Counted from the first letter of the stretch, positions 1 to 64,000 are shown. The stretch: DNA of 64,000 bases from Pseudomonadota bacterium (GCA_021325135.1 JAJPHT010000015.1:32001-96000); one strand, 5' to 3'. Notes: a model not told the origin generated them from the sequence alone. A program made the numbers and translations.

Positions 1-2
1 AC

Positions 3-2141
3 TCGAGCTACGCGGCCAACTTCACGCCCCCCGGCGGGTACTCGTGCAACGCGTACCACAACAACGTCGTCTCCCAGTGGAGCGTCAACCTCCAGGACTG
101 GCCGCTGCTGCGCTACGAGCCCGGCGTGTGGACCTACTGGGTCGAGGCGCTGGACGGCGCGGGCAACAACGTCACGAGCGGGACCGTGCAGGTCTACGTC
201 CGCGACGACCAGCCCCCCGTCTCCACCGTGCAGCTCCAGCCCGCCATCATCGGGCAGGGCAGCACGACGCGCATCGTGGCCCACGTCACGGACAACTGGC
301 GCGTGGGCAGCGTCACGCTCTCGGTCTACCCGCAGGGCAAGACGACGCTCCTGAAGCGCATCGCCATGGCGGGCGACCCCAACAATCCCCCCGACGCCAA
401 CGGCATCGGCAACTACTCCGCGGACCTCGCCTCCGGCCTCGGCCTCGCGCTGGACGTGGGCAACTACACGTTCGACGTGTTCGCCGGCGACGGCAACACC
501 ACCGCGGCGTGCGCCGAGTGCCTGCACGCCAACGCCACGCTGCGCGTCGTCACCGAGGCGCCCCCCGACATCCGCTTCGAGCGGCCCGCCGAGGGCGTGA
601 CCTACGTCAACGCCACGCCCACCATCGCCATCCGCGTCACGGGCACCAACCTGACCGTCCCCGGCGTCGTCGTGACCGCGGGCAAGAACGGCACGCTCTC
701 CGCCGTCTCGCCCACCTTCGCGTTCCAGGCGGGCAGCAACAACTCCGTGCTCACCGGCTCCTTCGACGCGGTCCCGCTGGCGGCCGGCGACAACTACACC
801 GTCCGCGTGAACGTCACCACCGCGACGGGCTTCTTCGCCACCGTGAACCGCTCGTTCAGCGTCGACGCCGCGGCGCCCAACGTCACGGCCACGCCCACGG
901 GCAACGTCACGCTCGCGGGGGCCCAGTGGGCCGGCCGCGGCGCGACCGTCGCGCTGGCGGCCCACGACGACCTCTCCGGCGTCGCCGCCATCACGTACTC
1001 GGTCAACGGCGGCCCCACGCAGACGTATCGCGCCCCCGTGGACGTCGCGGGCCCCGACGGCACGTGGACGCTGGACTACGCGGCGGTGGACCGCGCGGGC
1101 AACGCGCAGCGCAACCGCTTCACCATCCAGCTCGACGCCACCGGCCCCTCCGTCAGCGTGCTCCAGACAGGCTCCACCGTGAACGTCACGGTGAACGACC
1201 GCTCGGGCCTCCTCAACGACTCGGTGAAGCTCTTCTACGCGCTGGGCGGAAGCGGCGTCTACCAGACGGCGCCCATGACCCGCGTGGGCACGACCAACGT
1301 GTTCACCGGCGCCATCTCCGGCGACGTGGCGCGGGGCTTCTCGTTCTACGTCACCGCGCGCGATGCCCTGGGCAACGACGGCAGCAACGGCACGGCCACC
1401 GCGCCCAACGTGGTGCCCCCCGCGACCGCGGCCGAGAACACGCCCCCCACGGTGAAGATCGTGACCCCCGCGCAGGGCGACTCGCTGCGCGACACGGTGA
1501 ACGTCCAGTACGTCGCGCACGACCTGGAGTCGGCCGACCCGCTGCTGAAAATCACCATCTCGCTGCGCAGCCCCGACGGCACGGGCCAGAACCTCGTCAC
1601 CGACTCCGACAACTCGGGCACCTACGTCCTCAACGCCAGCGGCATGCCCGCAGGCTCCTACACCCTCGTCGTGCGCGCGAGCGACGGCGACAAGGCCAGC
1701 ACGGACCAGGTGACGTTCAACCTGGAGGCGGGCCGCGCGGTGGAGGTCGTGAACCCGCCCCCCGCCAGCGGCGACGTGGACCAGCCCATGGCCTTCGCGG
1801 TGCGGTTCAACCCCATCGGCAAGACCGTGGCGCAGGCCACGTGGACCGCGTCCAAGGACGGCCAGGTCTACACCAGCGGCGTGCTCACCGCAGGCCAGGG
1901 CGCCTACGCGGCGAGCTTCACGCCCAAGGACCCCGGCGTCTACGACATCAAGGTCCAGGCTACCTACACCGACGGCACCAGCGACGCGCAGCCCACCACG
2001 GTGGCCACCGTCACCGTGGCCGGAGCGGCCGCGGCGCCCGCCTCCGGCGGCCTGCCGGCGTCCTTCCTCGTGCTCATCGTGCTGGCGGTGGCGACCATCG
2101 CGCTTGCCGCCTACGGCGCCTTCGTGAGGTGGAAGCCGTGA
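3..2141 (+). CDS. Large secreted/surface protein with tandem Ig-like beta-sandwich domains and C-terminal membrane anchor (5'-truncated by window)
   Basis: Frame open from position 3; Thr/Val/Asn-rich beta repeats (ALDGAGN, AVDRAGN, ARDALGN; DDLSGVAAITYSVNGG); C-terminal hydrophobic helix ending RWKP. Confidence 0.8.
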   Translation, partial: SSYAANFTPPGGYSCNAYHNNVVSQWSVNLQDWPLLRYEPGVWTYWVEALDGAGNNVTSGTVQVYVRDDQPPVSTVQLQPAIIGQGSTTRIVAHVTDNWRVGSVTLSVYPQGKTTLLKRIAMAGDPNNPPDANGIGNYSADLASGLGLALDVGNYTFDVFAGDGNTTAACAECLHANATLRVVTEAPPDIRFERPAEGVTYVNATPTIAIRVTGTNLTVPGVVVTAGKNGTLSAVSPTFAFQAGSNNSVLTGSFDAVPLAAGDNYTVRVNVTTATGFFATVNRSFSVDAAAPNVTATPTGNVTLAGAQWAGRGATVALAAHDDLSGVAAITYSVNGGPTQTYRAPVDVAGPDGTWTLDYAAVDRAGNAQRNRFTIQLDATGPSVSVLQTGSTVNVTVNDRSGLLNDSVKLFYALGGSGVYQTAPMTRVGTTNVFTGAISGDVARGFSFYVTARDALGNDGSNGTATAPNVVPPATAAENTPPTVKIVTPAQGDSLRDTVNVQYVAHDLESADPLLKITISLRSPDGTGQNLVTDSDNSGTYVLNASGMPAGSYTLVVRASDGDKASTDQVTFNLEAGRAVEVVNPPPASGDVDQPMAFAVRFNPIGKTVAQATWTASKDGQVYTSGVLTAGQGAYAASFTPKDPGVYDIKVQATYTDGTSDAQPTTVATVTVAGAAAAPASGGLPASFLVLIVLAVATIALAAYGAFVRWKP

Positions 2142-2779
2142 GCCCCGAGGTCATGGGCGTCGAGCTGGACGCCGACCTCCGCGCGTGGGGCAACGACCAG
2201 CGCCGCGTCGGGAGCCTCCTGGCCCTCATCCTCGCGGCGGCGTTCCTCGTGGCCGCGCTCGTCGTCTACTTCGTGCTGGGCCAGGATGGCGCCATCGCGT
2301 ACTGGACGCTCCTCGTCCTCGTCGCGCTGGCCCTCCTCTTCGAGGTCCTGCTCCTCGTCCTGCGCCCCAAGGCGGCGAGCCCCGCCGCCGAGCCGGCCGC
2401 GGCCGCCGCGCCCGCCGAGGCGCGCCCCGAGCCCGAGCCCCAGTGGGACGCCCCCGCGCCGAAGCCGGCGCCCGCGCCCGTGCGCACGCTCACGCTGCGC
2501 TGCTCGGACTGCGGCACCGTCTTCGACGTGGCCGACACGGGCGAGCGCCCGCTGCGCCACGTCTGCCCGGGCTGCGGCGCCGAAGGCACGCTGCGCGACG
2601 AGGTCCCCGCGCCGGCGGCCCCCGCGGTCCCGCTCCCTCCGCCTCCCGTGGCCATCCCGGTGAAGCGCCTCAAGCTCCGCTGCGGCGGCTGCAAGGAGGT
2701 CTTCACCATCGAGGACAGCGGCGAGCGCCCCCTGCGGCGCCCGTGCCCCTACTGCGGGCGCACCGGAGAGGTCAGGTAG
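2138..2779 (+). CDS. Membrane protein with two TM helices and two C-terminal Zn-ribbon domains
   Basis: GTG start overlaps upstream TGA (GTGA); two hydrophobic helices, Pro/Ala linker, duplicated CxxC...GERPLR..CPxCG motif. Confidence 0.8.
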   Translation: MSPEVMGVELDADLRAWGNDQRRVGSLLALILAAAFLVAALVVYFVLGQDGAIAYWTLLVLVALALLFEVLLLVLRPKAASPAAEPAAAAAPAEARPEPEPQWDAPAPKPAPAPVRTLTLRCSDCGTVFDVADTGERPLRHVCPGCGAEGTLRDEVPAPAAPAVPLPPPPVAIPVKRLKLRCGGCKEVFTIEDSGERPLRRPCPYCGRTGEVR

Positions 2780-3243
2780 GCGCCCAGCCACGGCAGCGGC
2801 GCGAGGCCGGCCGCCGGGGGAGGCGTCAGCTCGCACAGGATGGGCAGGGGGCCCGCGTTGAGGAGGCAGTCGTAGCCGGGGCACGAGGCGCCGGCCGCGT
2901 TGACGACGCAGACGCCGTCGCAATCCGCCAGGCCCACGTTGACGACGCAGTGCGTGTCGCAGTCGGAGCCGCCCACGTTGAGCTGGCAGTCGCTCTTGCA
3001 GTCGCCCTGGACGTTCACCAGGCACGTGCCGTTGCCGCGGCAGCTGCCGCCGGGCGAGACGACGTGGACGGCGTTCACGGTGCAGGACGCGCTGCAATCC
3101 GCCGCCACGTTGATGGTGCAGCTCCCGCCCGCGGCGCAGGGGTCGGGCACGCTGACGACGCAGTCCGCCGCCGCGGAGGGCACGAAGGGCACGATGCCGG
3201 CAAGGAGGGCGGCGAGAAGGGCGACGAGATGGAGTTTCTTCAT
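2749..3243 (-). CDS. Secreted Cys-rich repeat protein (16 Cys)
   Basis: Signal peptide MKKLHLVALLAALLAG..PSAAA; seven C-x3-5-C-x-[VIL]-N-[VA] repeats. Confidence 0.8.
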   Translation of the reverse strand: MKKLHLVALLAALLAGIVPFVPSAAADCVVSVPDPCAAGGSCTINVAADCSASCTVNAVHVVSPGGSCRGNGTCLVNVQGDCKSDCQLNVGGSDCDTHCVVNVGLADCDGVCVVNAAGASCPGYDCLLNAGPLPILCELTPPPAAGLAPLPWLGAYLTSPVRPQ

Positions 3244-3324
3244 GGACAGCCTCGCCCGCGGCACCATCGTCCCGAAGCATATACTTGCGTCGAAAAATGG
3301 AGAAAACGACCAGAGGCGGACTCC

Positions 3325-3516
3325 TCAGGGGAGGCGCCCGTCGACCAGCGCCTCCACGATCGCGGCCACCTTGTGGGGCCGCCCTCGTCGAACGCGCCGT
3401 CCACGGGGCCCCCGGCGGCATCCGGCTCCCGATCCCCGAGATGGGATCGGGGTCGCCCGCCGCCGCGATGGGCAGGAGCAGGAGGCACGCAAGGGAAGGG
3501 GAAAGGCCGCTCGCAC
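3325..3516 (-). pseudogene. Possible small secreted-protein gene broken by three single-base frameshifts
   Basis: Coding-like segments in three successive frames (VRAAFP / LACLLLLPIAAAGDPDP / DREPDAAGGPVDGAFDEGGP / HKVAAIVEALVDGRLP*); TTGAAG box 24 nt upstream; T-rich tract downstream. Confidence 0.35.
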
Positions 3517-3618
3517 GCTGGCGACCGGGCCCTGCCGGGCCTTCAAGGTTCTCCGCGGCCCGCGGACTTGCTGTGATTCCCGGATAAGGACGATATCACC
3601 GAGGGCCATCCAGCCCCG

Positions 3619-5562
3619 ATGCGAGCCATCGTCCTGCTCCTCACCCTGCTGACGCTGACGCCCCTCCTGCCCCTCGCCGCCGCCTCCGCGGCGCCCACCC
3701 CCGTCGACGCCGCGGGCCCCGACGCCGAGGGCGCCTGGGCCCTGCGCTACGACGCCGCGCGCGACGCGCCCGGCCGCGCCGCGGCGAGCCTCGACGTCGA
3801 GGTCCGCGACGGAGGCTCCACCCTCCGCGCCTCGCGCGACCTGGGCGCCCTGGACCTCCCCGCGGGCGCGACGCGGCTGAACCTCACCTTCCTGCCCGCC
3901 GAAGGCCCGGGCGACTACGCGGTCTCCCTGGTGCTCGACGGCCTGGAGGGCGAGCCGCTGGCCTTCCACGTCGAGGGGAGCCACGGCGCCAGCGCGCAGG
4001 TGGGCTTCTCCGTGCCCGACGAGCCCACCTGGCTCAACCTCACGTCGGACTCCGTGAACGCCGAGGGCAAGCAGAAGTCGCCCGGCGACGACGTGATCAC
4101 GCGCCTCACGCTCCACGACGGCAACGGCCTCGCGGACCTCGACCCCGCGCTGCGCTGGCGCGTCGACGGCCCGGGCTATCACGACGAGGGCGCGCTGCCC
4201 CTCCCCTCCGCGCCCTCTGCGACCGACGCCAGCGTCGAGCACCGCTGGCACGCCTCGCCGCTGGCCAACGCGACGTACCGGCTCACGCTCTCCGCCACGC
4301 GCCAGGGCGCCGCGCTGGCCAACGCGACGCGCACGTTCGTCATCAAGGACGCGCCCACGACGCTGGCGCCCCTCTCGCTCCCCAACGTGACGCCCGACGC
4401 CGACCTCGCGCTCCCCGTGGACGTCGTCCTCGCGGACCGCAACGGCGCGCCCGGCGCCGGCACGCTGGAGGCGCGCGTCTACCGCGGCAGCCAGCGCGCG
4501 GACGGGCTCAACGCGACCTTCGCCGACGGCAACGCCACCGTGGACCTGGCGCTGGGTCGCCCCCGCGGCGTCAGCGCGGAGGGGGCCGGCCTCACTGCGT
4601 TCCCGCTGACGCTGCGCGTCCCAGCGGGCGCCGCGCCCGGGCAGGCCCGCCTCTCGATCCTGCTCAACGGCGCGCTCCTGGGCTCCGCCACGCTCAACCT
4701 CAGCGCGCTTCCCACCCTGGCGAACCTCACCGCGACGCCCGAAGGCGACTCGCTCCGGTTCGACGCCTCAGGCTCCGGCGAGGGCGTGCTCCACGTCGAG
4801 CTTCGCGACGGCGGCCTCGCGAACGCCGCCGACGCGCCATTCGCCAACGGCTCCGCGCAGGCGCGCCTCGACGCGCCCGGCCCCGCGCGGGCGCTGCGCT
4901 GGAACGCCACGCTGCTCGCGCGCCCGGGCGGCGCGCCCCTCGCGTGGCGCGAGGGCGTCTGGACGCGCGCCGCGCCCGAGGTCTCCCTGCGCCTGCTGCG
5001 CGGCCTGCCGCGCCTCCCCGCCGCGTGGAGCGTCGAGGCGCCCGGCTGGGACCTCTCCGGAGCGGCCTTCAACGCGACGTTCACGCGCTGGGACGGCGCG
5101 CCCGAGCCCAACCTCACGGCGCGCTTCGACGGCTCGACGCTGGAGGTGGCGGGTCCCCCGACGCTGGAGCCGGGCCGCTACGCGATGATCGTGCGCCTCG
5201 CGCTCCCCAACGGCACCGTGGGCGTCGCGAACGCCACGCTGGACGCTGGCCCCTGGATGCGCGTCCACCTGGGCGCGCCCGTGGTCGCGGGCCGCGTCGC
5301 GCGTCTGGACCTCGCCAACGACGGTGGCCTCGCGGTGCGCCGCCTTGTCGTCGAGACGGAGGGCAACCTCACCGTGGCCCTCTTCGTCAACGGCTCCGCG
5401 GTGGCGCCGCGCGCGTCGCCCTCGGGCCGCCTCGTCTTCGACGGCCTCTCCCTGGCGCCGGGCGACGCGGCCGCGCTGGACGTGCGCCTCCCCGAGGGCC
5501 CGCTCCCGGCGGGCTTCCACGCCGGCGTCGTCCGCGTGCTCGCGCTCCCCGGGGGCTCCTGA
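3619..5562 (+). CDS. Secreted multi-domain beta-rich surface protein
   Basis: Signal peptide; many NxT/S sequons; GC3-rich codon usage. Confidence 0.75.
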   Translation: MRAIVLLLTLLTLTPLLPLAAASAAPTPVDAAGPDAEGAWALRYDAARDAPGRAAASLDVEVRDGGSTLRASRDLGALDLPAGATRLNLTFLPAEGPGDYAVSLVLDGLEGEPLAFHVEGSHGASAQVGFSVPDEPTWLNLTSDSVNAEGKQKSPGDDVITRLTLHDGNGLADLDPALRWRVDGPGYHDEGALPLPSAPSATDASVEHRWHASPLANATYRLTLSATRQGAALANATRTFVIKDAPTTLAPLSLPNVTPDADLALPVDVVLADRNGAPGAGTLEARVYRGSQRADGLNATFADGNATVDLALGRPRGVSAEGAGLTAFPLTLRVPAGAAPGQARLSILLNGALLGSATLNLSALPTLANLTATPEGDSLRFDASGSGEGVLHVELRDGGLANAADAPFANGSAQARLDAPGPARALRWNATLLARPGGAPLAWREGVWTRAAPEVSLRLLRGLPRLPAAWSVEAPGWDLSGAAFNATFTRWDGAPEPNLTARFDGSTLEVAGPPTLEPGRYAMIVRLALPNGTVGVANATLDAGPWMRVHLGAPVVAGRVARLDLANDGGLAVRRLVVETEGNLTVALFVNGSAVAPRASPSGRLVFDGLSLAPGDAAALDVRLPEGPLPAGFHAGVVRVLALPGGS

Positions 5563-6002
5563 TGCGTGGCGCGTGGCTGGCGCTCCTCCTCGCGCTCCCG
5601 GCCGCCGCGGCGTTGGACGCCTTCCCCGCCGAGTCGCGCCTGGGCGCCACCGAGGCGCGCTTCCTCGTGCGCCTCCCCGACGGGGGCGCGCTGCGCGTCC
5701 GCGCCGACGCGCCGGTGGACGTCGCCCTCGCGCCCCCCGGCGGGGAGCCCGAGGCGTTCGCGCCCGCTCCGGCGAGCTTCACCGTGGGGACCGCGACCGC
5801 GTGGCACGGCCTCCCGGGCGCGGTGGAGATCGTCGCGCGCCGCGCGGACGCGACGAGGCCCGTCACGCTGGAGGCCGACGACGGCGCGGGCGGCGTCGAG
5901 CTGGAGTGGCCCGCGCAGGCGCCCGCGCGATGGGCGCCCGCCCCCGGCGCGCTGGCGCTCGTGGGGCTCGCGGGCGCGGCGCTCGCGCTCCGAAGGATGT
6001 AG
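5562..6002 (+). CDS. Small secreted protein with C-terminal anchor (sorting-signal-like)
   Basis: ATG overlaps upstream TGA; signal peptide MRGAWLALLLALPAAAA; C-terminal APAPG + hydrophobic helix + RR. Confidence 0.7.
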   Translation: MRGAWLALLLALPAAAALDAFPAESRLGATEARFLVRLPDGGALRVRADAPVDVALAPPGGEPEAFAPAPASFTVGTATAWHGLPGAVEIVARRADATRPVTLEADDGAGGVELEWPAQAPARWAPAPGALALVGLAGAALALRRM

Positions 6003-6028
6003 CTACAACCGCAGTCCAAGTGTGGGAA

Positions 6029-6036
6029 CATATATG
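6029..6036 (+). promoter_or_regulatory. TATA-like box of the vapBC operon
   Basis: CATATATG 24 nt upstream of ATG 6061. Confidence 0.5.
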
Positions 6037-6060
6037 CAACCCGAACCCCAGCTCGTCCTG

Positions 6061-6300
6061 ATGCCAAGCCGATCCGTCACCCGACGCGTGCGCCTCACGC
6101 CCGAAGAGGACAAGCGCCTCTCGCGCATCGCGAAGCAGCGCGGCGCCGACGTGAGCAAGGTCATCCGCGAGGCCATCGACCTCCTGGAGCGGGAGGACGC
6201 GCGCCGCGCGGCGTACGACCGCATGATCGAGATCGCGGAGAAGGAGCAGAAGGCCCTCCAGGGGCGCCCGCCCCCCAAGGAGCGCTGGGCCCCCAGGTAG
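6061..6300 (+). CDS. Ribbon-helix-helix (CopG-like) antitoxin, VapB-type
   Basis: VRLTPEEDKRLSRIAKQRGADVSKVIREAID RHH pattern; directly upstream of PIN gene. Confidence 0.8.
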   Translation: MPSRSVTRRVRLTPEEDKRLSRIAKQRGADVSKVIREAIDLLEREDARRAAYDRMIEIAEKEQKALQGRPPPKERWAPR

Positions 6301-6307
6301 GTGGACC

Positions 6308-6697
6308 ATGCGGATCGTCCTCGACACGAGCGCGCTGTTCTACCCGCGCGCCCTGGCCTCGCTGCGCTCGGACCACCCCGGCGCGGAGCCCGTGATCCCC
6401 ACCGTCGTCCTCCTGGAGCGGGCGCGGCAGCTCTCCCGCGCGGGCCTCGACGGCGCGGGCGAGATGCGCGCGTTCGTCGAGCGCGGCGGGCTCACGCTGG
6501 AGGCGTTCGGCCCCGAGCAGGCGCTCCGCAGCCACCAGCGCGCGCCGCGGGACGACCGCCTCTGGGCGCGGGCGGGCCGCGACGCGATCATCGCGGGCCA
6601 CGTCGCGGAGGGGGACGTCCTCTGGACGGCGAACGCGCGCGACTTCCTCGACCTGGGCCTGGCGAGGGAGCAGGTGCTCGACGTCCGCGGCCTCTAA
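6308..6697 (+). CDS. PIN-domain toxin (VapC-like)
   Basis: IVLDTSAL, VLLE, DAIIA, LWTANARDF PIN motifs. Confidence 0.85.
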   Translation: MRIVLDTSALFYPRALASLRSDHPGAEPVIPTVVLLERARQLSRAGLDGAGEMRAFVERGGLTLEAFGPEQALRSHQRAPRDDRLWARAGRDAIIAGHVAEGDVLWTANARDFLDLGLAREQVLDVRGL

Positions 6698-6723
6698 ACC
6701 TGCGCGTGGCGCTCCCCGCCGCG

Positions 6724-7167
6724 ATGCGGGAGATCGAGGCCTCGGGCGTGATCCGCGCGCCGCTGGATCGCGCGTGGGCGTGGTGGACCGACTTCGGCGA
6801 GGTGGGCGAGCTGTTCGTCATCGACCACGGCGTCTCGCGCACGCGGCGGCGCGTGATCGCGCGCGAGGGCGACGCGCTGGTGCTGGAGGAGCGCGGCGCG
6901 GGCCCCAAGCCCGGCATGCTCCTCGTGCGCCACCGCGTGACGATCCTCCCCGCGGAGCGCGCGCTGCGCGAGGAGGTCACGTTCCCCGCCCGCGTCGTGA
7001 CGCGCTGGGAGTTCCGCGAGGACCCGGAGGGCACGCGCGTCACGCGCCGCGTGGATCGCCGGGGGCTCGCGCGGCTGGCGCCGGCGGGGCTCTCCCGCCG
7101 GTGGGTCCAGCGCGACCTCGACGCCCACGTGGCGGCCGCGAACCGGGAGCTTACGCAGGCAGCGTGA
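6724..7167 (+). CDS. SRPBCC/polyketide-cyclase-like protein
   Basis: N-terminal IEASGVIRAPLDRAWAWWTD, WEFREDPEGTRVT, C-terminal helix. Confidence 0.7.
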   Translation: MREIEASGVIRAPLDRAWAWWTDFGEVGELFVIDHGVSRTRRRVIAREGDALVLEERGAGPKPGMLLVRHRVTILPAERALREEVTFPARVVTRWEFREDPEGTRVTRRVDRRGLARLAPAGLSRRWVQRDLDAHVAAANRELTQAA

Positions 7168-8869
7168 CGATCCGCGCCCAGGTCTCCTCGCTCCCGTCGA
7201 AGCCCACGACGCGCAGCCTCGCCACGTAGATGCCGGGCCGCGCGTAGGCGTGGCTTACGGAGGAGCCGAAGGCGAGCCATCCGTCGCCGAAGTCCCAGAT
7301 GGCGAGCCCCTGCGCGCTCGTAGAGAACGTGCAGGCCATCCCGGCGCAGCGCACTCCCAGCCCGGTGGCCGGCGCGGAGGCGCCCTGGACGACGACCGAG
7401 GTCGTGGCGCTGGCCGTGGCGCCCTGGTCGTCGGTGACGGTGAGCTTGACGCCGTGCGTGCCGGCGCCCAGGAAGACCGTCGTCTGCGCGCCCTGCGCGA
7501 TGACCTGGCCGTTCTCGCTCCACGTCCACGACACGATGCGCCCGTCGGGGTCGCGCGAGGCCGTGCCGTCCAGCGCGACCGGCGCGCGGTCGAACCCGGC
7601 GGGGAGCGTGACCGCGAGGCGGGGCGCCACGACGGCGATGGGCGGCTGGTTCGTCGAGCCGCCCGGCGCGGGCGTCGGGGTCGGCGAGGGCGCGCCGCCC
7701 TGGCCCAGCGCCGCGTCGAGGCTTGCCTTGGCGTCGACGATGCCGTAGCCGAGCTGCTCCGTGCGGCCGCGGCCGCCGTCCTGCGCGTTCGCTTCGAGCA
7801 CGTCGCGCAGCTTCGCGTTGCTCATGGGCACGCGGCCCGCGACCAGCGCCGCGACGCCCGCGACGGCGGGCGTGGACATGCTGGTGCCGCTGAGCGTCTT
7901 GTACGCGTCGTCGGCCGCGTTCCACGTCGATAGCACCTGGTAGCCGGGCGCGGCGAGGGCGGCCTCGGGGCCCTGGCTGGAGAAGCTGCACAGCGAGCGC
8001 GAGGACGTCGTGCAGGTGACCGCCACGACCTGCGGGTACGCCGCCGGGTACTCCACGCAGTCCGTGCAGGGGCCGCTGTTGCCCGCGGCCGCGACGAGGA
8101 GGCTGCCCCGCGCCCAGGCGTAGGAGACCGCGGAGGCCAGGAGCGCCGATCCGGAGCCGCCCAGGCTCATGCTGATGACCGTGGCGTGGTGGTCGGCGCA
8201 CCAGCGGATGCCGCTGGCGATGTTGGAGTCGTAGCCGCTGCCGGTGGAGTCGATGGCCTTCACGGCGTAGAAGCCCGCCTGGGAGATGCCCGCGACCCCT
8301 TTGCCGTTGTTCATGGTCGCCGCCGCGATGCCCGCGACGTGCGTGCCGTGGCCGTTGTCGTCCCACGGGTCGCTGGTGCCGTGCACGAAGTCCCAGCCGC
8401 CCAGCCAGCGCGCGCCGGCAAGGTCCTCGTGCGTGGAGCGGACGCCCGTGTCCACGAAGCAGATCGTGGCGCCGGGGCCGCCCGACGCCTCGGGCCACGC
8501 CTCGGGCGCGCGGACCTGCTGCGGCGCGTACTGCTGGGACCAGAGCGGATCGGAGGGCGCGTCGCGGACCCACGTCTGGGACGCGTCGGCCTCCACCGAG
8601 AGCACGTTGGGATCGTCCTGCGTCGAGAGCAGGCCGACGGCGGAGGGCGCCACGACGGCGAAGCGCAGCGCGGGGTCGACGCGCACGACGTCGCCTCCGC
8701 GGAACGACGCGCCCGGCGCCAGCCCTTCGGGGAACGCCTTGAACGTCACCACCAGGGGGCTGGAGGGGGCGGTGGCCGCCGCGGCGGCGGGCTCCGCCGC
8801 GACGAGGGTCGCCAGCAGACCGATCGCGATGCAGGCCGTCAGGAGGGGGACGGGGGTGCGGGCCTTCAC
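7151..8869 (-). CDS. Secreted subtilisin-like (S8) serine protease with C-terminal PKD domains
   Basis: Triad motifs FVDTG, HGTHVAG, GTSMSTP; AAAGN; PKD motifs LDGTASRDPDG..W and WDFGDG. Confidence 0.95.
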   Translation of the reverse strand: MKARTPVPLLTACIAIGLLATLVAAEPAAAAATAPSSPLVVTFKAFPEGLAPGASFRGGDVVRVDPALRFAVVAPSAVGLLSTQDDPNVLSVEADASQTWVRDAPSDPLWSQQYAPQQVRAPEAWPEASGGPGATICFVDTGVRSTHEDLAGARWLGGWDFVHGTSDPWDDNGHGTHVAGIAAATMNNGKGVAGISQAGFYAVKAIDSTGSGYDSNIASGIRWCADHHATVISMSLGGSGSALLASAVSYAWARGSLLVAAAGNSGPCTDCVEYPAAYPQVVAVTCTTSSRSLCSFSSQGPEAALAAPGYQVLSTWNAADDAYKTLSGTSMSTPAVAGVAALVAGRVPMSNAKLRDVLEANAQDGGRGRTEQLGYGIVDAKASLDAALGQGGAPSPTPTPAPGGSTNQPPIAVVAPRLAVTLPAGFDRAPVALDGTASRDPDGRIVSWTWSENGQVIAQGAQTTVFLGAGTHGVKLTVTDDQGATASATTSVVVQGASAPATGLGVRCAGMACTFSTSAQGLAIWDFGDGWLAFGSSVSHAYARPGIYVARLRVVGFDGSEETWARIVTLPA

Positions 8870-9024
8870 GCCCGGGCATCCACCCTGGCGCCAAGACGGA
8901 GGGAGGGAGCGTCAGGTCCGCGCCCGCGACGCCGCGACGCGGCCGAAAGGAACGAGGGTCGGTCACTATTGGAAACCACCCGCCGAGGCTTGATGGGGCG
9001 CACCCGCCTTGGCCGCGCAGACAG

Positions 9025-9282
9025 GTGGTTCCCGTGTACCGAGCCGAAGTCCGCATCGAGCTGAAGCCTGGCGTGGCCGACCCCGAGGGAGCGAACACCA
9101 AGAAGGCGCTGGAGCTCCTGGGCTTCAAGGGCGTCAAGGCCGTGAAGTCCGTCCACGCGTTCAGCCTGGACGTGGACGCCGCCAGCGAGACCGAGGCCAA
9201 GGCGCAGGTCGAGGAGATGTGCAAGCGCCTCCTCGTGAACCCGGTCATCCACACGCCGCGCATCACCCTCCAGAAGGCGTGA
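9025..9282 (+). CDS. purS: Phosphoribosylformylglycinamidine synthase subunit PurS
   Basis: LKPGVADPEG and LLVNPVI motifs; operon with purL/purQ. Confidence 0.95.
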   Translation: MVPVYRAEVRIELKPGVADPEGANTKKALELLGFKGVKAVKSVHAFSLDVDAASETEAKAQVEEMCKRLLVNPVIHTPRITLQKA

Positions 9283-9285
9283 TCC

Positions 9286-11649
9286 ATGAGCGCGCTCACG
9301 AACCGCAGCAAGGTCGTCTTGGAGAGCCCGAAGGTCTACGCCATCGACCTCGCGGGCGCCAGCGACGCCGAGCTTCTGGAGATCAGCAAGACCATGGGCA
9401 TCGGCCTGGACGCCAGCGAGATGCGCGTCGTGCAGGAGCACTTCGCCAAGCTGGGCCGCGCGCCGCGCGACATCGAGCTGGAGGCCCTGGGCCAGGCGTG
9501 GAGCGAGCACTGCTGCTACAAGAGCAGCAAGCCCGTGCTCAAGCGCCACGTCTATGGCATCCACGAGGACCGCCTCGTCGCCCGCGAGGACGCGGGTGTG
9601 ATGCGCTTCGACGGCGAGTGGGACTACGTCGCCAAGATCGAGAGCCACAACCACCCCAGCGCCATCGAGCCCTACGGCGGCGCGGCCACCGGCATCGGCG
9701 GCGTCGTGCGCGACGTCGTGTGCATGGGCGCGCAGCCCATCGCCCTCATCGACCCCCTCTTCTTCGGGCCGCTGGACACGCCCTACGAGAAGCTCCCCCC
9801 GGGCACCAAGCACCCCAAGTACCTGGCGGGCGGCGTCGTGTCGGGCATCCGCGACTACGGCAACCGCATCGGCATCCCCACCGTCGCGGGCCTCATCCAC
9901 TTCCACCCCAAGTTCCTGACCAACTGCCTCGTCAACGTGGGCTGCATCGGGATCATGAAGCGCGAGAACCTCATCCACTCGCGCGTCGGCAACGTCGGCG
10001 ACCTCTACATCCTCCTGGGAGGGCGCACGGGCCGCGACGGCATCCACGGCGTGACCTTCGCCAGCGCGGACCTCGCCGAGGACGCCGAGGAGTCCAGCCG
10101 CAGCGCGGTGCAGCTTGGCGACCCCATCACCAAGGAGCCGCTCATCCACGCGTGCCTGGAGGCCAACGAGAGGAAGCTTCTCACCGGGTTCAAGGACCTG
10201 GGCGGCGGCGGCCTCTCGTGCGTGTGCGGCGAGATGGCGCTGGACGCGGGCGTCGGCGCCGAGATCCACCTCGACCAGGTCCACCTCAAGGCGCCCGACA
10301 TGAAGCCCTGGGAGATCTGGGTCAGCGAATCGCAGGAGCGCATGATGGTCACGGTCCTCCCCGAGAACGTGGAGAAGGTCCTCGCCATCGCCAGCAAGTG
10401 GGACGTCGAGGCGCGCGTCATCGGCACCGCGATCCCCCACAAGACGGTGCGCGTCATGTGGAAGGGCAGCGTCGTCTTCGAGATGGACAGCGAGTTCCTC
10501 TACGGCGGGCCCGTCTACAACCGCCCCATGGAGATCGTCGACGTGCAGGCCGCGACGACGAAGCGCCCCGCGCCGCGCGAGGACTACTCCAAGGCGCTTC
10601 TGGAGCTGCTGGGCCACGAGAACCTGGCCAGCCGCGAGAGCGTCATCCGCGTCTACGACCACGAGGTCCGCGCCCGCACCGTGCTGAAGCCCCTCCAGGG
10701 CAAGGTGGGCGTCGCGAGCCACGGCGACGCGGCGGTGCTCAAGCCCGTCGCGGACTCCTGGAAGGGCCTCGCCATCACCTGTGATATCAACCCGCACATG
10801 ACCGACGTGGACCCCTACTGGGGCACGCTCTCGGGCGTCGACGAGCTTGCGAGGAACCTCGCCTCGGTGGGCGCGCGGCTCGACAGCATCGCGGACAACC
10901 TCAACCTCCCCAACCCGCAGAAGCCGCTCCAGATGGGGCGCATCGAGATGGGCGCCAAGGCGCTGGGCGACGGCGCCCGCGCGCTGGGCACGCCCTTCAT
11001 CAGCGGCAACGTGAGCATGTACAACGAGTCGGCCTACACGCCGATCCCGGTGACGCCCAGCCTCCTGGGTGTGGGCATCGTGCAGGACATCCGCAAGTGC
11101 GTGACCACCGACCTCAAGCCCGAGGGCGGCCCCCTCTACCACGTGGGCGTCGTCAAGGACGAGATGGGCGGGAGCCACTGGTTCGCGCTCGCGGGCGGCG
11201 AGAGCACGGCGGTCCCGCGCGTCGACCTGCGCGAGACGAAGGCCTTCAGCGAGGCCGTCGTGTCCGCCATCGAGAAGGGGCTCGTCTCCGCGGCGCATGA
11301 TATCAGCATGGGCGGCCTCGCGGTCGCGCTGGCCGAGATGTGCATGGGCGGCGACGTGGGCGCCAGCGTGGACCTCTCCGCGCTGGGCGACCTCCCCACC
11401 GACGTGAAGCTCTTCAGCGAGTCCAACACGCGCTGGCTCGTCCAGGCGAAGGACGGCGCCGCGTTCGAGGCCCACATGGCCGCCGCGGGCGTGCCGGTCC
11501 AGCGCCTGGGCGGCGTCGGCGGCGACGCGATCCGCGTCAGCGACCGCGCGCCCCCCGCGTCCCGCGCGGGCTTCGTGGGCGTCCTGCACGTGCCCGTCGA
11601 GGCCGCGCGTGCCGAGTTCTCCACCGGCCTCAAGAGGAGGATGGCCTGA
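9286..11649 (+). CDS. purL: Phosphoribosylformylglycinamidine synthase subunit PurL
   Basis: WSEHCCYKSS, ESHNHPSAIEPYGGAATG, DLGGGGL, SESQERM, SGNVSMYN. Confidence 0.98.
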   Translation: MSALTNRSKVVLESPKVYAIDLAGASDAELLEISKTMGIGLDASEMRVVQEHFAKLGRAPRDIELEALGQAWSEHCCYKSSKPVLKRHVYGIHEDRLVAREDAGVMRFDGEWDYVAKIESHNHPSAIEPYGGAATGIGGVVRDVVCMGAQPIALIDPLFFGPLDTPYEKLPPGTKHPKYLAGGVVSGIRDYGNRIGIPTVAGLIHFHPKFLTNCLVNVGCIGIMKRENLIHSRVGNVGDLYILLGGRTGRDGIHGVTFASADLAEDAEESSRSAVQLGDPITKEPLIHACLEANERKLLTGFKDLGGGGLSCVCGEMALDAGVGAEIHLDQVHLKAPDMKPWEIWVSESQERMMVTVLPENVEKVLAIASKWDVEARVIGTAIPHKTVRVMWKGSVVFEMDSEFLYGGPVYNRPMEIVDVQAATTKRPAPREDYSKALLELLGHENLASRESVIRVYDHEVRARTVLKPLQGKVGVASHGDAAVLKPVADSWKGLAITCDINPHMTDVDPYWGTLSGVDELARNLASVGARLDSIADNLNLPNPQKPLQMGRIEMGAKALGDGARALGTPFISGNVSMYNESAYTPIPVTPSLLGVGIVQDIRKCVTTDLKPEGGPLYHVGVVKDEMGGSHWFALAGGESTAVPRVDLRETKAFSEAVVSAIEKGLVSAAHDISMGGLAVALAEMCMGGDVGASVDLSALGDLPTDVKLFSESNTRWLVQAKDGAAFEAHMAAAGVPVQRLGGVGGDAIRVSDRAPPASRAGFVGVLHVPVEAARAEFSTGLKRRMA

Positions 11650-12495
11650 ATGGTCTACCGAAAGGACATCAAAGTGGCCGTGCTCCGCATCGAGGGCACC
11701 AACAACGAGCAGGAGATGTGGGACAACTTCCACGCCATGGGCGCGCAGCCTGAGCTCGTGCACCTCAACCAGCTCGTCAAGAAGGACCTGCCCAAGGAGG
11801 AGAGGCGCAGCCTCGCGGACTACCACGTCCTCATGCTGCCCGGCGGCTTCAGCGCGGGCGACTACATCCGCGCCGGAGCGATCTACGCCGCGCGCATGAA
11901 GGCGGCGATCCCCAAGGAGATCGAGCAGTTCGTCGCCGCCGAGAAGCCCATCGGAGGCATGTGCAACGGCTTCCAGGTCCTCGTGGAGCTTGGCCTCCTG
12001 CCGGGCAAGGGCGCGGTCCTCCCCGACCAGCCCATGGCCGTGCTCAACCGCAACGACAGCGCGCTCTTCGAGTGCCGCCCCACGCTGCTGAAGCACGAGA
12101 GCCGCGGCAAGTGCGTGTTCACGCGGAGCATCCCCCGCGGCGAGGTGCGTCTCATCCCCAGCGCGCACGCCGAGGGGAAGTTCATGCTGGAGGCCTCCGA
12201 GCGCGAGCGCGTCCTGCGCGAGCTTGCCGAGCGCGACCAGGTCGTGTTCACCTACGCGGGCCCCGACGGCGGCCCGGCGGCCTACCCGTGGAGCCCCTCG
12301 GGCTCGACGGCGGGCATCGCGGGCGTCTGCAACGACATGGGCACGGTGTTCGGCATGATGCCGCACCCCGAGCGCGTGTTCCACCGCTGGCAGCACCCCG
12401 ACTGGACGCGCGACGCGCGGCACAAGCCCGACGGGCCCGGCGACGGGCGCGCCGTCTTCGAGAGCGTGCTGGCCTACGTGGAGAAGCGGTTCTAA
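11650..12495 (+). CDS. purQ: Phosphoribosylformylglycinamidine synthase glutaminase subunit PurQ
   Basis: PGGFSAGDY, GMCNGFQ, HAEGK, GMMPHPER. Confidence 0.97.
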   Translation: MVYRKDIKVAVLRIEGTNNEQEMWDNFHAMGAQPELVHLNQLVKKDLPKEERRSLADYHVLMLPGGFSAGDYIRAGAIYAARMKAAIPKEIEQFVAAEKPIGGMCNGFQVLVELGLLPGKGAVLPDQPMAVLNRNDSALFECRPTLLKHESRGKCVFTRSIPRGEVRLIPSAHAEGKFMLEASERERVLRELAERDQVVFTYAGPDGGPAAYPWSPSGSTAGIAGVCNDMGTVFGMMPHPERVFHRWQHPDWTRDARHKPDGPGDGRAVFESVLAYVEKRF

Positions 12496-12690
12496 AGCGG
12501 GGGGTTCGGGGGGCGCAGCCCCCGGAGGCCAGCGTCGTTCGGCCGCGCCGCAGCGCGGCTACCCGAGGGGGTTTCAGGGGGCGAAGCCCCCTGACGTGAA
12601 AGGACCGTTCCAACAGACGACGAAAACGTCAGGGGGGCGAGCCCCCCTGAAACCCCCCTCTTGGCGGCGCTGCGGCGCCGCCGAACGACG
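12496..12690. repeat. Composite REP/REPIN-like palindromic element, copy 1 (a single unit plus a full inverted dimer at 12533-12690)
   Basis: GGGGGTTTCAGGGGGCGAAGCCCCCTGACGT...ACGTCAGGGGGGCGAGCCCCCCTGAAACCCCCC, flanked by inverted CGTCGTTCGG + hairpin arms. Confidence 0.85.
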
Positions 12691-12766
12691 AGGAAATGGA
12701 GATTGTGCAGCCGCTTCTAGCCGTGTTCCACAAAGGGCGCGTAGCGGGCGCGCCGAGCCCCTGGCC

Positions 12767-12958
12767 ATGCCTGAGCGCCGCGACCAGGACGAGGTCCTCC
12801 GGAAGAAAGGCAACGTGACCAAGAGCGACCGCGGCCTCCAGGTGTGGGGCGACGAGGCCGAAGGGGACCCTGGCCAGGCGGGCACGGGCTCCGAGGGCAC
12901 CGCGTCCCGCGCCGCGCGCATCACCCGCGGCCAGCGCGAGTCGCAGGAACGCGCCTGA
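12767..12958 (+). CDS. Small hydrophilic hypothetical protein (63 aa)
   Basis: MPERRDQDEVLRKKGNVTKSDRG...; GC3-rich codons; fills intergenic gap. Confidence 0.65.
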   Translation: MPERRDQDEVLRKKGNVTKSDRGLQVWGDEAEGDPGQAGTGSEGTASRAARITRGQRESQERA

Positions 12959-13034
12959 CCTCGCAGGCGCAAGGCTGCACGGGGCGGCGCCTCAAGACCC
13001 GCCCCGTGGGTGGCGCGCGCGGAGGCACTCCCCC

Positions 13035-13499
13035 ATGCGATCCGCGCTCCTTCTCACGCTTCTCCTCACGACCGCCGCCATCGGCTTCGTCCCCGCCGCC
13101 AGCGCGGGGTGGACCGTCGTCTGCGCGCCCAAGCTGGACTGCGTCGCGGGCGTCTGCGTCTCGGGCTGCGGCAGCGATGCCCTCGTCTGCTTCGCCGTGG
13201 GCAACACCGCGCCCCCCGCCTGCATCTTGAACCCGTGCCCGCCCCAGCGCTGCTATCCCGAGCCGCGCTTCTCCGGCGTCCACGTCTACCGCGAGGTCTT
13301 CCCCGGGTGCGCCACCACGTCGCTGCCCCTCGTGGGAGCGCGCGCCAGCGCCGACGCCGCGGGCCAGCACGCCGACGCCCTCTTCCTCACCGCGCTCGTC
13401 GTGTGCGGCACCATCGTCGGCCTGGACGTGACGCCCGGCGCGCTCGACCCCACGGCCACGCCGCAGGCCCAGGTCCAGCCGATCCTGGTCCTGCTTTGA
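13035..13499 (+). CDS. Secreted Cys-rich protein (10 Cys)
   Basis: GGAGG upstream; signal peptide ending FVPAASA; Cys cluster in N-terminal half. Confidence 0.8.
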   Translation: MRSALLLTLLLTTAAIGFVPAASAGWTVVCAPKLDCVAGVCVSGCGSDALVCFAVGNTAPPACILNPCPPQRCYPEPRFSGVHVYREVFPGCATTSLPLVGARASADAAGQHADALFLTALVVCGTIVGLDVTPGALDPTATPQAQVQPILVLL

Positions 13500-13544
13500 G
13501 CGGGTCACGAAAGGGTTCTTGCCGGGCGGATCGCTCCTCGCCGC

Positions 13545-14231
13545 GTGGAGCCGATCCGCCCCGCGGATGAGCCCCTGGGCCTCGCCTTGGGCGCGCTCTC
13601 CAGCCCGACGCGCCTCGCGATCCTGCGCAGCCTCCGCACGCCGCGCACGCTGCGCGAGATCGAGATCGGCGCCGAGGAGGACGGCCGCCCCATCACGCGC
13701 CAGGCCGTGCGCCGCCACCTCGATACGCTCGTGGAGGCGGGCCTCGTCACGACCCGCGAGGCCGGCAGGGACTACGGCGACACCACCGAGTTCATCCTCA
13801 ACCACGCCCGCGTCTACGGCATCGCCGAGGACGTCCGCCAGATGGCGCGCCTGCGCCCCGCGGTCGACCCGGGCGGCCACACCGTCGTCGCGGGCAACGC
13901 CTCGCCCACGCGCCCCCGCGGGCCGGTGCTCATCCTCGTGAAGGGCGCGGACGACGGCGCCGCGTTCCCCCTCGACCCCTCCGCGGGCGAGCGCGAGTGG
14001 ATCGTGGGCCGCCGGCGCGGCGTCGGCGTGTGCCTCGACTTCGACGCCACCGTCAGCTCCGAGAACGCGCGCATCACGTGGCGCGACGGCGCGCACTGGA
14101 TCGAGGACGTCCAGGGGAGCCGCAACGGCACGCTCCTCAACCTGCGCCTCCTCGTGGCCGGCGAGCCCGCGCGCCTGGAGCACGGCGACCTCGTGGGCGT
14201 CGGCCGCAGCGCGCTCCTCTACTGGCGCTGA
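13545..14231 (+). CDS. ArsR-like winged-HTH transcription factor fused to C-terminal FHA domain
   Basis: ALSSPTRLAILRSL..AVRRHLDTLVEAGLV; FHA motifs VGR, VSSENA, SRNGTLLN, LEHGDLVGVG. Confidence 0.88.
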   Translation: MEPIRPADEPLGLALGALSSPTRLAILRSLRTPRTLREIEIGAEEDGRPITRQAVRRHLDTLVEAGLVTTREAGRDYGDTTEFILNHARVYGIAEDVRQMARLRPAVDPGGHTVVAGNASPTRPRGPVLILVKGADDGAAFPLDPSAGEREWIVGRRRGVGVCLDFDATVSSENARITWRDGAHWIEDVQGSRNGTLLNLRLLVAGEPARLEHGDLVGVGRSALLYWR

Positions 14232-14239
14232 GCGGTGGG

Positions 14240-14361
14240 CGTTCGGCGGCGCCGCAGCGCCGCCAAACGCGGGGGTTTCAGGGGGCGCAGCCCCCTGACG
14301 TGAAATCCCGTTCCAGCAGACGACTGAAACGTCAGGGGGGCGAGCCCCCCTGAAACCCCCC
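14240..14361. repeat. Composite REP/REPIN-like element, copy 2
   Basis: Near-identical to 12567-12658 including the spacer; same left hairpin arm GGCGGCGC-CGCA-GCGCCGCC. Confidence 0.85.
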
Positions 14362-16359
14362 ACTTAGGGCGCGCGCCATCTCGCCCGCGTCCTGGTAGCG
14401 GCGCGCGGGATCCGTCTCCGTCGCGCGCGCGAGGATGGGCTCCAGCGCCGCGGGCGCCGCGCCGGGGAAGAGGCGCCGCCCGATGAGGCCCAGCGCGAAC
14501 ACGTCGGAGCGCGTCGTGGGGGGATCGCCGCGGCGCTGCTCGGGCGCCAGATAGTCGGGCGTGCCCAGGGGGACCGCGTCCACGGGCGCGGTGCGGCCGC
14601 GGGCGAGGCGCGCGAGGCCGAAGTCCGCGATGCGCGCGCGGCCCTCGCCCGAGAGGAGGACGTTGCGCGGCTTCAGGTCGCCGTGGACGATGCCCTTCGC
14701 GTGGACGGCGGCGGCGCCGTCGGCGACGTCGCGCAGGAGCGACGCCGCGCGCTCGGGTGGCAGCGGGCCCCCGCGCAAAGCGTCCTCCAGCGAGCCTCCC
14801 TCGGCGTGCTCCAGCACGAGGACCCACGCGCCGCGGCGGCGGAACGCGTCGTGGACCGCGACGACGTGCGGGCTCGCGAGGCCGCCCGCGACGCGCGCCT
14901 CCTGGAGCGCGGCCTCGTCGCCGCCGTCGCCCGTGTCGCGCACCTCCTTGAGGACCACGCGGCGGCGCAGCGTGGCGTCCTCCGCGAGGAAGGCGCGCCC
15001 CGAGCCGCCCGCGCCCAGGAAGCGCTCCACGCGGTAGCGCCCCGCGACGGAGAGCCCCTCGCGCAGCGGCCCGCCGGCGCCCTCGTCCGCGATGCGCGCG
15101 AGGAGCGCGGCCGTCGTCTCGTCGAGGCCCAGGTCCTCGCGGAGGCGGCGCAGCGGCTCGTCCTTCAGGGGGTCGCGCCCTTCGGAGAGCGCGTCGGAGA
15201 CCGCGCGGCGGTACGCGTCCTGCGCGGCGGCCGCGTCGCCCGGCAGCGGCACGCCGTAGAGCTGGCGCGCGAGCTGGTCGACGACGCGGCGGAACCCCTG
15301 CGAGAGGAGCACGACGCCCGCGAGCAGGAGGAAGTCCAGCGGCGTCAGCGCGCCCGTGGCGCCGGTGAGCGCGAGGCCCACGACGGGGATGAGGAGCGCG
15401 CCCGCGGTCACGACGGCCAGCGCGACGAGGAGGCGGGCCGCGCGGCGGCGCTGCGCGACGGTCAGGCCCAGCGCGTCGTGGCGCACGAGGGCGGTGGACG
15501 CGAACGCGCCGAAGAGCACGAAGCGGATCGCGGCGCCCGCGCGGCCGAAGAGCGCGGTCGCGGGGGCCGAGGGCGCCCCCCAGAGGATGCCCGCGGCCAT
15601 GTCAAGGTCCGGGAGCTTGATGAGGAGGATGAGGAAGAACGAGCCGCCCAGCGCCCAGGCCATCGCGCGCCGCTGCCTCGGGTCCGCCCGGCCGCGCGCC
15701 GAGGAGAGAAGGAGCGTCGCCGCGACGCCGGCCACGAGAAGCGCGCCGCCCACCTCGGCGGCGAGGTAGCTCCACGGGGGGTTCGGCGCGGAGGAGGCCC
15801 GGAGGTACGCCTCGTAGAGGTTGGCCGCGAGCGTCGGGCCGTAGGGGACGGCCAGGAGCGCCACGGCGATGAACAGCGGGCGCCACGAGGCGCGCTCGGG
15901 CTCGCGAAGCATCCCCTCCAGCGCCCAGAAGAGGAGGCCCACGTACACCGTGGCCGTGAAGAGCGAGAGCGCCGCGGGGTACGCGAACGTCCGGTCGTTC
16001 ACAAAGGGCACGGTCGTGACGCCGGCGCCCCAGAGCGCGAGGGCGAACGCGGGCGCCGCGACGAGGAGGACGCGGGCGGGCCGCCGCATCGCGCCGGGGC
16101 GCACGTTGGCCGCGAAGAGGTAGAGCGCCAGGGGGTCCAGCGAGGCCGCGACACTGGCGAGCCGGAACCAGGGGAGGGACTCGCTGTCGGGGAGCGATCC
16201 GCGCGCCGTCTCCGCGACCTGGTTGAGCGCGACGAGGCCCAGGAACGCCGCGAGCCACAGCGCGGCGCGGGAGCGGCGCGCGGCCGGGAGGAGCGCCGCC
16301 GCGAAGGTGACGCCCACCACGGCGGCGGCCGCGCGCAGGAGGATCTCCGTCCCGACCAT
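14332..16359 (-). CDS. Multi-TM receptor-like Hanks-type Ser/Thr protein kinase
   Basis: About 9-10 N-terminal hydrophobic segments; LGAGGSG, VLKE, HGDLKPRN, DFG, GTPDYLAPE, SDVFALG. Confidence 0.92.
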   Translation of the reverse strand: MVGTEILLRAAAAVVGVTFAAALLPAARRSRAALWLAAFLGLVALNQVAETARGSLPDSESLPWFRLASVAASLDPLALYLFAANVRPGAMRRPARVLLVAAPAFALALWGAGVTTVPFVNDRTFAYPAALSLFTATVYVGLLFWALEGMLREPERASWRPLFIAVALLAVPYGPTLAANLYEAYLRASSAPNPPWSYLAAEVGGALLVAGVAATLLLSSARGRADPRQRRAMAWALGGSFFLILLIKLPDLDMAAGILWGAPSAPATALFGRAGAAIRFVLFGAFASTALVRHDALGLTVAQRRRAARLLVALAVVTAGALLIPVVGLALTGATGALTPLDFLLLAGVVLLSQGFRRVVDQLARQLYGVPLPGDAAAAQDAYRRAVSDALSEGRDPLKDEPLRRLREDLGLDETTAALLARIADEGAGGPLREGLSVAGRYRVERFLGAGGSGRAFLAEDATLRRRVVLKEVRDTGDGGDEAALQEARVAGGLASPHVVAVHDAFRRRGAWVLVLEHAEGGSLEDALRGGPLPPERAASLLRDVADGAAAVHAKGIVHGDLKPRNVLLSGEGRARIADFGLARLARGRTAPVDAVPLGTPDYLAPEQRRGDPPTTRSDVFALGLIGRRLFPGAAPAALEPILARATETDPARRYQDAGEMARALSGGFQGGSPP

Positions 16360-16440
16360 CCTTCGTGGGCCAGCGCGGCGCCCCCCATTGAGGGTTCCGG
16401 GCGCGGCAGGCCTTTTCCGGGGATGCGGCGATGGCCCCGC

Positions 16441-17484
16441 GTGGCCGCCGTCCGCGGGCTCCTTCAAGGCGACGCCGTGCTCGTGCCCGACGAGAAGGAG
16501 GCCAACGCGCTCTACAACAAGGGGAGCTTCGGCGTCCCGCAGCGCGGCGGCGCGCTCCGGCTCGACCTTGTCGAGGCGCTCTACCTCGTGGAGGCCGCGC
16601 GCCTGCGCGTCGAGGGGAGCGACGCGGCCTCGCTGCTGCGCCACGCCAGCGCGCGCGAGCCGGACTTCGAGATCCGCTACATCGTCTACCGCGACCTGCG
16701 CGGGCGCACCTTCGCCGTGAAGCCCAGCTCGCACCTGGACTACCACGTCTTCCCGCGCGGCGCGCTCCCGGGCAAGACGGCAAGCTCCCACGTCGTGCGC
16801 TGCGCCAGCGAGCGCGGGCGGTTCGACCCCGCGGGCGTGCTCGCCGAGATGGACCAGGCGAAGCGCCTGGGCAAGAAGCTCCTTCTCGCCCTCGTGGACG
16901 AGGAGGGAGACCTCACGTACTACGACGTGGCCGAGCCCGACCTCCGCTCCGGCGTGCAGGCGCTTCCGGGCGCGCGCGTGAAGGCCGTGCTGCTGGAGGA
17001 CCGCGTCATGGTGCTGGACGCCGACGCGGCGCGCGCGCTCTTCGCCGAAGGCTACTTCGGGCGCGACGTGGGCCTGGGCCTCCAGCTCTCGCTCCCCGAG
17101 GCGCTCTATCTCGCGGAGGCGAAGCGGCTCGACGTGGAGGACGCGGAGGGCAAGGCGGTCCCTCCGTTGGACCTGGCCGAGCGCGCGCGGCGCCTGGAGC
17201 CCGACTTCGACCTGCGGCAGCGCCTGTACGTTCACCTGCGCCAGGCGGGCGTCGTCGTCAAGACCGGCTTCAAGTACGGCACGCACTTCCGCGCGTACAC
17301 GGGGCCGCCCGACGAGGAGCACGCGCCCTACCTCGTGCATGCGCTCGCCGAGGGGCGCCTTCTCCCCTGGCCCGAGATCGCGGGCTTCGTGCGGCTCGCC
17401 CACGGCGTGCGCAAGCGGCTCTTCTTCGCGGCGCCCTCCGGAGGCGCGTTCCGGCTTCTGGAGCTGGCGCGGACGCGTCCGTGA
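16441..17484 (+). CDS. endA: tRNA-intron (splicing) endonuclease, two-unit alpha2 type
   Basis: Two LxLxEALYL repeats; KTGFKYGTHFRAY, catalytic H, RLAHGVRKR in C-terminal unit. Confidence 0.93.
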   Translation: MAAVRGLLQGDAVLVPDEKEANALYNKGSFGVPQRGGALRLDLVEALYLVEAARLRVEGSDAASLLRHASAREPDFEIRYIVYRDLRGRTFAVKPSSHLDYHVFPRGALPGKTASSHVVRCASERGRFDPAGVLAEMDQAKRLGKKLLLALVDEEGDLTYYDVAEPDLRSGVQALPGARVKAVLLEDRVMVLDADAARALFAEGYFGRDVGLGLQLSLPEALYLAEAKRLDVEDAEGKAVPPLDLAERARRLEPDFDLRQRLYVHLRQAGVVVKTGFKYGTHFRAYTGPPDEEHAPYLVHALAEGRLLPWPEIAGFVRLAHGVRKRLFFAAPSGGAFRLLELARTRP

Positions 17485-17584
17485 AGAAATCGACAGGAAC
17501 GCGCATTGTCACTCGGGGTGGCGACGGACTAACGGCAACGTCGCATCCAATAACCTTAAGACGCGAATCGCGTGCAGGGCCTCC

Positions 17585-17706
17585 AGAGGGCGGGAGAGCT
17601 TCCCAAGCTCCGCCGGGCTCGCGCCTGGTTGCCTCAGCCTCCCAACACTTCCCGCCCTCCACGGGGCCCCGGTCTTGTTCCCGGGGCCCCAGCCTCCCAA
17701 TTCTCT
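17585..17706 (+). ncRNA. Candidate small structured RNA with three AGC(C/T)TCCCAA motifs
   Basis: CTTAAG box at 17555-17560 about 25 nt upstream; 10-bp closing stem 17586-17595/17650-17659; second 10-bp hairpin 17663-17690; no plausible ORF. Confidence 0.45.
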
Positions 17707-17847
17707 GACGCAGCGCGCTGGGCCGCCCGCGCATCGGGCCCGCGCGTCCAAGCCGTTTGTGGAGGAAACCTGTGGTTTCACCGGGCGCGACCGAGCCCCG
17801 GCGAGGGTGCCCGCGACGGAGAAGCAAACCTTTCTGGGGGGTCCCCG

Positions 17848-18282
17848 ATGCGCGCCGCCGTGAAGGTCGCCGAGGCCATCGAGCGCCTCCGCCCGCGGGT
17901 CCCTCCCGGCATCCGTCTGGAGGAGGACGACCTGGGGCATCTCCTGGCGTTCGTGCGCCGCGACATGCTGCACCTGGACGCGGACGCCCTGAGCGATCGG
18001 CTCGCGGCGTGGACGCGCGACCGCCTCGCGAAGGAATTGCCCCGCGCGCAGGCCACCATCTCGTTCCGCCACGCGCGGCCCGTGGACCCGCACGACGAGT
18101 CCACCATGGACATCCAGGAGGGGTGGCTGGGCCTGGAGCCCTCGGTGTGGATCGAGGGGCCGCAGGTGAGCGAGGCGGAGGTCGCGGCGCTCGCGCGCGT
18201 GCTGCCGGATTTCCTCAAGCTGCTGGAGGGGCGCGGCCGCCCCTCGGGGTTCCGGCGCTACGACGAGGGCAACGCCGAGTGA
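17848..18282 (+). CDS. Hypothetical protein
   Basis: GC3-rich ORF from ATG 17848 with globular composition. Confidence 0.65.
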   Translation: MRAAVKVAEAIERLRPRVPPGIRLEEDDLGHLLAFVRRDMLHLDADALSDRLAAWTRDRLAKELPRAQATISFRHARPVDPHDESTMDIQEGWLGLEPSVWIEGPQVSEAEVAALARVLPDFLKLLEGRGRPSGFRRYDEGNAE

Positions 18283-19175
18283 GCGGGCCGGCGCCGCGCC
18301 TTGTCCCAGCGGCGGATCTCGGCGTCGACCCATGAGGCGAGCCGCTCGCGCGCGACGAAGGTGCCCTGGGGCACGGAGAACGTGACGTGCGTGGCGCCCG
18401 GCAGCGCGCGCAGCTTCTCCTCCGCGACGTGCGCCTCGGCGTAGGTCCTCGCGTAGCCCACGAGGAACGTGCCGGGCGGGTCGTGGTGCGTGACCATGCG
18501 CTGCGCGTTCGCGAGGCGCAGCGCGCGCAGGTCCTCCGGGGCCGCGACGTTCACGTAGGCGTTGTAGAGGATGGCGCCCTCCTCCCGCGTGGCGTCGGTC
18601 GCGGGGAACGCCATGAGGTCGCCCTCGCGGAGCATGCGGTCGCGCCGCTCGCGCACCGTGCGCGGCGTGAGCCCCGTCGCGTCCGCCAGCGCCCGGGCCG
18701 TCCCGCGCGGCGCGTCCATGACCGCGCGCAGGACGCGCCAGTCCAGGGGCGAGAGCGGCGGGCGCTCCGCAAGCTCGCGCGGGTCGTTGGGCGTGACGAG
18801 GGCGTCGGGCGCCTCGCGCCCCGTGACGCGCGCCAACTCTGCAGGGAGCGGCGCCTCGGGGTCCTCGCGGTAGAGCATCGCGACGGTCGCGCTGGGGTAG
18901 GCGCTGGCGGCCCACGCGACCTCGGGCGCGAGGAGAAGGTCCCGCGCGTCCACGTCGTCCACGCCCGGCGCGTACACGGCGAGGCGCGCGTGGCGGCGCA
19001 GCGCGATGGCGGAGGGCCCGCACGCGAAGCCCAGGAAGACGCCCGCCCGCGCGAGGCGGTCGAGCCGCGCGCGCACGGCCGTGCCGCTGGTCCCGATCTC
19101 GCGCCCCAGGGACTCGTAGCTCTCGAAGGGCGAGCGGACCAGCGCCATGAGGATGCGGCAGTCGCGCTCGTCCAT
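18258..19175 (-). CDS. Lrp/AsnC-family regulator with duplicated HTH modules
   Basis: MDERDCRILMAL..SYESLGREIG and LSPLDWRVLRAV..LADATGLTPRTVRER. Confidence 0.85.
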   Translation of the reverse strand: MDERDCRILMALVRSPFESYESLGREIGTSGTAVRARLDRLARAGVFLGFACGPSAIALRRHARLAVYAPGVDDVDARDLLLAPEVAWAASAYPSATVAMLYREDPEAPLPAELARVTGREAPDALVTPNDPRELAERPPLSPLDWRVLRAVMDAPRGTARALADATGLTPRTVRERRDRMLREGDLMAFPATDATREEGAILYNAYVNVAAPEDLRALRLANAQRMVTHHDPPGTFLVGYARTYAEAHVAEEKLRALPGATHVTFSVPQGTFVARERLASWVDAEIRRWDKARRRPAHSALPSS

Positions 19176-19224
19176 CGTCTCGCCCTTCCTACGCGGCGCC
19201 CCCAGATAACGAGGCGCCCCGACC

Positions 19225-19278
19225 CGCTTGGAAAAGCGGCTTCTTTATATATTTATAAAGAAGCCGCTTTTCCAAGCG
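19225..19278. repeat. Perfect inverted repeat (25-bp arms, TATT centre) between divergent genes
   Basis: CGCTTGGAAAAGCGGCTTCTTTATA-TATT-TATAAAGAAGCCGCTTTTCCAAGCG. Confidence 0.95.
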
Positions 19279-19322
19279 CCACGCGGCGCAGGATTATCCG
19301 CCCTGGCGGGCTCCGCAGCCCC

Positions 19323-19964
19323 ATGGCCGAAGCGGCGACCGCGTGGACGCACACGTTCCCCCGGAACGACCTCGCCTCCGCGCGCCTCGCGTTCGAGAGC
19401 GGCGTCGCGCCGCGGCTCGACGTGCGCGGCGCGACGCTGGGCGCGGGCCTCGCGCGGTGCAGCTTCCCCGACCCCGCGCCCCGCGTGGGCCTCGTCCGGG
19501 ACGAGCTGTCCATCGACTACCACGGCTTCTTCCGCTGGTTCTTCCTGGGCCGCTATCCCCCCGGCCTCGTGGAGATCAACGACGCGATCCCCTGGAGCGT
19601 CGCCGTCGAGGGCGGCGTGGCGAAGGCCTCCATGGACCTCCGCACCGTGCAGCTGCAACGCTTCGAGGTGGGCGGCGGCGCGGCGAAGGTCGAGCTTCGC
19701 CTGGGGACGCCGCGCGGCATCGTCCCCGTCCGCGTGAGCGGCGGCGCCGCGCGCTTCGTCGTCACGCGCCCGCCCGGCGTCGCGGCGCGCCTGCGCGTCT
19801 CGGGCGGCGCGGCGCACGTCGAGCTTGACGAGCAGTCGCTGGGCGCGGTGGGCGGCGGGCTCACGCTCACGAGCCGCGGCTGGGACGAGAAGGGGGACGG
19901 GTTCGACATCAAGATCGGCGGCGGCGCGGCCCGCGTCGAGGTCCGCCCGGAGGGTTCAGCATGA
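19323..19964 (+). CDS. Beta-solenoid (LiaF-C/DUF4097-like) protein
   Basis: Repeated V-x-GG-A-A-x-V-x-L motifs; first gene of ABC exporter operon. Confidence 0.65.
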   Translation: MAEAATAWTHTFPRNDLASARLAFESGVAPRLDVRGATLGAGLARCSFPDPAPRVGLVRDELSIDYHGFFRWFFLGRYPPGLVEINDAIPWSVAVEGGVAKASMDLRTVQLQRFEVGGGAAKVELRLGTPRGIVPVRVSGGAARFVVTRPPGVAARLRVSGGAAHVELDEQSLGAVGGGLTLTSRGWDEKGDGFDIKIGGGAARVEVRPEGSA

Positions 19965-20983
19965 GCGACGCGATTCTGGCGAAAGACATCACGCACACCT
20001 ACAAGGGCGGCAAGCGCGCGGTGGACGGCGTCTCCTTCCACGTGGAGAAGGGCGAGTTCTTCGGCTTCCTGGGCCCCAACGGCGCGGGCAAGAGCACGAC
20101 CATCAAGATGCTGGCGACGCTCCTGCACCCCGACGCGGGGCAGGTCGTCGTCAACGGGCTCGACGTCATGCAGCAGCCGGTCGCCGTGCGCCGCAGCATC
20201 GGCTACACGGCGCAGGACACCAGCGTCGACGAGGAATTGACCGCGCGCGAGAACATCCGCTTCGCGTGCGAGGCCTACGGCGTCCCGCGCGCGCAGCGCG
20301 AGGCGCGCATCGATCAGCTTCTCGACCTCGTGGACCTGGCCGACGTGGCCGACAAGCGCGCGAGCACGTTCTCGGGCGGCATGAAGAAGAGGCTCGACAT
20401 CGCGACCTCCCTCGTGCACGACCCGCCGCTCCTGTTCCTCGACGAGCCCACGACGGGCCTCGATCCCAAGGCGCGCATGAGCCTGTGGGCGTACTTCCGC
20501 GAGCTGAACAAGCGCGGCACGACCATCTTCCTCACCACGCAGTACCTGGAGGAGGCGGACCAGCTCTGCCAGCGCATCGCCATCATCAACGACGGCAGGA
20601 TCGTCGCCACCGGCACGCCCGACGAGCTGAAGGCGCAAGTGGGCGGCGACGCGCTGGAGGTCCACCTGGAGATCACGAAGCCCGACACGCTGGAGCGCGC
20701 CCGCGAGGTGGTCGCGAAGTCCGGCCTCCTGGGCCCGGGCGACACCGTGGGCCTCTCCACCGGCGGCCTCACCGTCACCTCGCCCCGCGCGAAGCGCATC
20801 GGCGCCGACGTACTGGGCAGCCTCAAGAAGGAGGGGTTCACCGTGCTATCGTTCAACGTCCGCAGCCCGACCCTTGACGACGTGTTCCTGAAGCTCACCG
20901 GCGCCACGCTGGAGGAGGCGCAGGAGAAGGCCAAGGCCAACGCGCCCACGGGCGGCCGCGGCGGACGCCGGGGTGGTCGCTGA
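19961..20983 (+). CDS. ABC exporter ATP-binding protein (DrrA-like)
   Basis: GPNGAGKST, FSGGM, LFLDEPT, TTQYLEEAD. Confidence 0.95.
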   Translation: MSDAILAKDITHTYKGGKRAVDGVSFHVEKGEFFGFLGPNGAGKSTTIKMLATLLHPDAGQVVVNGLDVMQQPVAVRRSIGYTAQDTSVDEELTARENIRFACEAYGVPRAQREARIDQLLDLVDLADVADKRASTFSGGMKKRLDIATSLVHDPPLLFLDEPTTGLDPKARMSLWAYFRELNKRGTTIFLTTQYLEEADQLCQRIAIINDGRIVATGTPDELKAQVGGDALEVHLEITKPDTLERAREVVAKSGLLGPGDTVGLSTGGLTVTSPRAKRIGADVLGSLKKEGFTVLSFNVRSPTLDDVFLKLTGATLEEAQEKAKANAPTGGRGGRRGGR

Positions 20984-21774
20984 TGGCGAACTACGCGGCG
21001 GAGGTCTGGTACAACTTCAAGCGCTGGATGATCAAGACGGTGCGCAACCCGTTCGTCATCGGCTTCGGCCTCATCCAGCCCATCATCTGGCTGCTCCTCT
21101 TCCCCAACGCCATGAAGGGCGCCTCCAACCTGCCGCTGGACTACGTGGTGTGGTTCGCGCCGGTGGTCGCCATCCAGACGGCCCTCTTCGCGGGCAACGG
21201 CAGCGGCATCGGCCTCGTGGAGGACATGCGCATCGGCGTGTTCAACAAGCTCCTCGCGAGCCCCATGGACCGCAGCGCCATCTTCGTGGGCAAGACCCTC
21301 GCGGGCGCGGCCACCGTCGCCGTGCAGGTCCTCCTCATCGAGATCCTCGCGGCCCTCACCACCAAGGGCAGCTCGCTTCCCACGGGCCTGGGCGGCGCGG
21401 TGGGCGTCATCGCCATCGGCATCCTGTTCAGCCTGGGCTTCGCGGGGCTTTCGAACATCATCGCGCTGGCGACCAAGAGCACCGAGGCGACCATCATCAT
21501 CGGGAACTTCATCCTGCTCCCGCTGCTCTTCGCGTCCGGCGCCTTCGCGCCCACGAGCCAGCTTCCCGGCTGGCTGAAGGCCATCGCCGAGGCGAACCCC
21601 GTGAACTACGGCATCGAGGCCGCGCGCCACCTCATGCTGCCCGCGCCGTGGGGCGACCGCCTCACGAGCCACGGGCTGGGCGTCGACCTGACGGTCATCG
21701 TCGCGTTCGACCTCATCTTGGTGACGATCGCGGCGTTGATGCTGCGCCGAGCGACGGCGGCCAAGGGCCGGTGA
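20983..21774 (+). CDS. ABC-2 type permease (DrrB-like)
   Basis: Six TM helices; LLASPMDRSAIFVGK, LPGWLKAIAEANPV. Confidence 0.9.
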   Translation: MANYAAEVWYNFKRWMIKTVRNPFVIGFGLIQPIIWLLLFPNAMKGASNLPLDYVVWFAPVVAIQTALFAGNGSGIGLVEDMRIGVFNKLLASPMDRSAIFVGKTLAGAATVAVQVLLIEILAALTTKGSSLPTGLGGAVGVIAIGILFSLGFAGLSNIIALATKSTEATIIIGNFILLPLLFASGAFAPTSQLPGWLKAIAEANPVNYGIEAARHLMLPAPWGDRLTSHGLGVDLTVIVAFDLILVTIAALMLRRATAAKGR

Positions 21775-21835
21775 GGGTTCGGCAGGAGCCCAACGTCCCC
21801 GAAGGGTCCATGGGGCGGCGCCTCAAGTGCCGCCC

Positions 21836-22435
21836 ATGCGCCCCTTCGCGCTCCTCGCGCTCGCCGCGCTCCTCCTGGCCGGCTGCCTGCAAGGCTCGAC
21901 CCCCGCGCCTTCCGGCGGCTCCACGACGCCGCCCGCCTCCTCGACCCCGCCCACGTCGACCACTCCGCCCGTCGTGACCGGCGGCGCGGCGGTGCGGCCG
22001 GCCCACGGCAGCAACGCGACGGACAACTTCACGCTGGAAGGGGACGAGAGCGTCTCGCTCATCCTGCCCGGCCAGGACGCCGCGTTCACCTTCGTGGGCA
22101 CCAACGGCGGCGCGAACGCGTCGGCCCTCTTCGCGCCCTGCGACGGCGGCAACCCGCGCATCGATATCGAGGACGCCAACGGCACCGTGCTCGACACCGT
22201 GGGCCCCCACATGCGCTGCATGATCGCCATCAGCTGGCAGCCCTTCGGCGCGGGCGAGCAGCTCTCCACCAACATGACGTGGAACGGCACCGCGTGGGAC
22301 GGCGAGAAGCTCGCCCCCGTGGCGCCCGGCACGTACTATGCCGTGGGGACCTTCGCCGTCAAGCGCGACGCGGGCGAGATCGACGTCACCGTGCGTCTGC
22401 CCATCGGCGTCACCGACAACCGCGGGGCGCTGTAG
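21836..22435 (+). CDS. Lipoprotein with Ser/Thr/Pro linker and Ig-like domain
   Basis: Lipobox LLAGC; C-terminal WNG..PGTY beta-sandwich motif. Confidence 0.8.
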   Translation: MRPFALLALAALLLAGCLQGSTPAPSGGSTTPPASSTPPTSTTPPVVTGGAAVRPAHGSNATDNFTLEGDESVSLILPGQDAAFTFVGTNGGANASALFAPCDGGNPRIDIEDANGTVLDTVGPHMRCMIAISWQPFGAGEQLSTNMTWNGTAWDGEKLAPVAPGTYYAVGTFAVKRDAGEIDVTVRLPIGVTDNRGAL

Positions 22436-22480
22436 AAAAGCTGTAAAAAAAGAATGGGGGCGTCGCCCCCCGAGCCCTCT
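22436..22480 (-). terminator. GC hairpin plus T-tract terminator
   Basis: Minus strand GGGGGC-GAC-GCCCCC then ATTCTTTTTTT directly after the stop at 22481; hairpin resembles the REP unit. Confidence 0.6.
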
Positions 22481-22921
22481 TCAGCGCATCATCGCGCCGC
22501 GCTGCCCCATCGTGGGCTCCTTGGCCATGAAGGGGACCGCGAGGAGCACGATGCCCAGGACGAGGTGGAGCCCGTCGTCCATGCCGTTGATGGCGAGGAG
22601 GTTCGCGACCGCGGGGATGAGGCCCGCGAGGAAGACGACGATGTAGACGACGCCCAGGATGATGTTGTACATCCGGGCGTTGGCGCCGCCCGCCATGTAC
22701 GCGCCGATGAGCAGGAAGATGCCGCTGAGCACGTGCACGACGCTGTGCAGGTAGTTGACCTCGAAGATGCCGAGGATCTTGCCCGTGTTCGCGTTGCCGA
22801 CGAAGTCCTGGCTGCCGGTGGAGGTGGTCGTGATGCCGGGGATGAAGCCCAAGACGCCCACGAGGACGAGGACCCAGCCGAGGATCATCGCGAGGAGACG
22901 GTTGTAGTTCGTGTCAGCCAT
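22481..22921 (-). CDS. DUF4383-like four-TM membrane protein
   Basis: VGVLGFIP, LGIFEVNYLHSVVH, DDGLHLVLG. Confidence 0.8.
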   Translation of the reverse strand: MADTNYNRLLAMILGWVLVLVGVLGFIPGITTTSTGSQDFVGNANTGKILGIFEVNYLHSVVHVLSGIFLLIGAYMAGGANARMYNIILGVVYIVVFLAGLIPAVANLLAINGMDDGLHLVLGIVLLAVPFMAKEPTMGQRGAMMR

Positions 22922-23094
22922 CGTTTCAACCCTTGTCGCCCCCGAAGGGGTTGCAAGATCAGACGCCCCGGGGTGCATATAGGAGCCGGGTCGTGCCGAG
23001 CGAAGAGGCGTTCTCCACTGGAAACGAGGCGGCCCGTCGCCCACCTGCCTGATATCCTTTTTGGCCGCTCGCGGCGAACGATCCCGAACGATCG

Positions 23095-23853
23095 CTACCT
23101 CGGCGCCGCCTGCCGGAGGGCGGCCGCCTCGGGCAGGTCGCCTCCGTGGAGCATGAGCCGCTGCACGACCGCCTTCGTGCTCGGCGGGAACTCGGCGCCG
23201 GCCATCCACTCCAGGTAGGTCCGGTCGACGGACGAGACGGGCTTGCCGTGGTGCTGGCCGAAGTTGAACACCACCTCGTGCCGGTCGTTGATGGCGAACT
23301 TCCCCGCGCGGTCGACCTCGCGGGGGGGCTTCGTTAGGCGCACCGCATCCTCCTCGGTGAGTGCGAACGTCTCCCGCAGGCGCGCCCACACGGCGAGCGT
23401 CGCGCGCACGTCCTCCCGCGCCTGGTGCGCGCCCGCGTGCTCCGCGCCCAGCCAGCGCTTCGCGGCGCCCGCGAGCGTGCGCGGCTCCAGCGCGCTCCAC
23501 ACGCGCATGACGTCGATCTCGCGCACGGCGTCGAGGTCGAGCCCGGGCTGCCCCGCGCGGCGAAGCTCCGCGTGGAGCAGCGGCGTGTCGAAGCTGCGCG
23601 AGTTGTAGCCCAGGAGGAGCGCGCCCTGCACCCACGCCTGCACCTGCGGCGCGATCTCCGAGAAGGGCGGCGCCTTCGCCACGTCCTCGTCGCGGATGCC
23701 GTGGATCGCGCTGGCCTCCGCCGGGATGGGCACGCCGGGGTTCACGCGGAAGACGCGGCAGCGGCCTCCCGGCGTCATGAGGCAAAGCTCGACGATGCGG
23801 TCCTTCTCGGGGTTCGTGCCCGTGGACTCGACGTCGAACGCGACGACCTGCAC
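23095..23853 (-). CDS. DEDDh 3'-5' exonuclease (DnaQ/epsilon-like)
   Basis: FDVESTG, GYNSRSFD, AHQAREDV; C-terminal FNFGQHHG domain. Confidence 0.9.
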   Translation of the reverse strand: MQVVAFDVESTGTNPEKDRIVELCLMTPGGRCRVFRVNPGVPIPAEASAIHGIRDEDVAKAPPFSEIAPQVQAWVQGALLLGYNSRSFDTPLLHAELRRAGQPGLDLDAVREIDVMRVWSALEPRTLAGAAKRWLGAEHAGAHQAREDVRATLAVWARLRETFALTEEDAVRLTKPPREVDRAGKFAINDRHEVVFNFGQHHGKPVSSVDRTYLEWMAGAEFPPSTKAVVQRLMLHGGDLPEAAALRQAAPR

Positions 23854-23909
23854 GCGCCCTGACGCGCCTCGCCGGAGGATAATCCCTCGGCGGGCGCTTC
23901 AGGTGGAGC

Positions 23910-25307
<1,398 letters not shown>

Positions 25308-25356
25308 CGCTCGGGCGATTCCGGGAGCGGTACTTGAAGGCGACCGCTGCCCGGCC

Positions 25357-26283
25357 TCACCGGCGCCGGCCCAGGACCGCCGCCGTGCCCGCGAGCGCCA
25401 CGAGCGCGCCCCACACCTGGTTGAAGCCGGGCGAGTCGTGGAGCGCCTGGTCGCCGTCGAACACGGCGTCCACCTTGATGGAGTAGGGCAGCCCCTCGGG
25501 CGCGACGTAAGCGGTTCCCGTGCCGGCGCCCGCGTAGAGCGAGCCCGCGTGCTGCCAGCGGTGCAGGTCGGAGAGCGTGAGGGCCATGGTCTCCTGGTAG
25601 TGGCCCGGCGGAAGCTGGAGGGCGCCGGAGTCCTGCACGAGGTCGGGCTGGTCCGTGTGCTGGCCCATGCCGATGCCCAGGTCGCCCGCGGCGGTGAGGG
25701 TGTTCTCCCAGCCCAGCGAGACGTTGAGCAGGACCACCCTGGCCGCGTAGCCGCGCCGCGCCTCGGCGTCGCGGCCGAACTGGAGCGTGTGCGGGTCCCA
25801 GCGGAAGTCGTCCGCGCCCTCGCGCTGGAGCGAGGCGGCCGCGGGCGCCAGCGTGCCGTTGATCCACAGCGTGACGTGCGACCGGTAGAGCGGCATCTCA
25901 ATCTGCGAGGCGTCGCCGTCCCCTCCCACGGGCACGTCGCGCTTCGTCTCCTGCGTGAAGCCTTCGAGGCTCGCGACGACGCGCGCCTCGGAGCCGGGCG
26001 CCACGCGCGCCTCGGCGACGCCGTCCGCGTCGGTGGAGAGCATGAGGGCGTCGTGGCTCTCGTCGCCCCACCAGGTGGACGACGTGGTGGTGACGGTCAC
26101 GACGGCGCCCGCCAGCGGGGGGCCGTGGGGCTCGTCGGTCACGTGCACGCGCAGCAGCGCCGAGCCGTCTCCGGCGGACGTGGGCGGCGCGCTTGCCTCC
26201 GAGACGGAGCCGGGCGAGGGGGTGATGCAGCCCGCCGCGAGGGCGGCGAGGACGAGGGCCAGGGCGAGAATGCCTCCGCGCAT
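25357..26283 (-). CDS. Lipoprotein with carboxypeptidase-regulatory-like domain and PGF-CTERM-like tail
   Basis: Lipobox LAAGC; PLAGAVV..TDADG; C-terminal SPGF + TM + RRR. Confidence 0.75.
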   Translation of the reverse strand: MRGGILALALVLAALAAGCITPSPGSVSEASAPPTSAGDGSALLRVHVTDEPHGPPLAGAVVTVTTTSSTWWGDESHDALMLSTDADGVAEARVAPGSEARVVASLEGFTQETKRDVPVGGDGDASQIEMPLYRSHVTLWINGTLAPAAASLQREGADDFRWDPHTLQFGRDAEARRGYAARVVLLNVSLGWENTLTAAGDLGIGMGQHTDQPDLVQDSGALQLPPGHYQETMALTLSDLHRWQHAGSLYAGAGTGTAYVAPEGLPYSIKVDAVFDGDQALHDSPGFNQVWGALVALAGTAAVLGRRR

Positions 26284-26307
26284 GCGGCCTCGACGCGCGC
26301 AGGGGGG

Positions 26308-26958
26308 CTAATGCCCATCGGGGAAGGTTCCAATCCCGAAGCCCGAGGGGTGCTCGGGGCCCATCACGAAGCGGAACTCGGCGGCCCCCGCGACGTGCGA
26401 GTAGTAGACGATCTCGTCCAGCGTCACGACGGTCCCGGCCGGAAGCTCGGTGGCGTTGCGGACCGGGATCGTGGCCGTGAACTTGGCGGTCTCCCCGGCG
26501 AGGATCACGTCGGGCCCCTCGGCCTGCCCATCGAAGGTGAGGTTGCCCAGCGCGATCTGCACGTCCATCTGGTGGAAGCCGGTGGCGGGCAGGTTCCGGC
26601 CCGACGCGCTGGCGCTGGTGGCCTGCACGTAGAGCACGACGTGAAGCTCCTTCTCCAGCCGGGCCGGCGCGGCCAGTGCCCCCTTCCACGTGGGATAGCC
26701 GGGGGTGGACGGGCTGTTCGCCGGCGTCGTGAGGGGCACGCTCCCTTCGGTGGAGGGTGGCGCGCCGCGCAGCGAGAGGTCCGGCTGGAGGTGGAGGCGC
26801 AGCGGCGCGGCCGGCGGCGCGGGCGCGGTGGCCGTGGCGTTGACCACGGCGGCGGGCGCGACGGGCGTGGGGCTCGCGGGCGCGGGTGGAGGCGAGCCGG
26901 CGCACCCCGCGAGCAGGAGCGCCACGAGCAGAAGGGGGCCGGCGCGCACCGGGCTCAC
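26308..26958 (-). CDS. Lipoprotein, hypothetical
   Basis: Lipobox LLAGC; Pro/Ala linker; start overlaps upstream stop. Confidence 0.75.
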   Translation of the reverse strand: MSPVRAGPLLLVALLLAGCAGSPPPAPASPTPVAPAAVVNATATAPAPPAAPLRLHLQPDLSLRGAPPSTEGSVPLTTPANSPSTPGYPTWKGALAAPARLEKELHVVLYVQATSASASGRNLPATGFHQMDVQIALGNLTFDGQAEGPDVILAGETAKFTATIPVRNATELPAGTVVTLDEIVYYSHVAGAAEFRFVMGPEHPSGFGIGTFPDGH

Positions 26959-27887
26959 CTCGCCTCGACGCGGACGTCGCCCGTGGAGGTCTCCGCCGTC
27001 ACGACCGCCTGCGTCGGCTTCGCGGAGTAGCCCGCGGAGCGCGCGTGGACGTGCCCGCCCACGTCGTCGTGGCTGCGCTCGTTGACCTCCGTGGGCCCAA
27101 GGTCCACGCTCGCGTCGCCCGTCGAGGTGTCGGCCGTGGCGTCATAGCCCACGTCGGCGCGCGTGGGGAGCCGCAGGGTGATATCACCCGTGGCGGACCT
27201 GAGGCTCAGGTTCCCCGGCTGCACCGAGGCGAGGGTCGCGCGCACGTCGCCCGTCGACGTGGCCGCCTTCAGGTCGCCCGCGAGGTCGAGGTCGGTGAGC
27301 GTGACGTCGCCCGTGGTCGAGCCCGCGGTGAGGTTCCCCACGAGCAGGCGCTCCAGGGCCACGTCGCCCACGTCGCTCTCCAAGCGGGCGTCGAACGCCC
27401 CGCTTGACGAGGGCAGCTCGACGCGCACGTCCGCGCTGGCGCTGCTCTCGCCGAAGAGGGAGACGGACTTGCCCACCGTCGCCTGCCATGCGCCCAGGCG
27501 CGCGTCCGCGAGCGCGAGGCCCACCTCGGTGCGCTGCGCCGCGTCGGCCGAGCGCGCGGTGATGGTGAACACGACGTGCGCGCGGCCGTCCGTCGAGGGC
27601 GAGACGGCGACGTCGCCCACCACGGCGCAGGCGTCCAGGAAGCCCACGGTGGCGTTGGCGGGCAGGTCGTAGGTGATGACGCGCGAGGTCCGGCCCCCGA
27701 GGGCGCGCGCCGTCTCGGAGGAGGGCGCCAGGGCGTGCCCCGCCGCGAAGGAGGGTGCGGAGCAGCCGGGATCGGCGCGCGCGCCCAGGGTGGAGCGGCC
27801 CACCGCGTAGGCGCCGGCGCCCGCGAGGAGGACGAGGGCGGCGAGGGCGACCGCGACGATGAACGGCTTCGATCCCACGAATCCCAT
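26955..27887 (-). CDS. DUF4097/adhesin-like beta-solenoid membrane-anchored protein
   Basis: N-terminal TM; repeated (S/T)TGDV motifs. Confidence 0.8.
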   Translation of the reverse strand: MGFVGSKPFIVAVALAALVLLAGAGAYAVGRSTLGARADPGCSAPSFAAGHALAPSSETARALGGRTSRVITYDLPANATVGFLDACAVVGDVAVSPSTDGRAHVVFTITARSADAAQRTEVGLALADARLGAWQATVGKSVSLFGESSASADVRVELPSSSGAFDARLESDVGDVALERLLVGNLTAGSTTGDVTLTDLDLAGDLKAATSTGDVRATLASVQPGNLSLRSATGDITLRLPTRADVGYDATADTSTGDASVDLGPTEVNERSHDDVGGHVHARSAGYSAKPTQAVVTAETSTGDVRVEAR

Positions 27888-27891
27888 GATA

Positions 27892-28149
27892 TCAGCCCCG
27901 CAGGCCGCGCCGGAGCGTGTCGCGCGTGGCCTCCAGCGTGAGGCGCGACTGCGCGAGGAGGCGCGCCGTCTCGGTGTTCAGGCGCTCCAGCTCGTCGGCG
28001 GGGTCGGGCCCCGGAGGAGGGCGATGCGCGGCCTGGGCGCGGGCCTCCCGCGCGCGCCACGCCTCGAAGCCGATCCAGACGGCAAGGGCGGCGACCCCGA
28101 GGAAGGGGAGCATGAAGAGGAGGAAGTCGGCGACGTCGGCCGCGTCCAC
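27892..28149 (-). CDS. Small single-TM coiled-coil protein
   Basis: TM helix then heptad-like tail; in operon. Confidence 0.65.
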   Translation of the reverse strand: MDAADVADFLLFMLPFLGVAALAVWIGFEAWRAREARAQAAHRPPPGPDPADELERLNTETARLLAQSRLTLEATRDTLRRGLRG

Positions 28150-28152
28150 GGC

Positions 28153-28380
28153 TCACACCTCCCGCAGCAGGCGCTCGATCTCCTTGAGCGTCGCGTTCAT
28201 GCGCTGGACCTCGTCGAGGACGAGCCGCTGCCCCCGCACGGCCTCCTCGGCGAGCTTGCGGTACTCTCCGCCGCCACCGGCCTCCACCTTGAGGCGCTCG
28301 TGGCGGTAGTAGAAGAGCATGCCGATGATCGCGACGATCATGCCGAAGGCGGCGATGGGGATCCAGAGGGGGTCCACCAT
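28153..28380 (-). CDS. Small single-TM coiled-coil protein (ArsR-operon partner)
   Basis: TM then EYRKLAEEA...LKEIERLLREV; abuts ArsR stop. Confidence 0.75.
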   Translation of the reverse strand: MVDPLWIPIAAFGMIVAIIGMLFYYRHERLKVEAGGGGEYRKLAEEAVRGQRLVLDEVQRMNATLKEIERLLREV

Positions 28381-28683
28381 TCAATCGCCCCCGCGCTTGA
28401 GGGCGGCCGCGATGGTGTCAGGCGTCAGTCGGATGTCGAAGTCGGCGATCTCGTAGTACTTCATGGCTTTCCCGTCCGGTGAGAGTTCCAGGGCGCCCTG
28501 CACGAGCCCGGCCGCCTCCAGCTTCTCCAGGTGCATGTAGAGGAGCGGGCGGCTCAGGCCCAGTTGGCGCGCCAGCTCGCTGACGTAGTTGCGGTCCCGG
28601 GTGAGCGCCGCCACGATGCGCAGGCGGTGCGGGTTGCCCAGGGCGTCGGCCACGGCCAGCAGGCGTTCGGAGTCGAGCTTCAT
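28381..28683 (-). CDS. ArsR-family transcriptional regulator
   Basis: ALGNPHRLRIVAAL..YVSELARQLGLSRPLLYMHLEKLEAAGLV. Confidence 0.92.
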   Translation of the reverse strand: MKLDSERLLAVADALGNPHRLRIVAALTRDRNYVSELARQLGLSRPLLYMHLEKLEAAGLVQGALELSPDGKAMKYYEIADFDIRLTPDTIAAALKRGGD

Positions 28684-28717
28684 GGAGAGGGCTCCCCTGT
28701 CACACAGGGCTTTCTCG

Positions 28718-28735
28718 TGTCAGAAAGAACTGACA
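28718..28735. promoter_or_regulatory. Palindromic operator, likely for the ArsR regulator
   Basis: TGTCAG-AAAGAA-CTGACA about 35 nt upstream of the ArsR start. Confidence 0.65.
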
Positions 28736-28785
28736 GGTGATAGAAGTAAGTATCGACGGTGGGACGGGACGACGGAAAAAGCCGC

Positions 28786-29211
28786 TCAGTTGCGGCAGCC
28801 GGAGGCGGGGGGCGCGGTCATGGCGGCCCCGTTCGAGCCGTCCAGGGTGAACGTCGCGAGGCCCACCGTCCCGTCGGGGCAGGCCCGGGTGTCGACGCGC
28901 GCGCTGCCGGTGGCCTGCGCCTGCCCCTGGGAGAACGAGCCGCGCACCTCGTAGACGCCGGAGTTGAGGTTCACGACGGTCTTGTCCACGCTGCTGTGGG
29001 CGGGGACCTTGAACGTCGTGCCCACGACGAAACCGCCCCCGGCGTCGCGCACGTCGATGCGCGCGTCGAGGTCGCCGGAGCCCGAGTTCTCGACGTGGAC
29101 CATGACGACGGCCTTGGGGCCCGTGGGCGAGAAGGGCGAGCCCACGGCGAACGCGCCGACGATGGCGCCGGCGACGAACGCCGCGGCGGTGAGCACGACG
29201 AGCCGGTTCAA
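28786..29211 (-). CDS. Membrane-anchored/secreted beta-sandwich protein
   Basis: N-terminal hydrophobic helix, beta-rich body. Confidence 0.65.
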   Translation of the reverse strand: MNRLVVLTAAAFVAGAIVGAFAVGSPFSPTGPKAVVMVHVENSGSGDLDARIDVRDAGGGFVVGTTFKVPAHSSVDKTVVNLNSGVYEVRGSFSQGQAQATGSARVDTRACPDGTVGLATFTLDGSNGAAMTAPPASGCRN

Positions 29212-29261
29212 GCGCGGCGGCAGAAGGACGCCAGGTCAAGGCGCTTTCGGCAGCGACCTCG

Positions 29262-30959
29262 TCACGCCGAGTCGACGCCCACGCCGCCCTCGCCGTCCGC
29301 CCACTGGCTCCCGTCGGCGCGGGCGCCCACGAGGGGCGGGGTCGTCGAGTAGACGTCGTGCCCCGCGTCGTCCAGCAGCGCGCCCAGGCCGCCCACGCCG
29401 TAGCCCTGCGCGAAGCCGTCCGCGACGTAGGTGTCCTCGCCCGCGGCGTCGTGGAGGATGCCCACGGCGGGGCCCGGGGGCGCCGCGATGGCGTAGGCCC
29501 CGCCCTGGCCCGTGGCCACGGGGAAGAGGCCCAGCTGCGGCTCGACGATGGAGGGCCCCATGGCGTAGGAGTCGTCGCCGGACTCCTCGTCCAGGAGGCA
29601 GAACGCGCCGACGCCCGCCTCGCCCTGGCCGCCCTGGCGGATGTGCGGGCCCATGAAGTACGAGTCGTTCCCGCCCTGCTCGACGAGGATCGCCGTGCCG
29701 TCGGCCTCGGCGGACACCTGCACGGGGCCGGCGAACGTGCCCTCGTCGGTGCCCAGGAGCGTGACGGGCACCTCGTTGGAGACGTAGCGGTCGGAGCCGC
29801 CGCGCTCCAGCAGGAGGCCGAACCCTTCCGCGCCGCCGTAGACGAAGCCGTCGAGCCCGTCCTGGCGGTAGAAGTCGTTGCCCCCCTCGTCCACGAGGAT
29901 GCCGACCCCGCCCACGGCGGAGGCCTTGGTGCCGATGCTGCCCTGGCTGCCGTTGAGGTCGGAGACGACGGGCCCCGTGGGGCTGACGTAGGTGTCGTTG
30001 TCCGCGCCCGCGTCGTAGAGAAGGCCGAAGCCCGCGTTGCCCGAGCCCTGCGCGAACTGCGACGCGTTGCGGTAGTCGCTGCCGCCGTCATCGTAGAGGA
30101 TGCCGGCCGCCGCGAGCCCCGCGCCCTGCGCGACCGCGGGGGCGTAATAATAGTCGGAGCCCGCGCCGAAGTCCATGGCCAAGGCGGGGATCGCGGAGCC
30201 GCCGCCCGCGTTGTCCAGGTACGTGTCGTTGCCACCGTTGTCGATCTGGATCGCGTAGGTGTCGGTGTAGGTGTCGTCGCACGCGCCGCCCACGACGATG
30301 AAGGGCAGGTCCAGCATGCGGTCGCACGAGGCGGGCGCGGCGGGCGCGGAGAAGGAGGAGGCGGCGTCGGCCAGCGAGACGGCGGCGTCCGCGAGGGCCG
30401 CGCGGTCGACGCGCGAGAGGGCCGCCATGCGCTCGTCGTGGAGCGCGCGCATCTGCGGCGTCACGGCGGCGCCGCTGTCCACCTGGCTCACCAGGAGCGA
30501 GGTCAGCGCGGGGTTCTGGAGGAGCAGCGCGCGGTCCGCGGGGGCGAGGATGCGCTGGTCCGCGAGGGCGGAGGCCGTCGTCGCGTCGACGAGGGGCAGC
30601 AGCGCGGCGCGCCACTCCGGGGAGAGGGCGGCCGTCTGCGTCGCGACGCGGGCGCGCAGCGCGGCGTCGACGGGCTGGCCGATGGCCCCGTAGAGCGAGA
30701 GGATCGCCGCGTCCAGCGAAGGCGAGCGGGGGAGCGCCGGGTGCGCGTCGGGGTAGCCCGCGCGCAGGAGCGCCGCGTGCGTCACGGCGGCGATGCCCGC
30801 CTGGCCCGTGGGGAGCGAGGCGAAGGGCGCGGCCGCCGCGGAGGCGAGGGCGCGTGCCTCGGCCACCTTGGAGGGCGCCGGCGCCAGCCGGAGCGCCCCC
30901 GCGGGGGCGGCGAGGAGCAGGAGCGTGACGAGGAGCAGGCTGCGCGCGGCAAGGGACAC
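29262..30959 (-). CDS. Secreted protein with Gly/Asp-rich D-x-GG-x-D-x-Y repeats
   Basis: Signal peptide from GTG 30959; about ten L-x-D-x-x-G-x-D-x-Y...(A)QG repeats. Confidence 0.8.
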   Translation of the reverse strand: MSLAARSLLLVTLLLLAAPAGALRLAPAPSKVAEARALASAAAAPFASLPTGQAGIAAVTHAALLRAGYPDAHPALPRSPSLDAAILSLYGAIGQPVDAALRARVATQTAALSPEWRAALLPLVDATTASALADQRILAPADRALLLQNPALTSLLVSQVDSGAAVTPQMRALHDERMAALSRVDRAALADAAVSLADAASSFSAPAAPASCDRMLDLPFIVVGGACDDTYTDTYAIQIDNGGNDTYLDNAGGGSAIPALAMDFGAGSDYYYAPAVAQGAGLAAAGILYDDGGSDYRNASQFAQGSGNAGFGLLYDAGADNDTYVSPTGPVVSDLNGSQGSIGTKASAVGGVGILVDEGGNDFYRQDGLDGFVYGGAEGFGLLLERGGSDRYVSNEVPVTLLGTDEGTFAGPVQVSAEADGTAILVEQGGNDSYFMGPHIRQGGQGEAGVGAFCLLDEESGDDSYAMGPSIVEPQLGLFPVATGQGGAYAIAAPPGPAVGILHDAAGEDTYVADGFAQGYGVGGLGALLDDAGHDVYSTTPPLVGARADGSQWADGEGGVGVDSA

Positions 30960-31035
30960 GGGGGTGTGGCCTCCCGGCGGCCCATGGCCCGGGAGACGAG
31001 AGAGCGTTGTCCCCGTCCCCGCAGGGGGCGACACC

Positions 31036-31590
31036 TCAGTAGTGATACGCTTTCCCGACGTCGTCCGCCGAGAGCCCGAGCCCGCTGGCGACGCGGTTGG
31101 CGAAGTTGAAGTACGCCACGATGAGGGTCACGTCCAGGATCGCCCGCTCGTCGAGCCCCTGCTTGCGGAGCTTGTCGACGTCCGCCTGCGCGACCTTGCC
31201 CGGATTCTTCGTGAGCAGCATCGCGTGGTCCGCGATGGCGCGCTCGCGCGGGGAGAGGGGCGCCTTGGTGTAGTCCGTCGAGACGAGCGCCTGGAGGCCG
31301 GGCTCCGTGGCGTGGCGGCCGAAGGCGTCGGCGTGGTGCGCGAGGCAGTAGCCGCAGCCGTTCGCCCGCGAGACGACGGTGGCGATGAGCTCCCGCTCGC
31401 GCCGCGAGAGGGGCCCCTCGGCGAAGTGGAGCTCCTGGTAGAGCGCGAGGTGCGCGCCCGGGACGTGCGGGTGCTGCCCGGTGACGGTGAAGATGTCGCC
31501 CACCGCGCCGCGCTCCTTCTCGATGCGCGCGTACTCCTCGTGGAGCGCGCCCTTGGCGTCCTGGGGGTCCACCTTGCGGATGAAGGCCAT
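31036..31590 (-). CDS. AhpD/CMD-family peroxidase-related protein
   Basis: LSRRERELIATVVSRANGCGYCLAHH; AYFNFANR. Confidence 0.9.
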   Translation of the reverse strand: MAFIRKVDPQDAKGALHEEYARIEKERGAVGDIFTVTGQHPHVPGAHLALYQELHFAEGPLSRRERELIATVVSRANGCGYCLAHHADAFGRHATEPGLQALVSTDYTKAPLSPRERAIADHAMLLTKNPGKVAQADVDKLRKQGLDERAILDVTLIVAYFNFANRVASGLGLSADDVGKAYHY

Positions 31591-31793
31591 GCCCGCGCAT
31601 TCCCTGGACCCGGACTTAAGCGTGGGGGTCCCTGGATGGGATCGCTTCCGGCCCTTGGAGGCCCCCGGCTGGGCGCGCGGCGAGGCGCGCCGATGCTGGA
31701 GAATAACTGTGACGCGCGACGGTAACTGTTATCTTCACCGACGGCTCTGCCCCCTGGGGGCGTCCCCGCCGTTCCCAAGCGAATGGTGAATCG

Positions 31794-32534
31794 ATGCAGT
31801 CCAGACTCGTCATCCGACTCGTGGCCGGCGCCCTCCTCCTCACGCTGGGGGGCGCGCCCGCGCAGGCGGCCCTCGCCTACACGCCCTGCCTCTCCTACCT
31901 CGACCAGAGCATCGCGCCCCGCGCGGCGTCCTCGCAGTCGTGCTCGGTGTCGCCAGGCGACCCCCTTGCCGACTCCCGCGACGGCGCCCCGCCCGGCGAG
32001 TACATCGACCTCGTGAGCAACGTCGTCTATCGCTTCGACGGCCAGCGCGCCGAGCCCGTGGGCGCGGCCATCCCCGCCATCGGGTACGTCGAGGTCAGCG
32101 CCCGCTATCACGTCTTCGCGTGCGCGACCTCCTCGCCCCTGCAGCAGTGCAGCGATCCCATGTGCGAGCAGTGGGTCGACTGCATCCACTGGCGGCTCTC
32201 CGTGGTCGGTTGCCACGAGGCGCACCTTCGCGTCTGGCTCGACGATCAGGTGGACCCCTACGACTTCCCCTCCGTCCCGGCCCCCTGCACGCAGGGCAGC
32301 TCGTTCATCCCGGGCGTGGGCATCCAGGGGGGCCGCGCCAAGGACGGGAACCTCGTGGGCGAGACGCTGACGCCGACCAACTACTACACGCACGACGACC
32401 GGACGGAGACCATCTCCTTCCTCCCCGGCTACGCCTGCCCGCCCCACGACACGCCCGGCTCCGTGCACGCGCAGATCGTGATCGATGGCGCGCCCTACGC
32501 CGACATGATCCAGACCATGCCTTGCGACGAGTGA
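31794..32534 (+). CDS. Secreted Cys-rich protein (10 Cys)
   Basis: Signal peptide ending APAQA; GGTGA upstream. Confidence 0.75.
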   Translation: MQSRLVIRLVAGALLLTLGGAPAQAALAYTPCLSYLDQSIAPRAASSQSCSVSPGDPLADSRDGAPPGEYIDLVSNVVYRFDGQRAEPVGAAIPAIGYVEVSARYHVFACATSSPLQQCSDPMCEQWVDCIHWRLSVVGCHEAHLRVWLDDQVDPYDFPSVPAPCTQGSSFIPGVGIQGGRAKDGNLVGETLTPTNYYTHDDRTETISFLPGYACPPHDTPGSVHAQIVIDGAPYADMIQTMPCDE

Positions 32535-32538
32535 TCCC

Positions 32539-33117
32539 ATGCGCTCCTGCCTCCTCCTGGCCGCCACCCTCCTGCTCGCGCCCCTCGTGCTCGCCGGCAC
32601 GCAGCAGGCGCCCGAGATCACCGACGGCACCAACGACGTCCAGCCCGACAGCGCGGCGGGCGTCTGCACCGCGCGCGGCGCGCCGGAGATCGACGTGGTG
32701 CGCGCGTGGTTCGACCCTGGCCCGGACGTCGTCTCCGTCTCGGTGGAGGTGGTGGACCTGTCCCACCGCGCGTTCGACGGCGAAGGGTTCAGCCTCGACG
32801 TGGGGTTCCACTCGGGGACGGACGCGTTCACGCTGTGGAACGCGCTGGGCCCCGGCCCCGCCGACAACTTCTCGGCGCTCTTCGTCGACCACGCGGACGG
32901 CACCAGCGAGGGGCACGCCATCCGCTGGTCCACGAGCGGCAACGTCGTCACCGCGGAGATCCCGCGCGCGTACCTCCCGGGAAGCGCGCTGACACACGTC
33001 CGCGCGTCGGGCCGGCTCTCCCAGCCTGGCGTGCTCGGGTTCTACGTCGTGGGCATGCCGTGGTTCTGCGACACGGCCCCTGACGTCGGCTACGGGCAGG
33101 ACGTCCCGCTGGGCTGA
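32539..33117 (+). CDS. Secreted beta-sandwich protein
   Basis: Signal peptide; EITDGTND..DVVRAW..DTAPD motifs. Confidence 0.75.
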   Translation: MRSCLLLAATLLLAPLVLAGTQQAPEITDGTNDVQPDSAAGVCTARGAPEIDVVRAWFDPGPDVVSVSVEVVDLSHRAFDGEGFSLDVGFHSGTDAFTLWNALGPGPADNFSALFVDHADGTSEGHAIRWSTSGNVVTAEIPRAYLPGSALTHVRASGRLSQPGVLGFYVVGMPWFCDTAPDVGYGQDVPLG

Positions 33118-33131
33118 GAAAACAGGAGGTC

Positions 33132-33174
33132 GGGGCGCGGCGTGCCTGCGAGGCCGCGCCCCTGGTTTTTTTTT
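33132..33174 (+). terminator. Hairpin plus T9 terminator between convergent genes
   Basis: GGGGCGCGGC...GCCGCGCCCC then TTTTTTTTT. Confidence 0.7.
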
Positions 33175-33176
33175 GC

Positions 33177-33566
33177 TCAGTAGCGGCCCGGCTGGGTGCC
33201 CTTGGGCTGGCCCTGCCCGGTCTGGCCGGCGCCCACGTTGCCGCTGCGCGCCTGCTGGCCGGTCTGCTGGACGATCTGGGGCAGCTCCAGGACGAGGTTC
33301 TGCACCTTCTGCACGTCCTCGCGGCCGTCGTCCGTGATGGTGTACTTGTTGCCGTTCTGCCGGAGGTGTCCGGTCTGCGTGAGGATGTTCAGGCACTCGT
33401 CCAGGTGGTTCGTGCCCATCTGGAGGTTGCCCTTGAACACGCTCTGGATGTTCTCCTTGGTGATCTCGCCCTGCTGGGCGGTCTTGTTGAGGACGACGAA
33501 CTGCATGATCGCCATCTCGAAGCTCTTCACGAAAGGCTGCTGCTGGCCGGTGTTGGTGTTGACCAT
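33177..33566 (-). CDS. Winged-helix-like protein with Gln/Gly-rich tails
   Basis: LNILTQTGHL..KYTITDDGRE wing motif; strong codon bias. Confidence 0.7.
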   Translation of the reverse strand: MVNTNTGQQQPFVKSFEMAIMQFVVLNKTAQQGEITKENIQSVFKGNLQMGTNHLDECLNILTQTGHLRQNGNKYTITDDGREDVQKVQNLVLELPQIVQQTGQQARSGNVGAGQTGQGQPKGTQPGRY

Positions 33567-33711
33567 GGGCTCGGAACCCCGGCGCAGAAGCCTGGCTGTC
33601 GGGTTTGCTTCTTCTGGAACAACGGGGGACGGCGCCCGTCCGCCTGGCGGCCAGGTTGTTTCGGCGCCCTGCTAGGCAGGGGCAAGGCCGGGGCGCGGCC
33701 TCCCCGCGGGC

Positions 33712-33885
33712 ATGCACCATCTCGTCAGCGCGAAGGCCGTCGTGGGCTCCGGCGACGCGACCGTCCTCCTGGAGGTCCAGGGCCGCTGCGTGCGCATCAA
33801 GCGCCGCGGCCAGCCCGAGGTCATGGTCCCCCTGGAGGCCGCCGCGGACGTGGGGCGCTTCCTGATGGCGGCGGCGAAGGCGTAG
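33712..33885 (+). CDS. Small hypothetical protein (57 aa, absent from ORF track)
   Basis: MHHLVSAKAVVGSGDATVLLEVQGRCVRIKRRGQPEVMVPLEAAADVGRFLMAAAKA; nearly all codons end in G/C. Confidence 0.6.
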   Translation: MHHLVSAKAVVGSGDATVLLEVQGRCVRIKRRGQPEVMVPLEAAADVGRFLMAAAKA

Positions 33886-33933
33886 GGTCGCGGCCGGAAT
33901 AGCATTAAGAGCCCGCATTTCCCATCGAGCCTC

Positions 33934-34137
33934 GTGCAATACCAGGTGGTCCTGGAGTTCGATGAGGAGTCCCGCCACTACACGGCGACCGTCCCGGGTC
34001 TGCCCATCGTCGTCGACGCGACGAGCAAGCGCGAGGCCCTCAAGCTCGCACGCGAGGCCATCGCGTACTACGTTGAGGACGTCGGCGCGCAGTCCGCGCC
34101 CTCGATCCATGCCGAGGTCGTGACCGTCAAGGTGTAG
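33934..34137 (+). CDS. hicB: HicB-family antitoxin
   Basis: YQVVLE..YTATVPGLP..EALKLAREAI. Confidence 0.85.
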   Translation: MQYQVVLEFDEESRHYTATVPGLPIVVDATSKREALKLAREAIAYYVEDVGAQSAPSIHAEVVTVKV

Positions 34138-34140
34138 GCC

Positions 34141-34359
34141 GTGCTGCCGGGCGAGATCGACGGCCGGCGCTTCCTGCGCGCCATGGCCCGCCTTGGCTGG
34201 AGGGTCGTCAAGCAGCGCGGGAGCCACCGCACCCTCCAGAAGGCCGGCTCCGGCCAAATCCTCATCGTGGCATTCCACGAGACGCTGAGCCGGAACTCGG
34301 TCCGCCGGGCCCTAAGGGAAGCGGGCGTCCCGGAAGAGGAGTTCGAAGGCCGCCTCTGA
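34141..34359 (+). CDS. hicA: HicA-family mRNA interferase toxin
   Basis: LGWRVVKQRGSH; ALREAGV. Confidence 0.85.
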   Translation: MLPGEIDGRRFLRAMARLGWRVVKQRGSHRTLQKAGSGQILIVAFHETLSRNSVRRALREAGVPEEEFEGRL

Positions 34360-34400
34360 GCCCATCAGCTTCTTGACCCCGCACCGATGATGGCCGCCTT

Positions 34401-36392
34401 GTGAAGCCCAAGGAGGAGATGAGCGCCCTCGACGTCCGCGCGTGCGTCCGCGAGCTGAAAGGCTATCGCGGCGCCCGCGTCGACAAGGCGTACGAGATCG
34501 CGCCGGGCGAGCTTCTCCTCCGCGCTCGCGGCGGCGACCCGCCGCGCAAGGTCGACCTCTCGATCCTCGTGGGGAAGGCCGTGCATCTCACGACGCTGCC
34601 CCGCGAAGCGCCCGAGAAGCCCACCGCGTTCGTCATGAACCTGCGCAAGCACCTGGCCAACGCGTTCGTGGACGACGTGCGGCAGCACGGCTTCGATCGC
34701 GTCGTGGAGCTCGTCTCGAACCGCAAGGACGGCGTCTACGTCCTCGTGGTGGAGCTGTTCCACGACGGCAACGTCGTGCTGGTGAAGGACGACCGCATCG
34801 TGACCGCGCTCGCGCACCAGTCGTGGGCGACGCGCGAGGTGCGGCCCGGCGTGGAGTGGACCCCCGCGCCCGCGCGCGCCGACCCGTCCACGCTCTCCCT
34901 GGAGGAGTTCGCCGCCAAGGTCCGCGCGAGCAACGCCGACGCGGTGCGCACGCTCGCCACCGAGGGCAACCTGGGCGGCGCGTTCGCCGAGGAGGTCTGC
35001 GCGCAGGCGGGCGTTCCCAAGAACACGCCCGTCGCCGACCTCTCCTCCGCGCAGATCGCCGCGCTGCGCGACGCGCTCAAGGCATTGCTGGACCGCGTGG
35101 ACGCCGGCCCGCTGGAGCCCGTCGTCGCGCTCCGGGGCGAGGAGAAGGTGGACGTGGCGCCCTTCCCGCTGCGCGCGCACGAGGGGCTGACGCTCCAGCG
35201 CTTCGCGACCTTCCAGGAGGCGCTGGACGCCTACTTCGGGCGCTCCGTCACGACGGAGAAGGTGGACCCGCGGCTCAAGAAGCTCGCCGACGAGAAGGCC
35301 AAGGTCCAGCGCATGCTCGACGCGCAGGAGGCCGCGCTATCAAAATTCGCCAGGGAGGAGGCCGAGGCCAAGCGCAAGGCGGACCTGCTCTACGGCCACT
35401 TCGACGTGGTGCAGCGGCTCACGAAGACGCTCTGGGACGCGGGCAAGTCCCTGGGGTGGAAGGCCGTGCAGGAGCGCCTCAAGGAGGGGAGGAAGGCGGG
35501 CAACCCCGAGGCCGCGCTGGTGGAGAGCCTCAGCCCCAACGAGGGCGCGGCGGTCCTCTCCCTGGAGGACATGGGCGGGAAGAAGGGGCGCGTGCGCGTC
35601 GACCTGCGCAAGAGCGTGCAGGAGAACGCCGACGCGCAGTACGAGATGGCCAAGAAGATGCGCGCGAAGACGCAGGGCGCGATCGAGGCGCGCGAGCGCA
35701 CGCGGGCGCGCATGAAGGAATTGGACGAGCGCGGCCTGGAGATCGTGGCGCAGCTTGCCCAGAAGGCGGAGCGCAAGGCCGCGACGAAGCGCTTCTGGTT
35801 CGAGCAGTTCCGCTGGTTCTACACGAGCGACGGCCACCTCGTGCTGGCGGGGCGCGACGTCAAGGGCAACGAGCGCATCGTCGCGAAGCAGCTGGAGGAG
35901 CAGGACCGCTACCTCCACGCGGACGTGAGCGGCGCGCCCAGCACCGTCGTCAAGGCGAAGGACGGCGCGGTGTCGGAGACGGCGCTCCAGGAGGCGGCCG
36001 CGTTCGCGGCGTCGAACTCGCGCATCTGGAACGCGGGCCACGCGGCGGGCGAGGCCTACTGGGTCACGCCCTCGCAGGTGAGCAAGACGCCCAACCCGGG
36101 CGAGTACGTGGCCAAGGGGAGCTTCATCATCCGCGGCAAGCGCAACTTCCTGCGCGTGCCCATCCGGCTCGCCATCGGAGAGGTGGAGATCGAGGGCCAC
36201 CGCAAGGTCATGGGCGGGCCCGTGGAGGCGGTGGCGGCCCGCGCGACGCGCTACGTCGTGCTGGAGCCGGGGGACTCACCCACCAACCAGGTCGCCAACG
36301 AGCTGGCGGCGGCGCTGGGCGTCAACGTGGAGGAGGTCCAGGGCGTGATGCCGCCCGCGTCCGTGAGGATCGTCGAGCGGCACGGCCTCTAG
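34401..36392 (+). CDS. rqcH: NFACT/Rqc2 (RqcH) ribosome quality-control protein
   Basis: MSALD, FVMNLRKHL, FDRVV, VELF..GN, WFEQFRWF, GRD..NE, LHAD, VSKT..GEY..GSFIIRGKRN. Confidence 0.93.
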   Translation: MKPKEEMSALDVRACVRELKGYRGARVDKAYEIAPGELLLRARGGDPPRKVDLSILVGKAVHLTTLPREAPEKPTAFVMNLRKHLANAFVDDVRQHGFDRVVELVSNRKDGVYVLVVELFHDGNVVLVKDDRIVTALAHQSWATREVRPGVEWTPAPARADPSTLSLEEFAAKVRASNADAVRTLATEGNLGGAFAEEVCAQAGVPKNTPVADLSSAQIAALRDALKALLDRVDAGPLEPVVALRGEEKVDVAPFPLRAHEGLTLQRFATFQEALDAYFGRSVTTEKVDPRLKKLADEKAKVQRMLDAQEAALSKFAREEAEAKRKADLLYGHFDVVQRLTKTLWDAGKSLGWKAVQERLKEGRKAGNPEAALVESLSPNEGAAVLSLEDMGGKKGRVRVDLRKSVQENADAQYEMAKKMRAKTQGAIEARERTRARMKELDERGLEIVAQLAQKAERKAATKRFWFEQFRWFYTSDGHLVLAGRDVKGNERIVAKQLEEQDRYLHADVSGAPSTVVKAKDGAVSETALQEAAAFAASNSRIWNAGHAAGEAYWVTPSQVSKTPNPGEYVAKGSFIIRGKRNFLRVPIRLAIGEVEIEGHRKVMGGPVEAVAARATRYVVLEPGDSPTNQVANELAAALGVNVEEVQGVMPPASVRIVERHGL

Positions 36393-36446
36393 CGGACTCA
36401 CGTCCCGTGAGCGCGCGGCCGCAAAAAGCCTGAAGTAGGGGGCGTC

Positions 36447-38243
36447 ATGCGCCGCGTGTCCCGTTCCAAGGACGAGATCGGCGAGCGGACGCGCTACCTG
36501 CGGCGTTGGACCCTGATGGGCGTCGCCATCGGCGCGGCCTCCGCCGCCGGCGCGCTCTTCCTCATCGCGGCCGTGAAGCTCGTCTCGGCGTGGACGCTGG
36601 GCGCCATGGCCGGCCTCACGCCCCCCGAGCCGGGCGGCGAGGCGGCGGCCGGCTACGTCTACCACGTCGCGCGCCCGTGGGCGATCCCGCTGGTCATGGG
36701 CGCGGGCGGGCTCGTGGGCGGCCTCCTCGTCTGGTGGCTCGCCCCCGAGACCGCAGGCGTCGGGACCAACGCGGCGATCCGGGCGTTCCACCAGCGCGAG
36801 GAGATCCCGCTCCGGACGCCGATCCTCAAGGTCGTCACGAGCGCCATCACCATCGGCACGGGGATGACCAGCGGCCGCGAAGGCCCCATCGCGCAGATCG
36901 GCGCCGGCACGGGAAGCTGGATGGGGCGCGTCTTCAGGCTCACGCCGCGCGAGCGGAACATCGCCCTGGCCGCGGGCCTGGGCGCGGGCATCTCGGCCAT
37001 GTTCAAGGCGCCCCTCGCGGGCGCCATCATCGGCGCGGAGATCTGGTATGCCGAGGACTTCGAGGTGGAGGCGCTCATCCCCGCCATCATCGCCTCCGTC
37101 GTGGGCTACGCCATCGTGGGCTACTTCGTGGGCTTCCAGCCCATCTTCGCCCTGGGGCGCGATCCCGCCGCGTTCGACCACCCCGCGACGCTCCTGCTCT
37201 ACGCCGCCCTGGGCGTCGCGTGCGCCATCGCGGCGCGCGCCCTCTTCGCGGTCTTCTTCCCCACGCAGCGCTTCTTCCGGCGGTTCCCGCTGCCCGTCGC
37301 GACCACGGTGGGCGGCCTCCTCACGGGCCTCGTCGCGCTCGCCGTCCCCTCCGTCGTGGGCACGGGCTACGGCTGGGTGCAGCTCGCGATCCTCAACGAC
37401 TACAGCGTGCTCGGCCCCCTCATGCTCCTGGCCGCCGCGGGCGCGGAGATCGTCTGCGCATCGCTGACGCTGGGCTCGGGGAACTCGGGCGGCATCTTCG
37501 GGCCCAGCGTCGTCATCGGCGGCCTCCTGGGCGCTTCGTTCGGCGCGGGCGCCGCCGCCCTCTTCCCCGGCGTCGTCTCGAACCCCGCCACGTTCGCCAT
37601 CGTGGGCATGGTGGCCTTCTTCGCCGCCACGGCGAAGGCGCCCATCAGCACCATCATCATGATCTCGGAGATGACCGGAGGCTACGGCCTGCTGGCGCCC
37701 GCGCTGGTGGCCGTCGCGGTCGCGTTCCTCCTCTCGGGGCACGGCACCATCTTCCCGGCCCAGGTGAGGACGCGTCTCCAGTCGCCCGCGCACGCCGAGG
37801 AGTTCCGGCCCCTGCGCCTGCGCGAGGTGCGCGTCGCCGACGCCATGACGCGCGAGCCATTGACGATCGACCCCGACGTGCCCGTCTCCCACGCGCTGGA
37901 TGCGCTCGTCAAGGCGCGCGTCGGAGGGCTGCCCGTCCTGGAGGAGGGCCGGCTCGTGGGCATGATCACGCGCACGGACGCCCTCAACGTGCGCGACTCG
38001 GCGCGCGCCCGGACGCCCGTGCGAGAGGCCATGACGACGGCGCTCGTCACGTGCCACCCGGACGAGGACCTCTTCACGGTGCTCGACCGGCTCATCGTCC
38101 ACGACGTGGGGCGCCTGCCCGTGGTCGAGCGCCACGCGCCCGACAAGCTCGTGGGGCTCCTGCGCCGCGCCGACGTGAGGAAGGCGGTCGCCGCGACGGA
38201 GGGGCCGGCGGCGCCCGCGGCGGAGCCGGGCCCCGCGCTCTGA
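36447..38243 (+). CDS. CLC-family chloride channel/antiporter with CBS pair
   Basis: GREGP, SGGIFGP, C-terminal CBS domains. Confidence 0.92.
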   Translation: MRRVSRSKDEIGERTRYLRRWTLMGVAIGAASAAGALFLIAAVKLVSAWTLGAMAGLTPPEPGGEAAAGYVYHVARPWAIPLVMGAGGLVGGLLVWWLAPETAGVGTNAAIRAFHQREEIPLRTPILKVVTSAITIGTGMTSGREGPIAQIGAGTGSWMGRVFRLTPRERNIALAAGLGAGISAMFKAPLAGAIIGAEIWYAEDFEVEALIPAIIASVVGYAIVGYFVGFQPIFALGRDPAAFDHPATLLLYAALGVACAIAARALFAVFFPTQRFFRRFPLPVATTVGGLLTGLVALAVPSVVGTGYGWVQLAILNDYSVLGPLMLLAAAGAEIVCASLTLGSGNSGGIFGPSVVIGGLLGASFGAGAAALFPGVVSNPATFAIVGMVAFFAATAKAPISTIIMISEMTGGYGLLAPALVAVAVAFLLSGHGTIFPAQVRTRLQSPAHAEEFRPLRLREVRVADAMTREPLTIDPDVPVSHALDALVKARVGGLPVLEEGRLVGMITRTDALNVRDSARARTPVREAMTTALVTCHPDEDLFTVLDRLIVHDVGRLPVVERHAPDKLVGLLRRADVRKAVAATEGPAAPAAEPGPAL

Positions 38244-38249
38244 GGCGGC

Positions 38250-38462
38250 TCAGGGGAAGCCGGGGCACGGGTCGGTGAAGCAGTCGGGCGAGAGCTCGCT
38301 GCTGCAGAAGCGGGCGCCCGTGAGGGTCGGCACGCAGACCAGCGACTGGCAGGTCGCAGGCGTCACCGCGTCGGAGCACGGGCCCGGGGCCTGGGCGGCG
38401 GCCGTGGCGGTGAAGGCGGCGAAGGCGAGAAGGAGTCCGGCAAGGAGCGTCGCAAGGCGCAT
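38250..38462 (-). CDS. Small secreted 6-Cys peptide (70 aa)
   Basis: Signal peptide MRLATLLAGLLLAFAAFTATAAA then about 47 aa with six Cys. Confidence 0.7.
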   Translation of the reverse strand: MRLATLLAGLLLAFAAFTATAAAQAPGPCSDAVTPATCQSLVCVPTLTGARFCSSELSPDCFTDPCPGFP

Positions 38463-38490
38463 GCGCGGGGGCGAGCCCGATGGCGTCGCT

Positions 38491-39540
38491 TCAGGTCCTT
38501 GCGCGCGCACCCCGGCGGCTGCTGCGCACGACGTCGAACGCCTCGGGGCCCAGCACGAACCCGTCCGTGGGGAGCGTGTGCTCGTTGATGAAGACGAAGC
38601 GCAGCACGTAGCTCACGAAGAAGGAGAGCGGGAGCACGACCGCCGAGAGGGCGAGGCCCACCAGCGCGCCCGCGCCGACGCGGCCCAGCGCGTCCACGGC
38701 CCCGTCACCGTAAGCGAGCACCATGCCCGTCGCGGTAAGCACGCTGGGGATGGTGGAGAGGAGCACGGCCCACGACATGTTGCTCAGGCCCCACTGCGTG
38801 TCCATGGTCTTCGCGTAGCGCGAGCCCACGGCGAAGTCGCAGAGGCGATCGGCGAGCCCCTCCAGAGCCTCGCGCAGCGGCCCCTCGGGCGCGCTGCGGG
38901 CGAAGCGCTCCACGTAGTGCGTGGACACGTCCGTCTCGAAGTCCAGCGCGGCTACGAGGAGAGCGTCGGGGCTCGCCCGGCGCGCGTCCAGGGCCGCTGC
39001 GCATTCCACGGCGCGACGCTCGATGGCGTCGAGGAGGTCCCCCAGGGCCACCTCGTCCTCCCGCAGCGCGAGCGCCGTGCTCGGCGCGTTCCGCCGGGCG
39101 AGGCGCGCGTCCGCGGCGGCGGCCTCCAGGAGGCTGCGCAGGAAGTCGCCCAGCGGAAGGGGGACGTGGCCGCGGCCCGAGGCGCTCCTCACGCGCTCGC
39201 GGAAGCCGTGGTTCGCCTCCTCGCGCTCCTGCAGCGAGCGGACGCCCTTCATCTCGCGGCTGAGCGTCAGCGTCGCCACGGAGACGGCGATGGCCGAGGC
39301 GGTCGCGACGGCGGTCACGAAGCGCGCGAACGCCTCCTGCACGTTCTTCTGGCTCGTGACGGCCTTGGCCAGCTCCGCGGGCCCCGCCGCGACGGCCAGG
39401 AGGACGAGGACGAAGGGCAGGAGCGCGAGGCCGAAGGCGAAGAGCGGGCGGCTGAGGCGGTAGCCCACGAGGGCCCACGCCTTGGGCGCGCGGATGCGGT
39501 CGAGGAAGGGCTTCCGGACGCTGGCGAGCGCGTCGGCCAT
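38491..39540 (-). CDS. Four-TM membrane protein, hypothetical
   Basis: Two TM pairs flanking a helical soluble domain. Confidence 0.7.
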   Translation of the reverse strand: MADALASVRKPFLDRIRAPKAWALVGYRLSRPLFAFGLALLPFVLVLLAVAAGPAELAKAVTSQKNVQEAFARFVTAVATASAIAVSVATLTLSREMKGVRSLQEREEANHGFRERVRSASGRGHVPLPLGDFLRSLLEAAAADARLARRNAPSTALALREDEVALGDLLDAIERRAVECAAALDARRASPDALLVAALDFETDVSTHYVERFARSAPEGPLREALEGLADRLCDFAVGSRYAKTMDTQWGLSNMSWAVLLSTIPSVLTATGMVLAYGDGAVDALGRVGAGALVGLALSAVVLPLSFFVSYVLRFVFINEHTLPTDGFVLGPEAFDVVRSSRRGARART

Positions 39541-39650
39541 GCGGGCTCCTCGCCGCAGGGCAGCTTGGCCGTCGTGGCCGTTTCGTCCATGGGCATCGAG
39601 GCGCGGGCGAGGGCGGAAGGCCTTTGGCGGGCGCGCCCGTTGGCCGGCCG

Positions 39651-40700
39651 TTGAAGGTCCTCGCCCGCGAGCCGGAGGAGGGGCGCGCCAGGCTGCGCGT
39701 CGACACGCTGGACGACCTCTGGCACCTGCACGAGCTGGCGCAGCCCGGCGACGTCGCCACCGCCCTCACGTGGCGCACCGCCGAGCTTGACGCGAAGGGC
39801 GCCGAGCGCGCGGGCAAGGCCGAGAAGCGCGCCATGACGCTCTCGGTGAAGGTCGAGCGCGTCGAGTGGGACGCCTTCTCCAACCGCCTGCGCCTCTTGG
39901 GCCCCATCGTCGAGGGTCCGCAGGACGTGGGAAGCTATCACACCCTGGTCGTCGAGCCCGGGGCCGAGCTGACGCTGCGCAAGCCCCGCGGCTTCCGCCC
40001 CCACGACTGGGAGCGCGTGGAGGAGGCCGTCGCGGCGACCCAGCGGCCGCTGGTCACGTTCCTCGCCATCGAGGAGAACGAGGCCGTCGTCGCCCTGCTG
40101 AGGCAGTACGGCGTCCAGCGCATGGCCGAGGTCTTCGGCCACCAGAGCGGCAAGCAGTACGCCACGGGCCGCGCCGAGGAGGAGGCGTTCTTCGACGAGG
40201 TCCTCATGGCGCTGCGCGACTACCGCCCCGAGGGCGCGCCGCTCCTCGTCGTGGGCCCGGGCTTCGCGAAGGAGCGCTTCCTTGCTCACGCCCGCGCGAA
40301 GCAGCCCGCCCTCGTCAAGGGCGCCGCGGTGGAGGCCACGGGGCAGGCCGGCATGGCGGGCGTCCACGAGGCGCTCAAGCGCGGCAGCGTCGAGCGCGTC
40401 GCCAAGGACTCGCGTGTGGCGCGCGAGACCGCCCTCGTCGAGCGATTCCTGGAGGCCTTGGGCAAGGGCGGCCTCGTGGCCTACGGCGCGGACGAGGTGC
40501 GCCGCGCGGCGGAGATGGGGGCGGCGGACGTCGTGCTCGTGGCGGACCACCTCGTGCGCGAGGGCCCCGGCGTCGCCTTCCTGGACCTCGCCCGCGGCAC
40601 GGGCGCGCAGGCTCACATCATCTCCACGCTCCACGAGGCGGGGCAGCGCTTCGACGCGCTGGGCGGGGTCGGCGCGCTCCTGCGTTACCCGCTCCCCTGA
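39651..40700 (+). CDS. pelA: mRNA surveillance protein pelota
   Basis: DDLWHL, RLRLLG.I, GSYHTL, VGPGFAKE, AYGADEV, LGGVGALLRY; TTG start. Confidence 0.95.
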   Translation: MKVLAREPEEGRARLRVDTLDDLWHLHELAQPGDVATALTWRTAELDAKGAERAGKAEKRAMTLSVKVERVEWDAFSNRLRLLGPIVEGPQDVGSYHTLVVEPGAELTLRKPRGFRPHDWERVEEAVAATQRPLVTFLAIEENEAVVALLRQYGVQRMAEVFGHQSGKQYATGRAEEEAFFDEVLMALRDYRPEGAPLLVVGPGFAKERFLAHARAKQPALVKGAAVEATGQAGMAGVHEALKRGSVERVAKDSRVARETALVERFLEALGKGGLVAYGADEVRRAAEMGAADVVLVADHLVREGPGVAFLDLARGTGAQAHIISTLHEAGQRFDALGGVGALLRYPLP

Positions 40701-40754
40701 GGCCCTGGGCCCCTGGGCGCAGGCTTACGCCCCGAGGCGGCCAGCGCGGGCGCG

Positions 40755-41468
40755 ATGCGCGCGGCGGGGCTCCTCCTTCTCTTGGCCCTGCTGGCGCCCG
40801 CCGTCGCCGCGCAGGACCAGGTGCGCATCGCCTTCGCGCTGCGGGAGAGCGACACCGTGATCGAGGGCGACCTCGCCCCGGGGCAGTCGGTCGCCTACGA
40901 GGTGCCCCTCGACGCGCCCAACCTCACCCGCGTAACGTTCTCGCTGACGTGGTCCGAGACGCAGGACCTCACGGGGCTCTCGGGCCCTGACTCGTTCCAC
41001 CTCTCTGTCTCCACGCCCCAGGGGCGGACCGCCGGGGAGACCAGCGGCTCGCGCGGCGCCCTGGAGGTGGCCTCCGACGCCAACGAGCTTCCCGCCAGCG
41101 CCATCGTCCCCGCCTCCGAGGCCGCGGAGCGCATGGCCGCAGCCACGACGCACGCGGGCCAGGGCGCGTGGCGCGCGACGGTGCGGCTCGACGACGCGGG
41201 CGGCGCCCTCGACCGCGGCAACCACCACCGGCTCACCGTGCGCGCGCTGCGCTACGAGGCCGTCCCCCTGACGCCCGCCACCGGCGGCCCCGATTTCGGC
41301 GCCCGGGTCGCGTCGCCCCCGGACTGGCCCGGCGCGGCCGCCCTCCTGGGGGTCGGGGCCTGCATCCTCGCGGGTGCAGGGATCGGCCAGGCCGTCGCCC
41401 GTCGCCGGGCGCGCAAGGCCCGATCCGCTCTCCCTCCAGGGGACAACACCCCCTTGGCGAAACGGTGA
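40755..41468 (+). CDS. Secreted protein with C-terminal TM anchor
   Basis: Signal peptide; TM plus RRRARK. Confidence 0.7.
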   Translation: MRAAGLLLLLALLAPAVAAQDQVRIAFALRESDTVIEGDLAPGQSVAYEVPLDAPNLTRVTFSLTWSETQDLTGLSGPDSFHLSVSTPQGRTAGETSGSRGALEVASDANELPASAIVPASEAAERMAAATTHAGQGAWRATVRLDDAGGALDRGNHHRLTVRALRYEAVPLTPATGGPDFGARVASPPDWPGAAALLGVGACILAGAGIGQAVARRRARKARSALPPGDNTPLAKR

Positions 41469-41504
41469 CACCCCGAGGTCGCCCGGCCGGGTGACGGGCG
41501 ATGG

Positions 41505-41786
41505 GTGATAGCCCCCCGCCCCATTCTCCGACGCATGGAATCGGCGCTCGCCTCCGACGCGTACCTGGAGGCGTTCATGAGCGGCTTCGAGTTCGTCCTG
41601 CTGGCCATCCGCGGCCGGCTCGCCGAGGGGGAGGTCCCCCCGGAAGAGCGCGCCCGGCTGGAGGGTTTCCTGGCGGACTACTGGCGCATCTCCGCCTCGT
41701 ACCACGCGCGCCACCCGGCGAAGCCCACGCACGGCCTGACCGTGGACGTGTTCCGCGCCGACCTGCCCGCGCAGGCCGTGAACTGA
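41505..41786 (+). CDS. Hypothetical protein
   Basis: GC3-rich ORF; alternative start 41535. Confidence 0.6.
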   Translation: MIAPRPILRRMESALASDAYLEAFMSGFEFVLLAIRGRLAEGEVPPEERARLEGFLADYWRISASYHARHPAKPTHGLTVDVFRADLPAQAVN

Positions 41787-42005
41787 TCAGTCGAGGGCCT
41801 TCAGGCGCTTGACGAGGGCGCGGACCCCCACCAGGATCAGCCCGTAGGATAGGAGCGAGTCCCAGTCGTGCTTCGCCATGGCCGGGCTCTCCGAGACGAG
41901 AAGCCGGCGGACCTCCTCCTTCTCCTCCGCCGTCAGATGGTGGGTCACCTGGTCCTTGCCCAGGAGATATTGGAGACGCCGGAAGCCGGCGGGAGAGAGC
42001 GTCAT
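41787..42005 (-). CDS. Small hypothetical protein
   Basis: ATG overlaps upstream TGA (ATGA); GGAGG upstream. Confidence 0.6.
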   Translation of the reverse strand: MTLSPAGFRRLQYLLGKDQVTHHLTAEEKEEVRRLLVSESPAMAKHDWDSLLSYGLILVGVRALVKRLKALD

Positions 42006-42265
42006 CGTCGGCCTCCGCGGAAGGACCGGCGAACGTCCTCCGACCCGTGCCGTCGGATCATGTCCCTTAGAGGTTCTAAGACCTCCATTTCTTTTTCGAG
42101 CATCCGGATGCGCTCCTCGGTTTCCTTGGCGGGATGCTCCTCGGCGTCTCGCTCCAGCCGGCCCAGCCGCCGCTCCAGGGCGATGCGGAACGCCACCGCG
42201 GAGGCGCCGAAGCTGAGGAGCGCGCCTACGCCCGCGTCCAGGACCGAGCCGGGGAGATCGACCAC
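42002..42265 (-). CDS. Small TM plus coiled-coil protein
   Basis: N-terminal hydrophobic helix; charged heptad tail; start uncertain. Confidence 0.55.
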   Translation of the reverse strand: MVDLPGSVLDAGVGALLSFGASAVAFRIALERRLGRLERDAEEHPAKETEERIRMLEKEMEVLEPLRDMIRRHGSEDVRRSFRGGRR

Positions 42266-42367
42266 GCGGAGGTAGGTCGCGCGGGGCGTGATGAATCCTC
42301 TCCGGGAATCGCGCCACGCGACGCAGAGGCACGGAGCCTTCATGACCCGTCAACGGTCTGCCCGCGC

Positions 42368-43288
42368 GTGACCGGCATCCTGGAGACGGAGGGTCTCGTG
42401 AAGACGTACCGCGGCGTGCGCGCCGTGGACAACGTCACCCTCTCCGTCCAGAAGGGGGAGATCTACGGCTTCCTCGGCCCCAACGGCGCGGGCAAGACGA
42501 CCACGCTGCGCATGCTCATGGGCCTCGCGCGGCCCGACGCGGGGCAGGTCCGCGTCCGCGGCGTCGACCCCCTGGCGGACCCCGCGGGCGCCCACTCCGG
42601 GCTGGGCTTCCTCCCCGAGACGCTCTCCTTCTACAAGACGCTCAGCGGCCGGCAGACGCTCCGCTTCTTCGCCGAGGTCAAGGGGCTGCCCCGCGAGCGC
42701 GCCGACGAGGCGCTGGCCCTCGTGGGCCTCGCCGAGGCGGGCGACAAGCGCGTGGGCGAATACTCCCGTGGCATGACGCAGCGCGTCGGCCTCGCGCAGG
42801 CGCTCATGGGCGACCCCGAGATCCTCGTCCTCGACGAGCCCACCGGCGGCCTCGACCCCCTCGCGCACCGCCAGGTGAAGGACCTCCTGCGCGACCGCAA
42901 CCGCAAGGGGACGACCATCATCTTCAGCAGCCACATCCTCACCGAGGTCCAGGAGCTTGCCAACCGCGTCGGCATGATGCGCAAGGGCCAGCTCGTCGCC
43001 CAGGACACCGTGGACGCCCTGCGCAGCCGCATCGGCCTCAAGGGCACCCTCGTCCTCACCGTGCAGAACGCCTCGCCCTCCATCGCGGTGGAGGTCCAGA
43101 AGATGCCCGGCGTCGACTCCGCGACGCTCCAGGGGGACCGCCTCTCGGTGGTCTGCGACGCCGCGCTGCGCTTCGACGTCGCCAAGCGCGTCGAGGAGAG
43201 CGGCGGCCGCGTCCTCAACATGGAGACCAAGGACGCGAGCCTCGAAGACGTGTTCGTCACCCTTGCCCAGGGAGGTGCCGTCCGATGA
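42368..43288 (+). CDS. ABC transporter ATP-binding protein
   Basis: GPNGAGKTT, YSRGM, LVLDEPT, SSH. Confidence 0.95.
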   Translation: MTGILETEGLVKTYRGVRAVDNVTLSVQKGEIYGFLGPNGAGKTTTLRMLMGLARPDAGQVRVRGVDPLADPAGAHSGLGFLPETLSFYKTLSGRQTLRFFAEVKGLPRERADEALALVGLAEAGDKRVGEYSRGMTQRVGLAQALMGDPEILVLDEPTGGLDPLAHRQVKDLLRDRNRKGTTIIFSSHILTEVQELANRVGMMRKGQLVAQDTVDALRSRIGLKGTLVLTVQNASPSIAVEVQKMPGVDSATLQGDRLSVVCDAALRFDVAKRVEESGGRVLNMETKDASLEDVFVTLAQGGAVR

Positions 43289-44151
43289 GCTGGACCGCCG
43301 TCGCCAAGAAGGAGTTCCTGGAGAACGTCCGCAACTACTGGATCATCGCCATCACGGTGGTCTTCCTGGTGCTGGTGCTCGTGAGCAGCGCCGTCGTGGG
43401 CGCCTTCTCCAGCGTGGGCAGCAACGCCCCCGCGCGCCTCGCCAGCATCGACGCCACCATCACGACCATGCGCTTCGTGGGCGGCTTCCTGCTGCCTATC
43501 ATCGCGCTCATGCTGGGCTTCGGCACGCTGGCGGGCGAGCGCGAGAGCGGCAGCCTCGGGCTCCTCATCGCGCAGCCGGTCACGCGCGCCCAGATCCTCC
43601 TGGGCAAGTTCGTGGGCCTCTACGCGGTCCTTGCCTCCGCGATCCTCGTGGGGCTGGGCGGCTCCGCGCTCATCGTGCTGGCCAACGCGCCCTCCTCGCC
43701 CAACGCGATGAACCACCTGATCCTCTTCCTCGTCATCACGCTGGCGTGGGCCGGCGCGTGGCTCTCGCTGACGCTCCTCGTCTCGGCGTACTTCCAGCGC
43801 CGCGGCACCGCGATCGCGGGCAGCCTCCTGGCGTGGTTCATCATGTCCATCGTCTGGCTGCCGCTCACCATCCTCCTCGTGGTCGCGGCAGGCGCCCGCG
43901 TGGCGTCTGCCCCCGGCGCGCGCCCCTCGGCGCCAAGCTGGCTCAACGTCATGGAGCTGCTCAACCCCGACGCGGTGTACGGCGGCCTCCTGGCCAAGAG
44001 CATCGGCGGCCTCGCGGGCGTCGTGGGCCAGCTTCTGGAGGCCGTGGTGCCCAGCCAGCCGTCCACGGCCACGTTCGTCGTCGCCATGGCGGCGTGGATT
44101 GTCGTCCCCCTGGCGGGCGCCTACTGGCTCTTCGCCAACAAGGACGTCTGA
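43285..44151 (+). CDS. ABC-2 permease (NosY-like)
   Basis: AGERESGSLGLLIAQPVTRAQILLGK; six TM helices. Confidence 0.9.
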   Translation: MSWTAVAKKEFLENVRNYWIIAITVVFLVLVLVSSAVVGAFSSVGSNAPARLASIDATITTMRFVGGFLLPIIALMLGFGTLAGERESGSLGLLIAQPVTRAQILLGKFVGLYAVLASAILVGLGGSALIVLANAPSSPNAMNHLILFLVITLAWAGAWLSLTLLVSAYFQRRGTAIAGSLLAWFIMSIVWLPLTILLVVAAGARVASAPGARPSAPSWLNVMELLNPDAVYGGLLAKSIGGLAGVVGQLLEAVVPSQPSTATFVVAMAAWIVVPLAGAYWLFANKDV

Positions 44152-44157
44152 GGCGCC

Positions 44158-44460
44158 CTACGGGAGCCGCAGGTTGTCCTTGAAGCCCTTCACCTGCCCG
44201 CGGCGGCGCAGGTAGGAGAGGAGGGAGTGGACGCGCCCCAGGGGGATGCGCGTCCGGCGCTGGATGTCTGCGGCCGAGCGGGCCCCCGCGCGCATGGCCT
44301 CCAGGATGGCCCCCGTCTGGGTGGAGCGGGCGGGCTTGCGGGCCCGCACGGGGCGGTGGGGGTGCTTGGCCATGGAGTGCGCCCGGGCGTCCCTGGAGCT
44401 GGGGAATAGGGCGAAGCACGCCGTGCAGGCGTAACTGATCACCTTGCGAACGCGCCGCAT
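44158..44460 (-). CDS. C2H2 zinc finger plus winged-HTH protein
   Basis: YACTACFALFPSSRDARAHSMAKH then ILEAM..SAADIQRRT..VHSLLSYLRRRGQV. Confidence 0.65.
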   Translation of the reverse strand: MRRVRKVISYACTACFALFPSSRDARAHSMAKHPHRPVRARKPARSTQTGAILEAMRAGARSAADIQRRTRIPLGRVHSLLSYLRRRGQVKGFKDNLRLP

Positions 44461-44527
44461 GTCCTTGGGATTCCAAGGTCTGTCAAGAGCATTTCGGCTC
44501 GTCACGGAAGCGTTGAGGGGTTTCGCG

Positions 44528-45418
44528 TTACGCGCCGGCGGGGACGGACGCGGCGGCGGGGGCGCTCTCGGGCGCCAGGTCGCGGGGCTGGAAGGAGAGG
44601 TAGACGTTGTAGAGGAACAGCGCGAGCGCCGTCCCCACGGGGGCGTAGACGAGGCTCATGACGAAGGGGCCGTAGATGCCCGTGACGCCCACGACGGGGC
44701 CCGCGAGGAGGCCGACGCCCCCCGTGAGGAGGAAGCCGAAGAGGAGCGCCACCAGCGTCGTCGCCAGGTGGTCCGAGACGAGCTGCACGCTTTCCCGCAC
44801 GGCGCTGCGGACGCCCTTCCCCGACTCGATGACCGCGTAGGGCGCGTAGAGGAGGAGCACGTCCACGGCCAGGACGCCCAGCCCGTAGTTGCCGAAGCGC
44901 GGCAGCAGCAGCGGGAGCAGCAGCGCGGCGATGGCGAGGATGGCCTGGACGCCGCGCAGCGCGAGGAACGTCCGCCAGTGGCGCCCTCCGGTCGTGGTGA
45001 AGGCCTCCTTGATGCGGCTCCACGCGTCGGGGTGGCGCCCCTCCTCCAGGATGTCGTGCTCGGTGAGGTAGACCACCTTGAGGACGCCCAGGAAGCCCGC
45101 CTCGGCGTAGGCCAGGAGCGGGATGGAGACGAGGATGAGCGTGAGGGCGGCGAGGATGGCGAGGCGGCCCAGCCCCGAGATGGCGGGCGTCGGGCCCATG
45201 ACGTCGCCCACGGTGGGGAGCGCGTGGGGCACCGCGACGGGGAAGAGCGGCAGGCGGTAGCCCTGGGGGAAGAGAAGCTCGACGTGCGCGATGGAGGCGA
45301 AGAGCGCGGTGCCCAGGAGGAGGTAGCCCAGGTCCACCAGCAGGGGCACGAGGACGGCGCGGGGCCGGTGCAGCACGGCGTCGACGCTCCGGCCGAACAG
45401 CTCGCCGACGCCCTCCAT
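44528..45418 (-). CDS. Multi-TM membrane protein
   Basis: About six hydrophobic segments; AVRESVQLV motif. Confidence 0.75.
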   Translation of the reverse strand: MEGVGELFGRSVDAVLHRPRAVLVPLLVDLGYLLLGTALFASIAHVELLFPQGYRLPLFPVAVPHALPTVGDVMGPTPAISGLGRLAILAALTLILVSIPLLAYAEAGFLGVLKVVYLTEHDILEEGRHPDAWSRIKEAFTTTGGRHWRTFLALRGVQAILAIAALLLPLLLPRFGNYGLGVLAVDVLLLYAPYAVIESGKGVRSAVRESVQLVSDHLATTLVALLFGFLLTGGVGLLAGPVVGVTGIYGPFVMSLVYAPVGTALALFLYNVYLSFQPRDLAPESAPAAASVPAGA

Positions 45419-45444
45419 GCGGGGGGATGGCGGGGCGGAGCCCT

Positions 45445-45813
45445 TCAATCTTGCTTGTCGTGGGCGGCCGCTTCCTTCGCCTTGACCTCGGGCGTCTTGT
45501 TGGAGCCCGGCTTCGCGGCGTGATAGCGCAGCCGCTCGACGGGCGCGCCGCCGCGGACGTGCGACTCGAAAAGCTCGTCCACGTCCGCCATCGTGACGCC
45601 GGAGTGCCAGACGTTGTCGGGCCACGTCACCATCATGGGGCCGTGGCCGCACTGGCCGAAGCAGCCCGACTTCGTGACGCGGATCTCCTTGTCGAGGCCG
45701 GCCGCCTTGGTCTTCTCCTTGAGCGCGGCGCGGATCTCGTCGGACCCGTCCAGGCGGCACCAGGAGCCGTAGGTGCACACGAAGAGCTGGCGTTGGTACG
45801 GGGCGTCGGCCAC
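45445..45813 (-). CDS. Thioredoxin-like [2Fe-2S] ferredoxin
   Basis: LFVC...C...SGCFGQCGHGP..WPDNVWH; GTG start. Confidence 0.9.
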   Translation of the reverse strand: MADAPYQRQLFVCTYGSWCRLDGSDEIRAALKEKTKAAGLDKEIRVTKSGCFGQCGHGPMMVTWPDNVWHSGVTMADVDELFESHVRGGAPVERLRYHAAKPGSNKTPEVKAKEAAAHDKQD

Positions 45814-45849
45814 GAAGCGGTCATCCGGGGGGCGCGCGATGAACCCTTT

Positions 45850-46731
45850 GTGCGCCCCGCCACGGAAGGAGCCCTCCTCGCCGCGGCGAGCGCGGTCGCC
45901 TACGGCAGCCTGGGGGTCCTCACCAAGCTCGCCTACGCGGAGGGGTGGAACGTCCCCAGCCTTCTCGCGGCGCGCTTCGGCGTCGCGGCGCTGGTCGTGC
46001 TCCCCTTTGCCCTCGCGCGGCGCGGCCCGTGGCGCGGCTTCGGCGCGGGCTTCCTCGTGGGCGCCCTGGGCTACGCCAGCACGACGGCGCTCTACTTCCC
46101 CAGCATCCGCCTGCTCCCCGCGGCGCTGGCGAGCTTCCTGCTCTACCTCGCGCCGCCCATCGTCGCGGTCCTCTCGTACCTCCTCCTGCGCGAGCGCATG
46201 GGCGCGTGGGGCGTCGCGGCCCTCGTCCTCGCGCTGGGCGGGCTCGCGCTCATGGCGTCGGGCGCGGCCACGGGCGAGGCGTCGGGCCTGGGCGTCCTGC
46301 TGGCCGTGGGCAGCGCGGTCGCCTACGCGCTCACGACGCTGGCCAGCCGCCGCGTCGCAGGCGCTCTGCACTGGACGCGCGCCTCGCTGGCCGTGGCCCT
46401 GGGCGCCTTCGCGAGCTATCTCGCCTTCTCCCTGGCGACGCGGCAGCTGGCCATCCCGCGCAGCCCCGCGGGCCTCCTGGACGCCTTGGGCATCGGCACC
46501 TTGGCGGGCGGGGTCGCGCTCTCGCTCTTCATGATGGCGCTGCCGCGCATCGGCGCGTCGCGCACGTCGGTCATCTCCACCCTGGAGCCCGTGAGCACCC
46601 TCGCGCTGGGCGCCTTCGTCCTGGGCGAGGTGCCCGGCTGGCTGGGGCTCCTGGGCGGGCTCCTCATCGTGGTGGCCGCGGCGCTGGTGGCGGCCACGGG
46701 CCACGAGACGCGCCCCGCCACGGGCGAGTGA
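45850..46731 (+). CDS. EamA/DMT-family transporter
   Basis: Ten TM helices; LLYLAP, LLRER, IGASRTSVISTLEPV. Confidence 0.9.
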   Translation: MRPATEGALLAAASAVAYGSLGVLTKLAYAEGWNVPSLLAARFGVAALVVLPFALARRGPWRGFGAGFLVGALGYASTTALYFPSIRLLPAALASFLLYLAPPIVAVLSYLLLRERMGAWGVAALVLALGGLALMASGAATGEASGLGVLLAVGSAVAYALTTLASRRVAGALHWTRASLAVALGAFASYLAFSLATRQLAIPRSPAGLLDALGIGTLAGGVALSLFMMALPRIGASRTSVISTLEPVSTLALGAFVLGEVPGWLGLLGGLLIVVAAALVAATGHETRPATGE

Positions 46732-46732
46732 G

Positions 46733-47893
46733 TCAGAGGCAGTTGGCCCTGGGCTGCACCCGCGCCTCCACGAGCCCCGCGTAGGCGACGCGCAGCAGGT
46801 GGGTCGCGTGATAGCCGCTCACGGGATCGGTCTCCGCGCGGACCACCGTCGCGTCCCCTGCGTGCAGCAGCGTGCCGCTGACGTACACGTCGTCGCCCAC
46901 CGGGCGGACGTCGAGGACGGAGAGGCTGGCGTTCCACGGATCGGGGAGCCAGCGCCCCTCGGGCGGCACGGGGACGAAGCCCACGCGGTCCGCGCTGAAG
47001 GTGACCGTGTGGTTGGGCATGGGGCCGTGCCGGAAGTCGCGCACGAGGGACCACGCCTCCACCTGGGGCGTCGCGTTGCCCACGGGGCGCAGCGTGAGCG
47101 AGGGCGGGTCAAGCGCGTAGTCGGCCGGCGCGCAGTGCCCGCCGAAGTCCGCCATGGCGTCGGGGCCCGTGCCGTTGAGCCAGTCCAGCTCGTCCACCAC
47201 GAGGAGGCGCGTGACAAGGGGGCCCGTGGGCGCGGGGAGGACCTCCACGGTGGCGTTGGCCTGGAGGGGCGGCGCGTCGCTCCCGCCCTGCACGGGGTTC
47301 CAGCCGGGCCGGAAGGAGACGCGCAGCGCGTGGGGGCCCGCCTGCGCGCGGACGAACGTCGGGCACATGGTGACGCCTCCCCTCCCTGCGGGGCACCACG
47401 CCTGGCGGGCAAGCGTGCCGTTCCACCGATAGCGCTCGACGTGCGTCTCGTTGGGCGCCAGCGTGAAGCGGACCGGGAGCCCGTCGCGATATTGCATGCA
47501 GACGCCGTGGCTGATGGCGTTGAAGCGCGAGTCGATGGGCGTCGCGTTGCTCAGCCCCTCCAGGTGGTCGCCGTCCACGGGGGCCAGCCTGGGAAGGTCG
47601 GCGTAGGTGTCGTAGACGTCCACGCCGTCGTCGACGGTCACATGGAGGCCCGCGTCGTCGAAGCACATGCCGCTGGGCGGCACCGCCAGGGGCGCGGCGC
47701 CGCAGTTGCGCAGCGCCAGCGTGATGACCACCGAGCCCCCGGGCGGGAGCCGCGGCGGCTCGACGCCCAGGTCGAGGGCGGGCTGCGGGCCTGCGCAGGC
47801 CGGAATGGCCGCGTCCGCCGACGACGCGCCTGGCTGGGGAGCGAAGCACCCTGCAAGCAGGCACGCGGCCACGAGCGGCGCGATCGATCGCAC
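46733..47893 (-). CDS. Lipoprotein with Ig-like domain
   Basis: Lipobox LLAGC after GTG 47893; WNGT motif resembling the 21836 lipoprotein. Confidence 0.75.
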   Translation of the reverse strand: MRSIAPLVAACLLAGCFAPQPGASSADAAIPACAGPQPALDLGVEPPRLPPGGSVVITLALRNCGAAPLAVPPSGMCFDDAGLHVTVDDGVDVYDTYADLPRLAPVDGDHLEGLSNATPIDSRFNAISHGVCMQYRDGLPVRFTLAPNETHVERYRWNGTLARQAWCPAGRGGVTMCPTFVRAQAGPHALRVSFRPGWNPVQGGSDAPPLQANATVEVLPAPTGPLVTRLLVVDELDWLNGTGPDAMADFGGHCAPADYALDPPSLTLRPVGNATPQVEAWSLVRDFRHGPMPNHTVTFSADRVGFVPVPPEGRWLPDPWNASLSVLDVRPVGDDVYVSGTLLHAGDATVVRAETDPVSGYHATHLLRVAYAGLVEARVQPRANCL

Positions 47894-47960
47894 GCCTTTG
47901 GACTGGGCGCGCCCGTGCAAGGCGTTGCCGCCCCTGGTCGGGCAAAACCGAACGCGCGGA

Positions 47961-48320
47961 TCAGAGGCCGCCCACGAGGTCGTGGAACGTCCGCAGAAGG
48001 TCGTTCCACGGGCGGTCGCCCGAGAAGCGCAACCGCTCGCGGCGTCGCCAGCCGAAGAGTCCCCGCCTGCGCTCCCACGCGATCGTGGTGGGCACGCTCT
48101 GCACGCGCCCGCGCCGGGCCTCCGCATGGTCGCGGTCCACGTCCACGCTCACGAACGCGACCTTGGCGTGCGGGAACTCCCGGCGCATCTCGCGCTCCAG
48201 GCGCTGGAACTTGGGTGTGTACCCCTTGCAGGGGATGCACCACGTCGCGTAGTAGTCCACGACGACCAGGTCGTTCTCCACGAGGAGCCGCTCCATCTCC
48301 TCGGGGGTGGGGGTGTCCAT
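47961..48320 (-). CDS. Thioredoxin-family protein
   Basis: VVDYYATWCIPCK, VDVD, VQSVPT. Confidence 0.88.
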   Translation of the reverse strand: MDTPTPEEMERLLVENDLVVVDYYATWCIPCKGYTPKFQRLEREMRREFPHAKVAFVSVDVDRDHAEARRGRVQSVPTTIAWERRRGLFGWRRRERLRFSGDRPWNDLLRTFHDLVGGL

Positions 48321-48401
48321 GCCCCTGGACCTGGGTGGGGGGCCATGATGGTTGCTGACGCTGCCCCTTGATCTTCAGGAGGCTCCGCGGGTTTTTTTAT
48401 T

Positions 48402-48463
48402 CCTTCGTCACCACTGGGCGCGACGAGAAGGAGAGCGCCCGTCGCGTCCAGTGGTGACGAAGG
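48402..48463. repeat. Long intergenic hairpin (24-bp arms, one mismatch)
   Basis: CCTTCGTCACCACTGGGCGCGACG...CGTCGCGTCCAGTGGTGACGAAGG. Confidence 0.85.
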
Positions 48464-48470
48464 GCCAGCC

Positions 48471-50663
48471 TCACCGGGAGCGCCAGAAGCGCCGCACCTC
48501 GCCCACGGGGTCGTCCGTCGGCCGGGGGTTGAAGTCCGCCGGGTAGGAGGAACGATAGCTCCCCCACCCGAAGCGCTTGTCCATGAGGACGATGACGCCG
48601 CGGTCGGTGGGTCCGCGGATGCAGCGTCCCGCCGCCTGGAGCACGCGGTGGAACGTGGGGTGGACGTAGGCGTAGGGGCGCCCGAGGCCGGGGCCGAACT
48701 TCTTCTCGTAGTACGCGATGAGCGCCTCCACCTCCAGCGAGGGCTGCGCGAAGGGGAGGCCCACGATGACGACGCCCTTGAGGAGGTTGTCCTCGTAGTC
48801 GTACCCCTCGGAGAGGCTGCCCCCCTGGACGCCGAGAAGAAGCGCGTTGGTCACGCCGCGCCGGAGGCGGTTGACCAGGGCCTCCTTCTCGGCCTTGTCC
48901 GCGCCGCGCTCCTCGGCCACGACCTCCTTGCCCGTGTCCAACGCGGCCTCCACGTGCGGGCGCACCTGCTCCAGGATGGAATAGCTGGGGAAGAACGCCG
49001 CGACGTTGCCTGGCGTGGCCTCGGCGATCTCCGCGAGGCGCGCGCCGACGTCGCGCCACATCTGCGGGCTGCGGTCCTTGTACCCCGTGGTCACGCTGCT
49101 GTCCACGAGCACGAGGCGGTTCTCCCGGGGGAAGGGGCTCGCGTATTCGCGGCACGTGCTCCGCTCCGGCGCCAGGCCCAGCACGTCGCGCGTCATCTCC
49201 ATGGGGTGGAGCGTGCCGCTCATGACGACGCTGGCGTGCACCGCGTCGAAGACGGGCTTCGCCAGCACGGCGGGGTCCAGGATCTTGTACGCCAGCGACG
49301 GCGTGGGCTCCTTCTGGAGGATGCGCGCGAGGCCGCGGCGCTCGTTCCTCCAGTTGGCCAGGAACTCGTGGAGGGCCGCCAGGCCGCGCGAGTCGTCCTT
49401 GAAGCGCTGCTCGTAGGCGCCGATGGCCTCGGCCAGGTCGTCCACGAGCCCGTCGTAGTCCTTCACCGTGAGCGTGCTGCGCTTCTTGCCGAACGCCTCG
49501 TTCACCGCGTCGGCGAACTCCTCGCGCGGGACGTAGCGCTCGCTTCTCTGGATGCGCTCCTCGGGGTCGGAGGGCGGCTCCACGTCCGCCAGCGAGGCCA
49601 GCACGAGGCGAAGGATCTCGACGTGCTTGCCCAGCGCGACGTCGTCCAGGTCGTTGCACTCGTCCAGCGCGTCGTCCAAGACGTAGTCGTTCAGCTCCAG
49701 CGTGAGGTGGTCGCGGATGCGGTCGGGGAGGTTGTGCGCCTCGTCCACCACCAGCAGCACGTCGGCGAGGTCCACCTTGAGGCGCTCCTGCATCTGCGCG
49801 CGCAGGTCGCTGAAGAAGTAGTTGTAGTCGCACACGACGACGTGCGCCTGCGCCGCGAGGTCCAGCGCCGCCTGGTGGGGGCAGGTGGTCTCCTCGGTGC
49901 AGACGATGGTCAGCTCCTCGACGTGGTGGGGGCGCTGCTTGAGCAGGCGCAGCGCGCCCGTGTTCGCGGTCTCCCAGTACTGGCAGCTCTTGGTGACCTG
50001 CTCGCGGCGGCAGAACTCGGCGAAGCGCTTGGGGAACATGTCGCGCGCCTCGGGGCGGGGGCACATGTCCTGCTTGCCGATGACGTCCGCGACGACGAAG
50101 GGCACGCCCGCCTTCTGGCGGATGGCCTTCAGCGTGTCCACCGCGATCTTGTGCTGGCTCTGCTTGCTGGTGAGGAAGAAGACGCGCTTCTGGCTCTCCA
50201 GCGCGAGCTTCACCATGGGCGCCAGCGTGGAGACGGTCTTGCCCAGGCCCGTGGGCGCGTGCGCGAGGAGGTGGCGCCCCTCCTTCACGGCGGTGGCCAC
50301 GTCGGCGAGGAACTGGCGCTGCCCCTCGCGCACCTCGCCGAAGGGGAAGAGGTCCGTGCCTGGGGCCACCTCCAGCTTCGCCGGGGGAGGGACGTCGCGC
50401 GCGCGGCGCGGCTCGTCGGCGGCGACGCGGGGCTTCGCGCTGGCATGGACCTGCGGGCGGGCCTGAGCGGCGACGCGCGCGGCCTCGGCGCTGCGGTCCG
50501 GCCCCCCGCCCTTCTTGGTGAACCAGGCCAGGGGCTGGCTGTCGCTGCCCTTGCCGTCGCACGTGGCGCAGTAGGCCACCGGCTTGCCGCGGACGATGCG
50601 GCGCTGCATGAGGCCGCGGCACCTGGGGCAGAACACCGCGTGTCCAGGCGAGGCTTCGGCCAT
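48471..50663 (-). CDS. xpd: XPD/Rad3-family FeS DNA helicase with N-terminal Zn ribbon
   Basis: Q-motif REGQ, APTGLGKT, FeS Cys residues, DEAHNL, SGTL, SEGYD, QAAGRCIR. Confidence 0.92.
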   Translation of the reverse strand: MAEASPGHAVFCPRCRGLMQRRIVRGKPVAYCATCDGKGSDSQPLAWFTKKGGGPDRSAEAARVAAQARPQVHASAKPRVAADEPRRARDVPPPAKLEVAPGTDLFPFGEVREGQRQFLADVATAVKEGRHLLAHAPTGLGKTVSTLAPMVKLALESQKRVFFLTSKQSQHKIAVDTLKAIRQKAGVPFVVADVIGKQDMCPRPEARDMFPKRFAEFCRREQVTKSCQYWETANTGALRLLKQRPHHVEELTIVCTEETTCPHQAALDLAAQAHVVVCDYNYFFSDLRAQMQERLKVDLADVLLVVDEAHNLPDRIRDHLTLELNDYVLDDALDECNDLDDVALGKHVEILRLVLASLADVEPPSDPEERIQRSERYVPREEFADAVNEAFGKKRSTLTVKDYDGLVDDLAEAIGAYEQRFKDDSRGLAALHEFLANWRNERRGLARILQKEPTPSLAYKILDPAVLAKPVFDAVHASVVMSGTLHPMEMTRDVLGLAPERSTCREYASPFPRENRLVLVDSSVTTGYKDRSPQMWRDVGARLAEIAEATPGNVAAFFPSYSILEQVRPHVEAALDTGKEVVAEERGADKAEKEALVNRLRRGVTNALLLGVQGGSLSEGYDYEDNLLKGVVIVGLPFAQPSLEVEALIAYYEKKFGPGLGRPYAYVHPTFHRVLQAAGRCIRGPTDRGVIVLMDKRFGWGSYRSSYPADFNPRPTDDPVGEVRRFWRSR

Positions 50664-50697
50664 AAAGCCTCTCCGGGAGTCGCCGAACGTTGTCCCC

Positions 50698-52332
50698 TCA
50701 GGTGATGAACGGCAGGCGCTCCGGCTGCATCGCCACGCGGAAGACCTGCACGTCGCCGTCGTCGTAGACGAGGTGCAGGTCGCGGGAGGCGCCGAACTTG
50801 GCGTAGGCCTCCTGGCCGATGGGCAGCCGCGCGGGGCCGAACTCCTCGAACCCCTGCGTCGCGACCGCGTGCCGCAGCACGAACTCGTCGAAGCTCGGCA
50901 GGTAGGGCGCCAGCGACGCCACGTCGTGGGAGTACCAGAACCGCTCCAGCAGCGTCTCGCTGGGGGGGAAGGCGACGACGTTCACGAAGTCGTCCTCGCG
51001 CAGCAGCACGCTGGAGGCCTCCAGGGACGAGTAGACGAGGTCGCCGTGGTCGACGTGCGCCGCCATCCAGCCGTAGGCCGGGGCCTCGCCGGGAGCGTAG
51101 CTTGGCGTGGCGCCCGCGACGAGCCCCGCGCTGCCCAGGCCCAGGAGGGCGACGGCGGCCAGGGCGCCCACGCGCACGGAGCGCTTCTCCCAGAAGGGCG
51201 CCAGCGTCCACGCGGCCACGATGGCGGCCGCGGGCGCGAGGTAGATGACGCTGCGGTTGAGGAAGCTGATGCCCACCGCGCCCTCCAGGAGGAGGCTGAA
51301 GAGGAGCCCGCCCAGCGCCCACGCCGCGAAGACGACGCGATGCGGGCCAAGCCGCTGGCTCCGCATGCGCGACGCGGCCGCCTGGACGCCCATCCAGCCC
51401 AGCGGCACGAAGAGGAGGATCACCTGCGCGTAGAGGAGCGCGCTGCGCCACGGCTCGCGGTTGAGGTGGCTGCGGTAGTCGCTCCCCGCGTCGGGGCCCA
51501 TCCAGAGGGAGCCCAGGGTCTGCCGCGCCAGCTCCAGGTGGCTCGTGAGCGCGCCGTTGACCAGGAGCGACACCGCCAGGAGGAGGGGGAGCAGCAGGCA
51601 GACCCAGAGGGGGATGAGGCTGTGGCGCTCGCGCCGCAGGAGGAGGTGCCCCAGGGCGAAGGCCAGGAAGAGGAGCATCACGAAGTACGCGACGGTGTAG
51701 TACCAGAAGGGGAGCAGGAGCAGCGGCGTGAGGCTGAAGGCCAGCGCCGCGCGGTCCTTGAGGAGCGCGCGCCGCAGCAGCCCGTGGAGCAGGAGCGCGA
51801 GGAGGACGACGGTCGTGCTGGGCATGAGGACGCGCATGTCCAGGAGGAACGGCGCGGAGCCGCACGCGATGGCGAAGAGGGCGATCCCTCCGGCCCGCGC
51901 GTCGCCCCTGCGGCGCGCAAGGAGGAGCCCCGCGGTCGCGCCCACGAGGAGCACGACGACGACGCCCGCGACGGGCAGGCGCGACGCGGCCTCGGGCGAG
52001 AGGCCGGTGAGCACCGAGAGCGTCGCGAGGAGCGAGGGCTGGAGGGGCAGGCCGTTCCAGAAGTGCCAGACGGTCGTCGCGTAGAACGTGAGCCGCGGGA
52101 AGCCCAGCGACTTCTGGAACGCGGAGTTGGTCTGGGAGAGGGAGTTCTGGGTGGCGACGCGCTCGTTGATGGGGAGGTGGCCCGACTCCACCGCGCGCTC
52201 CGCGAGGATCACGTGGGAGAAGGCCCACTCGTTGGGCGCGTAGGGCTCGCCGCGCGTGCCGAGGCCGGCCAGCGCGACGAAGAGGAGGCACGCGCTCGCG
52301 ACGAGCACGGCGACGCGGAGGTTCTCACGCAT
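50698..52332 (-). CDS. Polytopic membrane protein, GT-C glycosyltransferase-like
   Basis: More than ten TM helices plus C-terminal soluble domain ending VYDDGDVQVF; adjacent to DUF1616-like gene. Confidence 0.6.
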   Translation of the reverse strand: MRENLRVAVLVASACLLFVALAGLGTRGEPYAPNEWAFSHVILAERAVESGHLPINERVATQNSLSQTNSAFQKSLGFPRLTFYATTVWHFWNGLPLQPSLLATLSVLTGLSPEAASRLPVAGVVVVLLVGATAGLLLARRRGDARAGGIALFAIACGSAPFLLDMRVLMPSTTVVLLALLLHGLLRRALLKDRAALAFSLTPLLLLPFWYYTVAYFVMLLFLAFALGHLLLRRERHSLIPLWVCLLLPLLLAVSLLVNGALTSHLELARQTLGSLWMGPDAGSDYRSHLNREPWRSALLYAQVILLFVPLGWMGVQAAASRMRSQRLGPHRVVFAAWALGGLLFSLLLEGAVGISFLNRSVIYLAPAAAIVAAWTLAPFWEKRSVRVGALAAVALLGLGSAGLVAGATPSYAPGEAPAYGWMAAHVDHGDLVYSSLEASSVLLREDDFVNVVAFPPSETLLERFWYSHDVASLAPYLPSFDEFVLRHAVATQGFEEFGPARLPIGQEAYAKFGASRDLHLVYDDGDVQVFRVAMQPERLPFIT

Positions 52333-53098
52333 GGACGGAACCCCGCACGTGGAGCCAGAGGTGGACCTCGCGTCCTTGCCACGTCACGACGATCTCGTGG
52401 TCGCCCTCCGAGAGGGGCGGCAGGGGGAGCGGGAACGCCAGGGAGCGGCCGGCGGCGAGCGGCGCCTCCTCGTGCATGAGGGGCGTCGAGGTGCCGTTGG
52501 GCGCGACGAGCTGCGCGTCCACGGGGCCGCTGCGCGCCGCGCCGCCCGCGGAGAGGTCGACCTGGAAGGTGGGCGCGTCCCCGGGCGCCAGCACGGTGGG
52601 GAGCCCGCTGACGTTGCCCGACTCGTCGGCGATGGCCAGCGCGGCGGGCGCCTCCGGCGGGCGCGCGTCCCACGCGAAGAGGGCGCCGCTCACCACCAGC
52701 GCTACGCCCGCGATGGCGAAGGTCGCGGGCGTCGAGGGCGCGCGCAGCCCGGGCGCGTCGCGCGTGGCGGGGGGCGTCCAGGCGAAGGCCGCCGCCGTGA
52801 GCGCGCCCACCTCGACGGCGATGGCCAGCGCGACGTGCAGGGCGGTGAGGCTCCATGCCAGCGAGACGACGAGGCCCAGGACGGGCGCGAGGGCGAGGCC
52901 CAGCGCGCACGAGAGGGCGAAGCGCTCCTGGGGCGCCAGCGCGCGGCCGCGGTAGGCGAGGGAGAGGAGCGCGTCGCCGGGCGCCCAGAGGAGGGCGGCC
53001 AGCGCCAGGGGAAGCTGGAGGCGCGTCTGCGGCGCCGCCGCGACGAGGGCGGCAAGCGACAGCGAGACGGCTAGCGGCAACAGCACGCGAACCCGCAT
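52325..53098 (-). CDS. DUF1616-like membrane protein
   Basis: PG..L..L....ERFALS.ALGLA; C-terminal VHLWLHV. Confidence 0.75.
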   Translation of the reverse strand: MRVRVLLPLAVSLSLAALVAAAPQTRLQLPLALAALLWAPGDALLSLAYRGRALAPQERFALSCALGLALAPVLGLVVSLAWSLTALHVALAIAVEVGALTAAAFAWTPPATRDAPGLRAPSTPATFAIAGVALVVSGALFAWDARPPEAPAALAIADESGNVSGLPTVLAPGDAPTFQVDLSAGGAARSGPVDAQLVAPNGTSTPLMHEEAPLAAGRSLAFPLPLPPLSEGDHEIVVTWQGREVHLWLHVRGSVHA

Positions 53099-53147
53099 CG
53101 TTCGGCGGCGGGGATGAGCAGGGACGGCCTTTCTGGCGCAAGGGCCG

Positions 53148-53480
53148 TCATCGGGAGACGTACAGGTCCAGGGGGGCCTCGCCCACGAGCCGGCCCGTGG
53201 CCGCCTGGCGCAGGACGAGCCTTCCGCGGTACGTGTGCGCGTCCTTGCCCGGCGGGAGCTCCGCGCGCCACGCGAAGCCCAGCGCCTTGCGCGACTTGCC
53301 GGGCACCGTCGCGCTGGGCGGCTCGAAGGCGATGACGCCCTCCTTGAGGTCCTCCGCGAAGAGGGCCACCGCCTCCTCGCCCGCCGAGGAGTTCTCCACC
53401 TTCGCGTCGACGCGCACCTCCTGGCCCACGGTGGCGGAGCGGGACGCGAGCGCGGGGCCGGACGTGGCGCGGAGGGCCAT
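53148..53480 (-). CDS. Small Ig-fold-like hypothetical protein
   Basis: Beta-rich ORF with typical codon usage. Confidence 0.6.
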   Translation of the reverse strand: MALRATSGPALASRSATVGQEVRVDAKVENSSAGEEAVALFAEDLKEGVIAFEPPSATVPGKSRKALGFAWRAELPPGKDAHTYRGRLVLRQAATGRLVGEAPLDLYVSR

Positions 53481-53495
53481 GGGCGCGGGGACGCC

Positions 53496-53921
53496 TCAGG
53501 CCCGCTTCAGCCTGCCGAGCGTCGGCTCGCAGAGGGCGCCGCCATCCAGCAGGGCGTCCAGCGCCAGCTCCACGTCGCGCTCGGGCACGCCCTCCAGCGC
53601 GGCCGCGATGACGATCTCCTCGTAGGCGGCCCCCGCGCCCCCGTCCAGGCGCTCCACGAGGGCCGCCACCTCCGCCTCCAGCGGCGTCCACGCGCGCTCC
53701 GGCGGCCGCTGCGGGTAACCCAGGGTCTCCGAGAGCGTCGCCTCCATGTGGGCCAGCAGCGCGCGGCGCTGGGCGTCCTCCGGGCTGCCGGGCGCCGCGG
53801 CGTGCCGGCGCAGATAATAGTAGGCGCTCTCCACGAGGTCCACGAGGCGCTCCGCCATGGGGTCGCGCGCCGGCGGGATGGTGTTAGTTTCGTCGCTCAG
53901 ATCGAGGCGGATGTCGCCCAT
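53496..53921 (-). CDS. Hypothetical protein with C-terminal winged helix (MCM/RPA C-terminal-like)
   Basis: AYEEIV..GVPERDVELALDALLDGGALCEPTLGRLK. Confidence 0.65.
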   Translation of the reverse strand: MGDIRLDLSDETNTIPPARDPMAERLVDLVESAYYYLRRHAAAPGSPEDAQRRALLAHMEATLSETLGYPQRPPERAWTPLEAEVAALVERLDGGAGAAYEEIVIAAALEGVPERDVELALDALLDGGALCEPTLGRLKRA

Positions 53922-53976
53922 GGGCCGCCGGGAACCCGGCCTGCTGTGTGGGCGTGTGGGGGAGGGCGCGTCGAAA

Positions 53977-54531
53977 TTACCTCCCGCGCAGGTGCGCCAC
54001 GAGCCCCGCAAGGGCCTGGCCGCGGTGCGAGACGCGGTTCTTGACCTCGGCGGGAAGCTCCGCGAAGGTCTGGTCGAACCCCTCGGGCACGAAGATGGGA
54101 TCGAAGCCGAAGCCGTGCCCCTGGCTGCGCGGCGCGTGGAGGAGCCGCCCCTCGCAGCGGCCGGGGAAGAGGCGCGTCTGCGCGCCGTCGTGGTAGCCGA
54201 CGACCGCGGCGAAGTGCGCGCGCCGCTCCTCCACGCCCTCCATGAGCTTGAGGATCCCGGGGACGCCGATGGTCTGGAGCGCGTGCGCGCTGAAGACGCC
54301 GGGGAACCCCTTGAGGTGATGCACGAAGAGGCCGCCGTCGTCCACGATGAACGGCGCGGGGAGGCGGCCCACCAGGACCTCGCACTTCGCGCGGGCGATC
54401 TCCTCCAGCGTGTCGGCCTGGATCTCCACGGGCTTCAGGTCGGAGCCCACCACCTCGATGCCCAGGGGCGAGAGCGCGGTCGTCGCCTCGTGGAGCTTGC
54501 CCTTGTTGGACGTGACGAAGGTGAGGCGCAC
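53977..54531 (-). CDS. rdgB: Non-canonical purine NTP pyrophosphatase (RdgB/HAM1)
   Basis: TSNKGK, DDGGL..L.GFPG, GFGFDPIF, KNRVSHRG. Confidence 0.95.
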   Translation of the reverse strand: MRLTFVTSNKGKLHEATTALSPLGIEVVGSDLKPVEIQADTLEEIARAKCEVLVGRLPAPFIVDDGGLFVHHLKGFPGVFSAHALQTIGVPGILKLMEGVEERRAHFAAVVGYHDGAQTRLFPGRCEGRLLHAPRSQGHGFGFDPIFVPEGFDQTFAELPAEVKNRVSHRGQALAGLVAHLRGR

Positions 54532-54581
54532 GGCGGCGGAGCCGGCCGAGGCGGGATAGCCCTTTGCTCGCCGCGCCTCCG

Positions 54582-54723
54582 CTGGGGGCTGCCGCCCCCA
54601 GACCCCCGCGAAACCCGAATCTCCGAATCACCGAGGAAACAACCTGCGGGTGTGTATCGCGGCGCTGATTCGGAGATTCTGAGATTCGGGTTTTGTGGGG
54701 GTTTGGGGGACGGAGTCCCCCAG
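54582..54723. repeat. Long imperfect inverted repeat bounded by outward-facing REP-like units
   Basis: CTGGGGGCTGCCGCCCCCAGACCCCCGCGAAACCCGAATCTC...GAGATTCGGGTTTTGTGGGGGTTTGGGGGACGGAGTCCCCCAG. Confidence 0.8.
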
Positions 54724-54745
54724 GAGAAATGCAAAGAAGAAAAGC

Positions 54746-55147
54746 TCACGGCCGCCGCGACGTGGGTTGCCGCCGTCGCGTGAGCCAGCGCGGGATGGGG
54801 TCCACGTCCTCGTTGAGCGCCTCGACGTGCTCCAGGAAGGCGTGGATCGCCCCAGGGGCGAGGCCCGAGCGCGGCTCGCCTTCGAGGCGCTCCAATTCCT
54901 CGCCCTTCTCGAAGTAGACCAGCGTGGGCGCGGAGGGGATGCCGTGCTCGCGGCGGCGCGGGTCGCGCGGGCCCTGCAGGTGGGCGCGCACGCAGATGGC
55001 CAACGACTCGGGGGCGGCCTCCTCGAAGTCGCGCACGGCGGCGAGGCTCCCGGGGCCCGCGCCGTGGAAGAGGACGACGACGCGCTCCGTGCGCGCGAGG
55101 AGCGAGGCGAAGTCGGGGGCGGGCCACTCGTCGAGCCGCCCGCTCAT
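54746..55147 (-). CDS. Thioredoxin-fold protein lacking CxxC
   Basis: VVVLFH..., GIPSAPTLVYFEKGEELERLEG; ATGA overlap with upstream regulator. Confidence 0.7.
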   Translation of the reverse strand: MSGRLDEWPAPDFASLLARTERVVVLFHGAGPGSLAAVRDFEEAAPESLAICVRAHLQGPRDPRRREHGIPSAPTLVYFEKGEELERLEGEPRSGLAPGAIHAFLEHVEALNEDVDPIPRWLTRRRQPTSRRP

Positions 55148-55998
55148 CGACGCACCGTGGGGGGCGCGGCGGTCTGGGGCGGCGGGGCGACGGCGCGCAG
55201 GCGCGCGGCGAGCGCGTCGTGGAGCCACCCTTCGGCGGCGCGGCGCGCGGCTACGAGGGGGAACGCGCGCTCGACGCCCGGCCCCAAGCGAAGCTCGCGG
55301 GCGCGGGCGAGCGCCTCGCGGGGTGTGGCGCCCGAGACGAGGGCGCGATCGAGGCGCCCGTCCTCGCGCTGGAGCGCCACGCCGCAGAGCGCGACGCCGC
55401 CGGCCTCGGCGGGCGAGACGACGGGCTCCAGGCGCAGGTCGCCGCGCAGGAGCATGGCGTCGAGACGGCGGCGCGCGGTTTTTGGCGAAAGCCCGGTGGC
55501 CTCCACGAGGTCCGCGAGGCTGCGGCGCGCGTCGCCCAGGAGGTGCGAGGCGAGCCTCGCGTCCGCGGGGGCGAAGGGCTCCTCGCCCGCGGGCGGCTCC
55601 TGCGCGCGGTGCGCGGGCGGCTTGCCCACGAGCGAGATGGCGGCGCGCTCGATGCGCTCCCAGTCCGCGTCGTCCTTGAAGAGGAGGTGGAGATGCGCGG
55701 CGTCGGGGCCCACGTCGGCGAAGCGGACCCCCGGGACCTCGGGGAGCCCGCGGAGAAGCTCCTCGTCGCGCTCCGGGGCGTCGGCGACGCCCTCGAAGAC
55801 GAGGAGGCCGGCGCGCAGGCCCAGGAGCGCGGGGCGCGGCGTGGCGACGAAGCCTTGCAGCGCGCCCTCCTCGCGCATGCGGGCGAGGCGCGCCTTCACG
55901 GCGCTCGCGGAGAGGCCGACGGCGAGGCCTGCCCGCTCGGCGGGGGCGCGGGGCTCGCGCGCGAGGAAGTCGAGAAGCTGCACGTCCCGTGCATCCAC
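55144..55998 (-). CDS. Lrp/AsnC-family regulator with duplicated HTH modules
   Basis: MDARDVQLL..VGLSASAVKARL and DARRSLADLVEATGLSPKTARRRL; same architecture as 18258-19175. Confidence 0.82.
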   Translation of the reverse strand: MDARDVQLLDFLAREPRAPAERAGLAVGLSASAVKARLARMREEGALQGFVATPRPALLGLRAGLLVFEGVADAPERDEELLRGLPEVPGVRFADVGPDAAHLHLLFKDDADWERIERAAISLVGKPPAHRAQEPPAGEEPFAPADARLASHLLGDARRSLADLVEATGLSPKTARRRLDAMLLRGDLRLEPVVSPAEAGGVALCGVALQREDGRLDRALVSGATPREALARARELRLGPGVERAFPLVAARRAAEGWLHDALAARLRAVAPPPQTAAPPTVRR

Positions 55999-56022
55999 GC
56001 CAGGCCTAGCCCCTCTCCATTC

Positions 56023-56520
56023 CTATAAGCGTTCGGGCGGGGGGCTCTCCGGCGTCCCGCATGCGGGGAGCCTGCGCCGCTCGCCCGTCATGAGCGCCCA
56101 GACCTTGGCGTCCAGCGCGCGCAGGCCTTCGCGCACCTTCTTGGCCTCCTGGCGCTCGGTCTCCACGAGGTCGAGCCAGTCCTTGAGGCCGCGCCCCTCG
56201 GGGAGGTCGAAGCCCATGAGGTCCGAGCGGGCGCCGCCGTGGCGGGCGAACTCCTCGCGCATGGCGAAGACGACGCGGAGCGCCTCGGGCGTGAGATCGC
56301 GGGGAGGAGGCGCGCGGCCCGGCGCCAGCGTGGCGAGGTCCGGGATGGCGTCGGCGAAGGGCACCGGAAGCGCGCGCTCGGCGTGGGCGATCCACAGGTC
56401 GAGGTCCGGGTCCCGCGCGCCGTGGTCGCGCAGGCGGCGCAGCTCCAGGTAGTCGCTGAAGTCGAGGCTCGCGCGGCGGCGGAGGCGGCGCAGGCTGGCG
56501 TGGACGGCGCGGGCGTGGAT
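56023..56520 (-). CDS. Hypothetical protein, probable non-canonical ATC start
   Basis: Coding-like frame extends 52 codons upstream of GTG 56364 to GGGTGATATC-ATC. Confidence 0.55.
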   Translation of the reverse strand: MHARAVHASLRRLRRRASLDFSDYLELRRLRDHGARDPDLDLWIAHAERALPVPFADAIPDLATLAPGRAPPPRDLTPEALRVVFAMREEFARHGGARSDLMGFDLPEGRGLKDWLDLVETERQEAKKVREGLRALDAKVWALMTGERRRLPACGTPESPPPERL

Positions 56521-56524
56521 GATA

Positions 56525-57832
56525 TCACCCGGGCGCGGGGAGGCGCTGGAAGGCCTCGACGAAGGTCGCCGTGGAGCCGCTCTTGGGCGCGGCAGGCGCG
56601 GAGAGCCCCAGGAGGATGCGCCCCTGGGAGTCGAGGCGCACCATGTTGAACTCGGGCGTGCCGCCCAGCTTGCCGTGGAAGAGCGGCTGCGCGGTGGAGG
56701 GCGCCACGGTGACGTTGGCGCCGTGGCCGCGCACGAGGGCGACGAAGGTGCTCCAGTCCGAGTCGCTGCTCATCGTGGCCTTGGGGTCCGCGCTGCCCAG
56801 CCATTGCACGACGGCGGTGCCGTTGTCCGTGGCGGCGACCCAGGGCGCGTACCCCACGCCGTGCGCGAGGGGGGTGGGCTCGCTCCACGTCTTCCCCTTG
56901 TCGCCGCTGAAGCTGTACCAGACGGGCTGGCCGTTGTCGCCGTCGCGCTGCGCGAAGACGACGTGGAGGCCGCCGGCCTTGTCCATGGCGATGCTGGGGT
57001 AGAGGTAGCTCGCGGAGTCGGGCCGGTGGGAGACGAGCTGCTGCGTCCACGAGGCGCCGCCGTCGTGGCTGATGGCGACGAACACGTCCTGCTTGGGGTC
57101 GTCGGTGGGCAGGCCCACGACGCCGCTCACGCGCTTGTTGTAGACCTGGTAGAGGTCCTTGCCGTCGGAGGAGACGACGAAGTTCCCCTCCCAGGTGTAG
57201 ATCATCTGCGGGTCCGCCGTGACGACGGACGTGGCGGGGCTGAACGTCTTGCCATAGTCCGTGCTCTTCACGAACCAGATGGCGGTGGGCGTGCCGAACT
57301 GCACGTCCTGGTAGGTGAGGTACACCGTGCCCGCGGGCCCGCCCACGAGCCAGGGCCGGTCCGCGACGGGGCTCGATCCGCCCAGCGGCGTGCCGTACCA
57401 GGTCTTCCCGCCGTCGCGCGACGCGCCCATGCTGACGCTGGCGAGGCTGATGTCGGCGGCGTAGAGCGTGCCCGCCTCGTCGATGGCCACGTCGCAGTCG
57501 CCCCCTTCGAACGTCGCCTGGCGCGGGTCCGTGGGGTCCGTCTCCACCTTGGTCTCGGTCCAGTTGGAGCCGCCGTCGTGGCTCGTGAAGAAGTACGACT
57601 CGCCGTTCTGCACGGCGGGCACGCCCGAAGGCGAGCAGAGGAAGAGGTCGTCCGGGTTCTTGGGGCTCGACGCGATGCTCGTCTCGCCTCCGCCCTTGTC
57701 GCTGACGTTCACGACGGCGCTCACGAGCGCGGGGAGCGAGGGCGCGGGCGCCACGGCGGCGGGCGCGGTGCCGGGCGTGGCGCAGCCGGCGACCCCCACG
57801 AGGAGGGCGGCCACAAGGAGCGGACGGAGCAT
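56525..57832 (-). CDS. Lipoprotein with BNR/Asp-box (sialidase-like) beta-propeller
   Basis: Lipobox VAGC; SxDGGxxW repeats (SHDGGSNW, SRDGGKTW, STDYGKTF, SHDGGASW, SGDKGKTW). Confidence 0.88.
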   Translation of the reverse strand: MLRPLLVAALLVGVAGCATPGTAPAAVAPAPSLPALVSAVVNVSDKGGGETSIASSPKNPDDLFLCSPSGVPAVQNGESYFFTSHDGGSNWTETKVETDPTDPRQATFEGGDCDVAIDEAGTLYAADISLASVSMGASRDGGKTWYGTPLGGSSPVADRPWLVGGPAGTVYLTYQDVQFGTPTAIWFVKSTDYGKTFSPATSVVTADPQMIYTWEGNFVVSSDGKDLYQVYNKRVSGVVGLPTDDPKQDVFVAISHDGGASWTQQLVSHRPDSASYLYPSIAMDKAGGLHVVFAQRDGDNGQPVWYSFSGDKGKTWSEPTPLAHGVGYAPWVAATDNGTAVVQWLGSADPKATMSSDSDWSTFVALVRGHGANVTVAPSTAQPLFHGKLGGTPEFNMVRLDSQGRILLGLSAPAAPKSGSTATFVEAFQRLPAPG

Positions 57833-57877
57833 GGGGGATGACCTCTCCATGGGGCTATGACCGTTGCTGTGGCCGGC

Positions 57878-59404
57878 TCACTCGCCCTTGCCCTTGCGGC
57901 GGCGCCGCGTCGCCACCAGGGCGATGGGCGTGCCCACGAGGAGCACGAGGACGATGACGGCGAGCAGCACGACGGGCCAGAACTTCGCGAGCACGAAGCT
58001 GGGCGTCACCGCCATGGCGACCGCGGCGTGCGCGCTGTCCCCCGAGGGCGTCACCACGAACTGGTCGCGCCCGTCGGCGGCCTTTCCTTGCGTGCCCGTG
58101 CCGCCGGTCACGTCGAGGCCCGCGACGGCGAGCCCCTTGGGCAGGATCACGGTGTACGAAGTGTCCAGCGACTGCACCTTGGGGAAGTCGAACGCCTGGT
58201 GGACGGTGTAGAGCGCGATGGCGGCGCCGGAGGAGGACGAGCCCGAGAGGGGCTTCGTGAACGCGGCGTGCGCGGTGAACGTCACGGGCTTGTCGCCCGA
58301 GGGGGGCGTGGAGATGAGCGCAGGGTCCAGCGTCGCGGGGTCGATGCCGCCGGCCACGTCCACGTCCTGGCCCAGCGCGCTCTTGAGGTTGTCCGCGAGG
58401 CGCGCGCGCAGGTCCGTCTCGATGGAGGTCACGTTGTCGGCGGTGAGGAGGCCGCTCTTCTTGAGGAGGCGCAGCCCGTCCGCGCTGAGGTAGTCCAGCG
58501 CGACGTTGTCGCCCAGGCGCGCCTTGAAGCTCGCGGGGATCGCGAGGACGTTGAGCTGGCCGGTCACCGTGACCTGGACGTGGAGCGTGCCGAAGTCGCC
58601 CTTCACGGCCTTGCCCAGCGTGACGTCGAGGCTCTGGAGGTCGACCACGACGCCCAGGTCCGCCTTCTGCGCGTGGAAGACGGGCGCGTCGGTGGAGCCC
58701 AGCGTGGCGCTGACGCCCTGCGACCGGGCCGCAGAGCCTTGGGCGTTCTCGATGGAGATCGTCCACGCCTTGCCGTCCGCGGAGAGCGAGCCCGCGCTGG
58801 GCGAGGCGAAGGCCAGCGCCGCGGGCGCGGCGGGCGCGTGGAGCGTGTAGATGGTGTCGTAGCCCGCCTGCGAGGTGAGGGAGAAGGTGGAGCGCACCTG
58901 CGCGCCGACCTCGAAGACGGCGGCCAGCTGCTCGTCGGTGACGCCCTGGAGCGCGGGGTCGTCGGCGTCGCGGACGATCTGCGCGGAGAGGGTCATGTTC
59001 ACCGGGTCGTAGACGCCGCGGCCGGGCGTGTTGGCGAGGGTGGCCTGGTCCACGACGGCGTCGCCCACCGTCACGTTGGCGTGGGGGAAGGCGGCCTCCA
59101 GGCTCCCCTTGAGGTCCGACTGCGCGGAGGTGGTGAGCTTCCCCAGGAGGTCCGCCCGCTCCGAGGGCGAGCCCGCGTCGTAGGCCCGCACGAGGTCGCG
59201 CGCCGTCGTGGGCTTGCCGTCGACGGGGATGAGGTGGACCGCCAGGGCCCCGGCGAAGGCCAGGTGCCGGAGGTCGGGCTGCGAGAGGTCGAACCGGGCG
59301 TCCACCCACTGGGAGGCCCCAGGGGCCGGCGCGGTCGCGGCCGCCACGACGGGAGCGAGGAGGAGGGCGGCGACGAGGGCAACGGGCAAGAGGCGAAGCT
59401 GCAT
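57878..59404 (-). CDS. Secreted protein with C-terminal TM anchor
   Basis: Signal peptide; TM plus RRRRKGK. Confidence 0.78.
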   Translation of the reverse strand: MQLRLLPVALVAALLLAPVVAAATAPAPGASQWVDARFDLSQPDLRHLAFAGALAVHLIPVDGKPTTARDLVRAYDAGSPSERADLLGKLTTSAQSDLKGSLEAAFPHANVTVGDAVVDQATLANTPGRGVYDPVNMTLSAQIVRDADDPALQGVTDEQLAAVFEVGAQVRSTFSLTSQAGYDTIYTLHAPAAPAALAFASPSAGSLSADGKAWTISIENAQGSAARSQGVSATLGSTDAPVFHAQKADLGVVVDLQSLDVTLGKAVKGDFGTLHVQVTVTGQLNVLAIPASFKARLGDNVALDYLSADGLRLLKKSGLLTADNVTSIETDLRARLADNLKSALGQDVDVAGGIDPATLDPALISTPPSGDKPVTFTAHAAFTKPLSGSSSSGAAIALYTVHQAFDFPKVQSLDTSYTVILPKGLAVAGLDVTGGTGTQGKAADGRDQFVVTPSGDSAHAAVAMAVTPSFVLAKFWPVVLLAVIVLVLLVGTPIALVATRRRRKGKGE

Positions 59405-59430
59405 TCGTGACACCCTGGCTGGTCGGTCGC

Positions 59431-60519
59431 TTGGATGCCGGGCACCCGGATAAGAAGCCTGCGTTTGTGGTGGAGCGACGCCACGCCGAGGCCGTGATCC
59501 GCGCGCTCCAGGCCGAGGGCCTCCTCGACCCGGCGCGGAAGATCGTCGCAGGCCCCGAGGTGACGATCCCGGTGCGCGCCCGCGGGGACCTGGCCGCCCT
59601 CGCGCAGCGCGTGGGGGCGCGTCTCGTGCCGGACGCCGAGGCGCCCGCCCGCGAGGGGCGCGTCGCGCCGCGGGAGAGGGTGGTCGCCCTGCTGCGCGGC
59701 CGCCTGGAGGATCGCCTCCTCGCGCAGGTGCCCGACAAGTGGGAGCAGCACGGCGACGTGCTGGTCCTGCGCATGCCCGACGCGCTCCTGCCCGCGGGGC
59801 GCGAGGTGGCGCAGGCGTTCGCCGAGGTCCTCGGCCTCAAGACGGTGCTCCACGACCCGGCGGGCGTCGCGGGCGAGCTTCGCGAGATGCGCGCGGTCCC
59901 CCTCCTGGGCGACGACCCGGTGGCGCTCCACGTGGAGAACGGCGTGCGATATCGTTTCGACGCCTCGCGCATCATGTTCAGCAGCGGCAACCTCGCCGAG
60001 CGCATGCGCGTCGCGGCGCTCCCCGTGGAGGGCGAGACGATTGTCGACATGTTCGCGGGCATCGGCTACTTCACGCTCCCCCTGGCCGTCCACGCGCGGC
60101 CCGCGCGCATCCATGCGCTGGAGAAGAACCCCCTCTCCCACCGCTACCTCGTGGAGAACGTCGCCCTCAACGGCGTGGCCCACGTCGTCGAGCCCTGGCT
60201 GGGCGACAACCGGGAGTTCCCCCGGGAGGGGATCGCGGACCGCGTGCTCATGGGCTACTTCCCCCGCACGCAGGATTTCCTCCCCAAGGCCCTCGCGCTC
60301 CTGAATCCCCCTGGGGGGACCTTGCATTACCACAACACGGCGCACGCGGAGTCGTGGAAGGAGGAGATGGAGGGGCAGGTCCGCGCCGCTTGCTCGGCGG
60401 CCGGGGGGACCTGCGAGGTGGCGGACGCGCGCGTCGTGAAGACGCACAGCCCGGGCGTGGTCCACGCGGTTGTGGAAGTGCGTGTCAAAGCGGGGGGTTC
60501 GGGGGGCGCAGCCCCCTGA
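59431..60519 (+). CDS. Taw2/Trm5 (Met-10+) family SAM-dependent tRNA position-37 modification enzyme
   Basis: GDVLV, ENGVRY.FD...MFSSGNLAER, VDMFAGIGYF, EKNP, ADRVLMG; start uncertain. Confidence 0.85.
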   Translation: MDAGHPDKKPAFVVERRHAEAVIRALQAEGLLDPARKIVAGPEVTIPVRARGDLAALAQRVGARLVPDAEAPAREGRVAPRERVVALLRGRLEDRLLAQVPDKWEQHGDVLVLRMPDALLPAGREVAQAFAEVLGLKTVLHDPAGVAGELREMRAVPLLGDDPVALHVENGVRYRFDASRIMFSSGNLAERMRVAALPVEGETIVDMFAGIGYFTLPLAVHARPARIHALEKNPLSHRYLVENVALNGVAHVVEPWLGDNREFPREGIADRVLMGYFPRTQDFLPKALALLNPPGGTLHYHNTAHAESWKEEMEGQVRAACSAAGGTCEVADARVVKTHSPGVVHAVVEVRVKAGGSGGAAP

Positions 60520-60608
60520 CGTCTTGATCGTCGGATCAGGAAACGAAACGTCAGGGGGCTGCGCCCCCCGAACCCCCCATGGGTGCGCGCGCTGCGGCGC
60601 GCGCGACG
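60492..60608. repeat. Composite REP/REPIN-like element, copy 3
   Basis: Perfect 31-bp inverted repeat 60492-60522/60548-60578, then GCGCGCGC-TGCG-GCGCGCGC-GACG arm. Confidence 0.85.
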
Positions 60609-60616
60609 AGCCTGGG

Positions 60617-61420
60617 CTACGCGGTCCTCAGCGTCACGGGGAAGCCGAGGCCGCCGATCTCCGCCAGGACGCCCTCGACGGTGGGGCCGTTGTCCTGGTA
60701 CGGGGGGAGCTGGACGCCCGCCACGCTGCCGCTCACGATGCCCAGCGCCTTGCCCGTGGGCTCGTGCAGGATGGGGCCGCCCGAGTCGCCGGGCACCGTG
60801 CTGCCCACCTCGACGTAGGAGGTCGGCGTGTCGCTGTAGAGGACGCCCACGTGGTTCTCGCGGAGCACCTGCACGTCGCTGTACGCGACGCCGTGGCCCG
60901 AGTGGAGGAGGGGATCGCCCAGGCTCGTCTCGGTGTAGTGTGTGACGCCCGAGGGCATGCCCGGGTGGCCGCGCACCTCGCCCACGACGCGGCTCACGTA
61001 GGCGGGCTTGACCTCCAGGAGCGCGAAGTCCAGCTGCGTGCCGGGGATGCCGTTCTCCACGGACGTGCCGCCGTTCACGCTGTCGCCGTAGTCGCCGATG
61101 TAGGCCACCGTCGCGAAGGACGCCGCGTCGGTGTGGCCCAGCAGGTAGCCGCCGTTGTTGGTGCCCTGCTGGCTGATGCCCGTGACGTGGTCGAGCGTCG
61201 CGGAGCGGTCGCCCGCGATGCAGTGGGCCGCCGTGCCGACGTAGACCTTGCCGGCCAAGGCGCCCGTGCCGTCGAAGACGAAGTTGAGGGTGCAGACCTC
61301 GCTGCCGTTGATGATGATCATGTCGCCCGGCTGGATCGTCGGGCCCGCCGCCTCGACGGGCTGCGGGAGCATGGCGAAGACCAGGGCAGCAGCCCCCAAG
61401 GTGAGAAGAACGCGTCGCAT
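60617..61420 (-). CDS. Secreted S1 (chymotrypsin-like) serine protease
   Basis: Signal peptide; CTLNF, TAAHC, DFAL, GDSGGP. Confidence 0.92.
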   Translation of the reverse strand: MRRVLLTLGAAALVFAMLPQPVEAAGPTIQPGDMIIINGSEVCTLNFVFDGTGALAGKVYVGTAAHCIAGDRSATLDHVTGISQQGTNNGGYLLGHTDAASFATVAYIGDYGDSVNGGTSVENGIPGTQLDFALLEVKPAYVSRVVGEVRGHPGMPSGVTHYTETSLGDPLLHSGHGVAYSDVQVLRENHVGVLYSDTPTSYVEVGSTVPGDSGGPILHEPTGKALGIVSGSVAGVQLPPYQDNGPTVEGVLAEIGGLGFPVTLRTA

Positions 61421-61536
61421 GTGCTGGATAGCCTCCGGCTGGGAGGGCGCTCAGGGGGTCTTGAGGGTGGTGTCGCCCCTTGGAGGGACGGAAGCCGAAA
61501 ACGTTCAAGCCCGCCCCCTCGTCTGCGCCGCCCGCC

Positions 61537-62058
61537 GTGACGCTGCGCCTCGTCGTCTACCACGTCTCGCAGGACGACCCGAAGAAGAACACGGCGCGGA
61601 AGGTCGCGCGCTTCGAGATGGCGGAGCTCGTGGATCGCGTCAACCGCATCCCGCGGGGCGCGCTCCTCCTGGACCCCTTCGCGGAGCAGGCGCTCTCGCC
61701 GGCGGACCGCGCGGACGCGGAGCGCTGCGGCGTCGTGGCGCTGGACTGCTCGTGGAAGCTCGCGGAGGAGGTCTTTCCCGAGGCGCGCTCGCGCGCGCAG
61801 CCCCGCGCGCTGCCCTACCTGCTGGCGACGAACCCGGTGAACTATGGCAAGGCGTTCCAGCTCTCCACCGTCGAGGCGCTGGCCGCCGCGTGCTGGATCC
61901 TCGGGGAGCGGCCGCAGGCGGAGGCGCTCATGTCGAAGTTCGGCTGGGGGCACACGTTCGTGGAGACCAACGCGAACCCGCTCAACGACTACGCCTCGTC
62001 GCGCAACAGCGCGGAGGTCCTGCGCCACCAGGCCGAGTACCTGGGCCCTACTTCGTGA
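61537..62058 (+). CDS. tsr3: SSU rRNA aminocarboxypropyltransferase Tsr3 (DUF367)
   Basis: QDDPKKNT, LSPAD, LDCSW, RALPYLLATNPVNYG, LSTVEA, FGWGHTF. Confidence 0.93.
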   Translation: MTLRLVVYHVSQDDPKKNTARKVARFEMAELVDRVNRIPRGALLLDPFAEQALSPADRADAERCGVVALDCSWKLAEEVFPEARSRAQPRALPYLLATNPVNYGKAFQLSTVEALAAACWILGERPQAEALMSKFGWGHTFVETNANPLNDYASSRNSAEVLRHQAEYLGPTS

Positions 62059-62332
62059 GGCGCTCGTCGCGCCGGCGCGCGTCGTACTCGCGCTTCTGCT
62101 GCGCCAGCTCGTCCAGCCGCAGCGGCACGAGCTGGAAGAAGAACCCCACGAGCCCCAGCGCGAGGCCCGCGAGCCCCATGAGGACGCTGAGGAAAAGATA
62201 GCCCGCGCCGCCGTAGAGCGTGAGGAACGCGGCGAAGACGAGGAGCGTGAGCCCCAGCACCACGATGGCGGCGGAGACGATGCGCGTCGCGAGGCCGCGC
62301 GCGCGCTCCCGCTGCCGCGCCAGGGTGCTCAT
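62048..62332 (-). CDS. Small two-TM membrane protein
   Basis: Two hydrophobic helices, charged tail. Confidence 0.65.
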
Positions 62333-62384
62333 GGGGCGCGGTGAGGCAGCGGGGCCCGTAAAGGTTTGCGACCGTTCCGGTCGC

Positions 62385-62401
62385 GCGAAGCGTATTTATA
62401 T
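62385..62401 (+). promoter_or_regulatory. BRE/TATA promoter of rpl40e
   Basis: GCGAAGCG-TATTTATAT about 40 nt upstream of ATG; AGGTGA Shine-Dalgarno between. Confidence 0.65.
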
Positions 62402-62441
62402 GGCTCCCGGCGTGGCCAGCGCTGTCCCAGGTGACCCTCAC

Positions 62442-62591
62442 ATGGCCAAGTTCGCTGAGGCGGAGGCCCGCACCCTCGTCAAGAAGATCTGCATGAACTG
62501 CTACGCGCGGAACCCCGTCCGCGCGACGCGCTGCCGCAAGTGCCGCAGCCAAGAGCTTCGCGTCAAGGCCAAGGAAGGCCGCGGCGTGTAA
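62442..62591 (+). CDS. rpl40e: 50S ribosomal protein L40e
   Basis: [19 protein letters not shown]....LR.K.KE. Confidence 0.96.
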
Positions 62592-62706
62592 GCCCGTCCA
62601 GGGCCTTCGCGCCCTGGACCCGTCAGTCCCCCTTCTCCGAGCCTCGGCGCTGCGCCTCCGACACCGTTTTGCCTGGGGCGGCGCGTGCCCGTCGCGAGGC
62701 TTGCGC

Positions 62707-63009
62707 ATGCGCTTCCCCACGCTTCTCGTCCCCCTGGCCATCCTCGGCAGCTTCCTCGTCCTCGCCCCTGCGGCCGACGCCAAGCTGCCCATCCCCTCCT
62801 GCGTCGGCGTCCCGTGCGTCAGCGTCGCGCCGCCCACCTACGTGGGCGCTGACGTCGAGTGCCACGTGGTCGTGAACGCCGTGTTCGACGTGGTCTCCTG
62901 CGCGGTGGACGGCGGCCACGTCTCCGCCGCGGACGCCCTCTGCGAGCTCTGCCTCGGCGTCACCTTCGTCGACTGCGAGGCGGGCACGGCGGCCATCGAC
63001 TGCCGCTGA
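62707..63009 (+). CDS. Small secreted 8-Cys protein
   Basis: Signal peptide ending LAPAADA; eight Cys in about 75 aa. Confidence 0.72.
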   Translation: MRFPTLLVPLAILGSFLVLAPAADAKLPIPSCVGVPCVSVAPPTYVGADVECHVVVNAVFDVVSCAVDGGHVSAADALCELCLGVTFVDCEAGTAAIDCR

Positions 63010-63077
63010 GCCCCGTTGGGGAACGGCCCGCCCTTTCCCCAACCTTCAATCCCTTGGCCCGCCGAAGCCGCGCTGGC

Positions 63078-63452
63078 ATGCGCCGCACCCTCTCCACCCT
63101 CCTCTTCGCCCTGGGCGCGCTGATGATCGCCCTCGCGGCGCTTCTCTTCGTCTCGGCCCGCGTGCGGCCCGCGCAGGGGCTCGAGGACCTGGGCTGGATC
63201 GTCATGGCCCTCCTGCTCGTCGCGCTGGCGGGCGTCCCCTTCTCCGTGGGCCTGCTCATGGCGCCCGAGGCGCGGCATCGCACCATCGTCCTGGCCAGCC
63301 TGGGCTGCCTCCTGGCGGCCGTCCCCGCCGCGGGCTTCCTCACCGCGGGCACGACGGCGCTCACCGCCATCGGCGTCGTCGCGCTGGCGCTGGCGGCGGC
63401 GGGGATCGCGCGCGGCGTGCGGCTCTGGCGCCCACGCCCGGCGTCGAAGTAG
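63078..63452 (+). CDS. Four-TM membrane protein
   Basis: Hydrophobic ORF; TTCAAT box 27 nt upstream. Confidence 0.65.
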   Translation: MRRTLSTLLFALGALMIALAALLFVSARVRPAQGLEDLGWIVMALLLVALAGVPFSVGLLMAPEARHRTIVLASLGCLLAAVPAAGFLTAGTTALTAIGVVALALAAAGIARGVRLWRPRPASK

Positions 63453-63609
63453 CAGGCAAGGGTCAAACCTTCCCGGAGGACCCTGCCAACAGGCCCGGCT
63501 TCGCGCGCAGGCTCTGGCCCCGTGGCCCGCCCCCGCCTCGTCCGGCGCGAGGACGACGCTGCCCCTGAGGCACCTTTAAGGGCGAGCACGGGTAAGCGCC
63601 GCCGTCCCC

Positions 63610-64000
63610 ATGCCCCTCTCCCGCGTCGCCACCACGTTCCGGCTGCCCCTCGCCCCGCAGCGGCAGGCGCAGCGCGTGGAGCTTCTGGCCCCGGCGGGCA
63701 GCTTCGAGGCGCTCGTCGCTGCGGTGGAGAACGGCGCGGACGCCGTGTACCTGGCGGGGCAGCACTTCGGCGCGCGCAAGTTCGCGCGGAACTTCACCGA
63801 CGAGGAGCTTCGCCGCGGCATCGACTTCGCCCACGTGCGCGGCGTGAAGGTCTTCGTCACGGTCAACACGCTGGTCTTCAACGAGGAGTTCCGCGACCTC
63901 GTGCCGTTCCTCGCCACCATCCGCGAGGCGGGCGCGGACGCCATCATCGTGCAGGACCTGGGCGTCATGAAGGTCCTGCGGAGCCTCTTCCCCGACCTGC
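63610..64000 (+). CDS. U32 peptidase-family protein (3'-truncated by window)
   Basis: ELLAPAGSFEAL.AAVENGADAVY...FGAR..A.NF, GADAIIVQDLG. Confidence 0.92.
   Translation, partial: MPLSRVATTFRLPLAPQRQAQRVELLAPAGSFEALVAAVENGADAVYLAGQHFGARKFARNFTDEELRRGIDFAHVRGVKVFVTVNTLVFNEEFRDLVPFLATIREAGADAIIVQDLGVMKVLRSLFPDL

Follow-up and report, generated by a model that had tools for sequence, protein, structure and literature searches.

A probable phosphothreonine signalling pair of a polytopic Hanks-type kinase and an HTH-FHA regulator in a Thermoplasmatota archaeon

The genome of an uncultured Thermoplasmatota archaeon carries, within a window of 64,000 nucleotides (the whole stretch of DNA that was analysed), a gene for a membrane-bound Hanks-type Ser/Thr kinase beside genes for a DNA-binding protein with an FHA domain and for a secreted Cys-rich protein. 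This arrangement raises the question of whether the kinase and the regulator work as a signalling pair, and what part the secreted protein may have in it. As judged from sequence comparison, the locus probably belongs to a set of about seven paralogous pairs in this archaeon, each of one kinase and one regulator, that signal through phosphothreonine. Such a pair has the look of a two-component-like signalling system not yet described. Of the roles that the Cys-rich gene may have, that of encoding an obligatory ligand is less likely than that of a common neighbour, or of a target regulated from a promoter region shared with the regulator.

RESULTS

Table 1. Features of the locus, with positions counted from the first nucleotide of the window
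Feature	Position	Strand	Residues	Evidence and remarks
Repeat copy 1	12533..12690	.		Composite palindromic, REP/REPIN-like; downstream of purQ
Hydrophilic 63-aa ORF	12767..12958	+	63 aa	GC3 0.92; family unknown
Cys-rich secreted protein P0001	13035..13499	+	154 aa	Translation
P0001, signal peptide			1-24	Predicted
P0001, 8-Cys core			25-76	
P0001, C-terminal half				Lineage-specific; one hydrophobic segment
HTH_20+FHA regulator P0002	13545..14231	+	228 aa	Pfam
P0002, HTH_20 (ArsR-like winged helix)	13596-13757	+	18-71	PF12840, 39.7 bits (cut-off 27)
P0002, linker Thr113 codon	13881-13883	+	113	T113 in 131/136 family members
P0002, FHA	13998-14204	+	152-220	PF00498, 41.4 bits (cut-off 20.7)
Repeat copy 2	14240..14374	.		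Between the convergent 3' ends of the regulator and kinase genes
Polytopic Hanks kinase P0003	14332-16359	- (convergent with regulator)	675 aa	Pfam Pkinase
P0003, Hanks-type Ser/Thr kinase domain	14350..15051	-	437-670	Pkinase profile
P0003, cytoplasmic three-helix linker	15052..15255	-	369-436	AF2 helices 376-392, 401-410, 414-428
P0003, polytopic sensor	15256..16359	-	1-368	AF2: 11 TM helices, N-terminus outside

The three genes that an earlier note had placed side by side at this locus are all present (Table 1), and third-position GC is high across each of them, which fits coding sequence. Their surroundings, purL-purQ ... endA, are conserved housekeeping genes and recur in a relative that has a 77%-identical regulator.

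The fusion of an ArsR-like HTH to an FHA domain in P0002 was borne out by Pfam matches to both, and the closest solved relatives in the PDB are SrnR and an ArsR-family regulator, together with FHA entries; the metalloregulator subfamily model NF033788, with a cut-off of 55 bits, scored 33.4. The earlier note had also read the FHA motif correctly, since G155-R156, S171 and N194-G-T are present and N174 stands where His is usual. Among 136 family members, G155 is kept in 136, R156 in 134, and S171 and N194 in 132 each, and no one of these residues or of G195 and T196 is kept in fewer than 129. At position 174 the same family has Asn in 88 members, His in 42 and Gln in 3, so that P0002, which does not have the His of the SxxH motif, shares its Asn with most of its relatives; since the substitution is itself conserved, it is better taken as a tolerated variant than as a sign of decay. 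By its sequence, then, the FHA domain of P0002 keeps its predicted phosphothreonine-binding residues intact.

The kinase domain of P0003 is intact, as had been claimed, every catalytic residue being kept. It matches PF00069 over residues 442-636 with 123 bits (cut-off 31.7), and alignments with 12 and with 34 homologues show little or no variation at G449/G451/G454, K471, E487, H559-G-D561 and N566, the DFG of 579-581, P606-E607 of APE, D619 and R654. Among the 34, G451, H559-x-D561 and the other residues from K471 to R654 in this list do not vary at all. P0003 reads HGD in place of HRD, as do about half of its paralogues, the rest having HRD, and is therefore a non-RD kinase; RD status is a subclass feature and not a requirement for the Hanks family. 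A Thr is found in the activation loop at 590/591 in 28 of the 34 homologues, and the alignment column counts of the linker that joins the kinase domain, on the cytoplasmic side, to the membrane part pick out Y383 and an LRxxLG[IL][ST]E motif as conserved.

The earlier note had proposed about 9-10 TM helices fused to the kinase; the fusion stands, while the AF2 model gives 11 helices (pLDDT 85.7 for P0003; 86.7, with pTM 0.87, for the sensor domain). All predicted outer loops are of 12 residues or fewer, and the model has no ectodomain. In this model the first seven helices resemble the HisKA_7TM/7TMR-DISM receptors, and four more TM helices follow; the structure neighbours found in the Atlas were DUF835/HisKA_7TM (TM 0.51), 7TMR-DISM (0.47) and HlyIII (0.44). 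By sequence, residues 1-375 of P0003 gave no HisKA_7TM or 7TMR-DISM match at E<=1, the C23 paralogue scored 28.2-29.2 bits, at about the cut-off of 28.6, and among 34 family members PF16927 matched five (best E 1.1e-5) and PF07695 one. Alignment to GPCRs with VIA-align gave Z 12-13.5 over 205-246 residues, values that helical bundles reach by chance. A Foldseek search of the PDB with the TM-domain model returned nothing below E 0.001, and the GPCR-bRIL fusions that it listed (E>=0.004, TM ~0.3, rmsd >19 Å) were discarded.

Pairing of the kinase with the HTH-FHA regulator recurs in the genomes compared. All eight FHA proteins of this archaeon are HTH-FHA fusions, and seven of them adjoin a paralogous multi-TM kinase, one HTH-FHA gene and three kinases being unpaired. 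In 14 other genomes of the same order, 48 of 65 FHA matches (~74%) lie within 3.5 kb of a Pkinase match, as against about 2% by chance on our own estimate, and a kinase gene is the immediate neighbour of 29 of the 40 HTH-FHA genes of 13 Thermoplasmatota genomes that are more distant (13 pairs convergent, 15 co-directional, 1 divergent). The pair recurs on independent contigs, and within the genome the distances between regulators follow those between kinases (Mantel r 0.64, p 0.011). The family comprises ~400 clusters at 50% identity in metagenomes (E<=1e-30), and all its named members are Thermoplasmatota; a locus search with one narrow pattern returned 8 loci, a number that says little about distribution. 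Sequence comparison thus strongly supports both the conservation of the pair linkage across genera, families and orders of Thermoplasmatota and the duplication of the pair as a unit within genomes. A search for such paralogues was the check that the earlier note had named, with a lack of conserved linkage as a ground for giving up its idea; linkage was found, and the proposal that a membrane sensor Ser/Thr kinase is wired to an FHA-bearing transcription factor is strongly supported by this comparative evidence. Linkage alone is no proof of a kinase-substrate relation. Many pairs, this one included, are convergent and hence not co-transcribed. A search for the PP2C_2 phosphatase family found none in the genome.

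P0001 has the predicted N-terminal signal peptide and the 10 Cys residues ascribed to it. It has no family match in Pfam or NCBIfam, and its Atlas look-up gave no feature match and a stored model that is unreliable (pLDDT 0.35). GGAGG stands 8 nt before its ATG, and GC3 is 0.94 and 0.97 in its two halves, so that the C-terminal half (0.97) is also of coding type. Among 21 genomes of the class an orthologue was found in one only, of the same genus; it is 63% identical over the core and ends there at 76 aa, the conserved part being these ~76 aa with 8 Cys. At that orthologous locus the order of the peptide and regulator genes is kept, 7 nt apart.

Scoring the co-location of Cys-rich secreted genes with the pairs, a check likewise named in the earlier note, gave enrichment without general presence. 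In this genome such genes make up 4 of 14 genes flanking the pairs, as against 3.5% genome-wide (Fisher p ~0.001), and in the other genomes 6 of 57 flanking genes as against 7 of 465 (Fisher p ~0.001), tests that overstate significance because related genomes are not independent. A Cys-rich secreted neighbour is seen by eye at 5 of the 7 modules of this genome; in the other genomes one stands at 5 of 29 pairs only, and such neighbours come from several families with no relation to one another. When all secreted proteins are counted, the flanks show no enrichment (15/57 against 97/465, p 0.22). The signal-peptide/Cys-rich classifier is a home-made heuristic, and it misses P0001 itself because of the hydrophobic C-terminal segment.

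Upstream of P0001, the 63-aa ORF has no match in Pfam or PADLOC; its orthologue in the same-genus MAG, of 69 aa and 67% identical, holds the same position, with a stop that overlaps the start of the Cys-rich gene. The ORF is probably the first gene of a small-gene cluster. The three small genes (63-aa ORF, Cys-rich and regulator) are flanked on both sides by copies of a repeat that are 89-93% identical and 1704 nt apart, copy 1 comprising the direct and inverted repeat families D1-D3, I2 and I6. The final ~10 codons and the stop of the kinase gene are supplied by copy 2, from which the tail GGFQGGSPP and the stop are read. We considered the repeats as the ends of a mobile cassette and rejected this, since the core palindrome is dispersed in 18 copies over the genome and absent (0 copies) from the other kinase/HTH-FHA modules.

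DISCUSSION

The mechanism that we propose for the pair runs as follows. The kinase would respond to a signal perceived within or at the membrane by autophosphorylating, probably at the activation-loop Thr590/591; the FHA domain of the regulator would then dock on the phosphothreonine of the kinase, and the regulator would be phosphorylated in turn, the near-invariant linker Thr113 being the best candidate site, although this residue could alternatively be structural rather than a phospho-acceptor. Binding of phosphothreonine by FHA within or between regulator subunits may then alter DNA binding and so transcription.

The secreted protein can be read in two ways. As the earlier note suggested, the secreted 8-Cys peptide could complete a three-part module by acting on the 7TM kinase from outside as its ligand, perhaps in an autocrine or quorum manner. 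Peptides are among the ligands that 7TM bundles can bind, Cys-rich secreted genes are enriched beside the pairs in both samples, and the order of the peptide and regulator genes is kept at the same-genus locus. We nevertheless hold this unlikely, and an obligatory ligand role of the protein finds no support, given how few pairs elsewhere have a Cys-rich neighbour, the unrelated families of these neighbours, the single orthologue of P0001 among the genomes of the class, and a kinase that offers a ligand short outer loops and no ectodomain; the candidate ligand gene is not conserved together with the receptor gene. When the 8-Cys core (residues 25-78) was modelled in complex with the TM domain, without controls, the score was 0.01 against a mark of 0.32, which speaks neither for nor against binding. 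It is similarly doubtful that a lineage of Thermoplasmatota has a second, parallel two-component system of eukaryote-like parts, with every 7TM receptor kinase matched to an HTH-FHA factor of its own by recognition of phosphothreonine, in which some modules also encode a rapidly evolving disulfide-rich peptide as their cognate, self-produced ligand; if this were true, it would mean peptide-based cell-cell signalling in archaea. A more plausible, though still tentative, view is that HTH-FHA regulates the secreted genes beside it, Cys-rich ones and others, as its outputs, controlling an adjacent and often divergent envelope or secretome gene together with its own promoter. ArsR-type regulators commonly act on adjacent promoters, and a secreted gene is found 5' of the regulator gene in four modules of this genome; the two genes diverge in C48, C21 and C23, with ~70-110 nt between their starts, and run in one direction at this locus and in C36, and the motif GGGGGACTTGG is common to the intergenic regions of C48 and C21. 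However, no operator common to all module intergenic regions was found, and neither the scarcity of secreted Cys-rich neighbours at most pairs elsewhere nor the flank counts for secreted proteins overall agree with it.

Two further explanations concern the kinase and regulator themselves. An anti-virus defence kinase of the PD-T4-6/Stk2/MADS type, with HTH-FHA as an accessory, would account for the PADLOC PD-T4-6 and mad6 matches over residues 437-626 (E down to 1e-51) and for the 117 bits of the NCBIfam MADS6 model. Such membership was rejected, because these matches are confined to the generic kinase domain and fall far short of the equivalog cut-off of 460 bits; the housekeeping context and the presence in each genome of ~seven paralogous pairs whose kinases carry 7TM sensors, as is typical of environmental signalling, likewise make a defence role most improbable. 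If, instead, HTH-FHA were not a substrate of the kinase, it could act on other phosphoproteins as a phosphothreonine-dependent adaptor, or it could regulate the kinase gene, the adjacency then reflecting co-inheritance alone. The convergent layout, which rules out co-transcription in many pairs, and the unpaired genes of this genome would agree with that, but the co-duplication of the pairs, their adjacency across the order and the near-invariant linker Thr do not, and there are precedents in which an adjacent kinase phosphorylates an FHA regulator, namely PknH/EmbR. With ST1565/ST0829 as another precedent (PMC5007285), we think it improbable that the regulator is not a substrate of its neighbouring kinase.

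The phosphothreonine signalling pair that we favour would be a compact receptor-to-DNA pathway, conserved across orders and multiplied into seven or more pairs per genome, in a field where detailed knowledge of archaeal Ser/Thr phosphosignalling comes almost only from Sulfolobales. If the mechanism holds, a modular two-component-like system would owe its specificity to the recognition of phosphothreonine by FHA, and a prokaryote would have a 7TM receptor coupled directly to a Hanks kinase. Experimental handles are T113, R156, S171 and N194 of the regulator and T590/T591 of the kinase. The logic had been called undescribed in the earlier note, and this holds in that no cognate kinase/transcription-factor pairs of Thermoplasmatota are described in the literature searched, but not in that analogues exist, in PknH/EmbR, in ST1565/ST0829 and in the ArnA network.

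In Mycobacterium tuberculosis, the gene of the membrane Ser/Thr kinase PknH adjoins that of EmbR, which binds DNA and has at its C-terminus an FHA domain that docks on the phosphorylated kinase, and the regulator is itself phosphorylated. The present system shares a kinase gene beside a gene for an FHA-bearing DNA-binding protein, here conserved across genomes; it differs in being archaeal and amplified to ~7 pairs per genome, in P0003 having a predicted 11 TM helices with a 7TM-like core and no ectodomain, as against the single TM helix plus ectodomain of PknH, and in P0002 having HTH_20 and no BTAD whereas EmbR has an OmpR/SARP winged helix and BTAD. As the regulator does not have OmpR/SARP and BTAD, the resemblance is one of analogy and not of membership. 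In Sulfolobus tokodaii, the Hanks kinase ST1565 phosphorylates ST0829, an FHA protein with an effect on promoter binding, and their interaction depends on Arg, Ser, Thr and Asn of the FHA domain (PMC5007285); S. acidocaldarius has the network ArnA/ArnB-ArnC/ArnD (PMC5007285, PMC6509490). ArnA and ST0829 combine a zinc finger with FHA and have a vWA partner, ArnB, whereas here the fusion partner of FHA is an ArsR-like HTH: each of the 8 copies of this genome has HTH_20 as its N-terminal domain and none a zinc finger or ribbon, and no vWA domain appears in the Pfam lists of three module contexts. The Sulfolobus systems belong to a different phylum, and the accounts of them (PMC5007285, PMC6509490) do not describe the kinases beside the FHA gene, ArnA and ArnB being the only operon described. 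With the HisKA_7TM (PF16927) and 7TMR-DISM (PF07695) receptors, the nearest among predicted structures, P0003 would share an N-terminal 7TM bundle on a signalling enzyme, but their output is a His kinase or a GGDEF/cyclase domain, as against a Hanks Ser/Thr kinase here, with four extra TM helices. Two-component systems likewise couple a membrane sensor kinase to a cognate DNA-binding partner through adjacent genes that are duplicated as pairs; their His-Asp phosphotransfer to a receiver would here be replaced by phosphothreonine read by FHA. Since the genome has 36 receiver-domain matches, the kinase/FHA system adds to two-component signalling and does not replace it. We regard it as a fresh variant within already known kinase/FHA-regulator signalling.

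Regulator and kinase genes are paired in the source genome

The HTH, FHA and Hanks-type kinase calls of the earlier note were upheld by Pfam and NCBIfam. In the regulator P0002, Pfam found HTH_20 (39.7 bits) and FHA (41.4 bits), and in the polytopic kinase P0003 it found Pkinase over residues 442-636 (123 bits); neither database called a family for P0003 residues 1-440 or for the secreted Cys-rich protein P0001. All named relatives of P0002 belong to MAGs labelled "Thermoplasmata" or "Thermoplasmatota", which identifies the host as an uncultured archaeon of the Thermoplasmatota.

The 3.77-Mb source assembly contains seven FHA matches and ten strong Hanks-kinase matches with long open frames, and an eighth HTH-FHA protein adjoins a kinase at C15:238059. 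All eight FHA domains lie in proteins of about 220-290 amino acids with an ArsR-like HTH on the N-terminal side; in two copies the HTH fell under the Pfam cut-off, yet both align full-length with the others. Seven of the eight genes directly adjoin a kinase of 600-740 amino acids with a homologous polytopic N-terminus. In four pairs the genes are convergent and their 3' ends overlap by 13-44 bp, in two they are co-directional with the regulator first, and in that of the window they are convergent with a 100-bp gap. One HTH-FHA gene (contig C33) and three kinases (C17, C37 and C3) are unpaired. The unpaired C17 kinase, a multi-TM paralogue at 1974-4067 of locus L033, is followed at 4130-6502 by a TrmB-HTH protein of 790 amino acids, which contains three PAS domains and may be an alternative regulator partner.

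Across the seven pairs, distances between regulators correlated with those between the neighbouring kinase domains (Mantel r 0.64, permutation p 0.011), and since all seven lie in one genome, species phylogeny cannot account for this correlation. In both matrices the window's pair falls into a group with those of C23 and C21. These distances indicate that the regulator and kinase genes were duplicated together as pairs.

Pairing is kept in related genomes

The kinase/HTH-FHA linkage proposed in the earlier note was also found outside the source genome. In 14 other genomes of the order, from five families and ten genera, 48 of 65 FHA matches lay within 3.5 kb of a Pkinase match on the same contig, against a chance expectation of about 2% (estimated from about 8 kinases in about 3 Mb); the 48 cases are a lower bound, since many assemblies are fragmented. 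Among 40 regions fetched from 13 of the HTH-FHA-bearing genomes, a Hanks kinase directly abuts the HTH-FHA gene in 29; 13 of these pairs are convergent, 1 is divergent, and of the co-directional ones 8 have the kinase first and 7 the regulator. In BP_740, a more distant MAG, an HTH-FHA gene and the gene for a 611-aa kinase converge.

Full-length HTH-FHA matches, surveyed in 401 Thermoplasmatota genomes, were present in all 15 genomes of the order, in all 6 of a second family of the class and in several further families (for example in 11 of 19 genomes of family f30), with at least seven in many genomes; in most other families of this sample none was found. When 1.84 billion cluster representatives were searched with a profile, about 400 clusters scored E<=1e-30, and almost all of these were full-length matches of 215-300 amino acids.

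Different kinase inputs stand beside some HTH-FHA genes elsewhere: a 435-aa kinase with an apparently receiver-like segment at its start (locus L064, 9715-11022, minus strand), and kinases of 1256-1263 amino acids with a signal peptide and a large N-terminal region (L053, 4066-7857; L058, 4979-8749; L081, 810-4601).

Kinase and FHA residues are conserved

In 34 kinase homologues (22-62% identity), the Gly-rich loop, K471, E487, H559-x-D561, N566, DFG, P606-E607 of APE, D619 and R654 are invariant; P0003 reads HGD and is thus a non-RD kinase. Threonine occupies activation-loop position 590 or 591 in 28 of the 34, and Thr600 of GT is present in 33.

Of 136 regulator family members, G155 is kept in 136, R156 in 134, S171 and N194 in 132 each, G195 in 130 and T196 in 129. 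The Asn-for-His substitution pointed out in the earlier note is present at position 174 (the His of SxxH), where Asn is the majority state (Asn 88, His 42, Gln 3); being conserved, it gives no sign of FHA decay. The linker preceding the FHA domain is otherwise variable and Ala/Pro/Gly-rich, and it keeps T113 in 131 of 136 members, in the context RLRPxxEPxxxT[VIL]; we propose T113 as the phospho-acceptor. PP2C_2 (PF13672), the one phosphatase family sought, had no match in the whole source genome.

A probable 7TM-receptor-like sensor

AF2 models of full-length P0003 (pLDDT 85.7) and of residues 1-375 (pLDDT 86.7, pTM 0.87) predict 11 TM helices followed by a three-helix cytoplasmic linker and the kinase. 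Arg/Lys-rich loops alternate regularly (residues 28-30, 87-93, 153-158, 222-226 and 294-300), from which the N-terminus is predicted to lie outside the cell and the kinase within it. Y383 and an LRxxLG[IL][ST]E motif are conserved in the three-helix linker, which resembles a helix-turn-helix signature.

Foldseek gave no credible match for the sensor in the PDB. VIA-align of residues 1 to about 310 with GPCRs and designed GPCR-like folds gave Z 12-13.5, a range that helical packing alone can reach. More informative on the fold are the nearest ESM-Atlas models, which are Thermoplasmatota DUF835/HisKA_7TM proteins (TM 0.51), HisKA_7TM histidine kinases, 7TMR-DISM GGDEF proteins and HlyIII. In sequence searches PF16927 matched five of 34 family members (best E 1.1e-5) and 7TMR-DISM_7TM matched one; within the source genome, PF16927 scores best on the sensor domains of two kinase paralogues, one on C23 (28.2-29.2 bits, cut-off 28.6) and one on C3. 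From fold and sequence comparisons together, we interpret the sensor as a divergent 7TM-receptor module to which four helices have been added. All its outer loops are predicted to be at most 12 residues long, and the lack of an ectodomain points to a signal sensed in or at the membrane.

Cys-rich secreted neighbours are enriched but probably facultative

The window has a G+C content of about 73%, and its genes are readily recognised by a third-position GC above 0.9.

Features of the locus and its surroundings (window positions)
Feature	Position	Strand	Remark
purS-like ORF, purL, purQ	9025-12495	plus	
Palindromic repeat, first copy	12533-12690		
63-aa ORF	12767-12958	plus	hydrophilic, no known family
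Cys-rich ORF (P0001)	13035-13499	plus	
HTH-FHA gene (P0002)	13545-14231	plus	
Palindromic repeat, second copy	14240-14374		
Kinase gene (P0003)	14332-16359	minus	
Kinase linker	15052-15255		residues 369-436
endA	16423-17484	plus	tRNA-splicing endonuclease

In a MAG of the same genus, an orthologous locus has the same gene order (purQ, small ORF, Cys-rich gene, HTH-FHA, convergent kinase, endA), and its regulator is 77% identical to P0002. The 63-aa ORF has a 67% identical counterpart there at the same position, with a stop codon that overlaps the Cys-rich gene's start; the ORF may therefore be the leading gene of a transcript of three genes. On either side of the three small genes lies a copy of a composite palindromic GC-rich repeat. 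The two copies are in direct orientation and 89-93% identical, and the repeat's core, TCAGGGGG(G)CGNAGCCCCC(C)TGA, is present 18 times in the source genome; the second copy encodes the final ~10 residues of the kinase (GGFQGGSPP) and its stop.

The one orthologue of P0001, in the same genus, has 76 amino acids, comprising a signal peptide and a 52-aa core with eight Cys (63% identical), and ends right after CYP. The window's ORF extends 78 codons further, with a coding-type GC3 of 0.97 and one hydrophobic segment. Beyond that one genome no P0001 homologue was detectable in the class.

The earlier note had linked the pair to a Cys-rich secreted protein, as a possible ligand or regulated output. 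Genes for such proteins were sought with a home-made classifier that required a signal peptide, 6 or more Cys in the mature part and a length of 60-350 amino acids. They made up 4 of 14 module flank genes in the source genome versus 3.5% of all genes (Fisher p 0.0011), and 6 of 57 flank genes versus 7 of 465 other genes elsewhere (p 0.0012), although these p-values overstate the case because related genomes are not independent. P0001 is a fifth flank gene by eye, giving five of seven modules in the source genome such a neighbour; elsewhere only 5 of 29 pairs have one. Nor do the neighbours form one family: those of C21 (a and b) and C48 are related, those of loci L068 and L073 weakly so, and the rest are unrelated. 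We read the association as real but facultative. In our reading a regulated neighbour fits better than an obligatory ligand, since the Cys-rich genes often share the regulator's 5' intergenic region.

The C36 module instead adjoins a Gly/Cys-rich secreted protein of ~620 amino acids, overlooked by the GC3-based gene caller (locus L027, about 2700-4555, plus strand), with a Cys-rich middle and long GGxGG repeats, which ends 55 bp before the HTH-FHA gene. Two intergenic regions between divergent HTH-FHA and homologous Cys-rich genes (C48:15120-15275 and C21:18200-18360) have in common the motif GGGGGACTTGG, which may be an operator or may simply reflect paralogous DNA. A gene for an 88-aa, 6-Cys secreted protein (C3:24504-24770, minus strand) lies about 2 kb away from the C3 kinase that lacks a partner; its signal peptide closely resembles that of P0001 (MRSALL...VPxASAG).

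Comparison with known systems

Full-text literature searches found no paper on HTH-FHA fusions under the names used, nor any that brings together FHA, kinase and Thermoplasmatota. The source genome has 36 receiver-domain matches, indicating that the kinase/HTH-FHA system coexists with classical two-component signalling. The logic of a kinase acting with an FHA regulator is established for PknH/EmbR of Mycobacterium and for a system of Sulfolobales. In the latter, the FHA protein ST0829 is phosphorylated by ST1565, FHA residues are required for the interaction, and phosphorylation-dependent binding of ST0829 to the flaX promoter has been proposed; ArnA combines a zinc finger with FHA (PMC5007285). 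The present system differs from both in its HTH_20 DNA-binding domain, its polytopic sensor bundle of probable 7TM type, its occurrence in Thermoplasmatota and its organisation as many conserved one-to-one adjacent pairs.
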